Assembly (NCBI GenBank): GCA_030704615.1
Contig: CM060734.1
Coordinates: forward strand, 12,462,001-12,526,000
Direction of reading: 5' to 3'
Length of the DNA stretch: 64,000 nt
DNA from: Takakia lepidozioides
Lineage: Eukaryota; Plantae; Bryophyta
Position 1 is the stretch's first letter. Each line of letters starts with the position of its first letter. The notes under the pieces were generated by a model. That model was not told the DNA's origin. It ran no database searches and worked only from the letters and a program-made list of their open reading frames with translations. This document shows positions 1 through 64,000 of this stretch, one piece after another. Both the position numbers and the translations under genes were made by a program.

Positions 1-499
1 GTGCAGAGTTGTTCAAGAGAGTCATGCCCATGGCTTTCGAGAACCTTGTCATTGCACAACACTGTGATACGTTGAGTTTTTACCATACGTGGTGGGGGCT
101 ATCGTCTTGGGGTTCGGAGATTCAACCCTGGTGACTACGTCTATCTGCAGCAGACTGCTCCTACGACCTGGATGTGACTGCAGGACGTGTTATTTTGAGG
201 GTTCGAGAGGTCTTGCCCTCAGGCATCTTGGTCTTGGAGGGTCGGGATGGCATAACTTGGAAGGACCATGTGCGTAATTGTGCGCACCATGTCACTTTCC
301 GAATGTCGATGGCAGGATAGACCCAAACTTGGCAGTGGTATCTGCAGGTTTGAGGTGCATGTTGTGTGGGTCTACTAAAGGGGCAACCACCATGCTGGTG
401 TGTGATCGATGCTCTAGAGGTTGGCATATGGGATGCTTGACTCCACCTCTTGAGATGGTTCCAGATGGGGATTGGTTATGTCCACATTGCATTGGATAG
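1..499 (+). pseudogene. Ty3/gypsy integrase C-terminus with terminal PHD finger (frameshifted)
   Basis: Homologous to 29697-30356 (GDYVYLQQTAPTTxDV..GRVILRVREVLPSG). Ends CMLC..MLVCDRCSRGWHMGCLTPPL..PDGDWLCPHC, a C4HC3 PHD pattern. Confidence 0.9.
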
Positions 500-744
500 T
501 GGGAGTGGATACAACCATGGAAGGCTAACAAGAAACGCAAGGCCCAGCTACTAGGAGACCTTGAACACACGAGATCCTGGCTCAAGTTCACAGATTGCAA
601 GACGGCGACTAACGATGGGGCTACTCTTGTACCCGACCTCTTGGTCTATAGAGTTTGAGTACAATAGGGACAGTGATAGAGGACTTAGTACGGCTGTGGC
701 TATTACATCTTGTAGCTATCTGGAGGTAGAGGGACCTATCCACC

Positions 745-759
745 AGCTAGGGGGGCGAT
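745..759 (+). promoter_or_regulatory. Polypurine tract of gypsy element
   Basis: AGCTAGGGGGGCGAT directly before TG. The same tract occurs at 30602-30616 after the other integrase-PHD copy. Confidence 0.75.
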
Positions 760-1286
760 TGTGGCAGACTACTTTATTGTGCATATATGTGTGGTGTGGT
801 TTGGACAGCGATGATGTAGTTGTGTAGCGATATGTGCGCACGACAGCTGTCAAGTTAAATAAGCACAGTGTGAAAACAGCTAGAATAAAACTAGTTATTT
901 GTATTTAACACTTGGATTTAGGTCAAGTGTTAAATCAGGTGTCAAGTTTAGTTTGACACCTGGTCCGTCTTATCTTCACGAGAGCGGCAGTCGCGCAGCT
1001 CATCTCTCTCGAGTTGAGCCTGCGCGACCGAGCTCCTTCATGCGTTTAGATCTGAGTGTGCTTATGATGGGAGTGTAGGTTGTTGTGGGGTGGAGTCCCC
1101 ATAGCTTGGGGTGCCCTTGGCTCGACTTCTATTATAAAGAGTGATAGTGATGGATTTCATATGTTTTGTGTCAACAGTGTGTTAGTGGGTTTTCTTATCA
1201 TTGTGGCAGACTACTTTATTGTGCATATATGTGTGGTGTGGTTTGGACAGCGATGTAGTTGTGTAGCGATATGTATGCGCACGACA
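760..1286 (+). repeat. 3' LTR region: partial LTR (760-845) + GC + full LTR (848-1286)
   Basis: 848-1286 has TGTC...GACA termini and resembles the LTRs at 19578 and 38787. 760-845 duplicates 1202-1286. Confidence 0.75.
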
Positions 1287-2620
1287 ACCATGTTATTGGT
1301 GTTGATTAGAAGGTTTTTGAGACGGGTAGGGAAGTCTGGGGGTATGGAAGTGTAGGGGTTGTTTTGGACCAGCAAAAGTAAGGTTAGGGTGGGTTCTTTG
1401 TGACGAAGGTGTTTAGGGAAGGGCAAGTTACGATTGTAACGAAGTTGGTTGGGTTCAATGGCGGCTAATGGTGTTACCCCTAGAGGAAGTTGTAGAAGGG
1501 GGTGTAGCTGGTCGGGTGACCTTTGCTGTGTGAGAATAAGGATAGTGGTGGCGGAGGGGAGGCATGTGCGGCAAGACGTGCCCATTGGAGAGCTACGTGT
1601 GTGAGGGGCCTAGGTGGTGGGTGGGCAAGGCCACCTCCCGACCAGGTATGATGTGTTGCCGAGCCTAGGGCTCCGAAAACACAGTCTCGAGGGTGCGGGC
1701 TGCCATAGGAGGAGAGCTCAAGGGGGCATGTGAGTGGGCTTGAGTAGTAGGAATGGGTAATCTGGAATGAGGTGATAAGAAACTTGAGGATGTCTGGAGG
1801 GATGGAGCAGTGGGTATGGGCTTGGGCTAGTTTGTCGAGGGCACAAGGTTTTTTTGTGGGTGTATCATTTAGATGTCTGACAACAAGCCAGCCGACTTCA
1901 GTGGCGAAATCCTGCCTTGGGGGTTGCAGCTGTGTAGTGCGGGAGATGGAGGCGGTAGATCTGTCCCAGAGCCAGGCGAGTCTGATATGGGAGAGAGACC
2001 CTACAAAGTGACCGTCGAATGTGTATATGTTGGATACTATGCGTCCTGGGCATATGAAGGGGAGACTTGGCTAATATCTTTGTCAGGGTTACATTCAGAG
2101 GTGTTTATATGAATTTTTTGGGCGTCTAATGGATTGCAGATGAATCGAGCATCTAGTGGTTGGGGTGGGGAGACATGGTGTTTGTGGGTGTGTGCCAGGT
2201 ATTTGGTGTTAGTTGATTTATGAAATTCGACGAGGAGGGTACGGTTGTGTGCCGGGTCGCAGTCCTCATGGTTCCCAAAAAGGTCTTCTTCTATTTGCCA
2301 GGTGTTGTCTTCTACTGGGAAGCCTGCCCATTTACATAGATACTATGTATCAACGCACGTGGCACCGAAGGCGTCAAGGGAAGTTTGGGTTTTGATGCCT
2401 GAGATAGCCTCGATAACGAAGGCGTGGGGGTGGTCCAGGTTGACTGAGTGGGGGTTATACAAGGGGAGACGGGAATGGGGGAGTTGGGGGGGGGTAAGTG
2501 GGTATATTGAACGGTTATGGGACTTGGGGGGGGGGGAGAGGGGGGGTCGGGGAGGAGGGTACTCGTGAGGGGTTCTGAACCACTGGAGTATTGAGGGAGC
2601 TGGTGTTGTTTCTAAATTCT
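1287..2620 (-). mobile_element. Fragment of probable non-LTR retroelement ORF with chromodomain and PCIF1/CAPAM-like motifs
   Basis: Manual translation: FVIEAISGIK..*YLCKWAGFPVEDNTWQIEEDL (2420-2280), ECNPDKDI (about 2096-2073), then SYYSSPLTCPLELSSYGSPHPRDCVFGALGSATHHTWSGGGLAHPP (1752-1615). One stop and at least two frameshifts. Confidence 0.65.
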
Positions 2621-2769
2621 GGAAGGAGTCTTGTGGGTTATGTGGGAAGAAGAATGGACACGCTCCGCTCTCTCACTGCCATAATCACCAACAAGCGCCA
2701 GCTCGAATCCAACCTCCCCCCTGCCCCTTAGGTGCCCCTGGCGCTTATGGGCACCTGTCGGTACCCATG

Positions 2770-4475
2770 GGGGATGCTAGAGTGTGAGCCTAGCCACGCG
2801 AGCCCAGGAGCCTGTGAGCCCAAGAGCCTGACGTGAGCCCAGTCCACGTGGCACGAGAATGGGGGAAGATGCAGGGTGTATTTCCGCGGATGAGCACCCA
2901 TTACCGTGGAAACACGGCAAATCGGAAACCTCAAACCCTAACCCTAACCCTTAGCGAATTGCCATGTTCGTGGAGGGAAACAGGGCTGGGAATTAAGCGG
3001 GCATTAGGCATATGAGATTTATTTTATTTTATCCCCCCCCCCCCCCCAGGCATCTTGGTAGATGTCGTCGACGATCATCGTGAATTCATGATCATGAAGA
3101 AATTGAGTGCGTTGACACACTCAGTTCTGCGTTTGGGGGAGGGGGGGGAAAAAAATAAAAATAAAAAAAATAAAAAATTCCCCCTCCCTCCCCCCCCCCC
3201 CCCCGGAGAACTGAGTGCGTCAACGCACTCAATTTCTTCATGATCATGATTTCAGGATGATCATCGACGACAGGTGCGGGTCCGGATTTTCACCCCGGGT
3301 ACCCGGCGGGTTAGGGTCAGCGTTTTTTTATTGGCGATTTTTCGCCATTTGGCCACCTGAAAATCCCCTTGGCGAATGAAACAAAGGGAAAAAGAGGTCC
3401 AAATAAGCAGTTTTCGCCAAAAACTGGGGATCTCAAAAAGGTCCTCGTCTGTGGACCCACGGGGGCAGCACAGATGTAGCCACGGCGGGCCCTATGTAGG
3501 ATGATCTGACGGGCCAGATGAGGAGTGGGTTTAGGATTGTGGGGCCTCCTCCGTTTCTCAAGGAGATGCTCGTCGCCAGTCTTGCGAGAACTATACGACT
3601 TTCAACTATTTCTGTACTTCACCTTCTATTGCTCATCAATATCCATTTGATTCGCAAAATATGGCAAGGGTGGAAATACATGTAGCCTATCAATTCGAGG
3701 AAAATTACCTAGAGTGGGCCACTACCCTACACCCAATATATATAGCCACTCCTACCCGTTTTCAAAATCCCTAAAAAAAACCCTGGTTAGGATCTGGGTT
3801 ACCTATCCAAATCCGGACCCGTGCCATCACCAAAAATTTGGACCCTGACCCGGGTTCATTTTAAAACCGGACCCGGACCCGCCAGCTAGGTCCAGAAGCC
3901 GTTAAAACCCCTACTCGCGGGCCAGAGTTGGTATAGCCATCTCCCCTAGTTCACTAGTTGCCTTTCTAGAGAGTTCTACTTTCTAGATAGTTGTACTATT
4001 GTCGGTGGGTTGAAAAGCAACTCACTAATGGGTGTGGCTGCTGCAGGAGTATACTTATAGGAACAGTGACCACAGAAGGTTGGGGCTTGGTGAGAGTGGG
4101 GCCAGGTGGCTTGGGGCTCGTCTTCAAGGTGGAGCGCTTGGGGTTGGTGGAGGGTAGGACCAGCTGCGTGAAGTGCTTGGGGTGGGAGTGCTTGGGGTTG
4201 ACGAAGTAGGGCTAGGGGGAATTGGGTCGATCGTCGTGCTTCTAAAGGGGACTCAATATGTCATGTTTGCCGTGTTTGGAAGTTTTGCCGTGTTCACCTC
4301 TTCTTCCAAAATATACGTTTCCACGGTAATATGACCCCCTCTAAATCCTGTCCTCGGTTATAGGACTTGCTTCTCCCTCCTCTAAACCCTAGGCTCACGC
4401 TTAGAGGGCAAAGCGTGAGCCGAGCTCCTGGGCTCACGCGGCTAGGCTCACGCCGTAGCTACGCTCTGGTACCCC
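2770..4475. mobile_element. Non-autonomous TIR element (MITE-like, GGGG termini)
   Basis: Left end GGGGATGCTAGAGTGTGAGCCTAGCCACGCGAGCCCAGGAGC matches the inverted right end at 4420-4475. ATG flanks both ends (possible 3-bp TSD). The left end recurs at 63882-64000. Confidence 0.55.
3063..3272. repeat. Foldback inverted repeat (about 85-bp arms, A-rich loop)
   Basis: TGTCGTCGACGATCATC..CATGATCATGAAGAAATTGAGTGCGTTGAC..CTCAGTTCT mirrored at 3208-3272. Confidence 0.85.
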
Positions 4476-4789
4476 ATGGGCCCCATGGGAACCACAAGGT
4501 ACCCTTAGCACCATGGTTACCTCCTCCTTGCTTGTCCCTTGGTCATTCAGTTCTCTCATAGGGCCCACCCCTAAAAAGGGGCAGTAGCCGCAAGGCGAAG
4601 TGGCTCTTAGTTACGCCGGCTTCGACCGGAGTCTTCTTCCCCATGACTCCCACCACAAGGCCTCAGCCTCATGATGAGTCATATGCCACCGGGCACTACG
4701 ACTCCCTAAGCTACCACCACCCCACACGGAGCCCCCCCCCACCGCAACCTCGTTGTCGGGGCTCCACCTAGTAAGCGCCTCCGCCTCTC

Positions 4790-5300
4790 TTGAATCGGAG
4801 TTGGAGAGAAGTCAAGTTTGAAGCAGGCATAGAGGTCTGGTTGCACATTAAGAATTTTCAACTACCTCCAGAAGTGAGTCCGAACTTCGTGCCTCCATAT
4901 GCGGGATCTTTTCGCATTCGAAAAGTTATGAATGAGAACGTGTATGAGTTGGAATTACCGGCAGAAAGCAAAGTACATCCCGTGCTCCATGTCTCGCTTT
5001 TGAAGCCATACTTCAAGGATGTGCGTCCAACTCAAGTTTTGCGTCCACCGCCTGTGTTGCTGGATCATGAAAATGAACCCGAGTATGAAGTGGAGGCAAT
5101 ACTTAAGTCGAGGCCGATTCGAAATCGAGAGACATAGTATCTTTGTAAAGTGAAGAAAATACCACCAAGTGGAGGCAAGCTGGGTGCATGCCTCAGAAAT
5201 GGGAAATGCACCCAAGGTAGTGGCGGATTCCGAAGGACGGCCTCAAAAGCGGAAGAAACGTTGATGGGGACATCAACCTTTAGACAGTGGGGGAGGGAAT
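4790..5300 (+). pseudogene. Chromoviral gypsy integrase C-terminus (GPY/F region + chromodomain) with PPT
   Basis: PPYAGSFRI..VYELELP..VHPVLHVSLLKPY..EYEVEAIL..*YLCK. Purine tract GGGGGAGGGAA at about 5289-5299, then TGTAAG (probable LTR start) at 5313. Confidence 0.8.
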
Positions 5301-6456
5301 CGGGAATCCAATTGTAAGGACTTGTGTTGTTCAAATCTTATTATAAAGATGTATCGTTTTCAAATGGTGTGTTTTATATTTGTTTGGCATGGTGATGCAT
5401 GATGTGGTTGGCTAGTATGTAGGTTGCAGGCTAGTTTACAAAAGTAGGGAGAGATAAATTGAACGAGTCATGTGTTTGCATTACTGAAATCGGGTGGCTT
5501 CCAAACTAGAGGCAAAGAAACTTGCCTCTTGGTTGGGACTTCATGTGCTAATGAGCATGTGACGCGTGTGCGTAGTACAATCGCGCTAAATGAGGGGGTT
5601 GGCTCGTAGTGTGGGCTAACACAGCTATGTGCTTGCGTTCACGTGCTATAATCATTTAGCCTCGGTAAGGAATCTTAGGGAGATTGCGGTGTGTTCTCAT
5701 GCCTCAAGCCAACATTCCAAGGCGTGCCCAATTGTAGTGATTGGGGCACACAGTGAGTTCAAGATTATTCCTAATCAAAGGGGTTCAAGGCAAACCTTTG
5801 TTCAAAGTAATGCCAAAAGCGGCATCATGCGCGGTCGCAAGCGATAGTTGTTGCAGTAAGACGATTCGATCCTGGAGGAGGATTGTGCCTCGGCCTTGAA
5901 AGGGGCCGAGAAGAGTGCACCAGGTGGAAATTTCACCCTTGGGCCTGATTTGGGAAGTCGGCCGAACTAGCTACTGGGGAGTAAGAGTCTGATTCTTCTT
6001 CCGATAGATAGAGGGGGATTTAGAGGATATCTTTCTTGAAATAGTCCCAGAGCATCCCTGGTAACGCTGCATCCCCACAACCACTCTCTTGAGTATGACC
6101 TATCCATAACAAATTTGCTTGATAAGGCAGGCAATTACATCTCTTTGAGATGCATAACTTTCCCCACAGAATTGGTTGACTGAATGTGATTTTATCAACA
6201 CGATGAGATCCAAAATTACAGCCAGCACCATTAGGCCTAGTGGAAAGAAAATTGAAAAGTATTAAAGAAGATACCAACAATCCTAATGACAGTGGTACGA
6301 TAAGTGCACCACCAAAACCTGTTAAATCAATTGATAAAATGTTTCCATGCAAGTGAACATGCATGGTAACTCTGATGCTAAATGCTTCACAAGACATCCT
6401 CTCTCCTCACCCATCATTCATTATTACAACTCACTTGAGCAAGATAAGCCTCAAAC

Positions 6457-7069
6457 CTGCTTGACAATTGTGGAGTAAGCTTGCCTTCAGCTTGCAGCCG
6501 CACCTTCACCAAATCAGTGGGGCTAGCCACAGTGATGGCTATTGCACCTGCTTCCACCAACCCCCATAATCAATTCTGACCCCCAACAGTATGAAGAGAG
6601 GACAACTAGCATGTAGCCCAGTGGTAAGGGCACATACCCTCTCACGAGTGGTTGTGGGTTCAATCCACCCTGTTGGAAGTCATTATGGTGTTCACCTTCC
6701 CACCGGAAGGCAGTAACCCTATGGGGTCAAGTGACACCATAAGTTACACTTGCTTCGGCAACGTGTCTATTTATTTTAATTTTATTTATTTATTTATTTA
6801 TTAACGAAGAGAGTGCCAGCATAACCACCATTATGATTCAAAGTAGGCTAGAAAGACACATAAAATCAGATTGTGGCAGGAGAATGGAGACATGAAGGCA
6901 GAGTAGATGATAGGCCACTCCCAGTCGCAAAGGTTGGAAGACAGAGGGGTTGACTGTGGAAGAGAAGAAAGATAAGGGGAAATAGGCTTGCCTGTAGTGA
7001 GACCAGCTAGAATTTTCTTCAGCAACGGGACATCTCCCACATGGTCAGGCCTATGTACAAGTTCTTAAT
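6457..7069 (-). pseudogene. Mitochondrial uncoupling protein (UCP/PUMP) two-exon remnant
   Basis: Exon 7069-6992 reads IKNLY(fs)PDHVGDVPLLKKILAGLTTG with a GC donor. Exon 6548-6457 reads GAIAITVASPTDLVKVRLQAEG(deletion)AYSTIVKQ with a GT donor. PxDxxKxRxQ is the mitochondrial carrier signature. Confidence 0.85.
6609..6802 (+). mobile_element. tRNA-derived SINE-like element in the UCP intron
   Basis: A-box TAGCCCAGTGG, B-box GGTTCAATCC about 35 nt later, and a (TATT)n tail at 6768-6802. Confidence 0.65.
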
Positions 7070-7849
7070 CTGAAATTTACCACACACCACAGAAAGAAAC
7101 TATCAACAAGTTTTGTACTGAGGCTCACACTTACCACAAGTAGCCTTATTGGTATGTACTTGGCCATGCAAACCATTGGGGGGGGGGGGCCTCCAAGTAG
7201 AGAGCTTCCCTGATCAGTCCAAAATTCACTATCTTTGTCTTCCCATAACCCATACAATTCATTTCCTGGCCATTTCACCTTTTCCCTTTCGTTTGTATCT
7301 CTCATCTTTCCCTCCCTCCTAGAAGAAGCCTTCAGCTATCAGGACCGAAATGCTTAGCAATTTTAACCTACCTGCATTGTCTTTGGGCAAAGTTTAGGAT
7401 TTGATCTATTTTCCTTATCAGTGTTCTGTGACCTCCTGTATGACAAAATCAAAGACTGGTTGTTCTGTTGGGGCATGTGCTTCATGTGCCAAGGCTAAGA
7501 AAACTGAAGTCTGACCAATACCATCTGTTCCCCATGTCCCATTTACTCTTCTAAAGATTGCACCCACAATCCTGCAAGTAGCTACTTTGGCACTTAAGAC
7601 TTCAAAATACAAAAGTGGGCAAAACAAGGATGTGTGGATGGTCAAATCAGGCTGGATCGTGACAGTGAAAATGGAGTGGCAAAGAGGGTCTTCGCAGATT
7701 CTTCACCAATCTAAGAGGAATCTATCATTCTTACCCCAACTCACACAAGGTTGAGACTATTGACTTTCTTTGAAAACTATAATCAAATTGTTCCGGAATT
7801 GGCATTACCGTTTCTTCAGCTCTTCTCCAAAAAGATCAGGTCTTTCTCT

Positions 7850-8930
7850 AAATGCGGCGCCGCATTTCCGTCCAACATGTAAACCCTGTGATTGCGGATC
7901 GGAAATGCGGCACCGCATTTCCGTCCGCGGTGTACCTTTGTACTTTACTGGACGGAAATGCGGAGCAACATTTCCGACCAACTATTAAGGCATGTAACAG
8001 TTGGACGGAAATGCGGCGCCACATTTCCGTCCAACATGCAAACCCTGTGACTGTGGATCGGAAATGCGGCACCGCATTTCCGTCCGCGATGTACCTTTGT
8101 ACTTTACTGGACGGAAATGCGGAGCAACATTTCCGACCAACTATTAAGGCATGTAACAGTTGGACGTAAATGTGGCACTACATTTCCGTCCGAGGTGTAC
8201 CTTTGTATTTTCCAGCATGTAAGGCCTGTAACTGTGCAACGGAAATGCGGCACCGCAGTCCGTCCAACAAGTAAGGTATGTAACAGTCGAACGGAAATGC
8301 GGCACCACATTTCCGTCCGAGGTGTACCTTCCGAATTTCTAGAACGGAAATGCGGCGCCGCATTTCCGTTTCACTATAACTCATCAGACGTTGGGTCGGA
8401 AATGCGGTGCCGTATTTTCGTCTGTGGCATACAAATTCCAACAGTTCGAACGGAATGCCCCTCAGCATTCCCGTGCTAGATCCTACTTCATGATAAATGA
8501 ACACGTGGCCCAACGGAAATGCGGCACCGCATTTCCATGTGTCTCGAGTCCACCCTGACATTTTTATCCTGCATCGAGATGCGAAAGGTAATGCGAGATC
8601 GAACGGTAGGAATGCGGCGCCGCATTTTGATGTCTGCACTCATGCTAGCTGAAGTGGCAAGAGGCGGCGCGGCCTGACCGTTGGATAATGATGTTTGTCC
8701 GGCAGACTGCACGCGTACCTTTTAACGATTCGAATTTCCTAATGACGTAGTCCACGAGGAGACACTTCCAGCCCAGCCTTTCGAACCCAAGCGGTGCATG
8801 TACAAATGAGACCACACTATCGGATATGGAAATGCGGTGCCGCATTTCCAGAACGGACATGGACATGCATATTGAAGGTCGAATATGGAAATGCGGTGCC
8901 GCATTTCCAATTCGAAGTATGGAAATGCCA
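7850..8930. repeat. Array of palindromes GGAAATGCGG-NN-CCGCATTTCC, partly in tandem units of about 157 bp
   Basis: More than a dozen full or partial copies. 7900-8056 and 8057-8170 are near-duplicates. Confidence 0.9.
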
Positions 8931-9959
8931 TTTAGAACACAAGTCTGTTATCTTTATTGTGTACGCACCATCAATTTGCGCCTAATGTCGGAAGTATTCG
9001 TTGTTTGTATTCGTCCTCTTTCGCCCGGTTATCAGCTGGTTCTGCTTTGTATAGAAATGGTGAGACTGTGTATCCTGTGTCTCAGCCCAAAATGTAGTTA
9101 TTGCACATGGTGGAATGCCCTGGTTGTAGGAGGCATGGTCCATGACCTGCCTGTTGCCCAATTGGTTTTCAAGGATGCAGAGGCTGCAGATTTCTTTCAC
9201 ATTTAAAGGTATACTATAGTTTGGAGCTAATTGCTCTTCAGAGGAAAGTTTAGAGAGTCAGAGCCTTGTCAAAATCTGTTATCTTAATGACAACTTTTGG
9301 ATGGGAGGCACACACTTTAAGTTTTAGATCTCTGTTTTGGAGGATCTATATTCCCCTTCATATTCATATAAGTGCAGATCTCTTTGTGGATGATATCTAT
9401 CCTCTTTATTTCCATGCAATTCCTTATATTGTTAGTTCAGATCTCTGTGTTCCAGATAACCTACCTATGTCATAAATAGTGGCAATGGCAAGCATTCGCC
9501 TAGTAGAGTAGAACTGTGTTAAAGGGGATGAACTTGAGGGGTTTTCAGCGTGGCATTTGGTCAATAGATAGTGGCAATGGCAAGCATTCAACTACTGGAA
9601 TAGAATTGTGTTAAAAGGGATGATATGGAGGGGTTTTTAGAGTGGCATGTGGGTTCCTATGACAGATGTGTGTGGGCATAGTTTAGCATCAACATTTGGA
9701 AAGATTTGGACAATTGATTTCGTTTTGAAGCTAATCCTTTCTATATACTTCTGAGGTGTCGGCAGGGGGTTTCATAAGCAACCCGTCCAGATTTTGGTGC
9801 ATCACCACTAGAACCCTCGACTTCCTATGAATCGCGGTGAGTCCCAAGATTCCTCCACGATTCTCACCACAAGGCCTCAGCCCTCTCCATGGTTCATGTT
9901 AGGCCAGCTCATATGCCAGCATTGGACCTGGGTATAATAATTGTTTTTTCATAAGGCAG

Positions 9960-11400
9960 TTAGAGGGAAAGGAAATCCTCATAAGCCATAGAGCACACCC
10001 AAAAACAGTGCAAGGGGAATGGGGTGACCCCTAAGCCTGCAAAGTCATCCTCCAACATAAGGACTAGAATGGTGGCATCACCCACTTTTAACCCAAACCC
10101 CTCGTTTTCCACGTCTTCAGGTAACTGATAAATGAAAACATTGAAGAGCAGTGGGAAGAGGGTGCAGCCTTGAACTACACCTTGGTCAATATCAAAGAAG
10201 TCATATTTCTGTCCATTAACCGTAACACAGCTTTTGGTGCTCGCATACGGGTTGTGAACTATCCTCCACATCTTTCCTCTGACCCCTGGCCATTTTTCGG
10301 TTTGTACAATTGTTGGAAGGCCAACCAGAAACTTTTATTATTACCACCATGGTGGTTCAAGTTTATGTCACTATACAACTTTAAGTAATTTCTTTTGCGA
10401 CCTTACAAGCCAACTAACATCTTTGCCCATTTGGTGCACAAATCCTTATCATTTTTTATATTACAATAGTCCTTACAGAGTTCCCGCCTCTCAGCAATCT
10501 TGAGCTTGATCTCAACGGTCCACCAATTTACTCCTCAATTAGTTTCCTTCCAATGATCTTATCAGCGACAGAGGTGATGAAAGCTCTTTTGAATTTGCTT
10601 GCAAGAGGCATGGTCTCGGAGGAATGAGAATGGGAAGCTCAGGAGAAGGTTTTTTGTGTGTGAGAAAGCCATCTAGATTTATTTCAGACCTCTAAAATAA
10701 ATTTACGGAGGTCAGATAATGTTTTATTAGTCCTACCATAGCTCTAGAAGGGCTGGGGACCAAGCTTACCGTGGTGGGTTCTTGCTAACCCCCATTGTTG
10801 GTTAGATTACTATTTTGAGTTTGCTTGGAACTTTTCAAGAGCATTGCCCCAACTGGGCAGCCATGATTAAGGTGCATGGAAGGGGCAAACTAATCCCATA
10901 TCAGGCTATAATCACGTTGGCTACAGCCCGAGAGGGCCACAAGCAGAGTTGACCATGATGTTGTGCAGTCAAAGTACGATGTGGGAAAGCCTCTTTCAAG
11001 GCCAGGACATTCTGCCCTGACCTCTTCACTCAGAACTTTTTCTAATCTTTTGCCATTGGAATTCAGCTCTTCGTCAAAAAAAGGCCCTGCAAAGTTGGCT
11101 TGTTGTATACTATGACACAAGAAATCACAAACAAAGGATCCTACACCTTTCTGACCACGCTTTGCAGAGGCCACCTTGAGGGCACACATCTTACCATACC
11201 ACTTATACCCATCGACATCCCTAACTCTCTTGTCCACAGTTTCCCATGTCTCTTGTCCAGCACAAATGTGCAAGCCCTTATTTGAAGAACTTCACGCACA
11301 ACGAATTGTTTCCATTGGTTAGTCAGCCCACATAGGTTAAAGGTGCCCAGAAGGTGCCGAGTTGCAAACCAGCCTTTTGCATATGCATTGTCTGCCATCT
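9960..11400 (-). mobile_element. Degenerate LINE (APE endonuclease + RT fragments)
   Basis: GTFNLCGL..QETW..GYKWYG..NSNGKRL (APE-like). GVVQGCTLFPLLFNVFI..LMLEDDF (RT QG..LSPxLF and xADD region). Confidence 0.75.
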
Positions 11401-11989
11401 AGGTGGTTCATGAGAGCTCCTAGACGTCCTGCAATTCTGCAATGATTGGTCAGATTCATTGTAGGCAGGTTTAGTGGTCTTGTGTGTAAACTTTCAGGAT
11501 TGGCATGCCATTGAGCGTGCTATATCCATCATTCAAACATTGATCGGTCACTGTGTGAGGAGACATGTCTGATTCTGGCCATTGACATGCCATATCCTTC
11601 ATTCACACATTGATAGGTCACTGTGCACAAAGACATGTCTGATTCTGGCTCAACCTCGTCCAGGGCTTCAAACAAGTTGGAAACTCTCAGTTTAAGTCCC
11701 CATCTTCGGCTGTCATCCCTGGGTGCCTCATTGAATCACCAATGTCTAAGATCGCTCTCCAACCAGTCAAGGGGTCGAACTTCTCTGAGATTACTTTGAA
11801 GTGAGTCTCTACGTGTAGCATTCTTAGACATTGTCACCTTCAATGCACCGCTGCTACAAAGTCTCGAGATAGCACCATCAGCCACATAATCCAAGCCTAG
11901 TAGTTTTAAAGGACACATTGTCCATCCTAGGATTCACCCCAAGAACTACACATGAAGCTCTAGTCCCCAGGAATCAACCTGGGAATTAG

Positions 11990-12420
11990 GTGGCTGAACT
12001 TCAAACAAGAACACATCTGGGAGTTCGTCTTTTCCCACTAATGTTATTGGTTCTTCTGTAGTGATTCTTGATAAGTGATGGGATGTGATATGCATTCTTT
12101 CTGGTTTGTGTACCACTTCGAAGTCATATTCGTGAAGCAGGAGTAGCCACCAAGCTACTCTGCCACCATAACTAGTGGTCGATTTGTCAAATGTATCGAG
12201 GCCTGATGATCTACAATTGGTTGAATCAATTGCCCAACAAATAGTGTCGAAACTTCTGAATGACATAAATCATGGCCAATGTCTCTATTTTTGTGGTGCT
12301 GTAATTTCTCACAGTAGAGGTTAGTAACCTACTGGCATAGTATATAGGTGAATCCAATGTTCATGTGACATTTTGTGCTAGCACTACACCTATACCTATG
12401 CCCGAGGCATCGCTATGTTC
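11990..12420 (-). mobile_element. Gypsy RNase H remnant
   Basis: SDASGIGIGVVLAQ, PIYYASRLL..NYSTT, WWLLLLHEYDFEVVHKP..HLSR. Confidence 0.75.
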
Positions 12421-13329
12421 CAAGCTACTCATAGCACAACCCGTCAAATACAACACGTTACACCTGCCCTCAAAGACGCCCAACTCACTAAACAAGACCT
12501 CCACCTCTTATACATGACTTGAAAAAGGTCTTCGGCTCTATCAATGTAGATGCATGGTGAATACAATTTTTTTTTTCAATTGTGTTTTTATTCTTAGGCA
12601 AGCAGTTTAAACCAATGTTGTACTGGTATGTCCATTTTGGCATACCCGACTAGTCCTGGTAGGTCCAACTTGGCTATTGAGTCCAACTGGTAGGGCCCGG
12701 GGTAGATTAGGACTGGGCCTGGCCAGTAGGTTATAGGTGGGTATGGGTATTTCAAATTTTGAGATACCTGGTCCTAGGCATGGGTATGACAAAAACTCAA
12801 ATGACATACTGGGGCAATATGTACAATGGTATGGTTATATCTTTAATGGATGGTATCTTTGACAATTACATTATATATTATGGTATTTTAAGGTTAACTT
12901 CATGTTATTTTTACATGTCTTTTATATTTGTACCCACAAACCCATGTTATTCTTTATAAATTTTTATTTTTGTACATGGTTATCCATGTTGTAGTGGCTG
13001 GGATACATGATGCCAATGGCTCAAATCAGTAATGCCAGCAGCTGGGAGCCCAAAGATATAGTGCTATTTTTTACATTGCACAAATGTGAACGAGGATAAG
13101 CACAAAAAAATTGTATCATTACACATACCCATGCTAGCTTGGGTTCATCAATCCTCAATACGGGTCTCAAGCCAAGTATGAAAATAGTTCATACTTAGAC
13201 TGGTATGGTAGGTAGGGGGTAGGTCCAGTGCTCAAAACCCGGGTCTAGGGTATAGCCGGGGTATACACCCCAAGACATATCCAACTGGTATGTTCTACAA
13301 TACCCTTACTCATAGTGCACATACCCCGG

Positions 13330-13600
13330 CCGACTGGATACATGGTGCTGGTGGGTGTGTGCCAGGTAGTTGGTGTTGGTTGTCTTGTGAAAAGTGGTGA
13401 GTAGGGCGCGGTCGAGTACCAAAGAGATCGTCTTCGATTTGCCAGGTGTTGTCTTCTGAGGAGTACCCAGCCTATTTGCAAAGGTAGTACGTGTCAATGC
13501 AAGTGGCGCCAAATGAGTCAATGGACGTTTGAGTTTTAATCCCTAAGATAGACTCAATGTTGAATGCTTCGGGGTTATCTGGATCGGCTAGAAGTACAAC
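13330..13600 (-). mobile_element. Second fragment of the chromodomain-bearing ORF
   Basis: AFNIESILGIKTQTSIDSFGATCIDTYYLCK*AGYSSEDNTWQIEDDLFG, homologous to 2190-2440. Confidence 0.7.
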
Positions 13601-13689
13601 ACTAGTTTAAACGTTGTATTGTCAAAACAAGACAATTTGTTAATTTTTCGAAAAGTGCTGGGCACTTAAAAATACCTAGGCATTTGCCA

Positions 13690-14210
13690 GCCCGGTTGCA
13701 GGTATGGACGTGACGCCGCAGTAACATGTCAGCGTCAACGTCACGTCAAGACGTGATGACGACCGTCACGTCCATAAGAAGACATTCATCGCGGTATTTT
13801 TTTTTATTTTTTTTTACTTTTTTACTTTTTACCTTCTTTTGCTACGTTGGCAACAGCGAGGACGAAGGCGACCGGCCAGGTGACGGCTTGTCGAGGCGAC
13901 CATGCAGGCGCCGGTCGCCGGGCGGGATGGGGCGCCGGCCCGGGCGACCGCCACATCAGCGGTCGCCACGTCGGCAGTCCCCGGGCGGATGGGCCGCTGG
14001 CACGGGCGACCGCCACATCAGCGGTCATCGCACGCCACGTCAGCGGTTACCTGGCGGGATGGGCCGCCGGCCCGGGTGCCACGTCAGCCATGTGGGCGAC
14101 CGCGACAACAGGGCGACCGCCGATGTGGCAGTCGCCACATTGCGCTGGTGGCCGCCACGTGGCGGACATCTTCCGGAAGGCGCTTGGGTGACCGCTTTTG
14201 AGCGGTCGCC
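13690..14210. repeat. Probable hAT left end with GC-rich GGCGACCGCCACAT subterminal repeats
   Basis: CAGG start at 13699 and hairpin TATGGACGTGACG..CGTCACGTCCATA. The GCGACCGCC, GTCAGCGTCA and GTCACGTC motifs are shared with 26180-27549. Confidence 0.55.
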
Positions 14211-14628
14211 CATATAAGGGGAAGGAGGCCATTCTTGGCTCTCACTTTCACTCTTCCCCTTTAGCTCTGTGGGTGTGGGATGCTTTGCATTCTGCCGAGC
14301 GGAGTTAGAGGAAGAGGGAAGCCATTGACACGGAGGGGGAGGTTTTTTGTCTCCGATTTTTATAAAATTGTGGGCTTTTTCCTACCCCCGCATCCCATCT
14401 TTGGCTTCCAAACCCATTTTCTCAATTCATTAGGTGGGGACTAAATAGATCTTTGTGTATTTTGGATTTGGCCCCCCCTTGTGGTGTGTTACATTCTACT
14501 GTGATTTTGCTGAAATTGGTGAGTTTCGGTCAAACGAGGTGACTGGAGCAGGTACACTAGGCCTTTACATCATATAGAAATAAATGAGAGTTGTGTAAAG
14601 GCTATATAATATTACGAACGTTATAAAA

Positions 14629-17066
14629 ATGACGGAGGAGGGGGGGCAACGGTGTGGGCACCGAGAGAAGGCGGTCCAACTAGGCCCCGCAGGGAAGAGA
14701 GGTGCCAAAGGGAAGAAACATGACCTCAATTGGGACGTTTACGATAGGCCGGAAATTCAAGCGGCCGACGGATGGGATGCTATTCCGGAGAACAAACTGT
14801 GGACTATGGGGATATTTAAAAAATTCGTGAAAATGTGTCACATAAACCGTTTGTGGCCCAGGCCAATCGCATCAGATATTCACTCGGAACAATTGCTGCG
14901 ACGCCCCAACTTGCACAAATGCACATTTTCGCCAGAGGGCCGAAGATGTATATAAGACATTGTGGGGACAACCAAAGTTGTACCGAAACTCCATATTATA
15001 TACATTGGCAGCCATGGTGTATGTTGAGGTTGTTTTGCATAGGCGTGTGGATTGGCAGACAGCCACAAAATGAAAAGGAGTGAAGCAGTACACCCTTAGC
15101 GACATCCCCGACACATATGAGCCCCAGCCCCAAAGCCAGTTGAATGCAACTGCAGCAACAGTAGCACTACCAATGCACCCGAAGCAATTGCAGCACAGCC
15201 TTTGTTGGAAAACGAATTGCAAGCCAAAGACCGACGTATCACGAAGTTGGAGGACATGGTGAATAGGCAAAGGTGTCAAGGAATTGGAGAGACAGTCCTC
15301 AATATTGGTCGACGATGTCATTGCACAAATAACTTATGATATTCCTAGCCTGCCCCGGTCGTCATTTGTTGTTGCACAGGATGCAAGGCTTGAATGTGAA
15401 CAGAGGACAAAAGGCAAAGAGCCTATGGTGGTGAGGGGTGAGTGTTCGGGAACAACTATTCAATCCGACACAACAATTGTTGTGGAAAATCTCATTAAGG
15501 AACGTGATACCGTAAGGGCGACTGCAAATCAGCTGGCCAGGGTAGTAGACCTCAAAAGGTTTGTGCCACGTGAAGAGAGGTGGACGGAGTGGGTCATGTG
15601 GGCAAGAACTTTGGCATCAGAAGAGGTTCAGAAAGAACATGCACTATATCGACTACAACAAGCTGCACGGATGTCAAATCGTGCTGTGCAGAACATTTAT
15701 GCAAACATGCAGCGCTATGAGGCATTTGCCACTAACCGAGAAAAAGAAAATGATGAAGAAAGAAAAAAACGTGAAGACCAAGATGTGTCCGCCGCACTTG
15801 CCACCCATACATCCGAGTTTGACTCATTCACAGTGTGGGGTGATTTACATGGCATGTTTGACCATTGTGAACATAGAGTTGGTGGAGGCATTGAGAGCAT
15901 AATTTGGGAATTTGAAATGGGGGAGGAGTGGGATACTAGTGAGACACAAATGTCATCTCACTTGTTCGACAACAAGCGGGTGGAGTGCTCACGTCCTCCA
16001 ATACCATCATGGATCAAAGATGGCTCGTGTTGTCCAGTTTGCCTTAATTCATATGGTCCGGAGGGTGCATACTTGTTGGGAAGTTGTGGACATATGTTTC
16101 ACGTAACTTGTTTGAAGTCGGCGGCTCTGATAAGCAACACATGTCCGTCATGTCGTGCGCCAATCCACCGACGTTACTATGAGCTATTTGGGTTGGAGGA
16201 TGTGATGCCCATAGGGTATGAGCTCAATCGACACAATTTCCCTTTGGACTAGGAACCTCACAATTTTCGAAAGACGTTGGCATGGAATGCTGATACGAGG
16301 ATGCATGGCATGATATCCAATCGAACGTTCGATATCAATGAGTTTTGAATGACATCTAATTGGGAAATCACAAAACGTGCTCGTTGCATAGAAGATCCAG
16401 ATCAACGGGAGTTGTTTTGTCGAAACCTTGGAGGACATTGGGGAATAAGAAGCGAGAGGTTTTTCCGGTTGCCCGAGAACCTACCAAACGGAGTGAACCT
16501 TTCCTCATACAATGGTAATTCGATTGGCCGGCATCTGTTGCTGCATAGCCTTGAGTGTGTTGCCAAATCATGGATCCGAATGAACGACACAATGACGGAA
16601 CGCAAAGAGCGGCGGCTGCGTCGCAATCCTGCATATGAAGATGCGGATGAAAAGAAAATCAACAGATATGCCAAGGCCATTAGGCAAGTCGTTAGAACGT
16701 GGCAAATGAGTCTAGCAAGCGCGTTAGTGGGTGTGAAATCCATTGATCTCCCAAATGTCCAGGACCTTGGAGGCCGCTGAAACTGTCGCCAACAATGTTA
16801 ACTCGCCGCCTCGTCGCCTCCAAAATGATAGTCAACAGAGTGACAATCAATACTCCCCAGAGTCACTCCTCATGATGGCAAGGGTGGACGAGGAACGTGT
16901 TAGGCTCGGGCCACCACCTCGCACTCGATACCAGACCCGAGCTCGCTTGCCCATTCATCCGGACGCCGCTTCTACACACTCAGCGTTGTCATCAACCCCA
17001 CATCCGGCGGTGCCATCTGCAACTTCAGGGAGTGAAACACAAGAGACTATAGATTTATCGGAATAG
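14629..17066 (+). pseudogene. RING-H2 finger protein gene, disrupted, probably transposon cargo
   Basis: CPVC-x14-CGHMFHVTC-x10-CPSC (C3H2C3) in ORF 15284-16252, preceded by a coiled-coil-like region. The same frame resumes at 16349-16780 after stops. Confidence 0.7.
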
Positions 17067-17847
17067 CCTCGCTCTTACATATTACAACTATGAATAGATC
17101 TTTTTGTCGATGATAATATTCCTATAACTTCTAATAGGTTTGTAAAATTTCAACATAGCATTTTATGCCCGAATTTCGAAGCATTGCCCATGAGGCATGT
17201 CTTTCGTGATTTGACTATGGCGCCCAATGCTTGTGGATGACCTTTATATTTGAAGCACTCTTTCTCATTATTCTGGAATTTTCAATTTGAATTTTGCATG
17301 GACCATGGTTGTACGTCATATTTGTTGAGCTGAATAACTGTTAACCAGAATAATTTTGATTGACCTGATAGGGATTTAATGTAGAACTTCATAGTGTCGA
17401 TGAGTAAGTTATAACTTATTAACAAGTCCACCGTTGTTGTCAAGTTGCGGGTTTGGAATTTTAATCAAGTCCACCGGCATACATGAATATTTCATAGGGA
17501 TACTCAATTTTAGAGTGAATAGTTCTCAATACATTGCATGCCAAAATGTGAATATTGTGCGGTCTGCTCTGCTGGACAACCGCGATTGTTGTATATCCCA
17601 TCTTGTTCATCATTGACCCAACATCATTTGGCATTATTGATATTATTTTATATGAACATCATGGTGCATGCACATTCTACTTTGCATACATTCATAGTTT
17701 CATAATTATATAAATGCAAGTTCCGAATCAATTTCATATTTCATACGAAAGCAAACCAGGCTACATGTATTCCAATAGTTTAGTGGACCGCAACACATTC
17801 ACCACGGACCATCTTGCAAGTTCTTGCCTACGAAGATGTCCATCTTC

Positions 17848-19577
17848 CTAATTGTTTCTATTTCTACGACGGGATGACAATCTTGCCGGCCCCACCAGCG
17901 TGAAGTCCAAGTCCCCCTGCACTTCACCGTCAGCGCCATGGTCGGTGCTGTCATCGTCCTCAGTGGCCGTTGTGGTTGCATCAGGCATTCTTAGACGCAT
18001 CCGACCCCGTTTGATCTTCATTTGCCGCATTGGCCTATTCCCATCACGATCAGTAATTCCATCGATAGTATCTGGCCCACGTGTGTTGCGATCACCAATG
18101 AAACTTTGTACAATTTTTTGCCTTTTCGCCGCTTGTGGGGGATTTTGTATTCTCGTACCAGAATGGGGGCCACGGTGATGCGCTGCTGAGGGTCCACCGA
18201 CATGATATGAGAGTCGATTGACGTGGGTGGACTGTCGGTTCAGATGGACCTGCAATGGCAAATGATCGTCATCCGATGGATCCACCGGAGATATTTCCAT
18301 CTGCATTTGGGATGACCGAAGTGCCTGTCCTCGCGTCACGTGAGCGCTTGCCATGTTTTTTGTCACATTCTCGTGCGACTCGGGCTCTTCAACTTCCTCT
18401 GTTGTTTGCGGTGTTGTGGTGGACGGGAGGGTAACAGTTGCCGCCATGTGTACTTCCACATTTTCATTGGTCTCGTTCCCATTTGGAATACTACCTGAGC
18501 CCCGTTCCTCATCCACGCTTGGGTGAAGGCTGAAGTTGACTGCACTGCTTGGCAATGTCGGAAGAGGATGCACATGCGGGTGGTGGTCCGTATCATGCAC
18601 TGTAGTGCGGGTGACTCCAATATGAGCCACATGATGCACCACATCATCTGCGAGTAAGTCATCAAACATCGAAGGCATTGTATCATCATCCTCATTGAAA
18701 CCATGTGCATCATATCCATTGCCCTCTGCATCATCTCCCGCTTGGGAGCTATCCAAACTAGTAGAATTACCGGCATCCTCACTTGCTGTATAGGCCTCAA
18801 AAGCTGAGTCTTCAGATTGCAAGTTCCTCTTGTACCATGCTGCAGTATCATCCCCCGCTTGAGCCCGTAATAGCCGTGAATTGGTATACACATATACCAA
18901 TTTCTCGGCCCTATCCGGATGCAACCTGTTCCGAATCTTGCTATGCACGAATGAATAACTACTCCAATTACGTTCACAGAAAGATGCGGGTCTTTCAATG
19001 AAAATACATGTTGCTGAAGGTTCCTCAATAGCAACCATGCCTTTCCCATAACTGGTTTCTTTCCATCGAACTCCCGTAACACAACAAGGGCTGGCTCCAC
19101 CATGTGCACAAAATTCTCGCACTTGGACCAGAAATCATCTGATCGAATGGTCTTTCTGACCTTTTGACTTTTGCTCAGTGACTTGTTCTTCCGAGAGTCC
19201 CGCAACGTCCGTACGTGGACTTCCCACTGTGGGTCAATAACAGTGTGCTTGAGCGCGGACCTCACAGTCACCAACCTGTCCACCATCAGGAAGTTGGTGG
19301 CAAACCGAGTTTCCCCTGGATTCTTTAGGCTGTATTTTGGTTCGTGCCTCCTGTATATTGCCAAATGCATGTGGTGGTTTTGGATGAACTTCACAACAGA
19401 CTTGGCCTGCTTCACAAGGTCTTTCACCCATTGCTCTTTTTCCCAATCTGCTAACAGTAGGTCGAGGATATGAGCACAATATCCTTGATAATACATGTGA
19501 GGGTACTGAGCCAAAAGTAACTGGGCCATATTTCTCATGTTCGAGGTATTGTCCGTACAAATTTGCACAATTTTCTC
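17848..19577 (-). pseudogene. hAT (DUF659-type) transposase, 3' part, internally deleted
   Basis: QICTDNTSNM, CAHILDLL, GETRFATNFLM, CERNWS..RNRL. Deletion and frameshift near 18988. Truncated at 19577 by an LTR. Confidence 0.9.
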
Positions 19578-21140
19578 CAAGTTATTTTACCACTAGTGTG
19601 AAGTTAGCTAGGAAATAGCTAGCTTTTATATATTGACATTTGGGATTGACCCAAGTGTCAATGCAGGGGCCAATATATGTTTGGGCACATGATGTTGTTA
19701 TCTTCACGGCAGATCGCGGTGGGCTCATCTTTCTCGAGTTGAGCCTCACCGCGTCTAGCTATGGCGCCGTAGTGTGGATTCCCCATGGCGTGGGGTGCAC
19801 TTGGCTCGACTTAATATATGAGTGATGTTTTCATGTGCAAGTGTGTGAGTTTGAGAGAGCTTGTATGCTTGTATCATTATTTTCCTTATCACTTGAGAAA
19901 GATGAGTTCGAGTCTGTGAGTGCCAGGTTCGAGTTGTTTTGTAGCACTTGTGTTTTCATGAGAAGCGGTTTAGCCTAGAGTGCAGGGATCCGTGCATGAG
20001 CCTATCCAAAGTGGATGGAGTGCAAAGGCGAACAGGTTGCAGGTTTGCAATGGATAGAGAGGCGGGTAGCCTATGTTGAAGAGCGGCGTTGAATAGCTCA
20101 ATGCTATGGCAACCAAGTTTGGGCTTCTAGTGTGAAGCGGAGGAGATGCTGGCCACGAGTGGGCAAACTGGTGGTCGTCTTCTTCAGCTACAGGCCGAGT
20201 TAAGGAGCTGTAGAAATGTGGGCTGCGCATGGACATCTAGCATGTTGCAGGTTGGAGATGACATGATGAGCTCCAGGTATTTCTACCCGAAACTAGTTGT
20301 TGCGGGTAGATGAGGAGCAGCCGAATGGTGGAGCTGCGAGGGGATGCATCGCAGCCCGTTGGGAGCTTCAGCTCCAAGCTCATGAAGAGGTATGAGTGAA
20401 GAGAGGGGGCTGGTCCCTTTTGTGTGCAAATCAGTGCACTTGTGAAACATGTGCTGAGTTGGAGTTTCAATCTGAAACTCAGCAGTGTAAGGGCTCTTGG
20501 AGTGGCAAGAGCAGGGCTAGAAGGGCAACAACGAGGCGCCCTAGAGCCAAGGGAGATGCATGAGAAGTGCAGGTGCACCAAGTTTGTAAAGGTGTGTATT
20601 TTCAGATTTGTTTTTGTGAGCTTCATGAAGAAAATGGAGCTTGTTGGGCAGCATATAGCTTGCTTGTTGAGTTGGAGGCACTTCTAGTGGGCCGTGAGAG
20701 CTCAAGAGTGCAGGGCGACGGGGCTGATGGCTCCGCAGAAGCCATAGCTCGTCGGTAGCAGGTGCAGGAGCAAACCCCAGCTCGGGGAGAGCTCGGGAAC
20801 GCGTGGGAACGCCGGGAACGCATGGAAACTCGTTGGGAGTTCCAGGGAACGCAGGGAATAGTGACCGTGATGGGCCGTTGGGGCGGTATCACGAGATATC
20901 ACGAGCCCAGGTCGTGATGGTTGACCGTGACCGTTGACCATGACCGTTGGAGGTCGTGGTGCGGACACAACGGGTGGGCACGGTGACCAGATAGTGGGGA
21001 TGGCGGGCCGTGAAGGCTCGTGGGAGTGGTACCACGGGGTATCACTGGGCAGCCCGTGGCCGACAAGTGCCTAGGGCGGGCCGTGAGGAGTAGTGGCGGT
21101 TAGAGCCAAGGAAGGCCGCGAACAGGCAGAGTGAAAAAAT
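19578..21140 (+). mobile_element. 5' LTR plus leader fragment of the DNMT-gypsy family
   Basis: High identity to the reverse complement of 37621-38784, with about 400 bp extra at about 20005-20400. Confidence 0.85.
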
Positions 21141-23391
21141 AAAAAATAAAAAAAATAAAAAAAAATAAAAATTGCAAGATCGTTGCAGGTGTTGTCAGGT
21201 ATGAGTGTTACAGCCTTGACTGACCTACCCATCTTACAGTCAACAACAAAACTCCAAGACCTGTTACTTTCTATTCTGCTCTGAGAATGATGAAGCGCAA
21301 CAGCAGCCAAATAGCACACTGAATCAGAGGTTACCGAACAGACTAGAACACTCGGCAAATTATGTAATTTTTGACCACACATCAAATCATGAAAGGCAAT
21401 AAAAAGTGTAGCTGTAGCTTGCCACAATGTTTTTCTTTCTTCTTTTAACTCAAGGTTCTGTTGTGATCTCACTTGTTGTGCACAAAGCCACTCCATGCAT
21501 TCTTGTGAGATAGTAGATTCCATAGTTCCAGTTGGACCAGCATGTCTAGTTCATCAATTTTATGAGTTCTGAATTTCATGTCTAGTTCATATACTACCTA
21601 GAGGCGTATCCCCGCTGGGAGCAGGCTCTGTATGGCACTCTGTTTGCAAATACACATCTCATCTATTGCCCTGACATTTCTATTCTTCCGGATGGGGCAG
21701 TGAGTACCTATAGACAGAGATTGATTGAGACATATCCCCAGTTGGTAACTCATGCCCCCACTACTGCCCCAAGTACTTCACGTCGTCAGCCACCTCTTTC
21801 AGGACACTTGGCTGCAGTTTCTCGGCGATTATCTACACAACACAATGCAAAGAATGTCAGAAGGCACGTCCCAAGAGCAACACCTTGCCCTAGAGCCTAC
21901 AAGCCAGTACAATTCAGATGATGATTTTGTCGACTCCATTCAAGGACATCAGCTCAGCTCCCAGCTCCATCGAGGTATCATCTAGATCAACTATCTGAAT
22001 AACAATTCAGAGGTTCTACTCTTGTTACTTTGGTTATCTTCGAAGTTTGATTTGGAACTTCCTTTTGGTCGGGCAATTTCCCTACTTAATTTTTTGCTAC
22101 ATTCAAATCAAGCATGGGTTTATGGCCACAAGGCCCCTTAGCAAGCTATAACTTAATGTGAGTATACTTCTCATACCGAGGCTCTGCAGATATGACGGTG
22201 AAGCTTTACAGAATCAGCGTAAAGCATAGCCTTTTTTGTATTCTGTAACGCCTCACCATCATATCTGCGTAAAGCATAGCATTGCTTCCATGGAGCTCTC
22301 CTTCCCTGCATTAATTGCAATCAACTGACAAGGTCAAATGTCAACATCCCCAATGGCTGATTCCTCCCACTTGTATCCCTCAGCACAAGACTGAAATTCA
22401 AAACTCACTCACTCTTTCTTGTAGGTACATCGAGTCGTCGCTTAATTCAGCCACCAGGTCCTCTGGTACCTCATACAGACAGCTCCAATGATGAGATGTT
22501 TGAGGAATCCCTCTGCCGCCCCCCACATCCACCGCCACCCCAACATCCAGAGGTTACAAATATTACACAACAATCAGATTTGGCGGCCATGGAGGATACC
22601 CAGTTAGAGGTACTTTCAGAACAGTGGTTGGAATGTCATAGGAGGTATTTCAGATTCTAGGGCACAAGAAGGGGCTCATATCTTCCACAACACAACCGAG
22701 GATCCTTCATCAAAAACATTTTGTTCTGCCTTTGATGCATTTCTAGTTGAGGTGAGTGAAAACAGTAAAGATCCCACACTCCAAAAAGTTTGCGACGACC
22801 TTTCCCTGCGTCGACACTTGCGGCGAGGGATTATAACATCAGAAGCCCATCTTGCAAGGATGGTGCTTCACCCGTCATTCTCAATGTGTACACAGGCTGA
22901 TATAAAAAAGGAGTTTGAGCTAAAAGCGAGAAGGTTTTGGAGGGAGTGGGACTCATTTGACAAAGAAGTTAAAAATTCCCAACAAGATTAGCTACGAGAT
23001 GAGGCAAAGACTCTATCAGAATTGTATGGAGGGGCCATACGTAAGGCTGACAATCCACCATTGGTGGCTGATTTGGAGAGGATTTTGACCATCCCAAAAC
23101 TCTCTAATTTTACTGTTCAACAGTTGCTACAGATGTGCGAGCACGTTGATGATATTGGCATGCATGAAGAAATATCCTTGCTGACCAAAAGACAAGAGTT
23201 GGATGCTGCCCTTTTGAAGTACCAACGCACATACCTTTCTTCAGAAATATTCAAGACCATCAATAAGTTGCAACGACAGATTGCTTCTACAAAGGTTAAG
23301 GTAAAGCCACCACCCACTGTATTGATGTATTGATGGGAGTTTTGGCATTGTGGTGGAGCTGGTCGTATCGGTGAGGCATGATCCCGTCCCG

Positions 23392-25770
23392 TCAACTGTA
23401 CAATGGGTTCGACACCATTGTTTGTATGAACAGGGTTGCGTACGTCGATTGGTCTTGGCAGTACATCACCCCTAAGCTCCATTGGGGCACTACCGGTGGC
23501 TTCAGCGTGTAGTGGGGGGCGACGGTCGACCCCAACTTCATTTTGAGGACCATGTTCTGGGGATGACACAATTGTAGCTTCACCTTCATCTGTGATACGC
23601 ACTTCTTCAAGAAGGTCATCAAAGGTCGGCTGGATATAAGCATCATCATTGTGAATGTAAACTGGTCACACGCATTTTCGGGAGCATCATCGGATCCATC
23701 TTCACTATCGGAGGCAGATGATTCCCTCTGAGATGATTCTCTCTGAGGCTCAGTATCGTCACTCAACGAATCAGCCTCAGAAGCAGAGTCTTCGGAATGT
23801 AAAGTCCTCTCATACCATGCTGCAGCATCATCCACTGTCCTCTCACGTAGCAGTCGACAATTGGTATACACATACACCAATTTGTCAGCCCTCGCGGGAT
23901 TCAACCTGTTGCGAATCTTGTTGTGAACAAATGAGTAACTGCTCCAATTGCGTTCGCAAGATGAGACAGAGCACACTTGAGCAAGAATACGCTTCGCAAT
24001 GGCAGCCAATGTTCTTACTCCAGCTCCAATCAGATCCCACCATTCATGTGGCAACATATTGAGCTCTTTTGGATCCGGCATGTCCTCAAAAGGGTCGCGG
24101 CGATCTGAGAAGCATTGGTACTCGGATATAGCTCTTTCTACATGGTTTGGCGGAGCAAGTCGCATGAGCACTCGCACGAGGCCGACCTTGGCATCAGCGT
24201 CGTCTCGGAGCATGGTATTGTCGAGCAAGAATGGATTGAGCAAAGCCCACACATAATGCAAGTCCGTTTGAACCATCGAACGACGGTCGTAAAATGCATC
24301 ATCAGCACTGTCCGCAAGTTCAGGTTCCAAGGAGAAGAGAGGATGCCTCAAGGATTGGACGTGCTTCTCAAGATTTTGCATTAGTAACCATGCCTTGCCT
24401 ATGACGATTAACACCGGCTCTACCATATAAACATAGTTTTCACATTTCTTCCAGAAATCATCGTTGCGAATGTTATTTCGAACTTTTTGATTTTTGCCCA
24501 ATGACTTGGCTTTTCTGGAGTCCCACAATGTCCGTGTGTACACATCCCATTGAGGATCGATGATGGTATGCTCCAGACTGCTCTTCACCGTCACCAACCG
24601 ATCCACCATCAAGAAGTTAGTGGCAAAACGAGTTTCGCCTGGATTGCGGAGGCTGTATTTGGGTTCGTGCCTCCTATATATTGCCAAAGGGATGTGGTGT
24701 GTGCAGATGAATGACACAACAGTCTTCGCTCGCTTGACAAGTTGTTTCACCCACTATTCTTTTCCCCAATCTTCCAAAAGGAGGTCAAGGATATGAGCAA
24801 CACAACCTTGATAGTACATATGGGGATAACGTGCCAACAACATGTCTGCAGTGTTTCTCATGTTAGCAGCATTGTCTGTGCATATTTGCATGATTCTATC
24901 ACTTCCGACCTGTTCGATGAAGTCCGTCAATAGTTGGCATTGATAACGTCCATCTTTCTTCTCGCCGCTAGTGTCGACCGATCCCAAGAATTGTTCTCCA
25001 GCTGGACATACGAGCATGACATTGAACAACGGTCTGTTTGTGATAGAACTCCAACCATCGGCACATATAGTGCTTCCATATTTTCTGATGCACTCGCCCG
25101 TCCTATCGTTGACATTTTGGGTAAGCTCAGTCATGGCGTCTTCTAGCAATCATGTGCGGAGATTGTGATAAGTTGGAGGCACGTACGTGGATCTGGACTC
25201 CGAGGTTGCTCTAACGGCAGAAACAAATGTCGGAAGCCTTGCCACATTAAATGGTATGTTGGCCTCAAAGAAAAACTGCGCCCATTTTTTATCCAACTGT
25301 CTTTTCGGAGACAAGTTAAGACCTTCTTGCATAGATTGCTGCCGTAATCCTCTACTCCGTTGAAGTGTAGGGATACAAAGAGGTGTTGAAGCAGGTATTG
25401 CTCCGGCACAATCCACTTGTCCAAGGACACCCGAAGCCTCACAAGAGTCGCCCTGGGTACTAATCGGGGCATCCTGACGGGAAGATGGAGTATTCTGCTC
25501 AGAGGTCATGTCCAGATCCAAAGACATTGGAATATTGCCTTCACACTGGGCAAAGTGACTTTTTACCCGCATAGATGCTTTGGGGCATAAACCCACCCCG
25601 GCGCTCTTCACACCTTTATAGTCGAGGTAAGCGAGCAACCGATCCTTACGATAAGAAAGATTTAATCCACATAGGTTGCACTCAACACTACTAGTGGCAC
25701 TGACAGTGTTTGGGATTGCCGTATACCAAGGGTTCCATTCCTCTCTTATCTTTAGCCAATATCCACTCCC
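23392..25770 (-). pseudogene. hAT (DUF659-type) transposase with N-terminal BED-like finger, stops and frameshifts
   Basis: W..VECNLCG..VGLCPK, FFFEANIPFN, TICADGWSS, QICTDNAANM, CVAHILDLLLED, GETRFAT, EWW, SCERNWS. Confidence 0.9.
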
Positions 25771-26179
25771 TTGGGACCTAGCGATGCAAGCAACAAAAAA
25801 CAGTCACCTATAAATGAACGTGTTGTGAATGTAGAGTGCAATGCGATAGCCCAACACTTCTACACCTGTCAGCAACCCAAGTGGGTCGATGTGGGTTGTA
25901 GTATTGAGCTTATACACAATCTGCTTAAGTGGCTTTGGTGGAATTTCAACGCAAAAGGTGTGCACCCTTCTCTTGGGTTACACTCTCGTTCAATGAAAGA
26001 GAACATCCAAAGCAACCTCAAGTGTTTGCGCCAAAAGAAGTGAAGAGCTTGGTGACCCTCCTTCCTTATATATGATCCAAGAGGGATGAAAGTGAAATGA
26101 AAGTGAAATGAATAAATGACGAATCAATAGGTCCTACCCGAAAAAAACTGTACAACCATATTTGTTGTAATTTTGAAAT

Positions 26180-27549
26180 TAAGCGACCGCTAATACTACG
26201 GTCGCTATTTTTATTTTTTATGAAAAACAAGCGACCGCCACTACTGCGGTCGCTTTTATTTCCTTTCATTTTGTGCAATATTGCGGTCACTTCTATTTTG
26301 TATATTTTTATTAAACGACCGCCTGTATGGCGGTCGCTATTGTTTATATAATGCGATTGCCGGTATGGCGGTCGCTTCATTTGTTAATATATTTAAAATA
26401 AAGCGACCGCCAATATGGTGGTCGCTTTTATTTTTCATATTTCGAAAAAAACGCGACCGCCAGTAAGGCGGTCGCTTTTAATCTTTATATTTTATGGCGG
26501 TCGTTTGATTTTCTATATATTTTTAAAATTAAGCGACCGCCCAATGGCGGTCGCTGTTTTTTTTTTTATATTTTTGAAATTATCCGACCGCCATATGGCG
26601 GTCACTTGTTCTGTACATATTTACAAAATTGTGCGACCGCCAATACGGCAGTCGTTTGTTTTCTTTTTTAAATTAGGCGACCACCAATGCGACCGCCAAT
26701 CTTGTTTTTTTTTAAATAAATTGAAGCGACCGCCAAGATATCGGTCGCTATGTCTTTTTTTAATTCGAAAAATAAAGCGACCGCCAGTGTGACCGCCAAT
26801 ATGGCGGTCGCTATTTCTTTTTCTATTTCGAAAAATAAAGCGACCGTCAATGCGACCGCCAATCTTGTTTTTAAAAAAAAAATTGAAGCGACCGCCAATA
26901 CGGCGGTCGCTATTTTTTTTTTAATTTCGAAAAACAAAGCGACCGCCATAATTGGCGGTCGCGTTCATTTTGTTAATTTTCAAAAATGTATTTGCTACCG
27001 TGCAACCGCCAATACGGCAGTCGATTGTTTTCTTTTTAAATTAGGCGACCGCCAATACGATCGCCAATCTTGTTTTTTTAAAACAATAAATTGAAGCGAC
27101 CGCCAACATAGCGGTCGCTATTTGTTTTTTTAATTCAAAAAATAAGGCGACCGCCAGTGTGACCGCCAATCTTGCTTTAAAAAAAAAAACATTTGAAGCG
27201 ACCGCCAATATGGCGGTCGCTATTTCTTTTTCTATTTCAAAAAATAAGGCGACCGCCAGTGCGACCGCCAATCTTGCTTTAAAAAAAATAAAAATTGAAG
27301 GGACCGCCAATACAGCGGTCGCTATTTCTTTTTTAATTTCGAAAAACAAAGCAAATTGGCGGTCGTGTTCATTTTGTTAATTTTCAAAATGTATTTGCCA
27401 CCGCCACCGTGTCGGCGACATGGCTGCTTAAGTGGCAGTATTTTACCTGGTACTATTTTTACCAGAATATTCCCCGAACTTGACGAGACGGAGGTCTCGT
27501 CAGCGTCAGGTCCGACGTGACCTGACGCTGACGGACGGACGTGACCCTG
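26180..27549. repeat. hAT subterminal palindrome array (AAGCGACCGCC-N5-GGCGGTCGCT) and terminus
   Basis: Dozens of GCGACCGCC half or full palindromes in A/T-rich spacers upstream of the transposase. Ends GGACGTGACCCTG (reverse complement CAGGGTCACGTCC, hAT-like). Confidence 0.75.
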
Positions 27550-28079
27550 ATAACCGGGCGCCCCCTCACTGCGACTTACAAAGCAGAGAGAGTCTCATTT
27601 ACTCTATAGAAAATCGACGCGTGTCATTACAGTTAAGAAATAATGCCATATAGGTTACAATTAATAAAAATGTCCCTGGGGGGTCCAACCCGCAGTTGTT
27701 AAAACAACTCCAATTTATCATAATATTAAAAATGTCTATTTTCTTATTTTTTGGAAAACGACATATAAGTTGGCGCCAAACCCGCAGTGGTCTCGGCAAC
27801 TTCAGATCGTCATCCGCCATGCCTGCGTGGCCAAAATTTGCCTGCGACGACTGGCAAGTCGTCATCCACAACCTGGAGTCCCAAGCGCAGTCGCTTCGGA
27901 CCGAATCGCAACCGCAAGTCGGGTCCGAAAAACACCTATTCCTTGTAGTGGTCCCTGTGTAGAAGTAGGATATGGGTATTGCAGTGCCAGGGAAGATGTG
28001 ATAAGCACCGCAAACATCATCCCTGACAAACACCTAGATATGCAGCTGCCACAATCTAAGGCTATGCGTGATGCAATGA

Positions 28080-28345
28080 CAGACATGCTTGCGACAACGC
28101 AAACATCTTGCCTGCCACTCCAATACCCAGGGGTGATGCAGTGTCAGAGATGCTTGCGGTGCCGCAAGCATCTTGCCTGGCTCTCCAACACCCTGGGGTG
28201 ATGCCCGGAAGGCACCACAAGCATGTCTGGCACCCCATCACCCTTGGGGTTTTGGAGTGGCAGGCATGCTTGCGGTGCCGCCAGCATCTCCTCTTGCTAC
28301 CCTTGTTAGGCAGCCCCAGATGATGCTTGCGGTGGCGCAAGCATC
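28080..28345. repeat. Short array of GATGCTTGCG..CGCAAGCATC palindromes
   Basis: Copies at about 28085, 28149, 28266 and 28322. Confidence 0.6.
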
Positions 28346-29029
28346 ATAGAAGGTCAGAGAGAAGAACAGAGAGAAGGAAGAGAAGGCCAAAGAGAAGGCC
28401 AGAGAACAGCCAAAGAGTACAGAGACACGTGAGAGAGCCAAGTAGAAGACCAAAAAAATGGGCCCTGCCGCCTGTTTTGGATTCTGACAACCTCATTCAC
28501 TGTTTTATTTTATTTTATTTTATTTTTAAATTTATAAATTTAGGTACATGAAGCTCAACCTGTTGGACAAAGGTGCGCTTGCCAGAGAACCTCCATTCTT
28601 CTTGGCATGGTAAGTCCTAGCCCCGACTCCATGTACACCGCGGATATGGTGGAGTGACACCTGGAGCATTTGCGCGACTGCCCTTGGTATCTAGACCTTC
28701 CGGCCGGCATGCTCGACCCTTCAGAGTTTCAATTGAAGGTGGATGCAGAGGCTCGCCGAAACCGAGCTCCACTGGCTCCCCTGGGTCCTCAGGAGGCCAA
28801 GGCACTTGCCAAGTCCCACAAAGCGGCCTTGCTTGCACAAACTGGCATGCAATCCAAGCTGGAGGAGAAGGCAAAGGGGGTGAAGAAAAAGACCAAGAAA
28901 TAGGGGAAGGAGCCGATCACCCCCAAAGAAGCAGAAAATATTCAAGGAGGCCCGGGAGGTGGCGCGGGAAGGGGCAGAGGGACGTGACTCGGACAACGAC
29001 TTTGCCCAAGGCCCTGGTCCTAGTCCTGC

Positions 29030-30356
29030 TGGTTCAAGTGGAGGGGATACACTTGCTTCGAGTGTGGGAGGATGGTCGGGTGAGGATCGTGCCTCACCCA
29101 ATATAGCGTACACGGTTAGTGCGGCATGCCTATGAGGAGTTGGGGCATTTTGGAGTGCGACGCACTCATAGTTTACTGCAGGGGCAGTATTTGGTGGCGT
29201 GGTATGCACACAGAGGTGCAATAGTTCGTGGCTAGGTGCATGGTATATGACAGGGTGCGTGCTTCATTCAACGCCCCTACACCACAGTTGCATCCATTAT
29301 CCATCATGGGATTGGGCTACAGGTGGAGTTTTGACTTTGCGGGGCCATTGTCATTGACGATGCGCCACCACAGATATGTGTTGGTGATGGTGGAGCACTT
29401 CTCCAAGTGGATTGAGTTGGTTCCATTACCTGACAAGGCTAGTGAGGGGGCTGCGTATGCATTCCTGGATCGTGTGCTTAGCCGATTCGGTGCTCCAGCT
29501 GAGGTACTCACGGACCAAGGGAGAGAGTTCTTGTGTGATAAAGCCTTGATAGACCACCGTACCACTTCTCGGGATCATCCTGAGGCCGATGGCTTGGCAG
29601 AGAGAGTGGTGCAGACGGTGAAGAGGGGTTTGCGCAAGTATGGCTTGCAAAAGGGACACCTAGGAGATTGGGATCTCTCAGGTACCTTGGCTAGCCATGG
29701 GCTACAGGTTTAGCAAACAAGCATCACTTGCCTCCTTCTCACCATATTTCCTTCTCTTTGTCCGAGAGCCAGATTTGTCTACGTCTATTTGCAGGGAAGC
29801 TGCAGTAGTCCTCAACCTTGATGATCCGGATGTGTGGACACAAACATGTGCCCAGCGGGCAGAGTTGTTCCAGAGAGTCATGCCTATGGCTTTTGAGAAT
29901 CTTGCTATTTACCAACATCGAGACACATTGAGGTATGTCACTATACGTGGAGGGGGATATCGGCCAGGTGTTCGGCGTTTCCACCTTGGGGACTATGTGT
30001 ATCTGCAGCAGACAGCGCCTACGACCTTGGATGTCACAGCAGGACGTGTGATTCTAAGGGTCAGGGAGGTGTTGCCTTCAGGAGTGTTGATTCTGGAGGG
30101 TCGAGATGGCATGGTATGGAAGGACCATGTGCGTAATTGTACGTCATGTCACCTCTTACATGTGGATGGGAGGATGGATCCCACCCTTGCAGTGGTACCT
30201 ACAGGGTTGCGTTGCATGCTATGTGGGCATGCTCGTGGTGCCGCCACTATGCTGGTGTGTGATCGATGCTCAAGAGGTTGGCACATGGGATGCTTGACAC
30301 CACCTCTTGAGAGGGTTCTTGATGGAGATTGGTTATGTCCACACTGCTTGGGATAG
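29030..30356 (+). pseudogene. Gypsy integrase (Zn finger, DDE core) with C-terminal PHD finger
   Basis: EELGHFGVRRT, RWSFDFAGPL, EVLTDQGREF, HPEADGLAERVVQTVK, CMLC..CDRCSRGWHMGC..WLCPHC. Several stops and frameshifts. PPT at 30602-30616. Confidence 0.92.
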
Positions 30357-30664
30357 TGACAGCGGATATGACTAGTGGCAGCTAACAAGACATGGGAGGC
30401 CAAACTCATAGGAGTCAATACCCGAGATCTCAGGCTCAAGTTCACAGGTTGCAAGACGGCGACTAACGATGGGGCAACTCTTGTACCCGGCCTCTTGATC
30501 TATCGAGTTTGAGTGTAGTAGGGACAGTGGTGGAGGACTTAATGAGGCTATGGCCACTATCACTTCTTGTGGCTACCTGGACTTAGAGGGACCTAAGCGC
30601 CAGCTAGGGGGGCGATTGTGATGGACTAGTGGCTGCACTAGGCTCATCACTAGCCTCAGGGTCC

Positions 30665-32136
30665 TCAGACACTCCGTCTACAGTCATCCTTGCTGTAGGT
30701 CCAATCTGACCTCCCGATGCCAAGATACACAAAAAGGCAGATGCATGTCATCCCGGCACCATGCCACCGAGTTCCAGTGTCATCCTGCTGGCTCGTGCAT
30801 GGATTGCGACTCAATCCATCTGCATCCTTATTGACCAAACCCGGTCGATGCACAACCTGAAAGTCATACTCTTGGAGTATAAGTGCCCACCGTGCAAGCT
30901 TCCCCGTAAGCTTGTCTGACTCCATCAACCACTTGAGTGGCTGGTGATCCGTGACAAGGGTGAAGAGATTGCCATATAGATAACACCTGAAGTGTGCCAA
31001 GGCCCACACTGTAGCTAAGCACTCCCCCTCATATGAGCTATACTTAGACTCTGCAGCGTTGTTTGAGCAGCTAGCATAAGCCACTACAAACTCTCTTCCC
31101 TCATCATCCACCTGTGTGAGCACCGCTCCAAGCCCCAGCATGCTCCAATCTGTATGCACCTGAAAGGGATGCCCCCTGATAGGTCGTCTCAAGATCGGCG
31201 CCGATGTCAACCTCGCCTTGAGCTCCTGAAAAACTCGCTTTTGCTCATCTTCCCATTGCCACTCTTGGTCTACCTTGGTCAGCTTCGTTAGAGCCTTTGC
31301 AATAGCACTAAATCCCTTGACAAACCGTCTATAGTAGTTTGCCAACCCCATGAAAGCTCGAACTCGGCTCACATCCGTGGGACGTGGAATATGTGTGATG
31401 GCCTCTACCTTAGTCTGCTGCACCCCCAATCCTCCAAGATATATTATGTGGCCCAGATACTCAATCTGGTTGTGGAAGAACTTGCACTTCCCCGGATGTA
31501 ATTTCAATCCGTGCGATCTCAAGCGCTCAAACACCACCTGAAGGTGTCTCTCGTGCTCCTCCACCATAGCACTAAAGATGATGATGTCATCTATGTAGCA
31601 CCGAGCAAAGTCTACCCCTGCTAGAATCCTGTCCATAACTCTCTAAAACTCTGCAGGAGCGTTCTTAAGCCCGAATGGTAAGAACCGCCACTGATATAGG
31701 CAATCCTTCCCGTGCTCATTGATCCCCCATAATGCCGTCTTCTGCTTGTCCGCCTCCTTGATCGGCAACTGGTGATATCCGGACCGCAAGTCCAAAGGCT
31801 AAAGACCTTGGCATGCCCAATGGCATCAAAAAACTCCTCAGGTGTGGGCATGGCATACTTATCGGACTTGGTCTGACGATTTACAGGCCGGTAGTCACCG
31901 CACATACGTCTCTCCGTCCAATTGCCATAGACATCCTTCTTGGCTGGCATCACCGTGGCTGAAGCATACTCTCCACCAGAGAGCTCCACCAAACCAGCCT
32001 CCCAGAGATCTTGAGTCCTCATCTGAATCAAAGACCTCTCCATGTCACTGTATCTATAGGGTCTCCGAAAGATTGGCGTGTCCGTGGCCAACTCAATACG
32101 AATCTCCTGACCCTTCAGTGCTCCCAAATCCTTCAA
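30665..32136 (-). pseudogene. Gypsy reverse transcriptase + RNase H
   Basis: RMCGDYRPVN, PFGLKNAP, CYIDDIII, KCKF..IEYLGH, HTDWS, YSSYEGECLA, VTDHQPL, DADGLSR. One frameshift near 31800. Confidence 0.95.
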
Positions 32137-32599
32137 ACTGAAGGCAATTCTTGTAAGCCCTCAGGAACCGCCGTATACATCGTCTCTCTCCTCCAGTGAC
32201 AATGGGTCCAATGTCAGACTCCCAATTGTCCTCCGTAACTGCAACCTTAAGTCCAGCAAACTTAGAGGTAGAGGACCCGTCCCGTGGTTGCTATGCCACA
32301 ACCTCATGAGCAGTACTCCCTGCCTGCTTAGTCAATGACAAGGCCTCATCCTGCCCCATCATCTCATCCTTGAGGACCTCCTCAACCCGAGAAGAATCCC
32401 CAACCTCATCCATCACAGCCGCCTTGGCTGCCAACTCCCTCTGAACCTCGAGCACCTCCCACGTGTGCCATGGATGTCTACACCCCGTGGTCCGCACCGG
32501 CTCGCCCCCACTCACTGCCTGTACCATCTCGGTAGGCAGAGAGACTGTCAAGGGAAGTGCACTCCACACTCTACGTTGCTCAGCCATAGCCAAGTTGAT

Positions 32600-33550
32600 A
32601 ACCCAGGTCAAGCAATTTAGATCCATCGCTTGCCCCAACACCTGACGACGTAATGCCTCAGAAAGAGAAGACACCGCCGTGGTCCCAGTGGAAAAACCCA
32701 TAGCCCGCTCTCGCTCGTCGGCATTAGGCTCCCACTAACTACTGCAACTGAGCACCCCACAAGAGGCTAGGTCCACTATCTCGGAAAGCATGCGATCCTG
32801 GGAAACTGAGCAGTGTAGGTAGTGCTGCTCGTGGTTGACCCACCTTATTGACCACTGCCAAAGGCGAACGGTCATCGACACACGCTGAGACTGCCTCCCT
32901 GTGTCCAAGATGCTATCAACTGTGAGGTGTGCTGGCCGCTGCATCCCATCAAATGCACGCTTGAGCAGTGCGGGTGACATCAAGTTAGTCCACCATATCC
33001 GTGGATGATGAGCCCGTGACTGCAACTGCATCCAGCAACACTGCTGACCCAAGCCACGACCGGACTTGATGCACACTGGCCATCACCCTGGCCCGAGAAT
33101 CGCCCAGCAGTGGCACATTCTCCAAGATGTATGCTGGAGATACAGCTTGATGAAGCTGTAAGTGGCGCAAAACCCGCACCATCTCCCAAAACAGACCCGA
33201 CCTCGAGTCTCGCAATCCATTGCCATGCCTGGCTGATGAATGCCCTTGGCAAGGCCAACCTGCCACTACCAAATCAATGGAGCCAACCCGCTCCAAATCC
33301 TGCACCCCCAGCAACGAAATGTATGCTGGCAAGGCCTGCTGATATCCACGAACTGCAGACACCGACAACAACTCAGGGTACTGCTGCACCAACTGAGCAA
33401 CATGACGGAGTGAGACGCGTCGTGCGGTCTCATCCCTCTCCACATACAAGTAACGCGTACTCGTACACTTGCCTGTAGAACAGCAACCAACCCGGTGCTG
33501 ATCCCACCAAACAAGTCTAGAAGGCAAATGCCTTCATCCGGACACTGCCA
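32600..33550 (-). pseudogene. Retrotransposon-encoded C5-cytosine DNA methyltransferase (DNMT3-like motif order), frameshifted
   Basis: I LLDLFGGISTG, II YVERD, IV DLVVAGWPCQGHS, V GLRDSRSGLFWE, VI YILENVP, VIII SRAHHPRIWWTN, IX ERERAMGF, X RRQVLGQAMD. Confidence 0.9.
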
Positions 33551-33925
33551 CACGATCGGTGTGGTGTCCAATGGTGACAACTGAGGTGGTCCTGGTGCAA
33601 TCCCCGCACTGTCCTCCTCACCTGACGGTACAAAAGCCTCTACCCAGGCTTGTTGCACATGACAATCAGCAACCCGCTGCAAATCCTTGCTCGAGCCCCA
33701 CAATGGAGTGTGAGCAACCATGGCAGACAACTCCGCCATACCATACATGTCATCTAGCTCTCCCGGAGGTGACACGTCCTGTGAATGAGTGTTGCCATCC
33801 AACAACTCTTCAGGCCAAGTCACTGCAGCTGTGAATGCTGTCAGTGTTGGCATCTTGCCTCGCTGGGCAACCGCAACTCCTCCTATGAACGTCACAGGGA
33901 GCTACACGCGCCGGCCCTCCCCTGA

Positions 33926-34291
33926 CTACCATCCAGGCCTATAGGAAGCTGACTCCTCCCAAAAATCCAGGGTGAAGCCCATGGGGTACAACATTGCCCC
34001 ACCAACAAGGACATCGTACGAGACCGCGTCTGTCACAATGGCCTTGGCTCTCATCACTGAGCCATCTGTAGGATGATCTCGCTGTAGTCTGATAGCCAAC
34101 TCACGCCGTGTCATGCCCCGAGCCTGCTTTGATCCTCCCAGAGATGTCTGCATCTGGAAAGGGCACGGCTCCATATCCGCCTCCGTGAGGCCCAAGCTTG
34201 CAATAGCAGCTCTGCCCAACATCAATGGCTGAGCTCCCGAGTCCAACAAGACTCGGAGTGGCCGGTACCTCTTGCTTGTCGGTCCACTCAA
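33926..34291 (-). CDS. Retropepsin aspartic protease domain
   Basis: VLLDSGAQ catalytic motif and YDVLVGGAML C-terminal motif. Confidence 0.85.
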   Translation of the reverse strand: MSGPTSKRYRPLRVLLDSGAQPLMLGRAAIASLGLTEADMEPCPFQMQTSLGGSKQARGMTRRELAIRLQRDHPTDGSVMRAKAIVTDAVSYDVLVGGAMLYPMGFTLDFWEESASYRPGW

Positions 34292-34832
34292 ACAGAAAAT
34301 GCCATCCTAGTTGTCTAACATAACAACTCCAGGTGTCACCATGGCGCGCTCAATGGCTGGCCTAGCTGGCAGCTCCATCAACCTGGCAGTTGCAGCTTGC
34401 CATGGTGCCGCCGTGGCAGTCTTGACCCTCACATCCGAGGATCCCTCCGGCACTACACCTCCCACTATCTCCACAGAAGATGAAGTAACCTCCCCACTCT
34501 CACAAAGTGTAGCTGCCAGCCTGAACACCTCAGCTGGTCTTACCCCCGGCGTCGCAATCATGGTAGCCGAGAACAATAGAGCCTGGCACACAGCTGTGGC
34601 CGCCCCCAGCAGCACACTAGCTGCCGTAGCCTTGGCAACACTAGGTAGTGGTGCTGCCCGTGTAGCTCTCCCCAATGGCATGGTAACCTCCGCCTCGGTA
34701 ACAGTCGGGCGAGAACTAGGTGCCATGGACGGCGTCGACACTGTCTCCGCCAATGTGAATGACTGAGGAAGCCTGGCCTGACGGCTTGCCTTCCCATGTT
34801 GTGGATCCAACTCCACCTCTGCACCCCGTGGC

Positions 34833-36524
34833 TCAGGAACTCGTGCCGCTCCTCGAGTCACTGCCGTAGCTGACTCCACTTGCACTAGTGGTAGTGCTGC
34901 CCCGCTCATAGTGGTAGTGGTAGTGCTGCCCGACACTAGTGGTAGTGGTAGTGGCACCCCTCACTAGTGGTAGTGCTGCCCCGCACATGAATCCCATGCC
35001 TCCCATGTCTCCTCCCTCATGAGCAGGAGGTGGACCATCCGGCCTTGGAGCCGGTACCACATGAGCTGTGGCCATGGCAGCGAGCCTCTGCTCTAGCTGC
35101 TGAAGCCGGTTGGCCATGCCTTGGTCACCACCCTGACCTCCGCGTCTTTGGCCATGTTGAGTTTGCCCTTGGCTTGCACCTCGTGCCTGGCCACCTCGTC
35201 CTCTCTGGGCTGCTCCACCTCGCCCCCGGCCACCATTGTTCCCTTGGAACTGGCCTGGGCGCAACTCAGGGTGCAAACCATAGCACTGGGCTTCTCCATG
35301 CTCGTATTTGCCACAATGCCCACACTGCAGATGTGCAGGCTGTGCCGGTGCCAAACCATTACCTCCCTCTGGGCAATCCTTCTTAACATGGGGTCCTCCA
35401 CATGTCCAGCACACCACATCCGCCCGTTGTTGGCTAGCAAATGAAGGGAGAGACCCCTGCATCTGAGGTCATCTCTGCCCTTCCCTGGGCTTCACCTGAG
35501 CCCCCTTGTTGCCTTGAGCACGTTGAGGTAGTGGCTGGCTAGGAGCACCACTACCCCGTGGTGCCTCCTTAGCAAATCCCACCATGACCACTCGTTCCTC
35601 CACCATGTTGAGCTCTATCCGCTCTGCCAGCAAAAACACATTTGCTAAGGTGGGTTGGGCCGCTTGTAGGAGAGTTGCATCCCGCACCCTTCTCCTCAGC
35701 TCCTTGTCCAATATCCCATACCAGAATTGGACTGCCTGAGCCTCCGTAACCCCTTGGGTTACATTAATCAAGCGCCTCATGCGAGTGAAAGCCTCCCTCA
35801 AGCTCTCAGTAGGCTTTCGTTGGAACTCTTGCGAGCTCCTCAACTTCTCTGTCCTCACCCCTTGGTAGTTCCTTCTCAACTCTTCGAAGAACTCCACAAC
35901 AGGGTTGAAGGCAGGCACCGCCACTGGTGCTGGTGCAGCAGTAGCTTGGGTGGACATCGTAGTTGTTGTACCACTAGTCCCACTACTGCTCGTGGAAGCT
36001 GCTGTTGTAGCTGCCGCTGCTGGTGCAGCTGCCGGTGTGGCTGCTGCCCTTGTGCCTCTAGTGATGGAGACATAGTCGGGTGACCAATACATCCTCCACT
36101 CTTCGATCTCAACATCGTGCCCCCGCCTAAACTCATGGTAATCATCCATGGGCGGCCCCTCAAGGTGCTGAAATAGCCCCTTCCATGCCATGAAAGGCGT
36201 AAACAGTTGTGGATTGCGCATTTGCTGCAAGTCACACCAACTATCAAACTCTTGGATAAAATCATCCAACTCAATGGTGCCCACCGCCCCAAAGTACCTA
36301 CGTGGCCCCTTGGTGGCTCCATACATTTCCTCCATTGTGTCCCACAACAATGGCAAGGAAACAACTTGCACCACCGGTGTGAGTCCTCCTGATTCACAAT
36401 CCGAATCAGAACCTTCCGTAGAAGATACAAGAGGTGAAGGTGGCCTAAACCGCACACCCCGTCTCGTATACCCGCTAGTATCGCTAGTGCTCGTACCGGC
36501 ACTTTCCCCAGCAACTAGTGGCAC
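34833..36524 (-). pseudogene. Gag (capsid-like region + two CCHC zinc knuckles)
   Basis: QRKPTESLREAFTRMRRL, CWTCGGPHVKKDC, CGHCGKYEHGEAQC, RGG-rich tail. Frameshift near 35465. Confidence 0.85.
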
Positions 36525-38396
36525 CTCCGTGTTGACAAACTGACACTCAACCGGTCATGAACATGTCTCTAACCCCCTCTCCACAAGGTATCCGGGTAGA
36601 GAACCTGATGCGGCTTATGGTTTGGAATACTAGGTTCCTAACATAGCCTGCACCTGCACCTACATCCACCGCAGGCACTCCCATGGTTGGCTGGTCATCA
36701 CCTCCAACCTCACCACAAGAGAAACAAAGATGGTCTGACTGGTCATCAACCCAGCCTCACCATCGACAGCATGCTCTAGGTTGGATCGGCGATCAAGCCC
36801 GAGTCAACCACCTATAAAATCAAGCGCCCACACAAAACTAGCATGGCGCACAATCAAGCATGCAGGTGTGGAGGGGATCCAAACACAAGAATGAAAACAA
36901 CAACTCCCCCACACCAAAAATCTCTCCACAGTGTCGCTCCTGCAACCCAACCCAAACTCGGACCGACTCTTGCCTCCACCTACAGAAAGGTCTCGGCTTA
37001 CAAAGAAGGTGGAAAACTACGAGGAATGGAAGCTAAAGCAATGTCTATCCCCAGCACGCTCTCATCCTAACACCCTCTTTTTTTTCCTCTCTTCTCTCAC
37101 TTGCATGACCATGACAGCATCCTGTAGACACTCCTCAAACCGCCCTCCACGAGCTCATGAAACTTGGCCTCCAAGGCCCCATGCAAGCCTCCACAGGGTC
37201 CGCCAGTGCCTCCTTACGTCCACCAGCCATTCCTCCGAATGGAACCACCTCAGTAAACCACACCATTCGCTGAAGGTTCAAAAATGGAGCAAATAGAGGT
37301 ACATATAGGCCCCCAACAACATCCTGTCCAAAGAAATTACCTGCAGGCGGGTCTCCCCCATAGTTAAAAATTGGGCTGAAAACCCCCAAAAAGATTACCT
37401 ACAGGGAAGTAATCCCCTTTGTTAAAACGCAACAGGGAGGCAATTCCGACTTTTTTGCCGGATCAGCTAGCTCAAAACCGTTGTTCTTCAAAGCCCAGCC
37501 TCCCCATCAAGGTCCCACGAAACGAGTGAAAAAAAGTTTTTTTTTTTTTTTTTTTTTTTAATAATAATTATTATTATTATTAAATAATATAATAATTTAT
37601 AAATAAAATAATTAATATTTTTACTCTGCCTGTTCGCAGCCTTCCGTGGCTCTAACCGCCACTACTCCTCACGGCCCACACTAGGCACTCGTTGGCCACG
37701 GGCTGCCCAGTGATACCCCGTGGTACCACTCCCACGAGCCTTCACGGCCCGCCATCCCCACTATCTGGTCACCGTGCCCACCCGTTGTGTCCGCACCACG
37801 ACTTCCAACGGTCACGGTCAACGGTCACGCCCTGGGCTCGTGATATCTCGTGATACCGCCCCAACGGCCCATCATGGCCACTATTCCCTGCGTTCCCTGG
37901 AACTCCCAACGAGTTCCCATGCGTTCCCGAGGCGTTCCCGGCGTTCCCACGCGTTCCCGAGCTCTCCCCGAGCTGGGGTTTGCTCCTGCACCTGCTGCCG
38001 ATGAGCTATGGCTTCTGCGGAGCCATCAGCCCCGTCGCCCTGCACTTTTGAGCTCTTACGACCCACTAGAAGTGCCTCCAACTCAACAAGCAAGCTATAT
38101 GCTACCCAACAAGCCCCATTTTCTTCATGAAGCTCACAAAAACAAATCTGAAAATACACACTTTTACAAACTTGGTGCACCTGCACTTCTCATGCATCTC
38201 CCTTGGCTCTAGGTTGCCTCGTTGCTGCCCTTCCAGCCCCGCTCTTGCCACTCCAAGAGCCCTTACACTGCTGAGTTTCAGATTGAAACTCCAACTCAGC
38301 ACATGTTTCACAAGTGCACTGATTTGCACACAAGAGGGACCAACCCCCTCTCTAATAGGCTCATGCACGGATCCCTGCACTCTAGGCTGAACTGCT

Positions 38397-38787
38397 TCTC
38401 ATGAAAACACAAGTGTGCTACAAAACAACTCGAACCTTGCACTCTCAGACTCGAGCTCATCTTTCTCGAGTGATAAGGAAAAGAATGATACAAGCATACA
38501 AGCTCTCTCAAACTCACACACTTGCACATGAAAACATCACTCATATATTAAGTCGAGTCAAGTACACCCCACGCCATGGGGAATCCACACTACGACACCA
38601 TAGCTAGACGCGGTGAGGCTCAACTCGAGAAAGATGAGCCCACCGCGATTTGCCGTGAAGATAACAATGCCAAGTGCCCAAACATATATTGACCCCTGGA
38701 TTGGCACTTGGGTCAATCCCAAATGTCAATATATAAAAGCTAGCTATTTCCTAGCTAACTTCACACTAGTGGTAAAATAACTTGACA
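38397..38787 (-). repeat. 5' LTR of the DNMT-gypsy element (inner boundary approximate)
   Basis: Starts TGTCAAG. Shares TATCTTCACG..GCTCATCT.TCTCGAGTTGAGCCT and TTGGCTCGACTT with LTR 848-1286. Confidence 0.75.
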
Positions 38788-40040
38788 AGGGGATTGGGGA
38801 GATGATGACAATTAGTGAGAGAAAAAGATGTTGGACTGGGTATGTGTGGAGTTGGTGGGTGACGTTGACAAGTGCGGGGTATTGGCAAGTGGGAAGTCCA
38901 AAGGTGGCGATTGGTTGTATGGGTCTGCGGGTAGTGGCGGGTGGGTTAGGAAGAAAGGGAGTCTGATATGTTGGTACAAGGGATACGGTGTTTGTTTGGA
39001 AATATAATGCATATCTTTCTTGGGGGTCGTTGGGAAGTGCGTGGATGATACTGGTGATGGTGGTGGGACCTGGGTTTGGATGAATGTCGCCACAACATAT
39101 TAGCATAAGTGCTTCACATGCGAGATTGTGGGTTTTGTGATGTGATGGGGGGTGATGTAGGGAATGATTGGATGCAAGGGGTTTTTGGTGGTATCTACTA
39201 TGTGGGCAGTGGGTTATAAGGTGAGGTTTGAGGAAAGGAGGGGTGGGGGATGGTGGGTGGAGGATATTATGGTGATGTATGTGGTGGATTTTGTGAAGGA
39301 TAGTAGAGTGACTGAGGGTGGGACTAGAGGTTAGTTTAGCTCTGGTGGGGTTTTGTGTGCGAGCTAGGGAAGTGGTTTTGACAGAGGGTGGGGAGGGGCT
39401 TAGGCCGGTAGGTGGGAGGTATATGTATTAGTGGGGGAGAAAGGAGATAGGTGGGTGTTAGATTTGGGATGACTGAGTTGGGTAATAATACGGACGAGGT
39501 GCTCTGGTGTGCCCTCTGTCTGATTAGCTGCAGCGGGACCACGTGTGCGTAGAGGATGCGCTGGCGGGTGGCAATGGAGTGAGAAGAGCGGGGGGGGGGG
39601 TCGAGCAGATATGAGGGCAGGGTCAGACGTAGATAGGGGTGGACAATGGCCTAGTGGGGGCACATGGTGCGGTCAAGGAGGGTCTTAAATGTTGGTGTTT
39701 GTGTGTAAGGTATCTTGCAGTAGAGTTTTATTATTGGTTGGGGGTGGCTAGGGATGCTAATATTTAACATAGGAGGGGAGGGCGCCAGGCGAGGAGAAGT
39801 TGTCGTAGTCTGATATCGTTGATGAATATGCCCGGGTAGTGTGGATGAATGAGTGTTGTAAGTAGGCGAGGGTGTTGGTTGGATGAACGCGATCGGAGGT
39901 AGTTGGTGGGCGGATGATTGTACCGCTGGATGTACGTCGTGACGGCTGTTGCGTATATTTATGGAGGGGGGTGGCCAGGGATGTATGATGAATACGTGGG
40001 AGGCAACACAAAGGAGGTCCGTTGTGGGGGGGGGGGGGGG
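38788..40040 (-). mobile_element. Pro/Thr/His-rich retroelement ORF fragment with 2A-like motif
   Basis: LMLICCGDIHPNPGP at about 39109-39065. Upstream residues are homologous to 45060-45200. Confidence 0.6.
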
Positions 40041-43000
40041 TGGTAAGTACGGAATACCAAAAGGGCCATGCTTGTACAGGACCCCGACCCCTTGAAAGAT
40101 TCCAATACCCCGGGGTTTTATTCCAAAAGATTCTGTGGCACGGGCAAGAGGGCATGGGCTATTGAAAAGCACGGGGTAGAAATACCCCGGGGTAGTAAAA
40201 GGCAAGGGGTAACTAACCCCATGCTACATGCCTGGGGTACCAGGTATATTATATGGAACGTATATCGTAATATACACGTCGTATATTACTACATACGCAT
40301 AGTATGTTTTTGATATTTTCGATAATCGGGTAAAACTGCCCAGACATGAAGCCTGTTTAGGGATTCGCAGCACGTCTCTCTCTCACGTCCTCTCTCTCAA
40401 GGCGGGCGTTTTCTCTCAAGGCGGGAGTTTTGCTCTGGCAATCTGTTGGCAAAGGAGCTCGAGAAAGCAAAGAGTTATGGCCTTAGCCAACATAATGTTT
40501 TAGAGGGGTTGGAGGGGGATGGGAGTCACCCTCTGCTTGACCCTGAGTGGAGGTTTTGGGATGGCAGTCACACATAGGTGTCTTGGAGACCACTCAAGAC
40601 AACCAGGCAGTTCTGTTAATGGGACTTGAGTACCCGATTGGGATGTCATATGTTGATGACACGGAGGTCTTCAAGGTGTAACAATTTCAACTCGGAACTC
40701 TTATTTTATATGTGTACTTCCTGGGTTGTGTGGCACCGTTAATTATTGCCTTGTGGATTCTTTCAGGCAACATAATATGAGTATGTACATTTGATTGTGA
40801 AAAATGATTACCACACCGTCTCACGTCATGGTTTTGAAATTAAAAGGTCATAAGGAGCTTTGTAGTAATGTCACTATAATTCATAACTGTAATGATATTG
40901 TGTGATATGTAGGTTTGCCTGGAATTCTCTGGTGTGTGATCTCTTCCAATCTGAATGCAACATGGAGTCTCCGGCTCCACCTACTCCTCTGGGCCTCCAG
41001 GTAAAGCAACCTTTGTTTCTGCCTTGTGCAAGTGTTACATCAGCATGTTCATGATGGATAGCTTGCATTGACCTCCACAATACCTTTCCCGGGTTGTGCC
41101 TTTGCTACGGATGTTGACTTGGGGTGGTGTGTGAACATGGCATCACCAAGCATGCCATCCGATCCCCTGGAAATGGATGCCCAGGAAATGGATGGAATGG
41201 AGAGGATGTTGGCCTCCGTGTGCCCCCCCTTTAGTCTTAAAGAGTTAAATAGCCCCATTCACTTTGATCGGCTGTAGCCATTTATTTTTCTGATTCTTTA
41301 CACTGTGTCATGACATGGCTCACGGCACCACACTGCAGTTCCTGGAAACTCAGCATACACCCTTGGCACCAATGTGATCGCAAGACGACTTGCAAGCTGC
41401 CTGATCCCCCATCCGCGGAAGGCGAGGGCTGGGAAACTCTCACATCATCTGATCCGAGCACTGCCCCCAAGCATGACTTAAGCTCTGGAGTCTTAGTACC
41501 GCATCATCGGCCTCTTCCGTATCATGTCAACACTCCTTCGCATGCTGCGCTTTCAGCTCCAGGTTTGATGCACGATCTCATGATGCGTACTCATATCTTA
41601 TCTGCATTACTGTCCTTCGTTAAGGTCTTAAAGTTCACTTGTTGGTGGCTCTATGGTCATTTAAGTCGAGCACTTCGTGAACTTGTCGTTTCAGCGTGCT
41701 TGACCACTTGGCATACTACCCGAGCCACTACTCGTTCTGGAGGGCGCTGGACTATACAGAGGCGTCTTCCCCCAACTCAAAACATGGGCTCCTTGGTTTG
41801 GCTTCGCAAGCTGATTTATTATATGGTGCTCATCTTCACTGTTGAACAGCTCCTGCCTATCACGATTGCGCACCAGGGCAATCTTTACAACCCGTCTTCA
41901 TTGGATTGGCCATGTTGTTATAGTAAGGTGTGTGTGTCAAGGCAAATTTTGCACCTTGTTGCTTCCCAAGAGATGCCTCTAAGCTCCATGCTTCACAGCC
42001 TGTTTAAGAACAGGGAGGAAGGAAAGGCCCCCCGCGACCTTGGTCTGCTGAAGAAGCCATCAAGGCATTTTACAGGATCTCTACAGCTTCGATTTGTGAG
42101 ACTCGAAGAAACCCCAAGCCCACCCCGGGCTGCCATCCGAGATGATGTCGTTGTCCGAAATGCGTCGGAGTCCCCTACCTCGACAGCGGCCGTGTCAATG
42201 CTCTACCACTACACGACACCGAAGTGGCTGCTGATGGAGACCACCTTTTTTGCACTACAACGGTCCCACACTTACATTCACGGTGCTCCCGTCCCAGCTG
42301 ATGAGCCCGTGCAGGGTTCTGCTACGTCGGGCAACCTGACTCTGTACTTCCATACTTCGTCATTGATGCGCAAGAGCCCCGGCTGCTCGACCCTACAACT
42401 GTTCTAGCTCCCGACTTACCGCCCATTGAGTAAAAGCTCCCAGCTCCCAGCTCCCACCTTCCATCACTCCAGTTAATCAACAAGTTGGGCAGTCAGAGGT
42501 GGTACCCGATGTCCCACCGACAACAAGCATTGGAGCACCATCTTTGAGGAGGCATTTGCTGCCAAAAAGCCCCACCAAACACTGTTGCTCAGAGGTGTGT
42601 CCCTGTGGACAGTGGTCGTTCAAGGCAATCATCTAACAAACTGGAGGGGTCAGGCGATAGCTGGGTGGATGTTGCACAAACAGCAACAGCAGCTCACGTT
42701 TCTTCCTCATCGAGCAACAATTCAAAAACCAAAACCCCCCGGCTCACCAACATCTTCAAAAGTGACCTGGTCATCTCAGCATTTTTAGACCTGCATCTGG
42801 CACCAGCTAGTATGCTCAAGTAGCTGGCACCCTACTTTCACCGAATCTCGCAACAGATGCGGTTTCTTGGGCTGCCGTTGCTACACGATATCAGCATGAA
42901 AGAAGCTTCGGAGTACCAGAAAGCGTATCTTATTCTGAATCCGTCCAGGAGGCCACGCTTCATCAATTGTCGCACAATGGTGCTTTTACGCAAGGCAAGC

Positions 43001-43380
43001 CGCAATGCTGCGAACACCAGCCGACATGCTCGAATATTGATCACGCCCAATTTGGAGACTCGTTGTTCATGGTGGGCCGAACATTGTAGACCAGATAAGC
43101 AACAGACCACTATCCTCCTTTCTGCTTACCTATGTTGTGCTCAATGTGCCCCCCATGTAATCTCTGGAAATTATACACTACCATTTCACCTATATGTGTC
43201 TTGGAAATGCACCGAAATATTCACCTCCAAACATGTCATTTACAGGGGAGACTCAAAAAGTTCTAAACTTACCAAGGCCATGACCTCTTTTCTATCAGCT
43301 GCATTGCCGACAATAACTACCCACATAGACGGTGCTCATTTATAGACCAATTTTAAAAAAAAAAACATAAGCTAGTTAAA

Positions 43381-44134
43381 CAGGTGTGCTGGCAAATGCA
43401 CGCTTGAGCAGTGCGGGTGGCATCAAGTTAGTCCACCATAGCCGTGGACGATGAGCCCGTGACCCCACTGTAGCTGCATCCAGCAACACTGCTGACCCAA
43501 GCCACGACCGGACTTGATGCATACTGGCCATCACCCTGGCCCGAGAATCGCCCATCAATGGCACATTCTCCAAGATGTATGTTGGAGATACAGCTTGATG
43601 AAGCTGCAAGTGGCGCAAAACCAGCACCATCTCCCAAAACAGACCCGACCTTGAGTCTCGCAATCCATTGTCATGTCGGGCTGATGAATGTCCTTGGCAG
43701 GGCCAACCTGCCACTACCAGATCAATGGAGCCAACCCGCTCCAAATCCTGCGCCCCCAGCAACGAAATGTCTGCTGGCAAGGCCTGCTGATATCCACAAA
43801 CTGCAGATACCGGCAACAACTCAGGAAACTGCTGCACCAACTGAGCAACATGACAAAGTGAAACGTGTCGTGCAGTCTCATCCCTCTCCACATACAGGTA
43901 ACGCCGAACTCCATGTAACACAGCAGCCAATCCGGTGCTGATCCCGCCAATCAAGTCCAGAAACAAATGTCTTCATCCGGATACTGCCACACGATCGGTG
44001 TGGTGTCCAATGGTGACAACTGAGGTGGTCCTGGTGCAATCCCCGCACTATACTCCTCTCTTGACGGTACAAAAGCCTCTACCCAGGCTTGTTGCACCTG
44101 TCGATCAGCAACCCGCTGCAAATCTTTGCTCGAG
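43381..44134 (-). pseudogene. Second copy of the retrotransposon DNMT domain (motifs I-VIII)
   Basis: High nucleotide identity to 32950-33695. LDLIGGISTG, LPADISLL, AGWPCQGHS, ILENVP and GSRAHRPRLWWTN lie in one open frame, 43966-43376. Confidence 0.9.
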
Positions 44135-44139
44135 CTTCT

Positions 44140-44556
44140 CGGGGGGACAAAAAGCCAGCAGACAACCCAACTTCATTCCCTCGGATGGAATTTCCATCCT
44201 GGGGGTTGGATGAAAAGTTCTCGTGGGGAGAGAAAGCCAGCAGGCAGCCCAACTTCATTCCCTTGGATGGAAATTCGGCACCGAATTTCCATCCTAGGGC
44301 TTGGATGAAAAGTTCTCGGGGGCAGAGAGAGCCAGTTGGCAGCTCAACTTGATCCCCCAAATGGAAATTCGGCGCGAAAGCTTCTTGGGGGGAGAGAAAG
44401 CCAACATGCAACCCAACTTCATTCCCTCGGATGGAAATTTGGCACCGCATTTCCATCCTGGGGGATTGGGTGAAAAGTTCTCGAGGGGAGAGAGAGCTAG
44501 CTGGCAGCCCAACTTCATCCCCCATGATGGAAATTCGGCACCGAATTTCCATCCCA
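44140..44556. repeat. Tandem array (about 80-85 bp unit) with GATGGAAATTCGGCACCGAATTTCCATC palindrome
   Basis: About five units with CAGCCCAACTTCATTCCC and the palindromic core. Confidence 0.85.
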
Positions 44557-44969
44557 GGGGGTTATTTTTTTTCCGCCGTGAAGAAGAACGCGAAGACACC
44601 CGGTGGTGGTTTCCTCCACAGCTCCAACTTGTCGCAATGAAAGTTTTCGCCCACCGCGGCAGTCACCCTCCTCTGGGATTCAGTTTCCGGGTCTCCAAAG
44701 GGGGGCCGAGGGCCACACACAAACCTCTTCTCGTTCCTTTCGTGGGTGGACGTAAGGCCCTGGACCACTCTTACGCACAAATAGGAATACGTCCAGATTC
44801 GGGAGGTGGTGCGCAGGCTGCAATAGTCGGCATGGGAGGTTCATGGCAACGAAAGCATGACGGCTTGGGGGGGAATCCAGCCAAATAACTTCCCGCTGCA
44901 TAAGCAGAGGGGCCGGCCCACACATGAAGAAGAAAAAAAATGCCAAAAACTTGTCCCCCGCGAAAGAGC

Positions 44970-46388
44970 AAGGAGAGGGTGTGGGAGGTTGTTAATAATG
45001 CTGGTGATCGTAAGGGGTCCCGGGTTGGGATGGATGTCCCCGCAGCGTAGAAGCATAAGCTGTGTGCATGCTAGTCGATAGGCCTTGTAGTGGGATGGTG
45101 GGTGGTGGTAGGAGTGTTTGGATGCAGATGGTTGGCAGTGGTATCTGTCGTGTGGGCAGTGGGTTAGGAGGTGGCTTTTGAGTGGTCGGGGCCGGATAGG
45201 GAAATTTGGGGGGTGGCTAGTGTATGATAATATGTGGGGGATGATTTTTCCAGTATTGTAACTGGTATGGGTGGAGCTGGTTGCTGGCGTGTGTGCAGAG
45301 GGATTAATTGTGCTTAGATTAGTGAGGGGGCATGCCGGGCGGTCATGGTATGGGGTAAGGGTGGACTTCGGGTAGGTGGTGGGTTTGGGACTTAGATGGG
45401 AAAAGAAGAGGTAGGTGGGCGGGTCATGTAGATGGATGTAGTTGGATAAATGTACGGATGGGATTTCTTTTTGCTGGATGAGGTGGCGGTGTGTGATGTT
45501 AGGGATGATGGTGTGGGGATTTAGGTAAAGGGGGGACATGTAATATGATACAGATTTAAAAACGAGATGTGCATATTCTTTATAAAAAAATTGTCCTGGG
45601 GGTTGGGAGGACAACATGAAAGAAGTTCTAGTGGAGTACCATGTGTGAAGCATTGTGGTGATGGGTGACACAGTTCTAATCGGGGAGGGGATTGGAGAAA
45701 CTTGAGCATGAGTTGGATAGGTGGTGGTATGTGGGCTGAGTGGATTGGGAATCAAAGGTGTATAGTGAATCCTTGGGACATCAGGAATGGGAAAAAATGA
45801 CAGGTCGCTGCATGGGGATCTGGGGTTGAGATGTGTGTGTAGTGGTACTTTTTGGGCACAAGTGTTCTGATATAAGGATTGTGCATTGTGCTGAATAGAG
45901 GATGAATGATAAACATCTAGGGAACGACGGCGAGGAGAGGATGGATGATAAACGCCTGGGGAACCATGATTAGTAGAGGATGGATGATAATTATCTAGAG
46001 AATGATGGCGAAAAGAGGATGGATGATAATCGTTTAGGAAGCGATGACGAGTAGATGATGGATGGTAATCGTCTAGGAGACGATGAATAGTGAAGTGGTG
46101 ATAGTATATCTCGTGAGAGACATTGAGTAGAAACATGGAGTAATTTTTTTGGTGTAAAATCATGGAGAATAGAGAGTAATATTGGTGTGAGGTTGTTTGA
46201 AATAGGGAGAGCCCAAATGCCCCAACAGCTTGGGGGGGGGAGATCGATGATGTTGAGTAATTCTTGCTTGAAACTGAACCTGAAAAAAGAAGATGATGAT
46301 TAGAATGGTGATCAAGGGGCATCAAATATATGGTGTAGATGGTATCAAGGAACAAGACCTTGTCATATAATTGGGGAGAAATATACAT
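44970..46388 (-). mobile_element. Pro/Thr/His-rich ORF with YHPSS repeats and 2A-like motif
   Basis: Part of ORF 44841-46388. Five 13-aa YHPSS-type repeats. LMLLRCGDIHPNPGP at about 45059-45015. Confidence 0.6.
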
Positions 46389-46449
46389 GCTAGGTAGACA
46401 TTGTGTGGTTCTGGTATAACAGCATACACATGAAATGTTTATATGAAGA

Positions 46450-47104
46450 GGTCCAAGTATTGGCCTCCAAGGACCTTCAACATTCCTCCAACAACCCTTA
46501 AGAAGCTCCTCAAATCTGCCAAGTATTTGCCTCCAAGGACCTCCAACAGTCTTCCAACAGCCTCCTCAAATCTGACAAGTATTGGCCTCCAAGGACCTCC
46601 AACATTCCTCCAACCAGCCCTCACAAGGCTCCACAGGCCTGCCAAACATTGGCATCAAAGGACCCCAAATAGTCCTTCAAACAGCCCCAAGCAGGCTCCA
46701 CAAGCCTGCAAGATATTGGCTTCAATAGACCCCAAATAGTCCTCAAAGCACGCCCCAATACTTGTTAGATATTGGCCTCAATAGACCCCAAATAGTCCTC
46801 AAAGCAGGCCCCAATACCTGCAAGATATTGGCCTCAATAGACCCCAAATAGTCCTCAAAAAGCCCCCAAAAGGCTCCAAAAATATCCACAGTCAGTCGAT
46901 TTTTCATCCGTCACTGACCAAATTTCATCCAAACCGCGATTTCTCATCCGTAGGTTCGATATTTCATCCGCCATGATAGTTCATCCGTTGGTGCGATATT
47001 TCATCCGCTGGCACGATTTCATCCGCTGACGCAGTTTCATCCGTCGCCACGATTTTTCATCCGATAGCGCGATAGTTCATCCGCTACCACGATTTCATCC
47101 GTGG
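46450..47104. repeat. Two adjacent tandem arrays (TATTGGCCTC-containing units, then TTTCATCCG units)
   Basis: GATATTGGCCTCAATAGACCCCAAATAGTCCTCAAA occurs three times at 46712-46860. TTCATCC(G) occurs about ten times at 46900-47101. Confidence 0.8.
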
Positions 47105-47107
47105 GTT

Positions 47108-47797
47108 TTGCCGGAGCAACACCTGCGTCAACACCTCTTTGTACCCCTACACTTCAACGGAGTAGAGGATTACAGCAGCAATCCATGCAAGAAGGTCTTA
47201 ACTTGTCTGCGAAAAGACAGTTGGAGAAAAAATGAACGCAGTTTTTCTTCAAGGCCAACATACCATTTAATGTGGCAAAGCTCCCGGCATTTGTTTCTGC
47301 CGTTAGAGCAACCTCGGAGTCCAGATCCACGTACGTGCCTCCGACTTATCACAATCTCCGCACATGATTGCTAAAAGACGCCATGACCGAGTTTACCCAA
47401 AAGGTCAACGATAGGACAGGCGAGTGCATCAGAAAATATGGAAGCACTATATGTGCCGATGGTTGGAGTTCTGTCACAAACAGACCATTGTTCAATGTCA
47501 TGCTCGTATGTCCAGCTGGGGAACAATTCTTGGAATCGGTCGACACTAGCGGCGAGAAAAAAGATGGACGTTATCAATGCCAACTATTGACGGATTTCAT
47601 CGAACAGGTCGGAAGTGATAGAATCGTGCAAATATGCACAAATAATGTCGCTAACATGAGAAACACTGCAGACATGTTGTTGGCACGTTATCCCCATATG
47701 TACTATCAAGGTTGTGCTGCTCATATCCTTGATCTCCTTTTGGAAGATTGGGGAAAAGAACAGTGAATGAAACAACTTGTCAAGCGAGCGAAGACTG
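47108..47797 (+). pseudogene. hAT transposase internal fragment
   Basis: Near-identical to the reverse complement of about 24720-25410 (TICADGWSSVTNRPLFNVML..CAAHILDLLLEDW). Confidence 0.9.
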
Positions 47798-47899
47798 TGA
47801 GTTGATGTTGCGAGCTGCAAAAAGATCGGGGGATCCAAACAAAATTGCCAGAGCTGTCAGCATGTGTGCGGAGGTCAATAGTTCATCCGATGGGACAAT

Positions 47900-48996
47900 G
47901 GTGGTGCTCCCAACCCTGGGCAATGTTCCCACGCGTTCCTACACGTTCCCAAGGAGTTCCCAAGCGTTCTCACGCATTCCTTCGAGTTCCCAAGGAGTTC
48001 ACACGCGTTCCCAAGCTGCGGTTTGCGCCGTTTTGCCTCTGTGATTGCTGCAACGAGCTATGGCTTCTATGGAGCTGTTCTTGATTTCTTGAGCATCAAT
48101 AGATCACCAAGAGTGCCTCTAACTCCCTGAGCAAGCTATTTGCCACACAACAAGCTCTCTTTCTCTATGGAATTTATTGAAACAAGCATAAAACAAGCTA
48201 TTGAGCTTTCTATGGCATACCCTCTTCTAGCCATCGCATGCACTCATAGTGCTGCACCTCTTAGAGCTCATAATCCAGTCCTGCACTTGCCATTTCCATA
48301 GACATGCTATTCCCAAGCTTGGGATTGAAACCCCAACTCAAAGCATGCTCTATAAAATACACTATTTTGCCCCAAAGAGAAATCAGATGTCTACCTCCAC
48401 TCATAGCTTTCCTAAGCTTGAAATTGAAGACTCCCACAAGCTGAAACCACGCTCCACACATGCACCGCTTGCTCCACCCGAGCTCTTCTTAAACTCCTCA
48501 AACCCTGCAACACTTGCAAAATAAGAGCTTCTTCACAAGCTCTCAAACTTTTCAATGGGGCTCTCCTTGAAGACCTCCTCTTGTACATAAACACCACAAG
48601 GCTTTCTTCTTGCAAACCCTGCAACACCTTGTAACTTAAGAACTATCTACCAAGCTCTCTTCCACACACAAGTGCTAACTATGCTAACACTTTGCACTCA
48701 TAGATGTAAGCAAGTCTTCTTCTAGTGATATGAAAATGGTGAAAAGAGAAGAAACCACTCTATCACATTATATAAGTCAAGCCAATGGCACCCTCGGGAG
48801 GCTCGACTAGAAGAAGACGAGCCTGCCTACGTCTCACGTGGAGATAACCTCCCCACGTCCCAAGTGAGGTTCGCCACCTCACTTGGCACATGGAACGAAA
48901 TGAAGTCCCAATGCCAACAAAATACAAATATAATGTATAATGTCCTAATTAGCTAGAAATAACTATTTCTAACTAATCACAAACAAAACCATGACA
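47900..48996 (-). mobile_element. Diverged LTR + leader of a related gypsy family
   Basis: Starts TGTCATGG at 48996. The CGTTCCC repeats and GATTGAAAC.CCAACTCA block resemble 37890-38320. Confidence 0.6.
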
Positions 48997-49679
48997 ACCC
49001 TGCTAGTATAGAACCCAAGTTTGACACTGAGTGATAGTGACTGATGGGATAGAGAAGCAATGAGTGATGTTCATTTTAGCACCCCGAATTGTGACAAACC
49101 ATATGCAGTTGTTCTGGAGAGCAGGCAATGGACGGACATTCCAGATACGAGGAGAAGTATAATAGACAGAATAATTTGTGACATATGCTTTCCTGCTTGG
49201 TGACCACTATGCATTACAACTATTGGGATTCACTACACTACTTCATGACAACAGCTAAAGGCGCTTGTGAAGGAATGCAAAATCTCACCCAAAATCGAGT
49301 TCGCGAAGTCTTTGCTCTATGTCTGCTCACGAATGGTGGATCCACGATGAAGCGCTGATGGAATTCTAAGCCCTTGCGAATTCGAGCTAAACCTGCGGGG
49401 GATTTTGCAAAATTGGCAGCAGCACTGCGTTGCATCATGTATGTTCCCCTCATGTGCATGAATGGTTCTATTACGCGTTCCCAAGAATTGATGAAGATAC
49501 CCATCAACAGCTTCATATTGACTAAATTGTGCCCAGTTATAATGTAAACCCACCTGTTCTCGCATGCTAGCAGCCTGTAGCTTCAATTTAGCAAAATTGG
49601 CCATTGAGGTGCCCACAACAAGAGAAACAGGGGAAAGGCTTACCTTATAAGGGTGGTCTTCGCCATTGTGAAGACACAT

Positions 49680-49940
49680 GGTGCTGTCAACAAGATCAAT
49701 GCTGGCTTCAGCTGCCTTCATCCAGTCTAAACCGAGTAGAAACTGTTCGCCCAGGGTGACGATGCACGTGAGAGTGACAGTCTTGCCACTAATGCGGATA
49801 GGTAACGTGACCAACCCAAGAGGCTCATAGGCTGTGCCATCTGGTTACCTCCAGCCCCTTAGTATACTATAGTTTAAACCCCAACACACGAACAACACTA
49901 AGGGGTATGGCAGACATTGTACAGCCAGTGTCGATAATGC
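49680..49940 (-). pseudogene. Retropepsin remnant
   Basis: IIDTGCT..FLLGLDWMKAAEASIDL. Confidence 0.7.
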
Positions 49941-52221
49941 AGAAAAAAAACAGATGACCAACATGGCATTGTGTCATGAGCGGGTGAACACGGAGCTTAC
50001 TGGGCCTGTGAAGTTTCTATGGTATTTTAAAAGCAGTTTAAAATAAATAAAAGGGGACTCGCAGCTTTCTGCAGTTCTTGGGGCTGTGCATGAATCATCT
50101 GCCACTCCCCTTCGCAAGACAAATGTGTCTGGACGAAGCTCCCTCCACCAGCGTGGCGTGACCTGCGAGTCCCCCTCCACTCGTTCGCCGGAGGTTGAAC
50201 GCGATGTCAACTGGAAACACCTCAAGACCTCTTCCAAGGCCTCTAGACTTAATTACTCTTAAATCATTCTGCTTCGGGTAAGGTCAATGGGCAAAATCTG
50301 AGTCCTATGATTCGTGAGACTACCAGTATAGGGTCAAAGGGTCCATTCGCTTAAGGACCGGCAATCGGAATAGGCCTGCCACATTTTAGTGTTTTTTCTC
50401 TCTTGGGATCTGTCCCAGATCATAATCCAACTTGTTGGATGCATGGCTCTTATTACACTGATTACAGTGTGTGTGCGTTATGGCTTAATCGGGGTTTTAA
50501 TATTTTTCCCCAAATAATTCATGAATAAAATTAATCAGGGCAAAAAAAGAAAAAGAAAAAAAGAAAGAAATTGAAAATACTACTCCGAGGTGGAAAGGCA
50601 TGGATAGGGCGTATTATAGGATATTCCGGAGGGCGGCATTCATCCATCGGCGGATGTGCATCATCCAGTGCAAAATTCCCCATCGGGCAGTTTTCATCTG
50701 CCGCCATCAGCAGCCAGGTCAACACTGCGGAGAGTCCACACGGCTGGCCGCCAACCTTGCACGTGGCGAATTATGCGGTGCGTCAGCGTATTTTCCTTCG
50801 TGGACCATGTACGCCCTAATTTACGGAAGTTGTCTTAACAGTACCCCCGTAACTTTCTCATCCATCCATCCAAAGTCCCACATGGCAGAAAATGTTTCTA
50901 AAAATATGTTTTCGGGATTGTTTTTCAATTTCGGCAATTAGTAAGCTATATAATAATGCCGATTACAAAAAGGCTTAACAATCTGGACACCCACCCATGC
51001 AATGCATTAGGTAGTTTGTTTTTCTTGGTGCAACGGCACTGCATTAGTAACAAAAATATATCCCATAATGTTCGGCAAAAGGTTTCCGCACCATGTTGGT
51101 TGGTCAGGGACTGCGAGAAAGTGTGCCATGTCTCGAGAATCAAGGGTGGGATTGCAGCTCGGTGTGAAAGTGGGCAACATGATCTCATTACCGCTCAACC
51201 TTGGTTCTAGCTTCAGAGTGGGCATGACACCATTGTTCTGCTAGCTAGCTAGCTAGTAGCACCCCCGGATGATACTAGATTCTCAGCGGAGGATTTCGCA
51301 TGTCTAACTGTTTATAGTATACTATGTAAAACATGCGAAAGCGGCCAACTTTCGTGGTAGTAGGCCACCATCACCAGCCTTCACTGTTGTCTTGCTAGTG
51401 GATCATGTCCCCATCCCCTTCAACCTGCTGGTGGCAGTTTTTCCAACTCAGTTAAGTTTTCAATTTATAAGAAATACTTAGCGTTGTAATTACATGTTGA
51501 TGAAAAGAAAGAAAACAGAAAACAGAAGAACAAAATTCTACGCATGGAGTTATGAGAAATTGTTATTTTCAGGTCCATTCAGGAAGTCGCTCCCGGTTCA
51601 ATGTTTCCAATATGTGCCAACAGTGTTTGAATTTAAGGTTTTTTCGTTTTTTCTTAAAAAACGTTTTTGAAAGTAAAATTGAAGTAATGGGGCTACAGTC
51701 GGAATGCCGGAAATGGCAACGGCGGTGGAGGGTCAGGCTGCGGGTCTGGCATCGCAAGTCTGTGTGTCGCAGCGCGCTTGAAACGAGAGTCAGGATGGTC
51801 GCAGGGAGAGCATGAATCTGCGGAGGCAGTCAGGCATTGTTTTGCAGAGGAACATCATTTCCTCTCACCCACACTATACTTGTGGAGGTGTGGCAGGTCT
51901 TAAGTGTTGAGCGTTAAGTGCGTGAAAGAAGAATGCAGGTCGTGGAAGACTGAGTGAAAAGTCTACTTCGAAATCGGACAGCAGAACTGCGCGAGTAGAG
52001 ATCAGGAAGGAGAGAGAGAGAGAGTTGTGGTAGAGGGATTACTGCATTGTGAGAAGCGCTTTGAAGGAGGGTTTTCTGGAGAGACTGTTGGTCGTGGTCT
52101 GTGGAAGGGGGAGAGTCTGCGGGTACACAGACCGAGGCCACGAACCTAAACGGAGGTACAATTACAGCCAAGAGAGCGAGACGGTTGGATTCCTTTTTTG
52201 AGAGCGGAAATTACAAGGGAG

Positions 52222-53817
52222 ATGAGATTGGGAGGCTGTTACAGGGTCGGACCCTCCATTGCGCTTCTTCTATTTGTCGCCCCATTGTTGCTGCATGTAA
52301 CTAGCGCTCATGATGATGGTCGAACTGTCCACAAGTCGGCAAAGATGATCTCCACCAGGACTATTTTGGCATTCGAATATTACGAGGAAACATGCCCCGA
52401 GGTGGAAACGATCGTGCTCAAGACTGTAGAAAAATGGACGAAGATAGATCCCACCACGCCAGGGCCGCTGCTACGGCTGTTCTTCCATGACTGCTTTGTC
52501 CAAGGATGTGATGGGTCAGTGCTGGTGAACTCGACCACCGAAAACCAGGCCGAGAAGGATGCTGATATCAACTTCAGCATTGGAAACTTTTTCGTCATTG
52601 ATGAGATTAAAGAGAAGCTGGAGAAGAAGTGCCCCGGGATAGTCTCATGTGCGGATGTCCTGGCTCTCGTCGCTGTATACTCCATCAAACAGGTACGCAC
52701 GCTAGAATGGCTTGTAAGGGTCAAGACCAACTCATGTTCTTCGTGGTTTTGGCCACGGCGAGTGGTTTTTCCAATATTCTTTACAAGAAATAATGTGTCT
52801 CCATTTCACAAGAAGACGCGTCTGTCCCACAGCTCGCTTGGGTCTTTCTCACAGTTGTTTCCAGTCTGGGCACTGGTCTGCAGTCATATGGCAAACTTAT
52901 GTAGCAGCTATGCACTGGGTTCCTTCTTACCATGTTTCGGGTTTTGCGAGCCAAAGCAAGGCAAGCAGTTGGCTTCACCTTGCACACCCAACCTAGTTTT
53001 GTCTTACACCCAGACTGACAAGTTTAGACTCACTGTTATTCTTTTCAGGCGGGCGGGCCACTGTATCCCATAGAGCTCGGACGCAAGGACGGGCTTACAT
53101 CGTATGCTCCGAGCGCGCAAACGTTTTTGCCTGCCTTCAGCCTCGGCGTTTCGGGCCTCTTACTTCGAAAATGTGGGACTTAGACTCCAACGATCTTGTT
53201 GTTCTTTCAGGTGGGTCATCCTAATCTTTACCCTTAATGATTCAAATGACCTTTTCGACAGAGTATAGGTCTCTGCATTAAGCGGTACTGTGGTGCAAGT
53301 TTTCATCGCCTCGGCCCCATGTTTGGACAGACTAGCCACAAACAGAGGATGAAGAAGGGGTATGAGTCCTATTAGGAATACTAATGGAAGATGTTGTCAT
53401 CCTCATCAGGCGCACACACCATCGGTCAGGGACATTGCAAAAGCATCAAGAACCGCATATATCCCCATGTCGACCTACATTATGCAAAGTATTATGGCAG
53501 AGAGCTGCTGGCCAACTGCACCGACTATGGCGTCCTCAAGGCCTCCAACTTCGACACCGCCACGCCAGGACCCAGTTACCCCTTACACATTTGACAACCA
53601 GTACTACAAAAATCTGGAGGACGGATTGGGATTGTTGACATCAGATATTAGTTTGTTTCAAGATCCGCGCACAGTCTTGCTGGTGAAATATTATGCCAGA
53701 AATCAGGATGCATTCTTCGAGCAGTTTGGAAGTTCTTTGAGGAAGATGGGCAAGATCGGGGTGCTGACAGGCTCTCAAGGCCAGATTCGCAGGCAGTGTT
53801 GGGTCCGAAATTCCTAA
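52222..53817 (+). pseudogene. Class III secretory peroxidase, 3 exons (52222-52692, 53049-53210, 53410-53817), frameshifted
   Basis: Signal-peptide-like start, YYEETCP, LLRLFFHDCFVQGCDGSVL, CPGIVSCADVL, ELGRKDG, LVVLSGAHTIG, TPYTFDNQYYKNL, GQIRRQC. GT-AG introns. In-frame TAG at 53181 and a second shift near 53565. Confidence 0.88.
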
Positions 53818-54239
53818 AATGCCAATCCTGCATTTGACCCTGTTTCTGTACAATCCATTGACCATTAAAGTGTGGCTGAAGTTTCCATGCAGGGATAGTG
53901 CCCATTCTTCTCTTGTATACGAGGTTTGAAGCTGCATTGACAATCTTGGTTCAGTTTAGCGAGACGAATTTGTGCACTAGTGAAGAGATTATGTATAGTG
54001 ATTTTCAGTGATTTCCAAATGCATAGAGTGGATCCCGCCAATGGACATAGAAACCTCCCAATCTGGGCAGTGTGAAGCTAGTCAAATCCACACGAGCTTG
54101 GCTACTTTCCGAACGCTTGAATGTCAAAGTTCCCGTTTTGTATTATACCCTGTACCCTCTATATGTGTTCTGGCTCGGGAGTACCACAGATAGTATGCAA
54201 TGAATGCTACCACAATAACATGTGTAGTAGAAAGAAAAA

Positions 54240-55680
54240 ACGTGTAACACAGGCCCTTTTCTTTTCTTTTTTAATTAAAGAAAGGGAAACACCTGGGAGC
54301 AACAGCTCACAAATCAGGCCCCTTAATAGTGAGAGGAGAAAATAACCTCTTTCACATGCCCGCCAATTTTCGGTAGCCATGTCGTAATGACTGGCTCCCT
54401 GGTCCCCCATCCGCCCACCTCCTGAGGCTCCACACGCTTGGCCACACATGTGGGGCCGCCGACTCCGCGGCTTGGTTTAGTTTGCCAAAACTGGCTCGCC
54501 ACTCCCCTAAACACTCATGGGCCTGCCTTTCCTTTCCCTGCTCCTATTTCCCCCAAAAATATGTATGTCGCCAAAAAAAAAAATTATCATATTTTAAGAA
54601 AATATATTAAAAACAGAGACACCATAGAGCCGGCCAAATCAGGCCCCTTAATTGTAGTGAGAGGAGAAAATAATCTCTTTCATAGGAACAAGGCTCATTA
54701 TCAGATTGCATATAATCCAAATAAATAGTTTTACCTTACATAAGGTTGTTTTTATCAATGAATCTTGTTTGACCGGTACCTGCCGAAAGGTTGTTCCTAG
54801 TTTTGAAAATTCCTCAATGTTATTATACCTTCCGGAAGGTTGTGCTTGTCAAATTTTCAACTGAGTAGAATCTAAACAAGTACTTTTACCTTACAGAAGG
54901 TTGTTTCTACCATACTTGTCGGAAGGTTGTTCATGTCAATTTTAAAATTGCTCGATCCAAACATATTGGTGTACCCTCCGGAAGATTGTTGTGCGTCATT
55001 TTTTAACTTGCATAAATCCAGACAAATATGTTTAATACCTTACGGAAGGTTATTTCTACCATTAGGTCATGGGCAACGGATACCTGCCGGAAGGTTGTTC
55101 AAGTCAATTTTAAAATTGTTCATTCCAAACATATTGGTATACCCTTCGGAAGACTGTTTGTGTGTCATTTTTTAACTTGCATAAATTCCAAATAAATATG
55201 TTTAATACCTTACGGAAGGTTGTTCCTACCATTAGGTCATGAATGATGAATACCTTGCGGAAGGTTGCTCACATCAAGTTTAAAATTGCTTAATCCAAAC
55301 AATGTTAGAGTACCCTCCGGAAGGTTGTGCCTATCATTGCCCAAATTGCATAATGGGGAAATAAGGGCACAAGCCGTGCAAGGTCCGGGCAGGGAAAGGC
55401 GAAGGCGAAAGGGCAGTGGCGAGCGAGTTTTGGCGAGCTAGATGAGGACATGGAGGGGGCGGGCCCCACATGTGTGGCCAGGCGTGTGGAGCCTCGGCCC
55501 TCGGGAGGTGCGCGGATAGGGACCAGAGAGCTAGCGTCATTACGACGTGGCTATCGAAAATTCGCGGGCCACACAGTAACCCCGCCATCCTTATGGCTTT
55601 CTGTAAGGTTATTTTTTCCTTACTCTTTTTTAATAAAACTTCCAGGGCCACTGTCCCCTATTCTAAGAAAAAACAAAAAA
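54240..55680. mobile_element. Long-TIR (foldback/MULE-like) non-autonomous element with internal TACCTT-CCGG-AAGGTT array
   Basis: About 54330-54560 is an imperfect inverted copy of 55350-55620 (GGCCACACATGTGGGGCC core). The palindrome array spans 54730-55330. Confidence 0.65.
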
Positions 55681-55746
55681 ACAAAAAACAAAAAACCTCG
55701 CCATGAGGCGTAGGAATGGGACACCACCCAGGAACATACCACACCC

Positions 55747-55811
55747 GTCAGTAGCAAGATTTGACCCCATTCGGGTGGCACACAGTGCACTTAACCAACT
55801 GAGCTACTGAC
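55747..55811 (-). other. tRNA-like remnant / SINE head
   Basis: GTCAGTAGCTCAGTTGG (A-box), GGGTCAAATC (degenerate B-box) and complementary ends GTCAGTAGC/GCTACTGAC. No intact anticodon arm. Confidence 0.55.
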
Positions 55812-58800
55812 TGTTAGTGGCCATTGAAAGTTATTATAAGAAACAACCTTAGTCTCATCTTAGTATTTGTTGATACTCTTTTGAATATGTATTTTAATTA
55901 TAGCCTTCTCCTTATAGTCAGGTGTATGTTGTGGCATTCACACGCAAAGCATCAATTCTCTTAACTCAAATCTCGGACTCCTTTATACGAACCTTTTCAA
56001 ATGCTTCAAAGATATTCATCTAATTGCCATTCACTCTCTCAATGGCCGTTAAAAGAAACTTTATCTTTATCTTTATCTCATAATTAACAACAAACATCAA
56101 CTCGAAAATAATCAACCGACCTAAGATACCCGGTCCTACTTTACTTGTCATAGAACCCAGCCATGAAAGGGACAGTAGCCGCACGATAAAGTGGCTTTTT
56201 GGTTATGTTGGTTTCGGCTGGAGTCTTTTCTCTTCTCTCTCTCTCTAGCCTTCTCTAAGGACACAAGCTTTCTACATGTTCAAGTCCTCGTCTTGTTGTT
56301 TTAGAAACACATGAAATATTGGATGAAAACATCTTGAACACTATAAGACATTTGAGCAACCCATGAGTTGACTTAATCCCTAAGTGTCGGGTGGGTATGT
56401 TTGACATTTATAAGAAAAAAACTGTGACGTCAAGAACATGAGACTTCAAGAATAGGAATAACTCAGTGAAAAAATAAAATCTACAGATTTTGACCGCACA
56501 TAAGGTGCTTGACAGGGAGGTTGGGTAGCATGTGAGCATGCTCACGCTAGCGGGCGTGAGCACAAAAGCATATTCTAAATATTCCAAAAGATTCTAAAGA
56601 ATATACGATTGCTAAACCAAAATGCCCTCACGCGGTAAGAAATACGAAACTATCTAAAAACCGTGCTCACGTGAAAAAAATCATGAAATTAATCATCCAA
56701 AGCTTAACTCGCGTGAGCGCAAAGACCAACAAATATATCTGCCAGAACTCAAAGATCAGCGAACGTAAACAATGTGACATTTGGTAACATTGTGTGTAGA
56801 ACATCCCTAAGAACCACCCCAAAAATGGGTTTCGCCAACGAAACACAAACGTTTTTTGCTAGCGAAACTTGGATTTCGCCAGAGAAACTTGGATTTTCGC
56901 TAGCGAAACTTGGTTTCCTTAGCGAAATTGGGGTTTGGTTCTGGTTTTTTTTTTTTTTTTAAAGGTTTATCCCTTTCAAGCTCCTTCTATATGTTTAAGA
57001 TTATATTTGGACACTATGGAGACCCTATTAACGCAGAAAGACCCTATGTCCGTCTATTATATGTATTTCTGCCGACATACATATCACCCCTATAACCGTG
57101 GATCCTGCTCATGCGGCGATGTTTTTGTGCTCACGCGGTACCAACCCCCCTTGACAGGTACTTTGTCTTTTCCTTATAGCGGGCCCGCAGCCTTGCACAA
57201 CGCCATTGCATTTCATGAATTTTGATAAGGCCCATAGCAATTGGTGCCAAAGATTTCTAGAGGGGTGAATGGAAAGGTGTCCATGGAACCATCCCTTTCT
57301 CTTTTTTAAGGGGCGATTACTTAATGGGGGCGCTTGCTTGGGGGGGCGTTTGGGACCCCATCGTTGGCAGTGGTGCCACTTTGGGGGGAAAAAGGGAGTT
57401 GGCATTTTTCATGTTTGGGGGATGGAATGAAGGCAGATGGAGCTGCGAGTTCGAGGCCTTCATCCCCACATGATATTGCATTCAACAAAAGAAGCATGAA
57501 CATATTTGGGCAAAAGGTAGACAATGCCACGTGGTCAACACAGGGTGGGGTGAAATTTTGCCTTTGGACACATTGAAAAAATCACACGAGAATAAGCTTC
57601 ACTCAACGAGATGACGCTTCCGCAGGGGTAGCTAGAGCTCACCCCCACCTACTCAAGCCCTAATTTCAAAACCCTAAGCCAGATCTATGTCAATCACGAA
57701 GCCAAACCTCATGTACCAAGTGCCCAATGACACAATATATATATATTTTTACAGATTTCCATTTAGAAACAGAAAAGTTACACCAAAATTACAAAACCCA
57801 AAAGCCCCAAACGGGCTTGGTGGGGCGTTTAAGGATTAAGGTATGTATGAATGGTTCCTAAGTTAGGTGAAAATGGAGGGAAAACCTTAGTTGGGGAGGA
57901 AAACGGTAAGAAGAAAATAATACGTATTGAGAAAACTTAATTTCTTCTATTTCTTAACACATGCAACAATTCTTCTGTTTTTATTTCTTAAAAGGGAAAC
58001 ACAAATGCATCCTCATTCAAGGTAAGTTGGGTACATTGTAGAGCCACTTTCCTGTTTGTGCGATTTTCGTCGTCCCTATGGACGTGGTCAAATCCGTAAC
58101 ATACGATCTAGGAAGTGTGACACGCCGTGGGGTTGAATTTCTACTGTGGGATCTTTTTGGATCGTGTGTAGATGATTTGAGCTGCAAGGTTGAAACATAG
58201 AACCTGACTAAGTCCCTACACTTTGCTTCTCACCGCTCACTAAGCATATATGAATTCAGTATAGAGTCCTACTCATGGATGATCACAATTTAAGAGACGT
58301 GCACTGTTTCATCAAAAACTCATCTACCTTAGAGGGCCGGCATCCTTTTATTTATACTGATAGAAGAAAACCGTTATACATGTGGTAAGGTGTTTGAAGA
58401 CCTTGTCAGAAAGGTCTGTCAGAAGCTGGCCCCACCTCAACGTCATTGTCTCCTTATTAATACCCTTTTATCACTAAATCTATCCAGGGCTAATGTAGCA
58501 CATCACATATGCAGAACCAACGCCCTCTCCTCCCCCCCCCCGCGTGGAGATGGAAGGAGCTCCCGCGAGTTAACCAAACGGAACAGGAACAAAACAATGT
58601 AGTCCTATTGTCCCGAGTTGCAAGTTGCCAAAGACTTCGGACCCTGTCACATTTTTGGTCTCATATGTAAAGGTTGTCTAAACCAAGACTGCTATAATAG
58701 AAGGTGCTGATCTAGCCTTGCGTTTCCTAATCATGAACTCAACAGTGTGGCCTTCAGGCTTCAAGATTAATACAAGAGGAATCAAACTCCAATTTGCAAT

Positions 58801-58859
58801 GAGCTAAGTCAGCACCGGGTATGGCATGCGAGGGTGTCGTAACAGTAGAGGATTGAGAC

Positions 58860-59800
58860 TTGAGTTTGAACTTCTGTCCAGGGACTTCCTAGACCACCAA
58901 AAAAGGCCCCTTGTACTTAGGCCTAAACTTCCCCTTCGCATCCTGCTTCTTTCGATGCCGCCATGCTACCATGTCTCCAATGGTGAAGGCGGCACTGTAG
59001 GTAATACGCTTGTCATAGTTCTCAGCTTCTTGCGCAACAGCCATGTTATAGCGAGCCTCGTCCTCAATGACTTGGCGGCACCTGCGGAGCTTAGTCATGT
59101 GACCAGAAAGATCTTGTGGATGGTCAACAACTACCCGTAAAGGCGTAGCATGCAAAGGTGTGTTACACGTACGATCATAAACCAGCTCAAAAGGAGTGAA
59201 CTTGTGCTAGACTGAACACTGTTCTATATGCAAACAAGACAACATCCAAAACTTTGTCCCAACAGGCATCCTCATTTGCGTTCTTGGTCAATAGAGCACA
59301 CAATGTTTTGTTAAAACGTTCTGTCAGTCCATTGCATTGAGGGTGATAGGATGAAGTAGCTAACTGCTTGATACCCATGTGCATGCACAAGTGCGATTGT
59401 TGGTGAGGATCTCAAGAGGGCAGCCATGGCGCATGATGATGTCTTCATAGAAAAATTATAGCACAGAGTCACTCTCCTTCCTGGCCAAAGGGCGGAGCTC
59501 GACCCACTTGGACAGGTACTCAGTCGCTTCAACAATATAACGATGTCCTAAGCTACTAGTGGTCAGAGGCTCCAACATATCCATACCTACTCGAGTGAAG
59601 GGCTCTGAGACAAGGATGGGTTGTAAGATTTGAGAACTGGGTTCCCTGGGCAAGGATCGGTTGATTTGGCAAGTGGCACAGAGTTTGATGAATTGAACAA
59701 CATCTCCATTGAGGCTGACCCAATGATACTCCTCATGTAATCTGGAAATGGTTTTATGAACCCCAAAGTAATCAACAAACTAAGAGGAGTGAAACAAGGC
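58860..59800 (-). pseudogene. Gypsy integrase remnant
   Basis: EPFTRVGMDMLEPL..EYLSKWVE, SSYHPQCNGLTERFNKTL, GKFRPKYKGPF. Confidence 0.85.
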
Positions 59801-60309
59801 AAGTAAGGCTGGAACTTCATCTCGGGTAGGTACTTCTGACATTGCAGGTGATGTCACTGGCTTTATCAACAAAACAAGCTTAGTACCCTCGAGAATAGCA
59901 TGTGTCCGGATGTCGCGCACCTCACTTCGGTAAGCTCCCCTTCAAGTCATAATTACTCGCTTTGGTGCGCGCGCCTAACTCCCAAATTGGCCGTTGGGCC
60001 AACTCAGAGCTTCGGCTGCTCACCGGTGTTCCAGACGAGCATTCCACGGATATCCAGCAACGCCGCAGTAAGTGAAAAAATGCGTCGTTGAATCTTCCGA
60101 TCATTTCTCACCATGACAAGGTAAGTGGAGAAAGAGTAACGTTACCAACATGACGTCGCTCATCAGTGCGATGAGAAAAGAAGTCAGAACTGGAATTGAA
60201 AATTCCGCTGGGAATTCAAAATTCTTCATAGGCAACAGGATGACCATGTCTTCAAGGCACCTTAGCAAGGACAGTTAAAATGAGCCTTCGACTCAGACTG
60301 TACTCGGAT

Positions 60310-63190
60310 GCGGATCCCTTATTAAGAGTTGTGCAACCTCTGATGGAGTGAGGGTCGGCTGTCGACTCATATTCCAGTCTGCATGATATTCGAGCCATCA
60401 CAAGAATATGTAGTACAGATGCTTGCATGGTGTGTACGGGCCTCGGGCATTCTTCATGGCCCCAAAATCAATGCAAGTACACTCCGGCATGTCTGAAATT
60501 GTGACATTGTAAACTGCATCATGATGAATGGAACCCTCTATGGCAACGACATACACCCGGCCATATCCCGGACGAGGTACATCCTTAAAACTTTGCACCT
60601 CGGCCCAAAGCAATTGCGCTGTTCCAATACGGGTATAGTTCTTGGTGGTTGGCTTCTTCCGCTTGTACCGTTTTCCCCACCTGGTGATAGGATACTTGTC
60701 ACCGTAGGTGTCATTTTGCAAGGATGCGGGGTTGCGCGCGGAACTGCTCCCAGGCGCATTGAGGTCTGGAGCACTGGCCAACTCCTCTCTTTGGACGAGG
60801 CGGAAACCTGCCTTGGTTAACTCGTCCACCTCTTCTTGGTTCAGATCCGTGCCCTCTTTCACTGGCCACACAACCGGTGGGTCGGGTCGGTCCTTCACAG
60901 AGGTCGGCATGCTACCATGCACGCACTAGAATATGTCGGATGCACAGAACTAGATGACCTGAACCTTCAGCTTAACGATGAAATCTACCAAGGAAACAAG
61001 GTGATGGAGTACCACATCTAGAACCTGGCCTCCGGATCTCCTTCTTGCAAGGGAGTTTTGTATCACGACGAATGGCCTGGCATTGGCAGCGAGCAGTGGG
61101 TCCAGTTCGCGCAATGTGGAACACTCCCTCCGATGGAAGGTGCACCTCAACAACAACTTTTCCATTCTGTTGGGGACGAGAAATGATGTCATCCTGTACC
61201 CGTGCCGGTGCCCCTGGCGGCATTCTAGGTCCCCTCTCATCCGTTGTACGGAGGTTGAAATAAGATCGCCATGAGGCCATTTCTGCCTCGGCTGCCAGAT
61301 CAACCTCATTGTCGTTTAGGCAGCGCTTCACTTTCCTTGTCCTCTTCTTCCCCTCCAACCCATCCTGGCGGTGCGGGCAGCAGACCGATCCAAAGATCCA
61401 GTCAAACTGGCGGAGGCATTGAAAACTTTTTGTCCAGGACACCTCGCTTAACGTTTCCGTCCATGAAGGACCGACACCCCGTGTCCCCCCGCTAAGGAAA
61501 CTCTTGTAAGCGCTGTTCTATAAGACCGCCTTGACGATATCCTCAACCTCATACAAGTCAGAATAACCAATCCTGGTTGTAAATTTCCAGCTTGAGTGAA
61601 CAGCCTCTGACATGTTTGTCGTTGGCATATCAACGTCCTCCTGTAGACTCATCCCCTGCGGACACACACTTGCGTTAAAATGAGGCAAAGGTTGAGAGAC
61701 AGAGCACAACATCTAGTGCGATTTAGTAAACATACATCTCAGACCAATCGGAGTCTCATGGCCTGACAACAAAATTCAGCATGAATGGACTGGGACAGTA
61801 GTGGAATAGAACACGTTGCAGACAGTTCTGCGCCAAACTGCAAAACATAACATGAATGGGGTCGGACGGCAGTAGGCCACCGAAGACGTAGGCAGACAGT
61901 TCTGCGCCGAACTGCAAACAAAAACATGAACGGGGTCGGGCTCTAAGGGCCCACACATGACTTTGTCTGACAATTCTGCGTTGAACTGTAAAATAAAACA
62001 TGAATGGGGTCAGACTCTCCTGGCCCAAAGATGACATTGCATCATAGTTCGGCGCCGAACTGCAAACTAAAACATGGCTTAGGTTTGGGTCTTCTGGGCC
62101 ACATACGAGTAGCGAGACAGTTCTGCGCTTGCAAAAAACAACATGAATGGAGGCGGACTCTTTGGCCCACACATGACTCAGCTGGATAGTTCAGCGCCGA
62201 ACTGTAGACATTAGCATGGAATTGGGTGGACTCTCCTACCCAAAACATAATGTCGCCAGACAGTTTCGCACCGAACTGCAAAGTACAACATGAACTGCAA
62301 TGCGGCTGCGGTGTGAATGAAACTCACCGAAGGTATTGCGTTGCCAAGCTGATGATACCTGTATCTCCACCAAGCGAACCAACTCTCCAGCCCTGGAAGG
62401 TCGACCAACTGTGCTGCACCGCTACTTGTCCACCATGCTCGGAGAATCGCATATGCAGTATCGGCTGCATCTGGATCTTTTGGATCCTTCCACGCATTGC
62501 AGAGGGTCATGTGCTGGACTCGGAAGCTATCTCTAATGTAATCGACTGTATGCTTTCTCAAACTTTGTGCCCAGTGGAATGAGCATGTTCTCTCCCTGTT
62601 AGCCAGAGGAACATCCTTTCCCTCCGTGCCGTACACAAGACGAATCGTTGTCCAGTTGGCCCCCGCTCCATCCAACATGAAACCACGGGTGGACATTTCT
62701 TTCCTGCCCGGGCCATCTGCTTGTGGATGGACTCCCAAAACAACATTTGCGCCTTCATGTCCCCTCCCTTCATGTCACAAATAACGATTGTTATGAGCTT
62801 CTGATAATGCGGTTCATACACATGACAAGCAAGAGTACTCCACCCTTGAACTTGCTTCACATGATCAAACATGACCCATGAAGTCTCCAGTTCACCGCCT
62901 ATGTTCATCATATCCACAAGATGCACCCCACTGCCTGATCCGCTGTTGGACATTTTGAAGAGGAAACAATGGTCGTCCTCGCCTCCCTGGCGAGGAAACC
63001 AGCTGGAGTGAATGAAATTGTAGCCGCAACTCTTCTTGAACGTGAGTATGTTGGTAAGCGCATCCGACTTGTGGCCTACCTTGATCTTCTCCCTCCGCAC
63101 CGAGTTCTTGAAATTAGGATTCAACATGGGAGAGGGCTTCCAGAAGTCCGTCCATCTTGTCGTCGTCCATTTTGTGCCTCTCTTCCCCAT
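60310..63190 (-). pseudogene. MULE-like transposase with C-terminal SWIM zinc finger, intron 61641-62327
   Basis: WVMFDHVK (D), GFMLDGAGANW (D), RTCSFHW (CxxH), TTNMSEAVHSSW (E), PECTCIDF..PCKHLYYIF (SWIM). Frameshifted. Confidence 0.75.
61760..62290. repeat. Intronic tandem array with CAGTTC-N6-GAACTG palindrome
   Basis: About seven units of about 75 bp: CAGTTCTGCGCCGAACTGCAAA..AACATGAATGGGGTC. Confidence 0.8.
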
Positions 63191-63880
63191 CTTTCGATAG
63201 CATGCAATCCAGGACGGGGGGTGCTAGTCCGTGAGCGGCTCACGTGAGCGGAAAGATGCGTGAGCGGGAAGATGCCAATCCGTGAGCGGAAAGATGCTCA
63301 CGTAATAGGGTGCATGGGCCTACAATCGCGGATGAGGAAGCCCCGGGAGACCTATTTCCGCGGGAATGAGTGTACATATCATGCGTACTTGGATGAATGT
63401 TGGATGAATAATGGATGAATGATGGAGAATAGGGTCGCCCTCACCATGGCAACCCAGCACGAAGCTCACCACAATTACCTTGTGTCTATCCAAGACTCCA
63501 TCACCAAAAATCTTGGAGCTAATCTGGAAAACTTCTACAACCACACTAAGCTAGTATTGGACAAACTGCCTCCCCCCCTAGGGGTGTCTACACACGTCTC
63601 CCGCGGCACCATGGCGGATGTGCAGGGTAGAGGCCCCAGGCCCCTGGCTCTGATCAAGCTCCCGCTCTCTACTCCCCCAGGCTTCTTATCCGGGCCGACC
63701 ACCGTTGCCAAAGCGTCTCTCCAGCCGCTTCCTGACCCTGCGCCGCCCACGCACACCCACCACGCTCAGTTGACGAGCACTCTCATGCATGCCAACACGG
63801 ATAATGCCTAAGTCTACGACAAATTGCCACGGCCAAGTTCCTGCCAGTAGAACGCGCCAGCTCACTCTCCCTCTCTTAGT

Positions 63881-64000
63881 GGGGGGATGCTAGAGTGTGA
63901 GCCTACCACGCGAGCCCAGGAGCCTGTGAGCCCAAGAGCCTGAAGTGAGCCCAGTCCACGTGGCACGAGAATGGGAGAAGATGGAGGGTGTATTTCCGCA
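63881..64000 (+). mobile_element. Start of a second copy of the 2770-4475 TIR element family
   Basis: Near-identical to 2770-2888. Confidence 0.75.

Follow-up and report, generated by a model that had tools for sequence, protein, structure and literature searches.

Two PHD-ended integrase copies and a DNMT element in the window

The window analysed here, a stretch of 64,000 nucleotides of Takakia lepidozioides DNA (contig CM060734.1), holds two remnants of a Gypsy integrase on the plus strand. Copy 1 (3–499, frameshifts near 170 and 284) comprises the integrase C-terminal region and a PHD finger, followed by a 3′ UTR (500–757) with a polypurine tract (PPT) at its end (749–757). Copy 2 (29030–30356) is 5′-truncated, with frameshifts near 29190 and 29677, and retains the zinc-binding domain, rve core and C-terminal region of the integrase, the finger again last; its 3′ UTR (30357–30641) carries the PPT (30606–30614) and a stub of repeat B, and meets a minus-strand piece near 30641. 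Both copies are frameshifted, dead remnants, and they align at 79.8% identity (3–771 against 29859–30628).

The frames at 278–496 and 29664–30353 (both plus) each terminate in a full C4HC3 finger of the pattern C-x2-C-x11-C-x2-C-x4-H-x2-C-x12-W-x-C-P-H-C, then a stop (C1 to C8 at 356–490 in copy 1 and 30213–30347 in copy 2). Pfam PHD (PF00628, curated cut-off 24 bits) scores them at 45.8 and 39 bits (E 6e-12 and 8e-10). Translation and Pfam thus bear out the sequence-only reading, which held that both integrase copies keep all C4HC3 ligands and the W-x-C-P-x-C end; its further claim of a common 3′ UTR and PPT also stands, the UTRs being identical at 222 of 267 positions up to the same PPT. Over the 45 codons of the finger, dN is 0.087 and dS 0.508 (ratio ~0.17). 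Together, these values show a finger that is complete in the window copies and, as judged from its substitutions, under purifying selection.

Copy 2 abuts, tail to tail, a minus-strand element that runs in the order repeat A, Gag, protease, DNMT, RT, RNase H. Repeat A1, its left end, lies at 38471–38787 and is followed by Gag (34836–36554, with a Cys/His-rich nucleocapsid region and one stop inside), an aspartic protease (33929–34306) and a DNMT3-like C5 cytosine methyltransferase (32570–33530), which is frameshifted and in which motif I, PC and ENV are present. An in-frame stop in a readthrough context (TAG CAA CCA, 32285–32293) stands between Gag-protease-DNMT and RT-RNase H-integrase-PHD, and the RT, RNase H and part of the RNase H-integrase linker (30642–32290) break off 30–40 codons short of the point at which copy 2 starts. 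The pol of this element thus has Gypsy order with a DNMT3-like domain, matched by Pfam DNA_methylase and, among PDB entries, best by DNMT3A/3B (E 2e-5); across the family the catalytic Cys is present in 78 of 79 DNMTs, and the Glu and Arg in 79. A second DNMT fragment, 91% identical to the first, lies at 43393–44135 (minus), and the 5′ fragment of another copy, consisting of repeat A and leader at 93–95% identity, occupies 19578–21143 (plus) with an insertion at about 20005–20400.

As a correction to the sequence-only reading, copy 2 lies on the other strand from this element. Copy 2 (29030–30641) probably represents the 3′ half of the adjacent DNMT element in inverted orientation, with small losses at both breaks. 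With the intact relative P0007 as a ruler, the minus piece covers residues 92–604 and the plus piece residues 638–1082, with zero overlap, and the window RT clusters, at a support of 0.97, with the proteins that have the integrase-PHD closest to copy 2. In contigs from host DNA runs, other copies continue past both break points. An alternative in which two insertions from an abundant family came to adjoin independently, or were mis-joined, seems unlikely: repeat depth in the host runs (not read as copy number) is very high on both pieces, so that two copies could meet by chance, and no bridging contig was found for the right junction near 30641 among the matches listed, but the break points are complementary to within 30–40 codons of an element of ~9–10 kb, and an exact 87-base contig, probably from the sample behind the assembly, bridges the left junction at 29030. 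The family-level pairing described below is unaffected by this alternative. A search for the right end of the window DNMT element by its target duplication returned a chance match only. Loci L031, L038 and L040 likewise have DNMT or RT pieces opposite in strand to the integrase-PHD.

Elsewhere in the window, a class III peroxidase gene (52150–53817, plus; Pfam E 2e-28) is apparently the main host gene. Remnants of hAT transposases lie at 17848–19586, 23395–25803 (minus) and 47101–47798 (plus), and further Gypsy fragments (Tf2-type SH3, RNase H, integrase, protease-like) at 4775–5137 (plus), 12033–12507 (minus), 59190–59929 (minus) and 49320–49844 (minus). RT-like and GDIHPNPGP-bearing frames at 9963–11291, 38747–40223 and 44844–46565 (minus) are presumably LINE-like remnants. 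SWIM-like Cys/His patterns at 60401–63223 (minus) suggest a MULE-type transposon, two frames scanned there giving no Pfam match, and a 329-codon frame with a RING finger at its end (15263–16252, plus) is possibly transposon-borne. Degenerate tandem arrays occupy 7850–8422, 26160–27403, 44133–44563, 54706–55353 and 61780–62292.

Pairing of DNMT and PHD across the family

The nearest named relatives of the window element come from Marchantia, Calypogeia, Riccia and Sphagnum. We took the 150 best representatives from a full-library protein search with P0006, found the family integrase C-terminal region in 70, and called DNMT and PHD in these with profiles of our own. Both domains were present in 49, PHD only in 17, DNMT only in 2 (which end 29–62 residues past the integrase C-terminal region) and neither in 2. 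A Pfam check of 22 proteins, 19 of them from the list of 150, confirmed the PHD in 21 and detected the divergent DNMT in only 8. Because the P0006 query contained the PHD, a search with the RT only was also run; among its best 120 of 620 matches, 49 have a complete integrase C-terminal region followed by at least 60 residues of tail, and the PHD was found in 46 of these 49, the other matches being too short to judge (70) or without that region (1). A protein search anchored on the DNMT had no match reaching the PHD (0 of 33), the first ORF mostly stopping ~85 residues after the DNMT. At the DNA level, an RT with a good score precedes the integrase in 19 of 80 metagenome loci, 16 of which also have a DNMT upstream on the same strand.

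P0016 and P0036 carry DNMT, RT, RNase H, integrase and PHD in a single ORF; in single-ORF relatives 1.1–1.2 thousand residues lie between DNMT and PHD. The position of the DNMT varies: it precedes the RT in 6 of the 49 double carriers and lies between RNase H and integrase in the other 43. Relatives with both domains on one element occur in liverworts, mosses, Klebsormidium and chlorophytes, the last through a Scenedesmus protein; no relative of the family was found among the viral contigs searched. The co-occurrence that the sequence-only reading had predicted is therefore upheld by the representatives, the RT-bearing loci and the single-ORF proteins alike. DNMT copies with a PHD-less integrase, which it had named as evidence against itself, turned up in one lineage: of 12 DNMT-bearing proteins from the RT search that extend to the end of the integrase, the PHD is clear in 8, degenerate in 1 and absent from 3, all of Closterium, whose polyproteins end ~30 residues later with a short basic tail in place of the finger. 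Together, these surveys establish that the pairing of PHD and DNMT is real at the family level and often in one ORF, yet loose rather than a fixed unit.

Several features of these relatives are recorded here in their own right. In the Closterium proteins P0305, P0311, P0312, P0317, P0318, P0321 and P0334 the integrase tail is basic, of G-P-x-T-R-A-R type, and ends ~30 residues past the C-terminal region; it is similar to what we take to be the motif in the tail of CRM chromoviruses, and could serve as another kind of chromatin tether. In many of the 43 representatives with DNMT between RNase H and integrase (P0091 and P0140, for example), the PHD is followed by another 300–500 residues, for which the proteins scanned gave no Pfam match. 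Among Marchantia and other bryophyte gene models (P0003, P0056–P0080), many annotated as hypothetical or as DNA methyltransferases are pieces of the Gypsy-DNMT3 retrotransposon. A separate Gypsy lineage that branches apart from the window family, represented by P0205, P0212 and P0230, has its PHD placed after RNase H and before the integrase. Two of its members, P0205 and P0212, encode a Dam adenine methyltransferase as well and so form a further pairing of reader and writer.

The closest described element is KnitGypsy-Dnmt3 of Klebsormidium nitens, which like the window family has a DNMT3-like domain in a Gypsy pol, the Gypsy domain set and DIRS-like repeats, given as A-coding-B-A-B in the legend of Fig. 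4c (PMC5890265). No activity of its DNMT was seen in yeast, a result called inconclusive there (PMC5890265). The K. nitens proteins P0051 (DNMT-RT-RNase H-integrase) and P0017 (integrase-PHD) match the window at 35–56%, and P0051 and the window RT fall in one clade with a support of only 0.27 (FastTree, 104 sequences, 36 of 61 outgroup rows omitted). The word PHD occurs 0 times in the text and three supplement files of that paper, while Fig. 4c may draw one, and the text examined describes no repeat mechanism, self-primer or readthrough stop (PMC5890265). Relative to that description, the range now includes liverworts, mosses, Closterium and chlorophytes, and the DNMT position is variable.

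PHD fingers in Gypsy and other retroelements have been called widespread (PMC6673714, PMC9940879, PMC8557442, bioRxiv 2021.11.30.470311). The Chlamydomonas elements Gypsy-7a_cRei and REM1 are Gypsy elements with a PHD proposed to limit harmful insertions, and their intergenic insertions occur at 2.6 times chance; no DNMT is named for them there, and a legend puts the PHD before the integrase, as in P0205, P0212 and P0230 (PMC9940879). In EpiLTRs and DAM-LTRs, as here, one LTR element combines a chromatin reader with a DNA methyltransferase, but their reader is a chromodomain and their methyltransferases are an adenine enzyme and a DNMT that is sister to DNMT4, an acquisition called distinct from Gypsy-DNMT3 (bioRxiv 10.64898/2026.05.21.726589). 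Streptophyte elements are mentioned without detail in PMC12344493, and nothing on the family was found in bioRxiv 363937 or PMC10508981. Already known, then, are a DNMT3 in streptophyte Gypsy elements with DIRS-like repeats and PHDs in Gypsy elements; for the PHD-DNMT pairing, internal junction, self-primer and readthrough stop we found no description for the Gypsy-DNMT3 family in the open-access literature searched. With the pairing, an element already known for its writer gains a reader, by itself a modest extension; the family spans chlorophytes to land plants and accounts for many DNMT3-like gene models in Marchantia, Calypogeia and Sphagnum.

The stop before the RT and a possible ligand of the finger

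In the window subfamily, which is one of land plants, the stop is conserved and keeps DNMT and RT out of one ORF; in P0016, P0036, P0051, L059 and L063 they share one, L059 and L063 being open at the boundary position. At locus L015, open ORFs of 1369 and 1047 codons lie in one frame with TAG CAG TTA between them, and a stop followed by CAA, CAG or TAA occurs at the DNMT/RT boundary in 14 of 19 loci, plus L056. CARYYA is an established readthrough context (PMC3441728); in the subfamily most frequent among the loci the sequence is CAACCC, which departs from that motif at one base. This arrangement points to a DNMT made at the level of Gag and capsid and a PHD-integrase made by stop-codon readthrough at a fraction of that level, a scheme in which we have considerable confidence, and DNMT and PHD-integrase are probably separate products in the window subfamily. 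A separate DNMT product fits the published suggestion, put forward for DIRS elements, that retrotransposon DNMTs methylate their own cDNA (PMC5890265).

What might the finger read? PHDs that read H3K4me3 require an aromatic cage with an invariant Trp; readers of unmodified H3K4 are without the cage and are marked by a hydrophobic residue ahead of the third Cys and by acidic ones ahead of the first (PMC3241642). We counted residues in the 99 of 107 family PHDs that fit the spacing pattern. At the position that we take to be that of the cage Trp, two residues before the His, there is Gly in 92, Ala in 6 and Pro in 1, and an aromatic residue immediately precedes the first Cys in 1 of 99; the H3K4me3 cage is thus absent from the family PHDs examined. 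A hydrophobic residue precedes the third Cys in 98 of 99, and an acidic residue lies at most five positions before the first Cys in 67, both window copies being without it. Residues lining the H3 groove are strongly kept (Met in 90 of 99, Asp after the third Cys in 90, Gly two before the His in 92). The nearest solved PHD sequences are those of KDM5A/B PHD1, ATXR5, BAZ2A/B, PHF21A, UHRF1, CHD4 and DPF PHD2, and the modelled PHD superposes on solved PHDs at 0.6–2.0 Å over 46–53 columns, the PHD part alone having been used of a 230-residue integrase-tail model that is weak overall (pTM 0.33).

In sequence and model the finger resembles readers of unmodified H3, not H3K4me3 readers. Whether it would bind H3 residues 1–4, disfavour H3K4me3 and so bias insertion away from active promoters we judge to be evenly balanced; in the window copies, given the missing acidic residues, discrimination at K4 may be weak. 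Some plant PHD-like domains are reported not to bind H3 (PMC9640981). The resemblance nonetheless makes a role in integration like that of a chromodomain plausible by analogy, and a targeting role for Gypsy PHDs has already been proposed (PMC9940879, PMC6673714). In chromoviruses the histone reader likewise sits at the integrase C-terminus and would work alike if the PHD tethers integration (PMC6317226, PMC6673714); unlike them, the present family has a PHD in the chromodomain's place, none of the 22 relatives scanned having a chromodomain. Two other roles were weighed. The finger could be a general tether to chromatin or to a host protein regardless of H3K4 state, or a structural part of the integration complex; the window copies, with neither cage nor acidic patch, and the basic tail of Closterium, which stands at the PHD position as if any chromatin tether sufficed, speak for it, but the strong conservation of the groove residues makes it unlikely.

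The other role, in which the PHD acts like the ADD of animal DNMT3, bringing the element's DNMT to chromatin without H3K4 methylation and directing insertion and methylation to the same state, fares worst. The ADD module of DNMT3 consists of a GATA-like finger and a PHD beside the catalytic domain in one chain; we set it aside as a model for the present finger, a single PHD behind the integrase, parted from the DNMT by RT-RNase H and a stop. The co-occurrence of the two domains from chlorophytes to land plants, the unmodified-H3 type of the finger, the DNMT3A/3B affinity of the DNMT and the 43 of 49 double carriers whose DNMT, placed between RNase H and integrase, could remain joined to the latter once processed are all as such a coupling would have it. 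Against it, the stop separates DNMT from PHD-integrase in the window subfamily, no ADD-type GATA finger precedes the DNMT, the three Closterium polyproteins have a DNMT and no PHD, and 17 of 70 representatives have a PHD without a detected DNMT, most of which start near the RT and cannot be judged; P0107 and P0170, with more than 800 residues upstream, have no DNMT. The steering of methylation that the sequence-only reading had extended from DNMT3 was accordingly not sustained, the DNMT being parted from the PHD ORF by the stop, 1.1–1.2 thousand residues away where the two share an ORF, and shifting in position within the family. From these sequences the coupling of reader and writer appears weak, and we regard it as very improbable.

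We favour, with moderate confidence, a reading of the stretch as the PHD finger closing the integrase of a dead Gypsy-DNMT3 retrotransposon, in which the finger would likely tether the integration complex to nucleosomes through the H3 N-terminus and the DNMT would act apart from it, on the element's own cDNA.

Repeats, a predicted self-primer and the internal junction

Behind copy 1, repeat B1 (758–845, plus) starts immediately after the PPT and ends in GACA. Repeat A2 (848–1199) follows, and B2 (1200–1286), the right end of the copy, is identical to B1 at 85 of 85 aligned bases. The sequence-only reading had placed here an LTR related to that of the DNMT element; the relationship to the 5′ repeat of that element holds (70% locally, 76% over 294 aligned bases), but A2 does not directly follow the PPT, and since it lies between B 758–845 and B 1200–1286 it is not an ordinary LTR. 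The order A-coding-B-A-B is found in window copy 1, L014, L056, L077 and L026, the full-length loci L014, L056 and L077 reading A-coding-PPT-B-A-B, and the window DNMT element begins with repeat A alone, at TGTCA. TGTCA and YGACA are the true ends, fixed by 4-bp target duplications: of 8 loci with both ends, 5, which represent 4 independent insertions, have a perfect 4-base match, while two match at 3 bases and one at 2. Right ends among the loci listed are B-A-B in 28 (21 independent) and B alone in 23 (20 independent).

The two end motifs are also fused inside the 3′ repeat. At 839–852 (plus) the window reads GACA-GC-TGTCA, the right-end motif, a 2-base spacer and the left-end motif, a predicted site of integrase cleavage. 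This fusion occurs in 33 of 33 readable loci, not all independent, with the spacers GC (11), AC (11), AT (7) and GT (4), all derivable from GC by cytosine deamination; the count omits L047 and L049, in which the junction is deleted, and L055. The A2/B2 joint differs in some copies (L009, L036), and B2 retains every base that follows the PPT.

No tRNA primer site was found after A1. The primer-binding position right after A1 (38455–38471, minus) is, over 17 bases, complementary to 38623–38639 within the repeat (fold z −4.61, 0 of 200 shuffles). Ten of 11 copies show complementarity of the bases that follow A1 to a segment lying 149–171 bases into A, over 12–17 bases, and the paired sequences differ between subfamilies; only 7 of 11 A copies have a self-complement that exceeds the longest of 60 local controls. 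At L015, where the contig looks collapsed and the outer ends are unclear, the match is 16 bases against a control maximum of 10. Some copies have TATA-like boxes 20–30 bases upstream of the predicted self-primer. As read from this pairing, the complementarity is a signature of self-priming of the Tf1 type. The predicted self-primer also lies inside a conserved GGCTCA..TGAGCC hairpin (window 38610–38645, L007, L026), which could compete with primer pairing.

In Tf1/Tj1 the primer site is likewise complementary to sequence within the 5′ repeat (PMC4600332); in the window family, differently, the ends used by the integrase lie inside the primer-defined LTR rather than at its edges. DIRS-group split direct repeats have the same order A-coding-B-A-B (PMC5890265, PMC8557442). 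Unlike DIRS, the window family has a DDE (rve) integrase, a PPT and 4-bp target duplications, and no tyrosine recombinase was found in the window or in the 22 relatives scanned. We had presumed Troyka to be a further split-repeat Gypsy, and Selgy/Phygy to be PHD carriers. Troyka has 5′-CG..CG-3′ ends and a 3-bp duplication (PMC12440569), against TG..CA ends and 4 bp here, and is not a split-repeat Gypsy; for Selgy/Phygy, the word PHD occurs 0 times in PMC6317226.

How might such copies arise? It is likely, from the positions of primer site and PPT, that reverse transcription is self-primed and yields a linear cDNA with B+A as the LTR at both ends: used as usual, the primer site that follows A and the PPT that precedes B would give cDNA ending in B+A, at whose edges no integrase motif stands. 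We lean towards a route in which the end of A is then joined to the start of B and both reactive ends are made by integrase cleavage at the internal GACA-NN-TGTC junction, leaving A..B-A-B integrated. A staggered cut after each CA would give exactly the 2-base overhangs of processed ends, and the variable A2/B2 joint is as expected of an end-joining scar. Copies ending in B alone could stem from one-LTR circles or from B-B recombination.

Alternatively, extra template switches could produce a linear cDNA ending at the start of A and the end of B, which the integrase would trim in the usual way, so that the A-B-A-B ends need no junction cleavage. Linear DNA is the proven substrate of retroviral integrases (PMC11054761), and the A-B-A..B form expected from cutting the other junction is seen at 0 of 8 independent visible 5′ ends, an absence that the junction model leaves unexplained. 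Yet B2 starts with the base that comes directly behind the PPT, and the primer site marks where A stops, so that the two usual primers delimit an LTR of B+A. Two unprocessed ends, if joined, would leave 4 bases at the junction, where a single common spacer of 2 is seen, and the A2/B2 joint differs between copies in the manner of a scar. On this evidence we find template switching rather doubtful, and junction cleavage the better account.

Combining these elements, we tentatively put forward a composite reading, which we rate at slightly below even odds: the DDE integrase of green-plant Gypsy-DNMT3 elements would bypass the linear cDNA ends, acting on end-joined, self-primed cDNA by a staggered cut at the palindromic CA-NN-TG inside the LTR to leave a permuted A-coding-B-A-B provirus, and the same particle would hold Gag-level DNMT3, maybe marking the cDNA, and a readthrough PHD-integrase placing it by histone state. 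The ends matter more than the pairing and could surprise a specialist. Should internal junctions indeed be what the integrase cuts, it would stand as a DDE retro-integrase that follows another substrate rule; LTR finders that expect two equal flanking repeats would miss or mislabel an abundant family; and the circle-junction route, put forward for retroviruses in 1984 and later given up there (PMC11054761), would have a natural example in the family. Among the loci, L004, L005, L011 and L007 have internal deletions with their ends intact, several having lost RT-RNase H and kept DNMT and integrase-PHD.

Follow-up and report, generated by a model that had tools for sequence, protein, structure and literature searches.

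The window, that is, the whole stretch of 64,000 nucleotides of Takakia lepidozioides DNA analysed here, contains a dead and rearranged copy of a Ty3/Gypsy family with a DNMT3-like cytosine methyltransferase built into its Gag-Pol. We favour, with some reserve, the reading that this enzyme methylates newly made DNA of the element itself around the time of integration. The family is very abundant in the host (80,292 contigs from run X1 matched the region, summed contig depth not being equivalent to copy number). A transposon writing its own silencing mark has been known from one charophyte and from dinoflagellates, the Gypsy form without a shown function. The family is probably a member of the KnitGypsy-Dnmt3 kind of Klebsormidium nitens (de Mendoza et al. 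2018, PMC5890265), with which it was compared through the published description alone.

An earlier note had placed a frameshifted Gypsy LTR element at 30617-38787, with a C5-methyltransferase between protease and reverse transcriptase (RT). The position of the domain was confirmed on the minus strand (a PF00145 match flanked by aspartyl protease, RVT_1 and RT_RNaseH), the minus-strand order being gag, protease, methyltransferase, RT and RNase H. The element is indeed a Gypsy element, but its ends are split direct repeats rather than a simple pair of LTRs. The 5' boundary at 38787 also stood, since another copy shows a different flank beyond it, while at the other end the minus-strand part stops in the linker between RNase H and integrase. 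The integrase, the PHD finger, the polypurine tract (PPT) and the start of repeat B lie outside the claimed span and on the other strand (plus, about 29035-30632). The features of this main copy are as follows.

38471-38787, minus strand: 5' terminal repeat A1, 317 bp (TGTC...TATCA), 96% identical to a second copy at 19578-19891
38455-38470, minus strand: primer-binding site, predicted to be self-priming, 16/16 complementary to 38624-38639 within A1
35064-36335, minus strand: gag with CCHC-like knuckles, 53% to residues 1-415 of Marchantia P0006
33929-34303, minus strand: aspartyl protease (DSG) with stops on either side, Asp_protease_2 E 2e-4, under the curated cut-off
32576-33530, minus strand: DNMT3-like C5 cytosine methyltransferase, broken, identified by PF00145 and motifs
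31445-32142, minus strand: reverse transcriptase (YIDD), frameshifted, RVT_1 E 1.2e-14
30806-31261, minus strand: RNase H, RT_RNaseH E 1.1e-35; the linker behind it breaks at about 30633
29035-30210, plus strand: integrase (H2C2 and rve), rve E 2.6e-11; the linker/integrase of L003 and L018 matches from about 29035
30213-30347, plus strand: PHD finger, C-terminus of the integrase, PF00628 E 8.3e-10
30602-30632, plus strand: PPT, then the opening 16 nt of repeat B, which meet the minus-strand linker head-on; the same B start follows the PPT in 13 X1 contigs

The Retrotrans_gag match was weak and under the cut-off. The best PDB matches of the PHD finger were CHD4, PHD1 of KDM5A/B, ATXR5 and PHF21A. 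From the repeat set this copy retains only A1 and the start of B1, and it is broken: frameshifts had been noted, and the methyltransferase was found to have two of them and one stop, in addition to the frameshifted RT. An integrase on the strand opposite gag-pol was found in this copy only; as a family trait the reversed integrase and PHD finger were rejected, all 9 loci with a downstream integrase (9/9) being colinear. Three further regions of the window belong to related copies.

3-1286, plus strand: 3' end of a related copy, with PHD, PPT, B1 (761-850), GC, A2 (853-1201) and B2 (1203-1286), 80% to 29859-30620
19578-21143, plus strand: further A repeat and 5' leader, with an insertion, 93-95% identity
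43393-44135, minus strand: second partial methyltransferase region, motifs I-VIII, 91% identity (dN 0.064 and dS 0.178 against the main copy)

Frameshifts near 33460 and 33020 split the methyltransferase domain into three pieces, and a stop lies near 32735; the middle piece matched PF00145 with an E value of 8.9e-12 (45.5 bits, for a cut-off of 22). The motifs of the domain, whose numbering we take to be that in general use for C5-methyltransferases, follow each other in the linear order I to X that had been claimed.

33520-33503, minus strand: motif I (LDLFGG)
33452-33432, minus strand: motif II
33260-33243, minus strand: motif IV (GWPCQG)
33215-33198, minus strand: motif V
33128-33114, minus strand: motif VI (ILENV)
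33013-32990, minus strand: motif VIII (first Arg replaced by His in this copy)
32716-32693, minus strand: motif IX
32638-32615, minus strand: motif X

The assignment to the DNMT3 type, as opposed to the permuted DRM enzymes, was borne out by a PDB profile search, by Foldseek and by structure comparison. The profile search gave DNMT3A at E 6.5e-25, M.HhaI at 6e-9 and the tobacco-type DRM entry 4onj at 3.1e-13, the latter over its C-terminal half only. A structure model of the intact homologue P0002 (pLDDT 95) matched DNMT3A in Foldseek (E 8.3e-18), and DNMT3A was also its best match in VIA (Z 28.5, rmsd 2.5, 273 aligned), the best bacterial enzyme reaching Z 25.1. With ESM Atlas features, phage C5-methyltransferase clusters tied with a streptophyte cluster at 0.96. 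A plant DRM identity was rejected, motifs I to X being unpermuted and the DRM entries matching the first half of the profile by their C-terminal part. With DNMT3 enzymes as its closest known relatives and its motifs in linear order, the domain probably belongs with eukaryotic DNMT3.

Nineteen of the 35 first matches were named (Marchantia 15, Calypogeia 2, Sphagnum 2), and protease before and/or RT after the domain was found in 27 of 31 close metagenome loci. Intact relatives read gag-PR-DNMT-RT-RH-INT-PHD in one frame, P0193, P0194 and P0265 being complete single-ORF examples, and the Gypsy domain set, the RT-RH-INT order and the DDE integrase are present. Chlorophyte relatives (Haematococcus, Chromochloris, Hariotina, Tetradesmus) carry the enzyme after RNase H. 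All relatives were found via the methyltransferase, so that members lacking the domain could not appear. No protein named Klebsormidium was among the matches listed; unlabelled relatives with the enzyme before RT, at 42-46% identity, could be charophyte. Thirty-two pattern matches in viral contigs yielded no confirmed case. Contigs of X12 span RT and DNMT; that X12 is RNA is only a guess, and this has no bearing on expression.

The earlier note had proposed dN/dS as a check, and purifying selection was found: between lineages the ratio was 0.14 for the methyltransferase (60 pairs), 0.15 for gag, 0.20 for protease, 0.08 for RT and 0.06 for RNase H, with dS near saturation. Among recent copies it was 0.58, indicating decay. 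The Glu of motif VI does not vary across 78 aligned relatives, and at least 90% of them keep the catalytic Cys and the two Arg of the Arg-x-Arg. Both the constraint, which equals that on gag and protease, and the retained residues argue against retention of the domain for a role that is non-catalytic or does not concern DNA, such as DNA or RNA binding in the particle, methylation of the genomic RNA or a decoy for host methylation partners. We consider such a role rather unlikely, although motif IV reads EC instead of PC in half of the domains (60/120) and the KnitGypsy-Dnmt3 enzyme produced no methylation in yeast, a result that its authors call inconclusive in the available text (PMC5890265). 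The related SymbioDIRS-Dnmt3 enzymes, according to the same text, do methylate CG in yeast.

The favoured reading is methylation of the element's own DNA. That the enzyme is packaged and methylates the cDNA or the insertion site, as suggested in the earlier note, was already proposed as a hypothesis in the accessible part of PMC5890265. In the cycle that we envisage, the element RNA would prime itself at the site beside A1, and RT would yield a linear DNA with B-GC-A at each end. The ends would then join, by a circle, a dimer or an RT jump, to give an A|B joint, and the integrase would open the internal GACA-GC-TGTC palindrome, from which insertion would proceed. The protease would free the methyltransferase inside the particle, where it could methylate the newly made DNA de novo at cytosines. 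The PHD finger of the integrase would read H3 tails at the target. This putative role resembles the reading of the H3 tail by the ADD domain for DNMT3A.

Neither mutation spectra nor CpG/CHG ratios revealed an element-specific mark. Between the two copies in the window, C-to-T frequencies at CG/CHG/CHH were 0.074/0.055/0.036; a pair of hAT elements used as control gave 0.058/0.057/0.049. Moss-type copies had an excess at CG and CHG (0.168 and 0.184, versus 0.055), as would be expected if the enzyme acted mainly after insertion, by spreading methylation onto the insertion site or as a self-brake benefiting the host. Host methylases explain these spectra, however, presumably MET1 and CMT, and a strong brake fits poorly with so abundant a family. 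Though the PHD finger resembles histone-tail readers and the idea of a self-brake is raised in the available text of PMC5890265, we regard a mainly post-insertion role as improbable.

The repeats are ordered A-coding-PPT-B-GC-A-B, with termini TGTC...GACA; the full A-coding-B-A-B form was found in L018, and the 3' form at 761-1286 of the window and in X1 contigs. Both insertions with two readable ends (2/2) have 4-bp target duplications, AAGG in the complete L018 and CACA in L008, and flanks behind B were mixed in 45 contigs. In an RNA fold the primer site pairs with its A1 complement (z -5.08). The conserved GACA-GC-TGTC palindrome matches the element termini and was present in 8 of 19 algal-type loci, for 0.125 expected. 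No second B was found in algal-type loci; three algal-type contigs run from the palindrome into gag, like collapsed or circular assemblies, so that their termini are unreadable. The A-coding-B-A-B repeats are as published for KnitGypsy-Dnmt3 (PMC5890265, available text), indicating that the family works like that kind. This arrangement of the repeats suggests that integration starts from end-joined DNA, and cleavage of a palindromic LTR-LTR joint by foamy virus integrase offers a precedent in the accessible part of PMC1180852; no circle was observed. Such integration is unusual among LTR elements and testable in the active Chlamydomonas Gypsy-7a_cRei. A DIRS/PAT identity was rejected, since rve, Integrase_H2C2 and target duplications are present; the tyrosine recombinase family was absent from four complete polyproteins. 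The family is not a Tcn1 chromovirus either, a PHD finger taking the place of the chromodomain, for which there was no match.

The integration signal might instead be what the methyltransferase guards: CpG or CAG/CTG marked at GACA-GC-TGTC would make the integrase spare the internal palindrome, leaving a replication-competent A-B-A-B. In every moss-type end (8) and every algal-type site (8) that was read, repeat B closes with CGACA or TGACA. Short forms that stop at B1 without A2 exist (L013, L019), and SymbioDIRS-Dnmt3 and KnitGypsy-Dnmt3, as far as described in the available text, both pair DNMT3 with A-B-A-B repeats. The PPT-B-GC-TGT joint also occurs, however, in Chlamydomonas Gypsy families, and in the active Gypsy-7a_cRei the left LTR lacks the final 8 bp that the right LTR has, the accessible list of its domains including no methyltransferase (PMC9940879); six short motif probes, a weak test, found no methyltransferase match in the available part of the Chlamydomonas repeat library. 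We hold signal guarding to be very improbable.

Quick RT and DNMT trees, with SH-aLRT as sole support and built from rows other than an outgroup, host DNMT3 or Klebsormidium, were congruent (Mantel r 0.78, 0/999 permutations). Fifteen rows with the enzyme before RT fell on one side of a branch in both (SH-aLRT 88 for RT and 100 for DNMT). A one-off capture or nested host DNMT3 insertion, for which only the rearranged state of the main copy speaks, is refuted by these trees, by the same position of the domain in three named bryophyte genera and the 27 loci, and by its in-frame presence in complete ORFs. What we add to the published kind, namely the chlorophyte relatives, the congruent trees, the self-priming site, the 4-bp duplications and the palindrome (the last three absent from the available account in PMC5890265), points to one ancient capture in the green lineage. 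From these sequence comparisons the enzyme was likely captured once, early in green plants, the domain later moving within pol. The capture is thereby moved closer to the origin of green plants than a placement in a single algal lineage would imply. More speculatively, and with considerable doubt, a Gypsy lineage might have captured DNMT3 before the chlorophyte/streptophyte split, paired it with PHD as a portable DNMT3-ADD mimic, and come to integrate from end-joined DNA opened at GACA-GC-TGTC while methylating that intermediate; in some early land plants it would then account for a large share of the genome and supply de novo methylation unnoticed.

The earlier note did not know such elements as a land-plant feature; the kind proved to be published, and its range wider than supposed. 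In the available text of PMC5890265, KnitGypsy-Dnmt3 shares with our family the Gypsy domains, a Pol ORF that includes an unpermuted Dnmt3-type domain free of introns, and purifying selection (Ka/Ks <0.2 there, about 0.14 here). In contrast, our family occurs in great abundance in a land plant and its relatives extend to chlorophytes, whereas that text speaks of 'acquisition in the K. nitens lineage' and contains no occurrence of PHD. SymbioDIRS-Dnmt3 of Symbiodinium has Dnmt3 adjoining RT in Pol, A-coding-B-A-B repeats and two domain orders, but is a DIRS element with a tyrosine recombinase instead of a DDE integrase (PMC5890265, same text). Gypsy-7a_cRei and other Chlamydomonas Gypsy elements share the Gag-Pol PHD finger, the joint and a left repeat shorter than the right; in the accessible part of Craig et al. 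(PMC9940879) they list no methyltransferase, repeat B of Gypsy-7, -8 and -9 measures 6-8 bp (90-113 bp here), and the primer site of Gypsy-9 is TGGTATC. EpiLTRs of Cymbomonas and Euglena are LTR elements combining a cytosine methyltransferase with a chromatin reader, but with a DNMT4-related enzyme, DAM and a chromodomain, and are stated in the available text to be distinct from streptophyte Gypsy-DNMT3 (bioRxiv 10.64898/2026.05.21.726589). The self-priming Tcn1 and Tf1/Sushi elements, found in mosses and club-mosses, share a primer site complementary to their own RNA but carry a chromodomain instead of PHD, and 'methyltransferase' does not occur in the accessible text of that survey (Neumann et al., PMC6317226). 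Our search, which most subscription journals lay beyond, found no paper describing the element in bryophytes or chlorophytes; in their available parts, PMC12344493 and the EpiLTR preprint say 'streptophytes', possibly including land-plant copies.

When bryophyte and algal genomes are annotated, copies of the element can make DNMT genes seem more numerous than they are. Marchantia polymorpha is a genetic model with methylase mutants. Its many copies make self-methylation of new element DNA, and the context of that methylation, testable. In a separate observation on the host, a peroxidase tree pointed to seed-free land plants, the best named matches being Sphagnum (63-64%).

On the minus strand of the window we found gag, a protease, a C5 cytosine methyltransferase, RT and RNase H, and on the plus strand the remainder of the element, with a further methyltransferase copy nearby:

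38787 to about 30633, minus strand: gag, protease, methyltransferase, RT and RNase H, in this order
about 29035-30632, plus strand: integrase, PHD finger, polypurine tract (PPT) and first 16 nt of the terminal repeat
43393-44135: second methyltransferase fragment, 91% identical to the main copy

The middle piece of the methyltransferase matched PF00145 in Pfam (E 8.9e-12), and its placement between protease and RT of a Gypsy pol agreed with the earlier note. The linear motif order proposed there was also found, motifs I, II, IV, V, VI, VIII, IX and X (numbered by the C5-MTase scheme) following each other within 33520-32615. The copy is frameshifted, as had been stated: its methyltransferase contains two frameshifts and one stop, and motif VIII has His in place of its first Arg. 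With the protease and RT likewise broken, the copy is dead.

The integrase-PHD part faces the gag-RNase H part head-on, and about 45 codons of the linker present in L003 (a metagenome locus with a related element) are missing where the two meet. Since the integrase was colinear in all nine related loci having one downstream, this arrangement is, as judged from the loci compared, an inversion or a two-copy junction peculiar to the window locus.

The assignment of the enzyme to the DNMT3 type held up. DNMT3A/B ranked first in PDB searches, both with a Calypogeia homologue as query (E 8e-11) and with a 78-sequence profile (6.5e-25), followed by DRM (3.1e-13, matching half of the domain only) and bacterial enzymes (6e-9). 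We modelled the homologue P0002, which is 70% identical to the window's second methyltransferase copy, and obtained a pLDDT of 95. The model matched DNMT3A with a Foldseek E of 8.3e-18 and a Z of 28.5 (rmsd 2.5, 273 aligned), versus a Z of 25.1 for the best bacterial chain. ESM Atlas features did not tell phage and streptophyte clusters apart (0.96 each). The motif VI Glu did not vary among 78 aligned relatives, at least 90% of which retained the catalytic Cys and Arg-x-Arg. Of 120 domains, 41 had PC at motif IV and 60 had EC.

Nineteen of the 35 first matches were named (Marchantia 15, Calypogeia 2, Sphagnum 2). A profile search gave 161 proteins, with Haematococcus lacustris and Chromochloris (Chrzof1) among the best 120 listed; Hariotina and Tetradesmus relatives were added through a cluster look-up, and in a representative library 503 clusters reached an E of 1e-30 or lower. 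Among 134 proteins, all collected via the methyltransferase so that members without it are invisible to the counts, this domain lay after the protease or before RT in 31 (moss type), after RNase H in 72 (algal type), directly before the integrase in 24, whose records are without RT or RNase H, and alone in 7. Of 80 metagenome loci, likewise collected via the methyltransferase, the 31 closest included 27 with a protease before and/or RT after the methyltransferase, three that were too short and one that was deleted. Other family copies do therefore carry the domain at the same position, a point on which the earlier note had made its reading depend. In X1, a sequencing run that is possibly the window's own sample, 80,292 contigs covered gag, protease, methyltransferase, RT and integrase, and the summed depth, which is no copy number, was near 0.5-1.06 million over the element versus about 60-170 in the flanks. 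These contigs and depths show that the family is very abundant.

The dN/dS measurement proposed in the earlier note gave, between lineages and for pairs that are not independent (dS 0.8-2.5, near saturation), 0.14 for the methyltransferase (60 pairs), 0.15 for gag, 0.20 for protease, 0.08 for RT and 0.06 for RNase H; the value for recent decayed copies was 0.58 (344 pairs). RT and methyltransferase trees, which were quick, unrooted and without host or Klebsormidium rows, comprised 52 rows: every 'before RT' protein that has both domains (9), 6 read-throughs of the window or loci, and 37 'after RNase H' proteins out of 91. In each tree one branch set the 15 'before RT' rows apart (SH-aLRT 100 for methyltransferase, 88 for RT), and patristic distances in the two trees were correlated (r 0.78 overall, 0.75 inside the algal type). 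This agreement makes a single old capture of the methyltransferase, followed by a move within pol, likely.

The PHD finger is similar to the ones in CHD4, KDM5A/B, ATXR5 and PHF21A, which are readers of unmodified H3 tails. In P0201, a complete algal-type polyprotein from Hariotina, a weak Tudor-like match (E 3.6e-4, below cut-off) follows the PHD finger. Because of the conserved catalytic residues, the selection and the position in Gag-Pol, the enzyme most likely methylates newly made DNA of its own element de novo, a role already proposed in PMC5890265. Against it count the report that the Klebsormidium enzyme showed no activity in yeast (PMC5890265), and our finding no element-specific mutation signature in substitution spectra.

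The direct terminal repeats are split into parts A and B. The complete element at locus L018 reads A1, coding region, PPT, B1, GC, A2, B2. Its termini are TGTC and GACA, and like L008 it has a 4-bp target duplication; the 3' end of the window's own related copy (3-1286) is built in the same way. Flanks behind B were mixed in 45 X1 contigs, and all eight distinct 5' ends (10 loci) started with TGTC without a preceding B. Two loci (L013 and L019) stop at B1 without A2, and one more stops at a contig edge. The site right behind A1 (38471-38787 in the window) is complementary to a site within A at 16 of 16 positions in the window; among ten loci, pairing was 16/16 in three, 15/16 in three and at most 13 in four. 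The letters of these sites differ between the window and L018 subfamilies, yet complementarity is maintained. The putative primer site behind A1 thus agrees with the kind of self-priming known from Tf1/Sushi and Tcn1 (PMC6317226).

Of 19 algal-type loci, 8 (about six distinct elements; 0.125 expected) had the palindrome GACAGCTGTC behind the PHD finger, and 9 of the 11 without it have less than 1.9 kb of DNA downstream. Because B begins at the edge of the PPT and A reaches up to the primer site, joining of linear cDNA ends would be expected to give the A/B joint. Cutting of the palindrome would give the element termini as read, and cleavage of comparable joints has been reported for the integrase of foamy virus (PMC1180852). 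At L008 (13135-13423), a rearranged element has 9 nt of the primer site and 7 other letters between A and terminal B, as would an imperfectly trimmed end-joint. In three algal-type contigs (L055, L057 and L060) PPT, B and palindrome run directly into gag, these being collapsed repeats or true circles.

The element is real and its design already known: KnitGypsy-Dnmt3, a Klebsormidium nitens Gypsy element, shares with the window family all features that could be compared (PMC5890265), and later papers call this kind streptophyte Gypsy-DNMT3. Chlamydomonas Gypsy families have the same internal joint; in the active Gypsy-7a_cRei, for which no methyltransferase is listed, the left LTR is missing 8 bp that stand at the end of its right LTR (PMC9940879). 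For this reason the repeat form is, by this comparison, more widespread than the methyltransferase, which is probably not needed for it. Many Chlamydomonas Gypsy internal parts in the PMC9940879 repeat library end in ACA-GC, the next LTR starting with TGT; the joint may be common among green-algal Gypsy elements. In the literature searched we found no description of bryophyte or chlorophyte members, though supplements and journals beyond that search may have one; within it, the range is wider and the replication anatomy clearer than found in print.

The window also contains:

7843-8550, 26176-27400 and 44133-44560: arrays of about 50-bp units containing short palindromes
12051-12417 and 59265-59635, minus strand: RNase H and integrase gene remnants from other Gypsy elements
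15263-16252, plus strand: 329-aa open frame with a RING finger at its end (E 2.2e-9)
17848-19586 and 23117-25803, minus strand: hAT transposase remnants (DUF659, Dimer_Tnp_hAT)
38744-39427 and 44841-46565, minus strand: open frames in strongly G-skewed repeats, sharing a CGDIHPNPGP motif
47101-47798: 95% copy of part of one hAT remnant
about 52300-53860, plus strand: four pieces of a class III peroxidase gene, with 63-65% identity to Sphagnum and other proteins

The host's peroxidase shares 63-64% identity with Sphagnum proteins and places the host at the level of seed-free plants. A Pfam search with the two CGDIHPNPGP frames gave no match; the motif is presumably 2A-like (ribosome skipping), as in non-LTR elements. 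The array at 44133-44560 adjoins the second methyltransferase copy.
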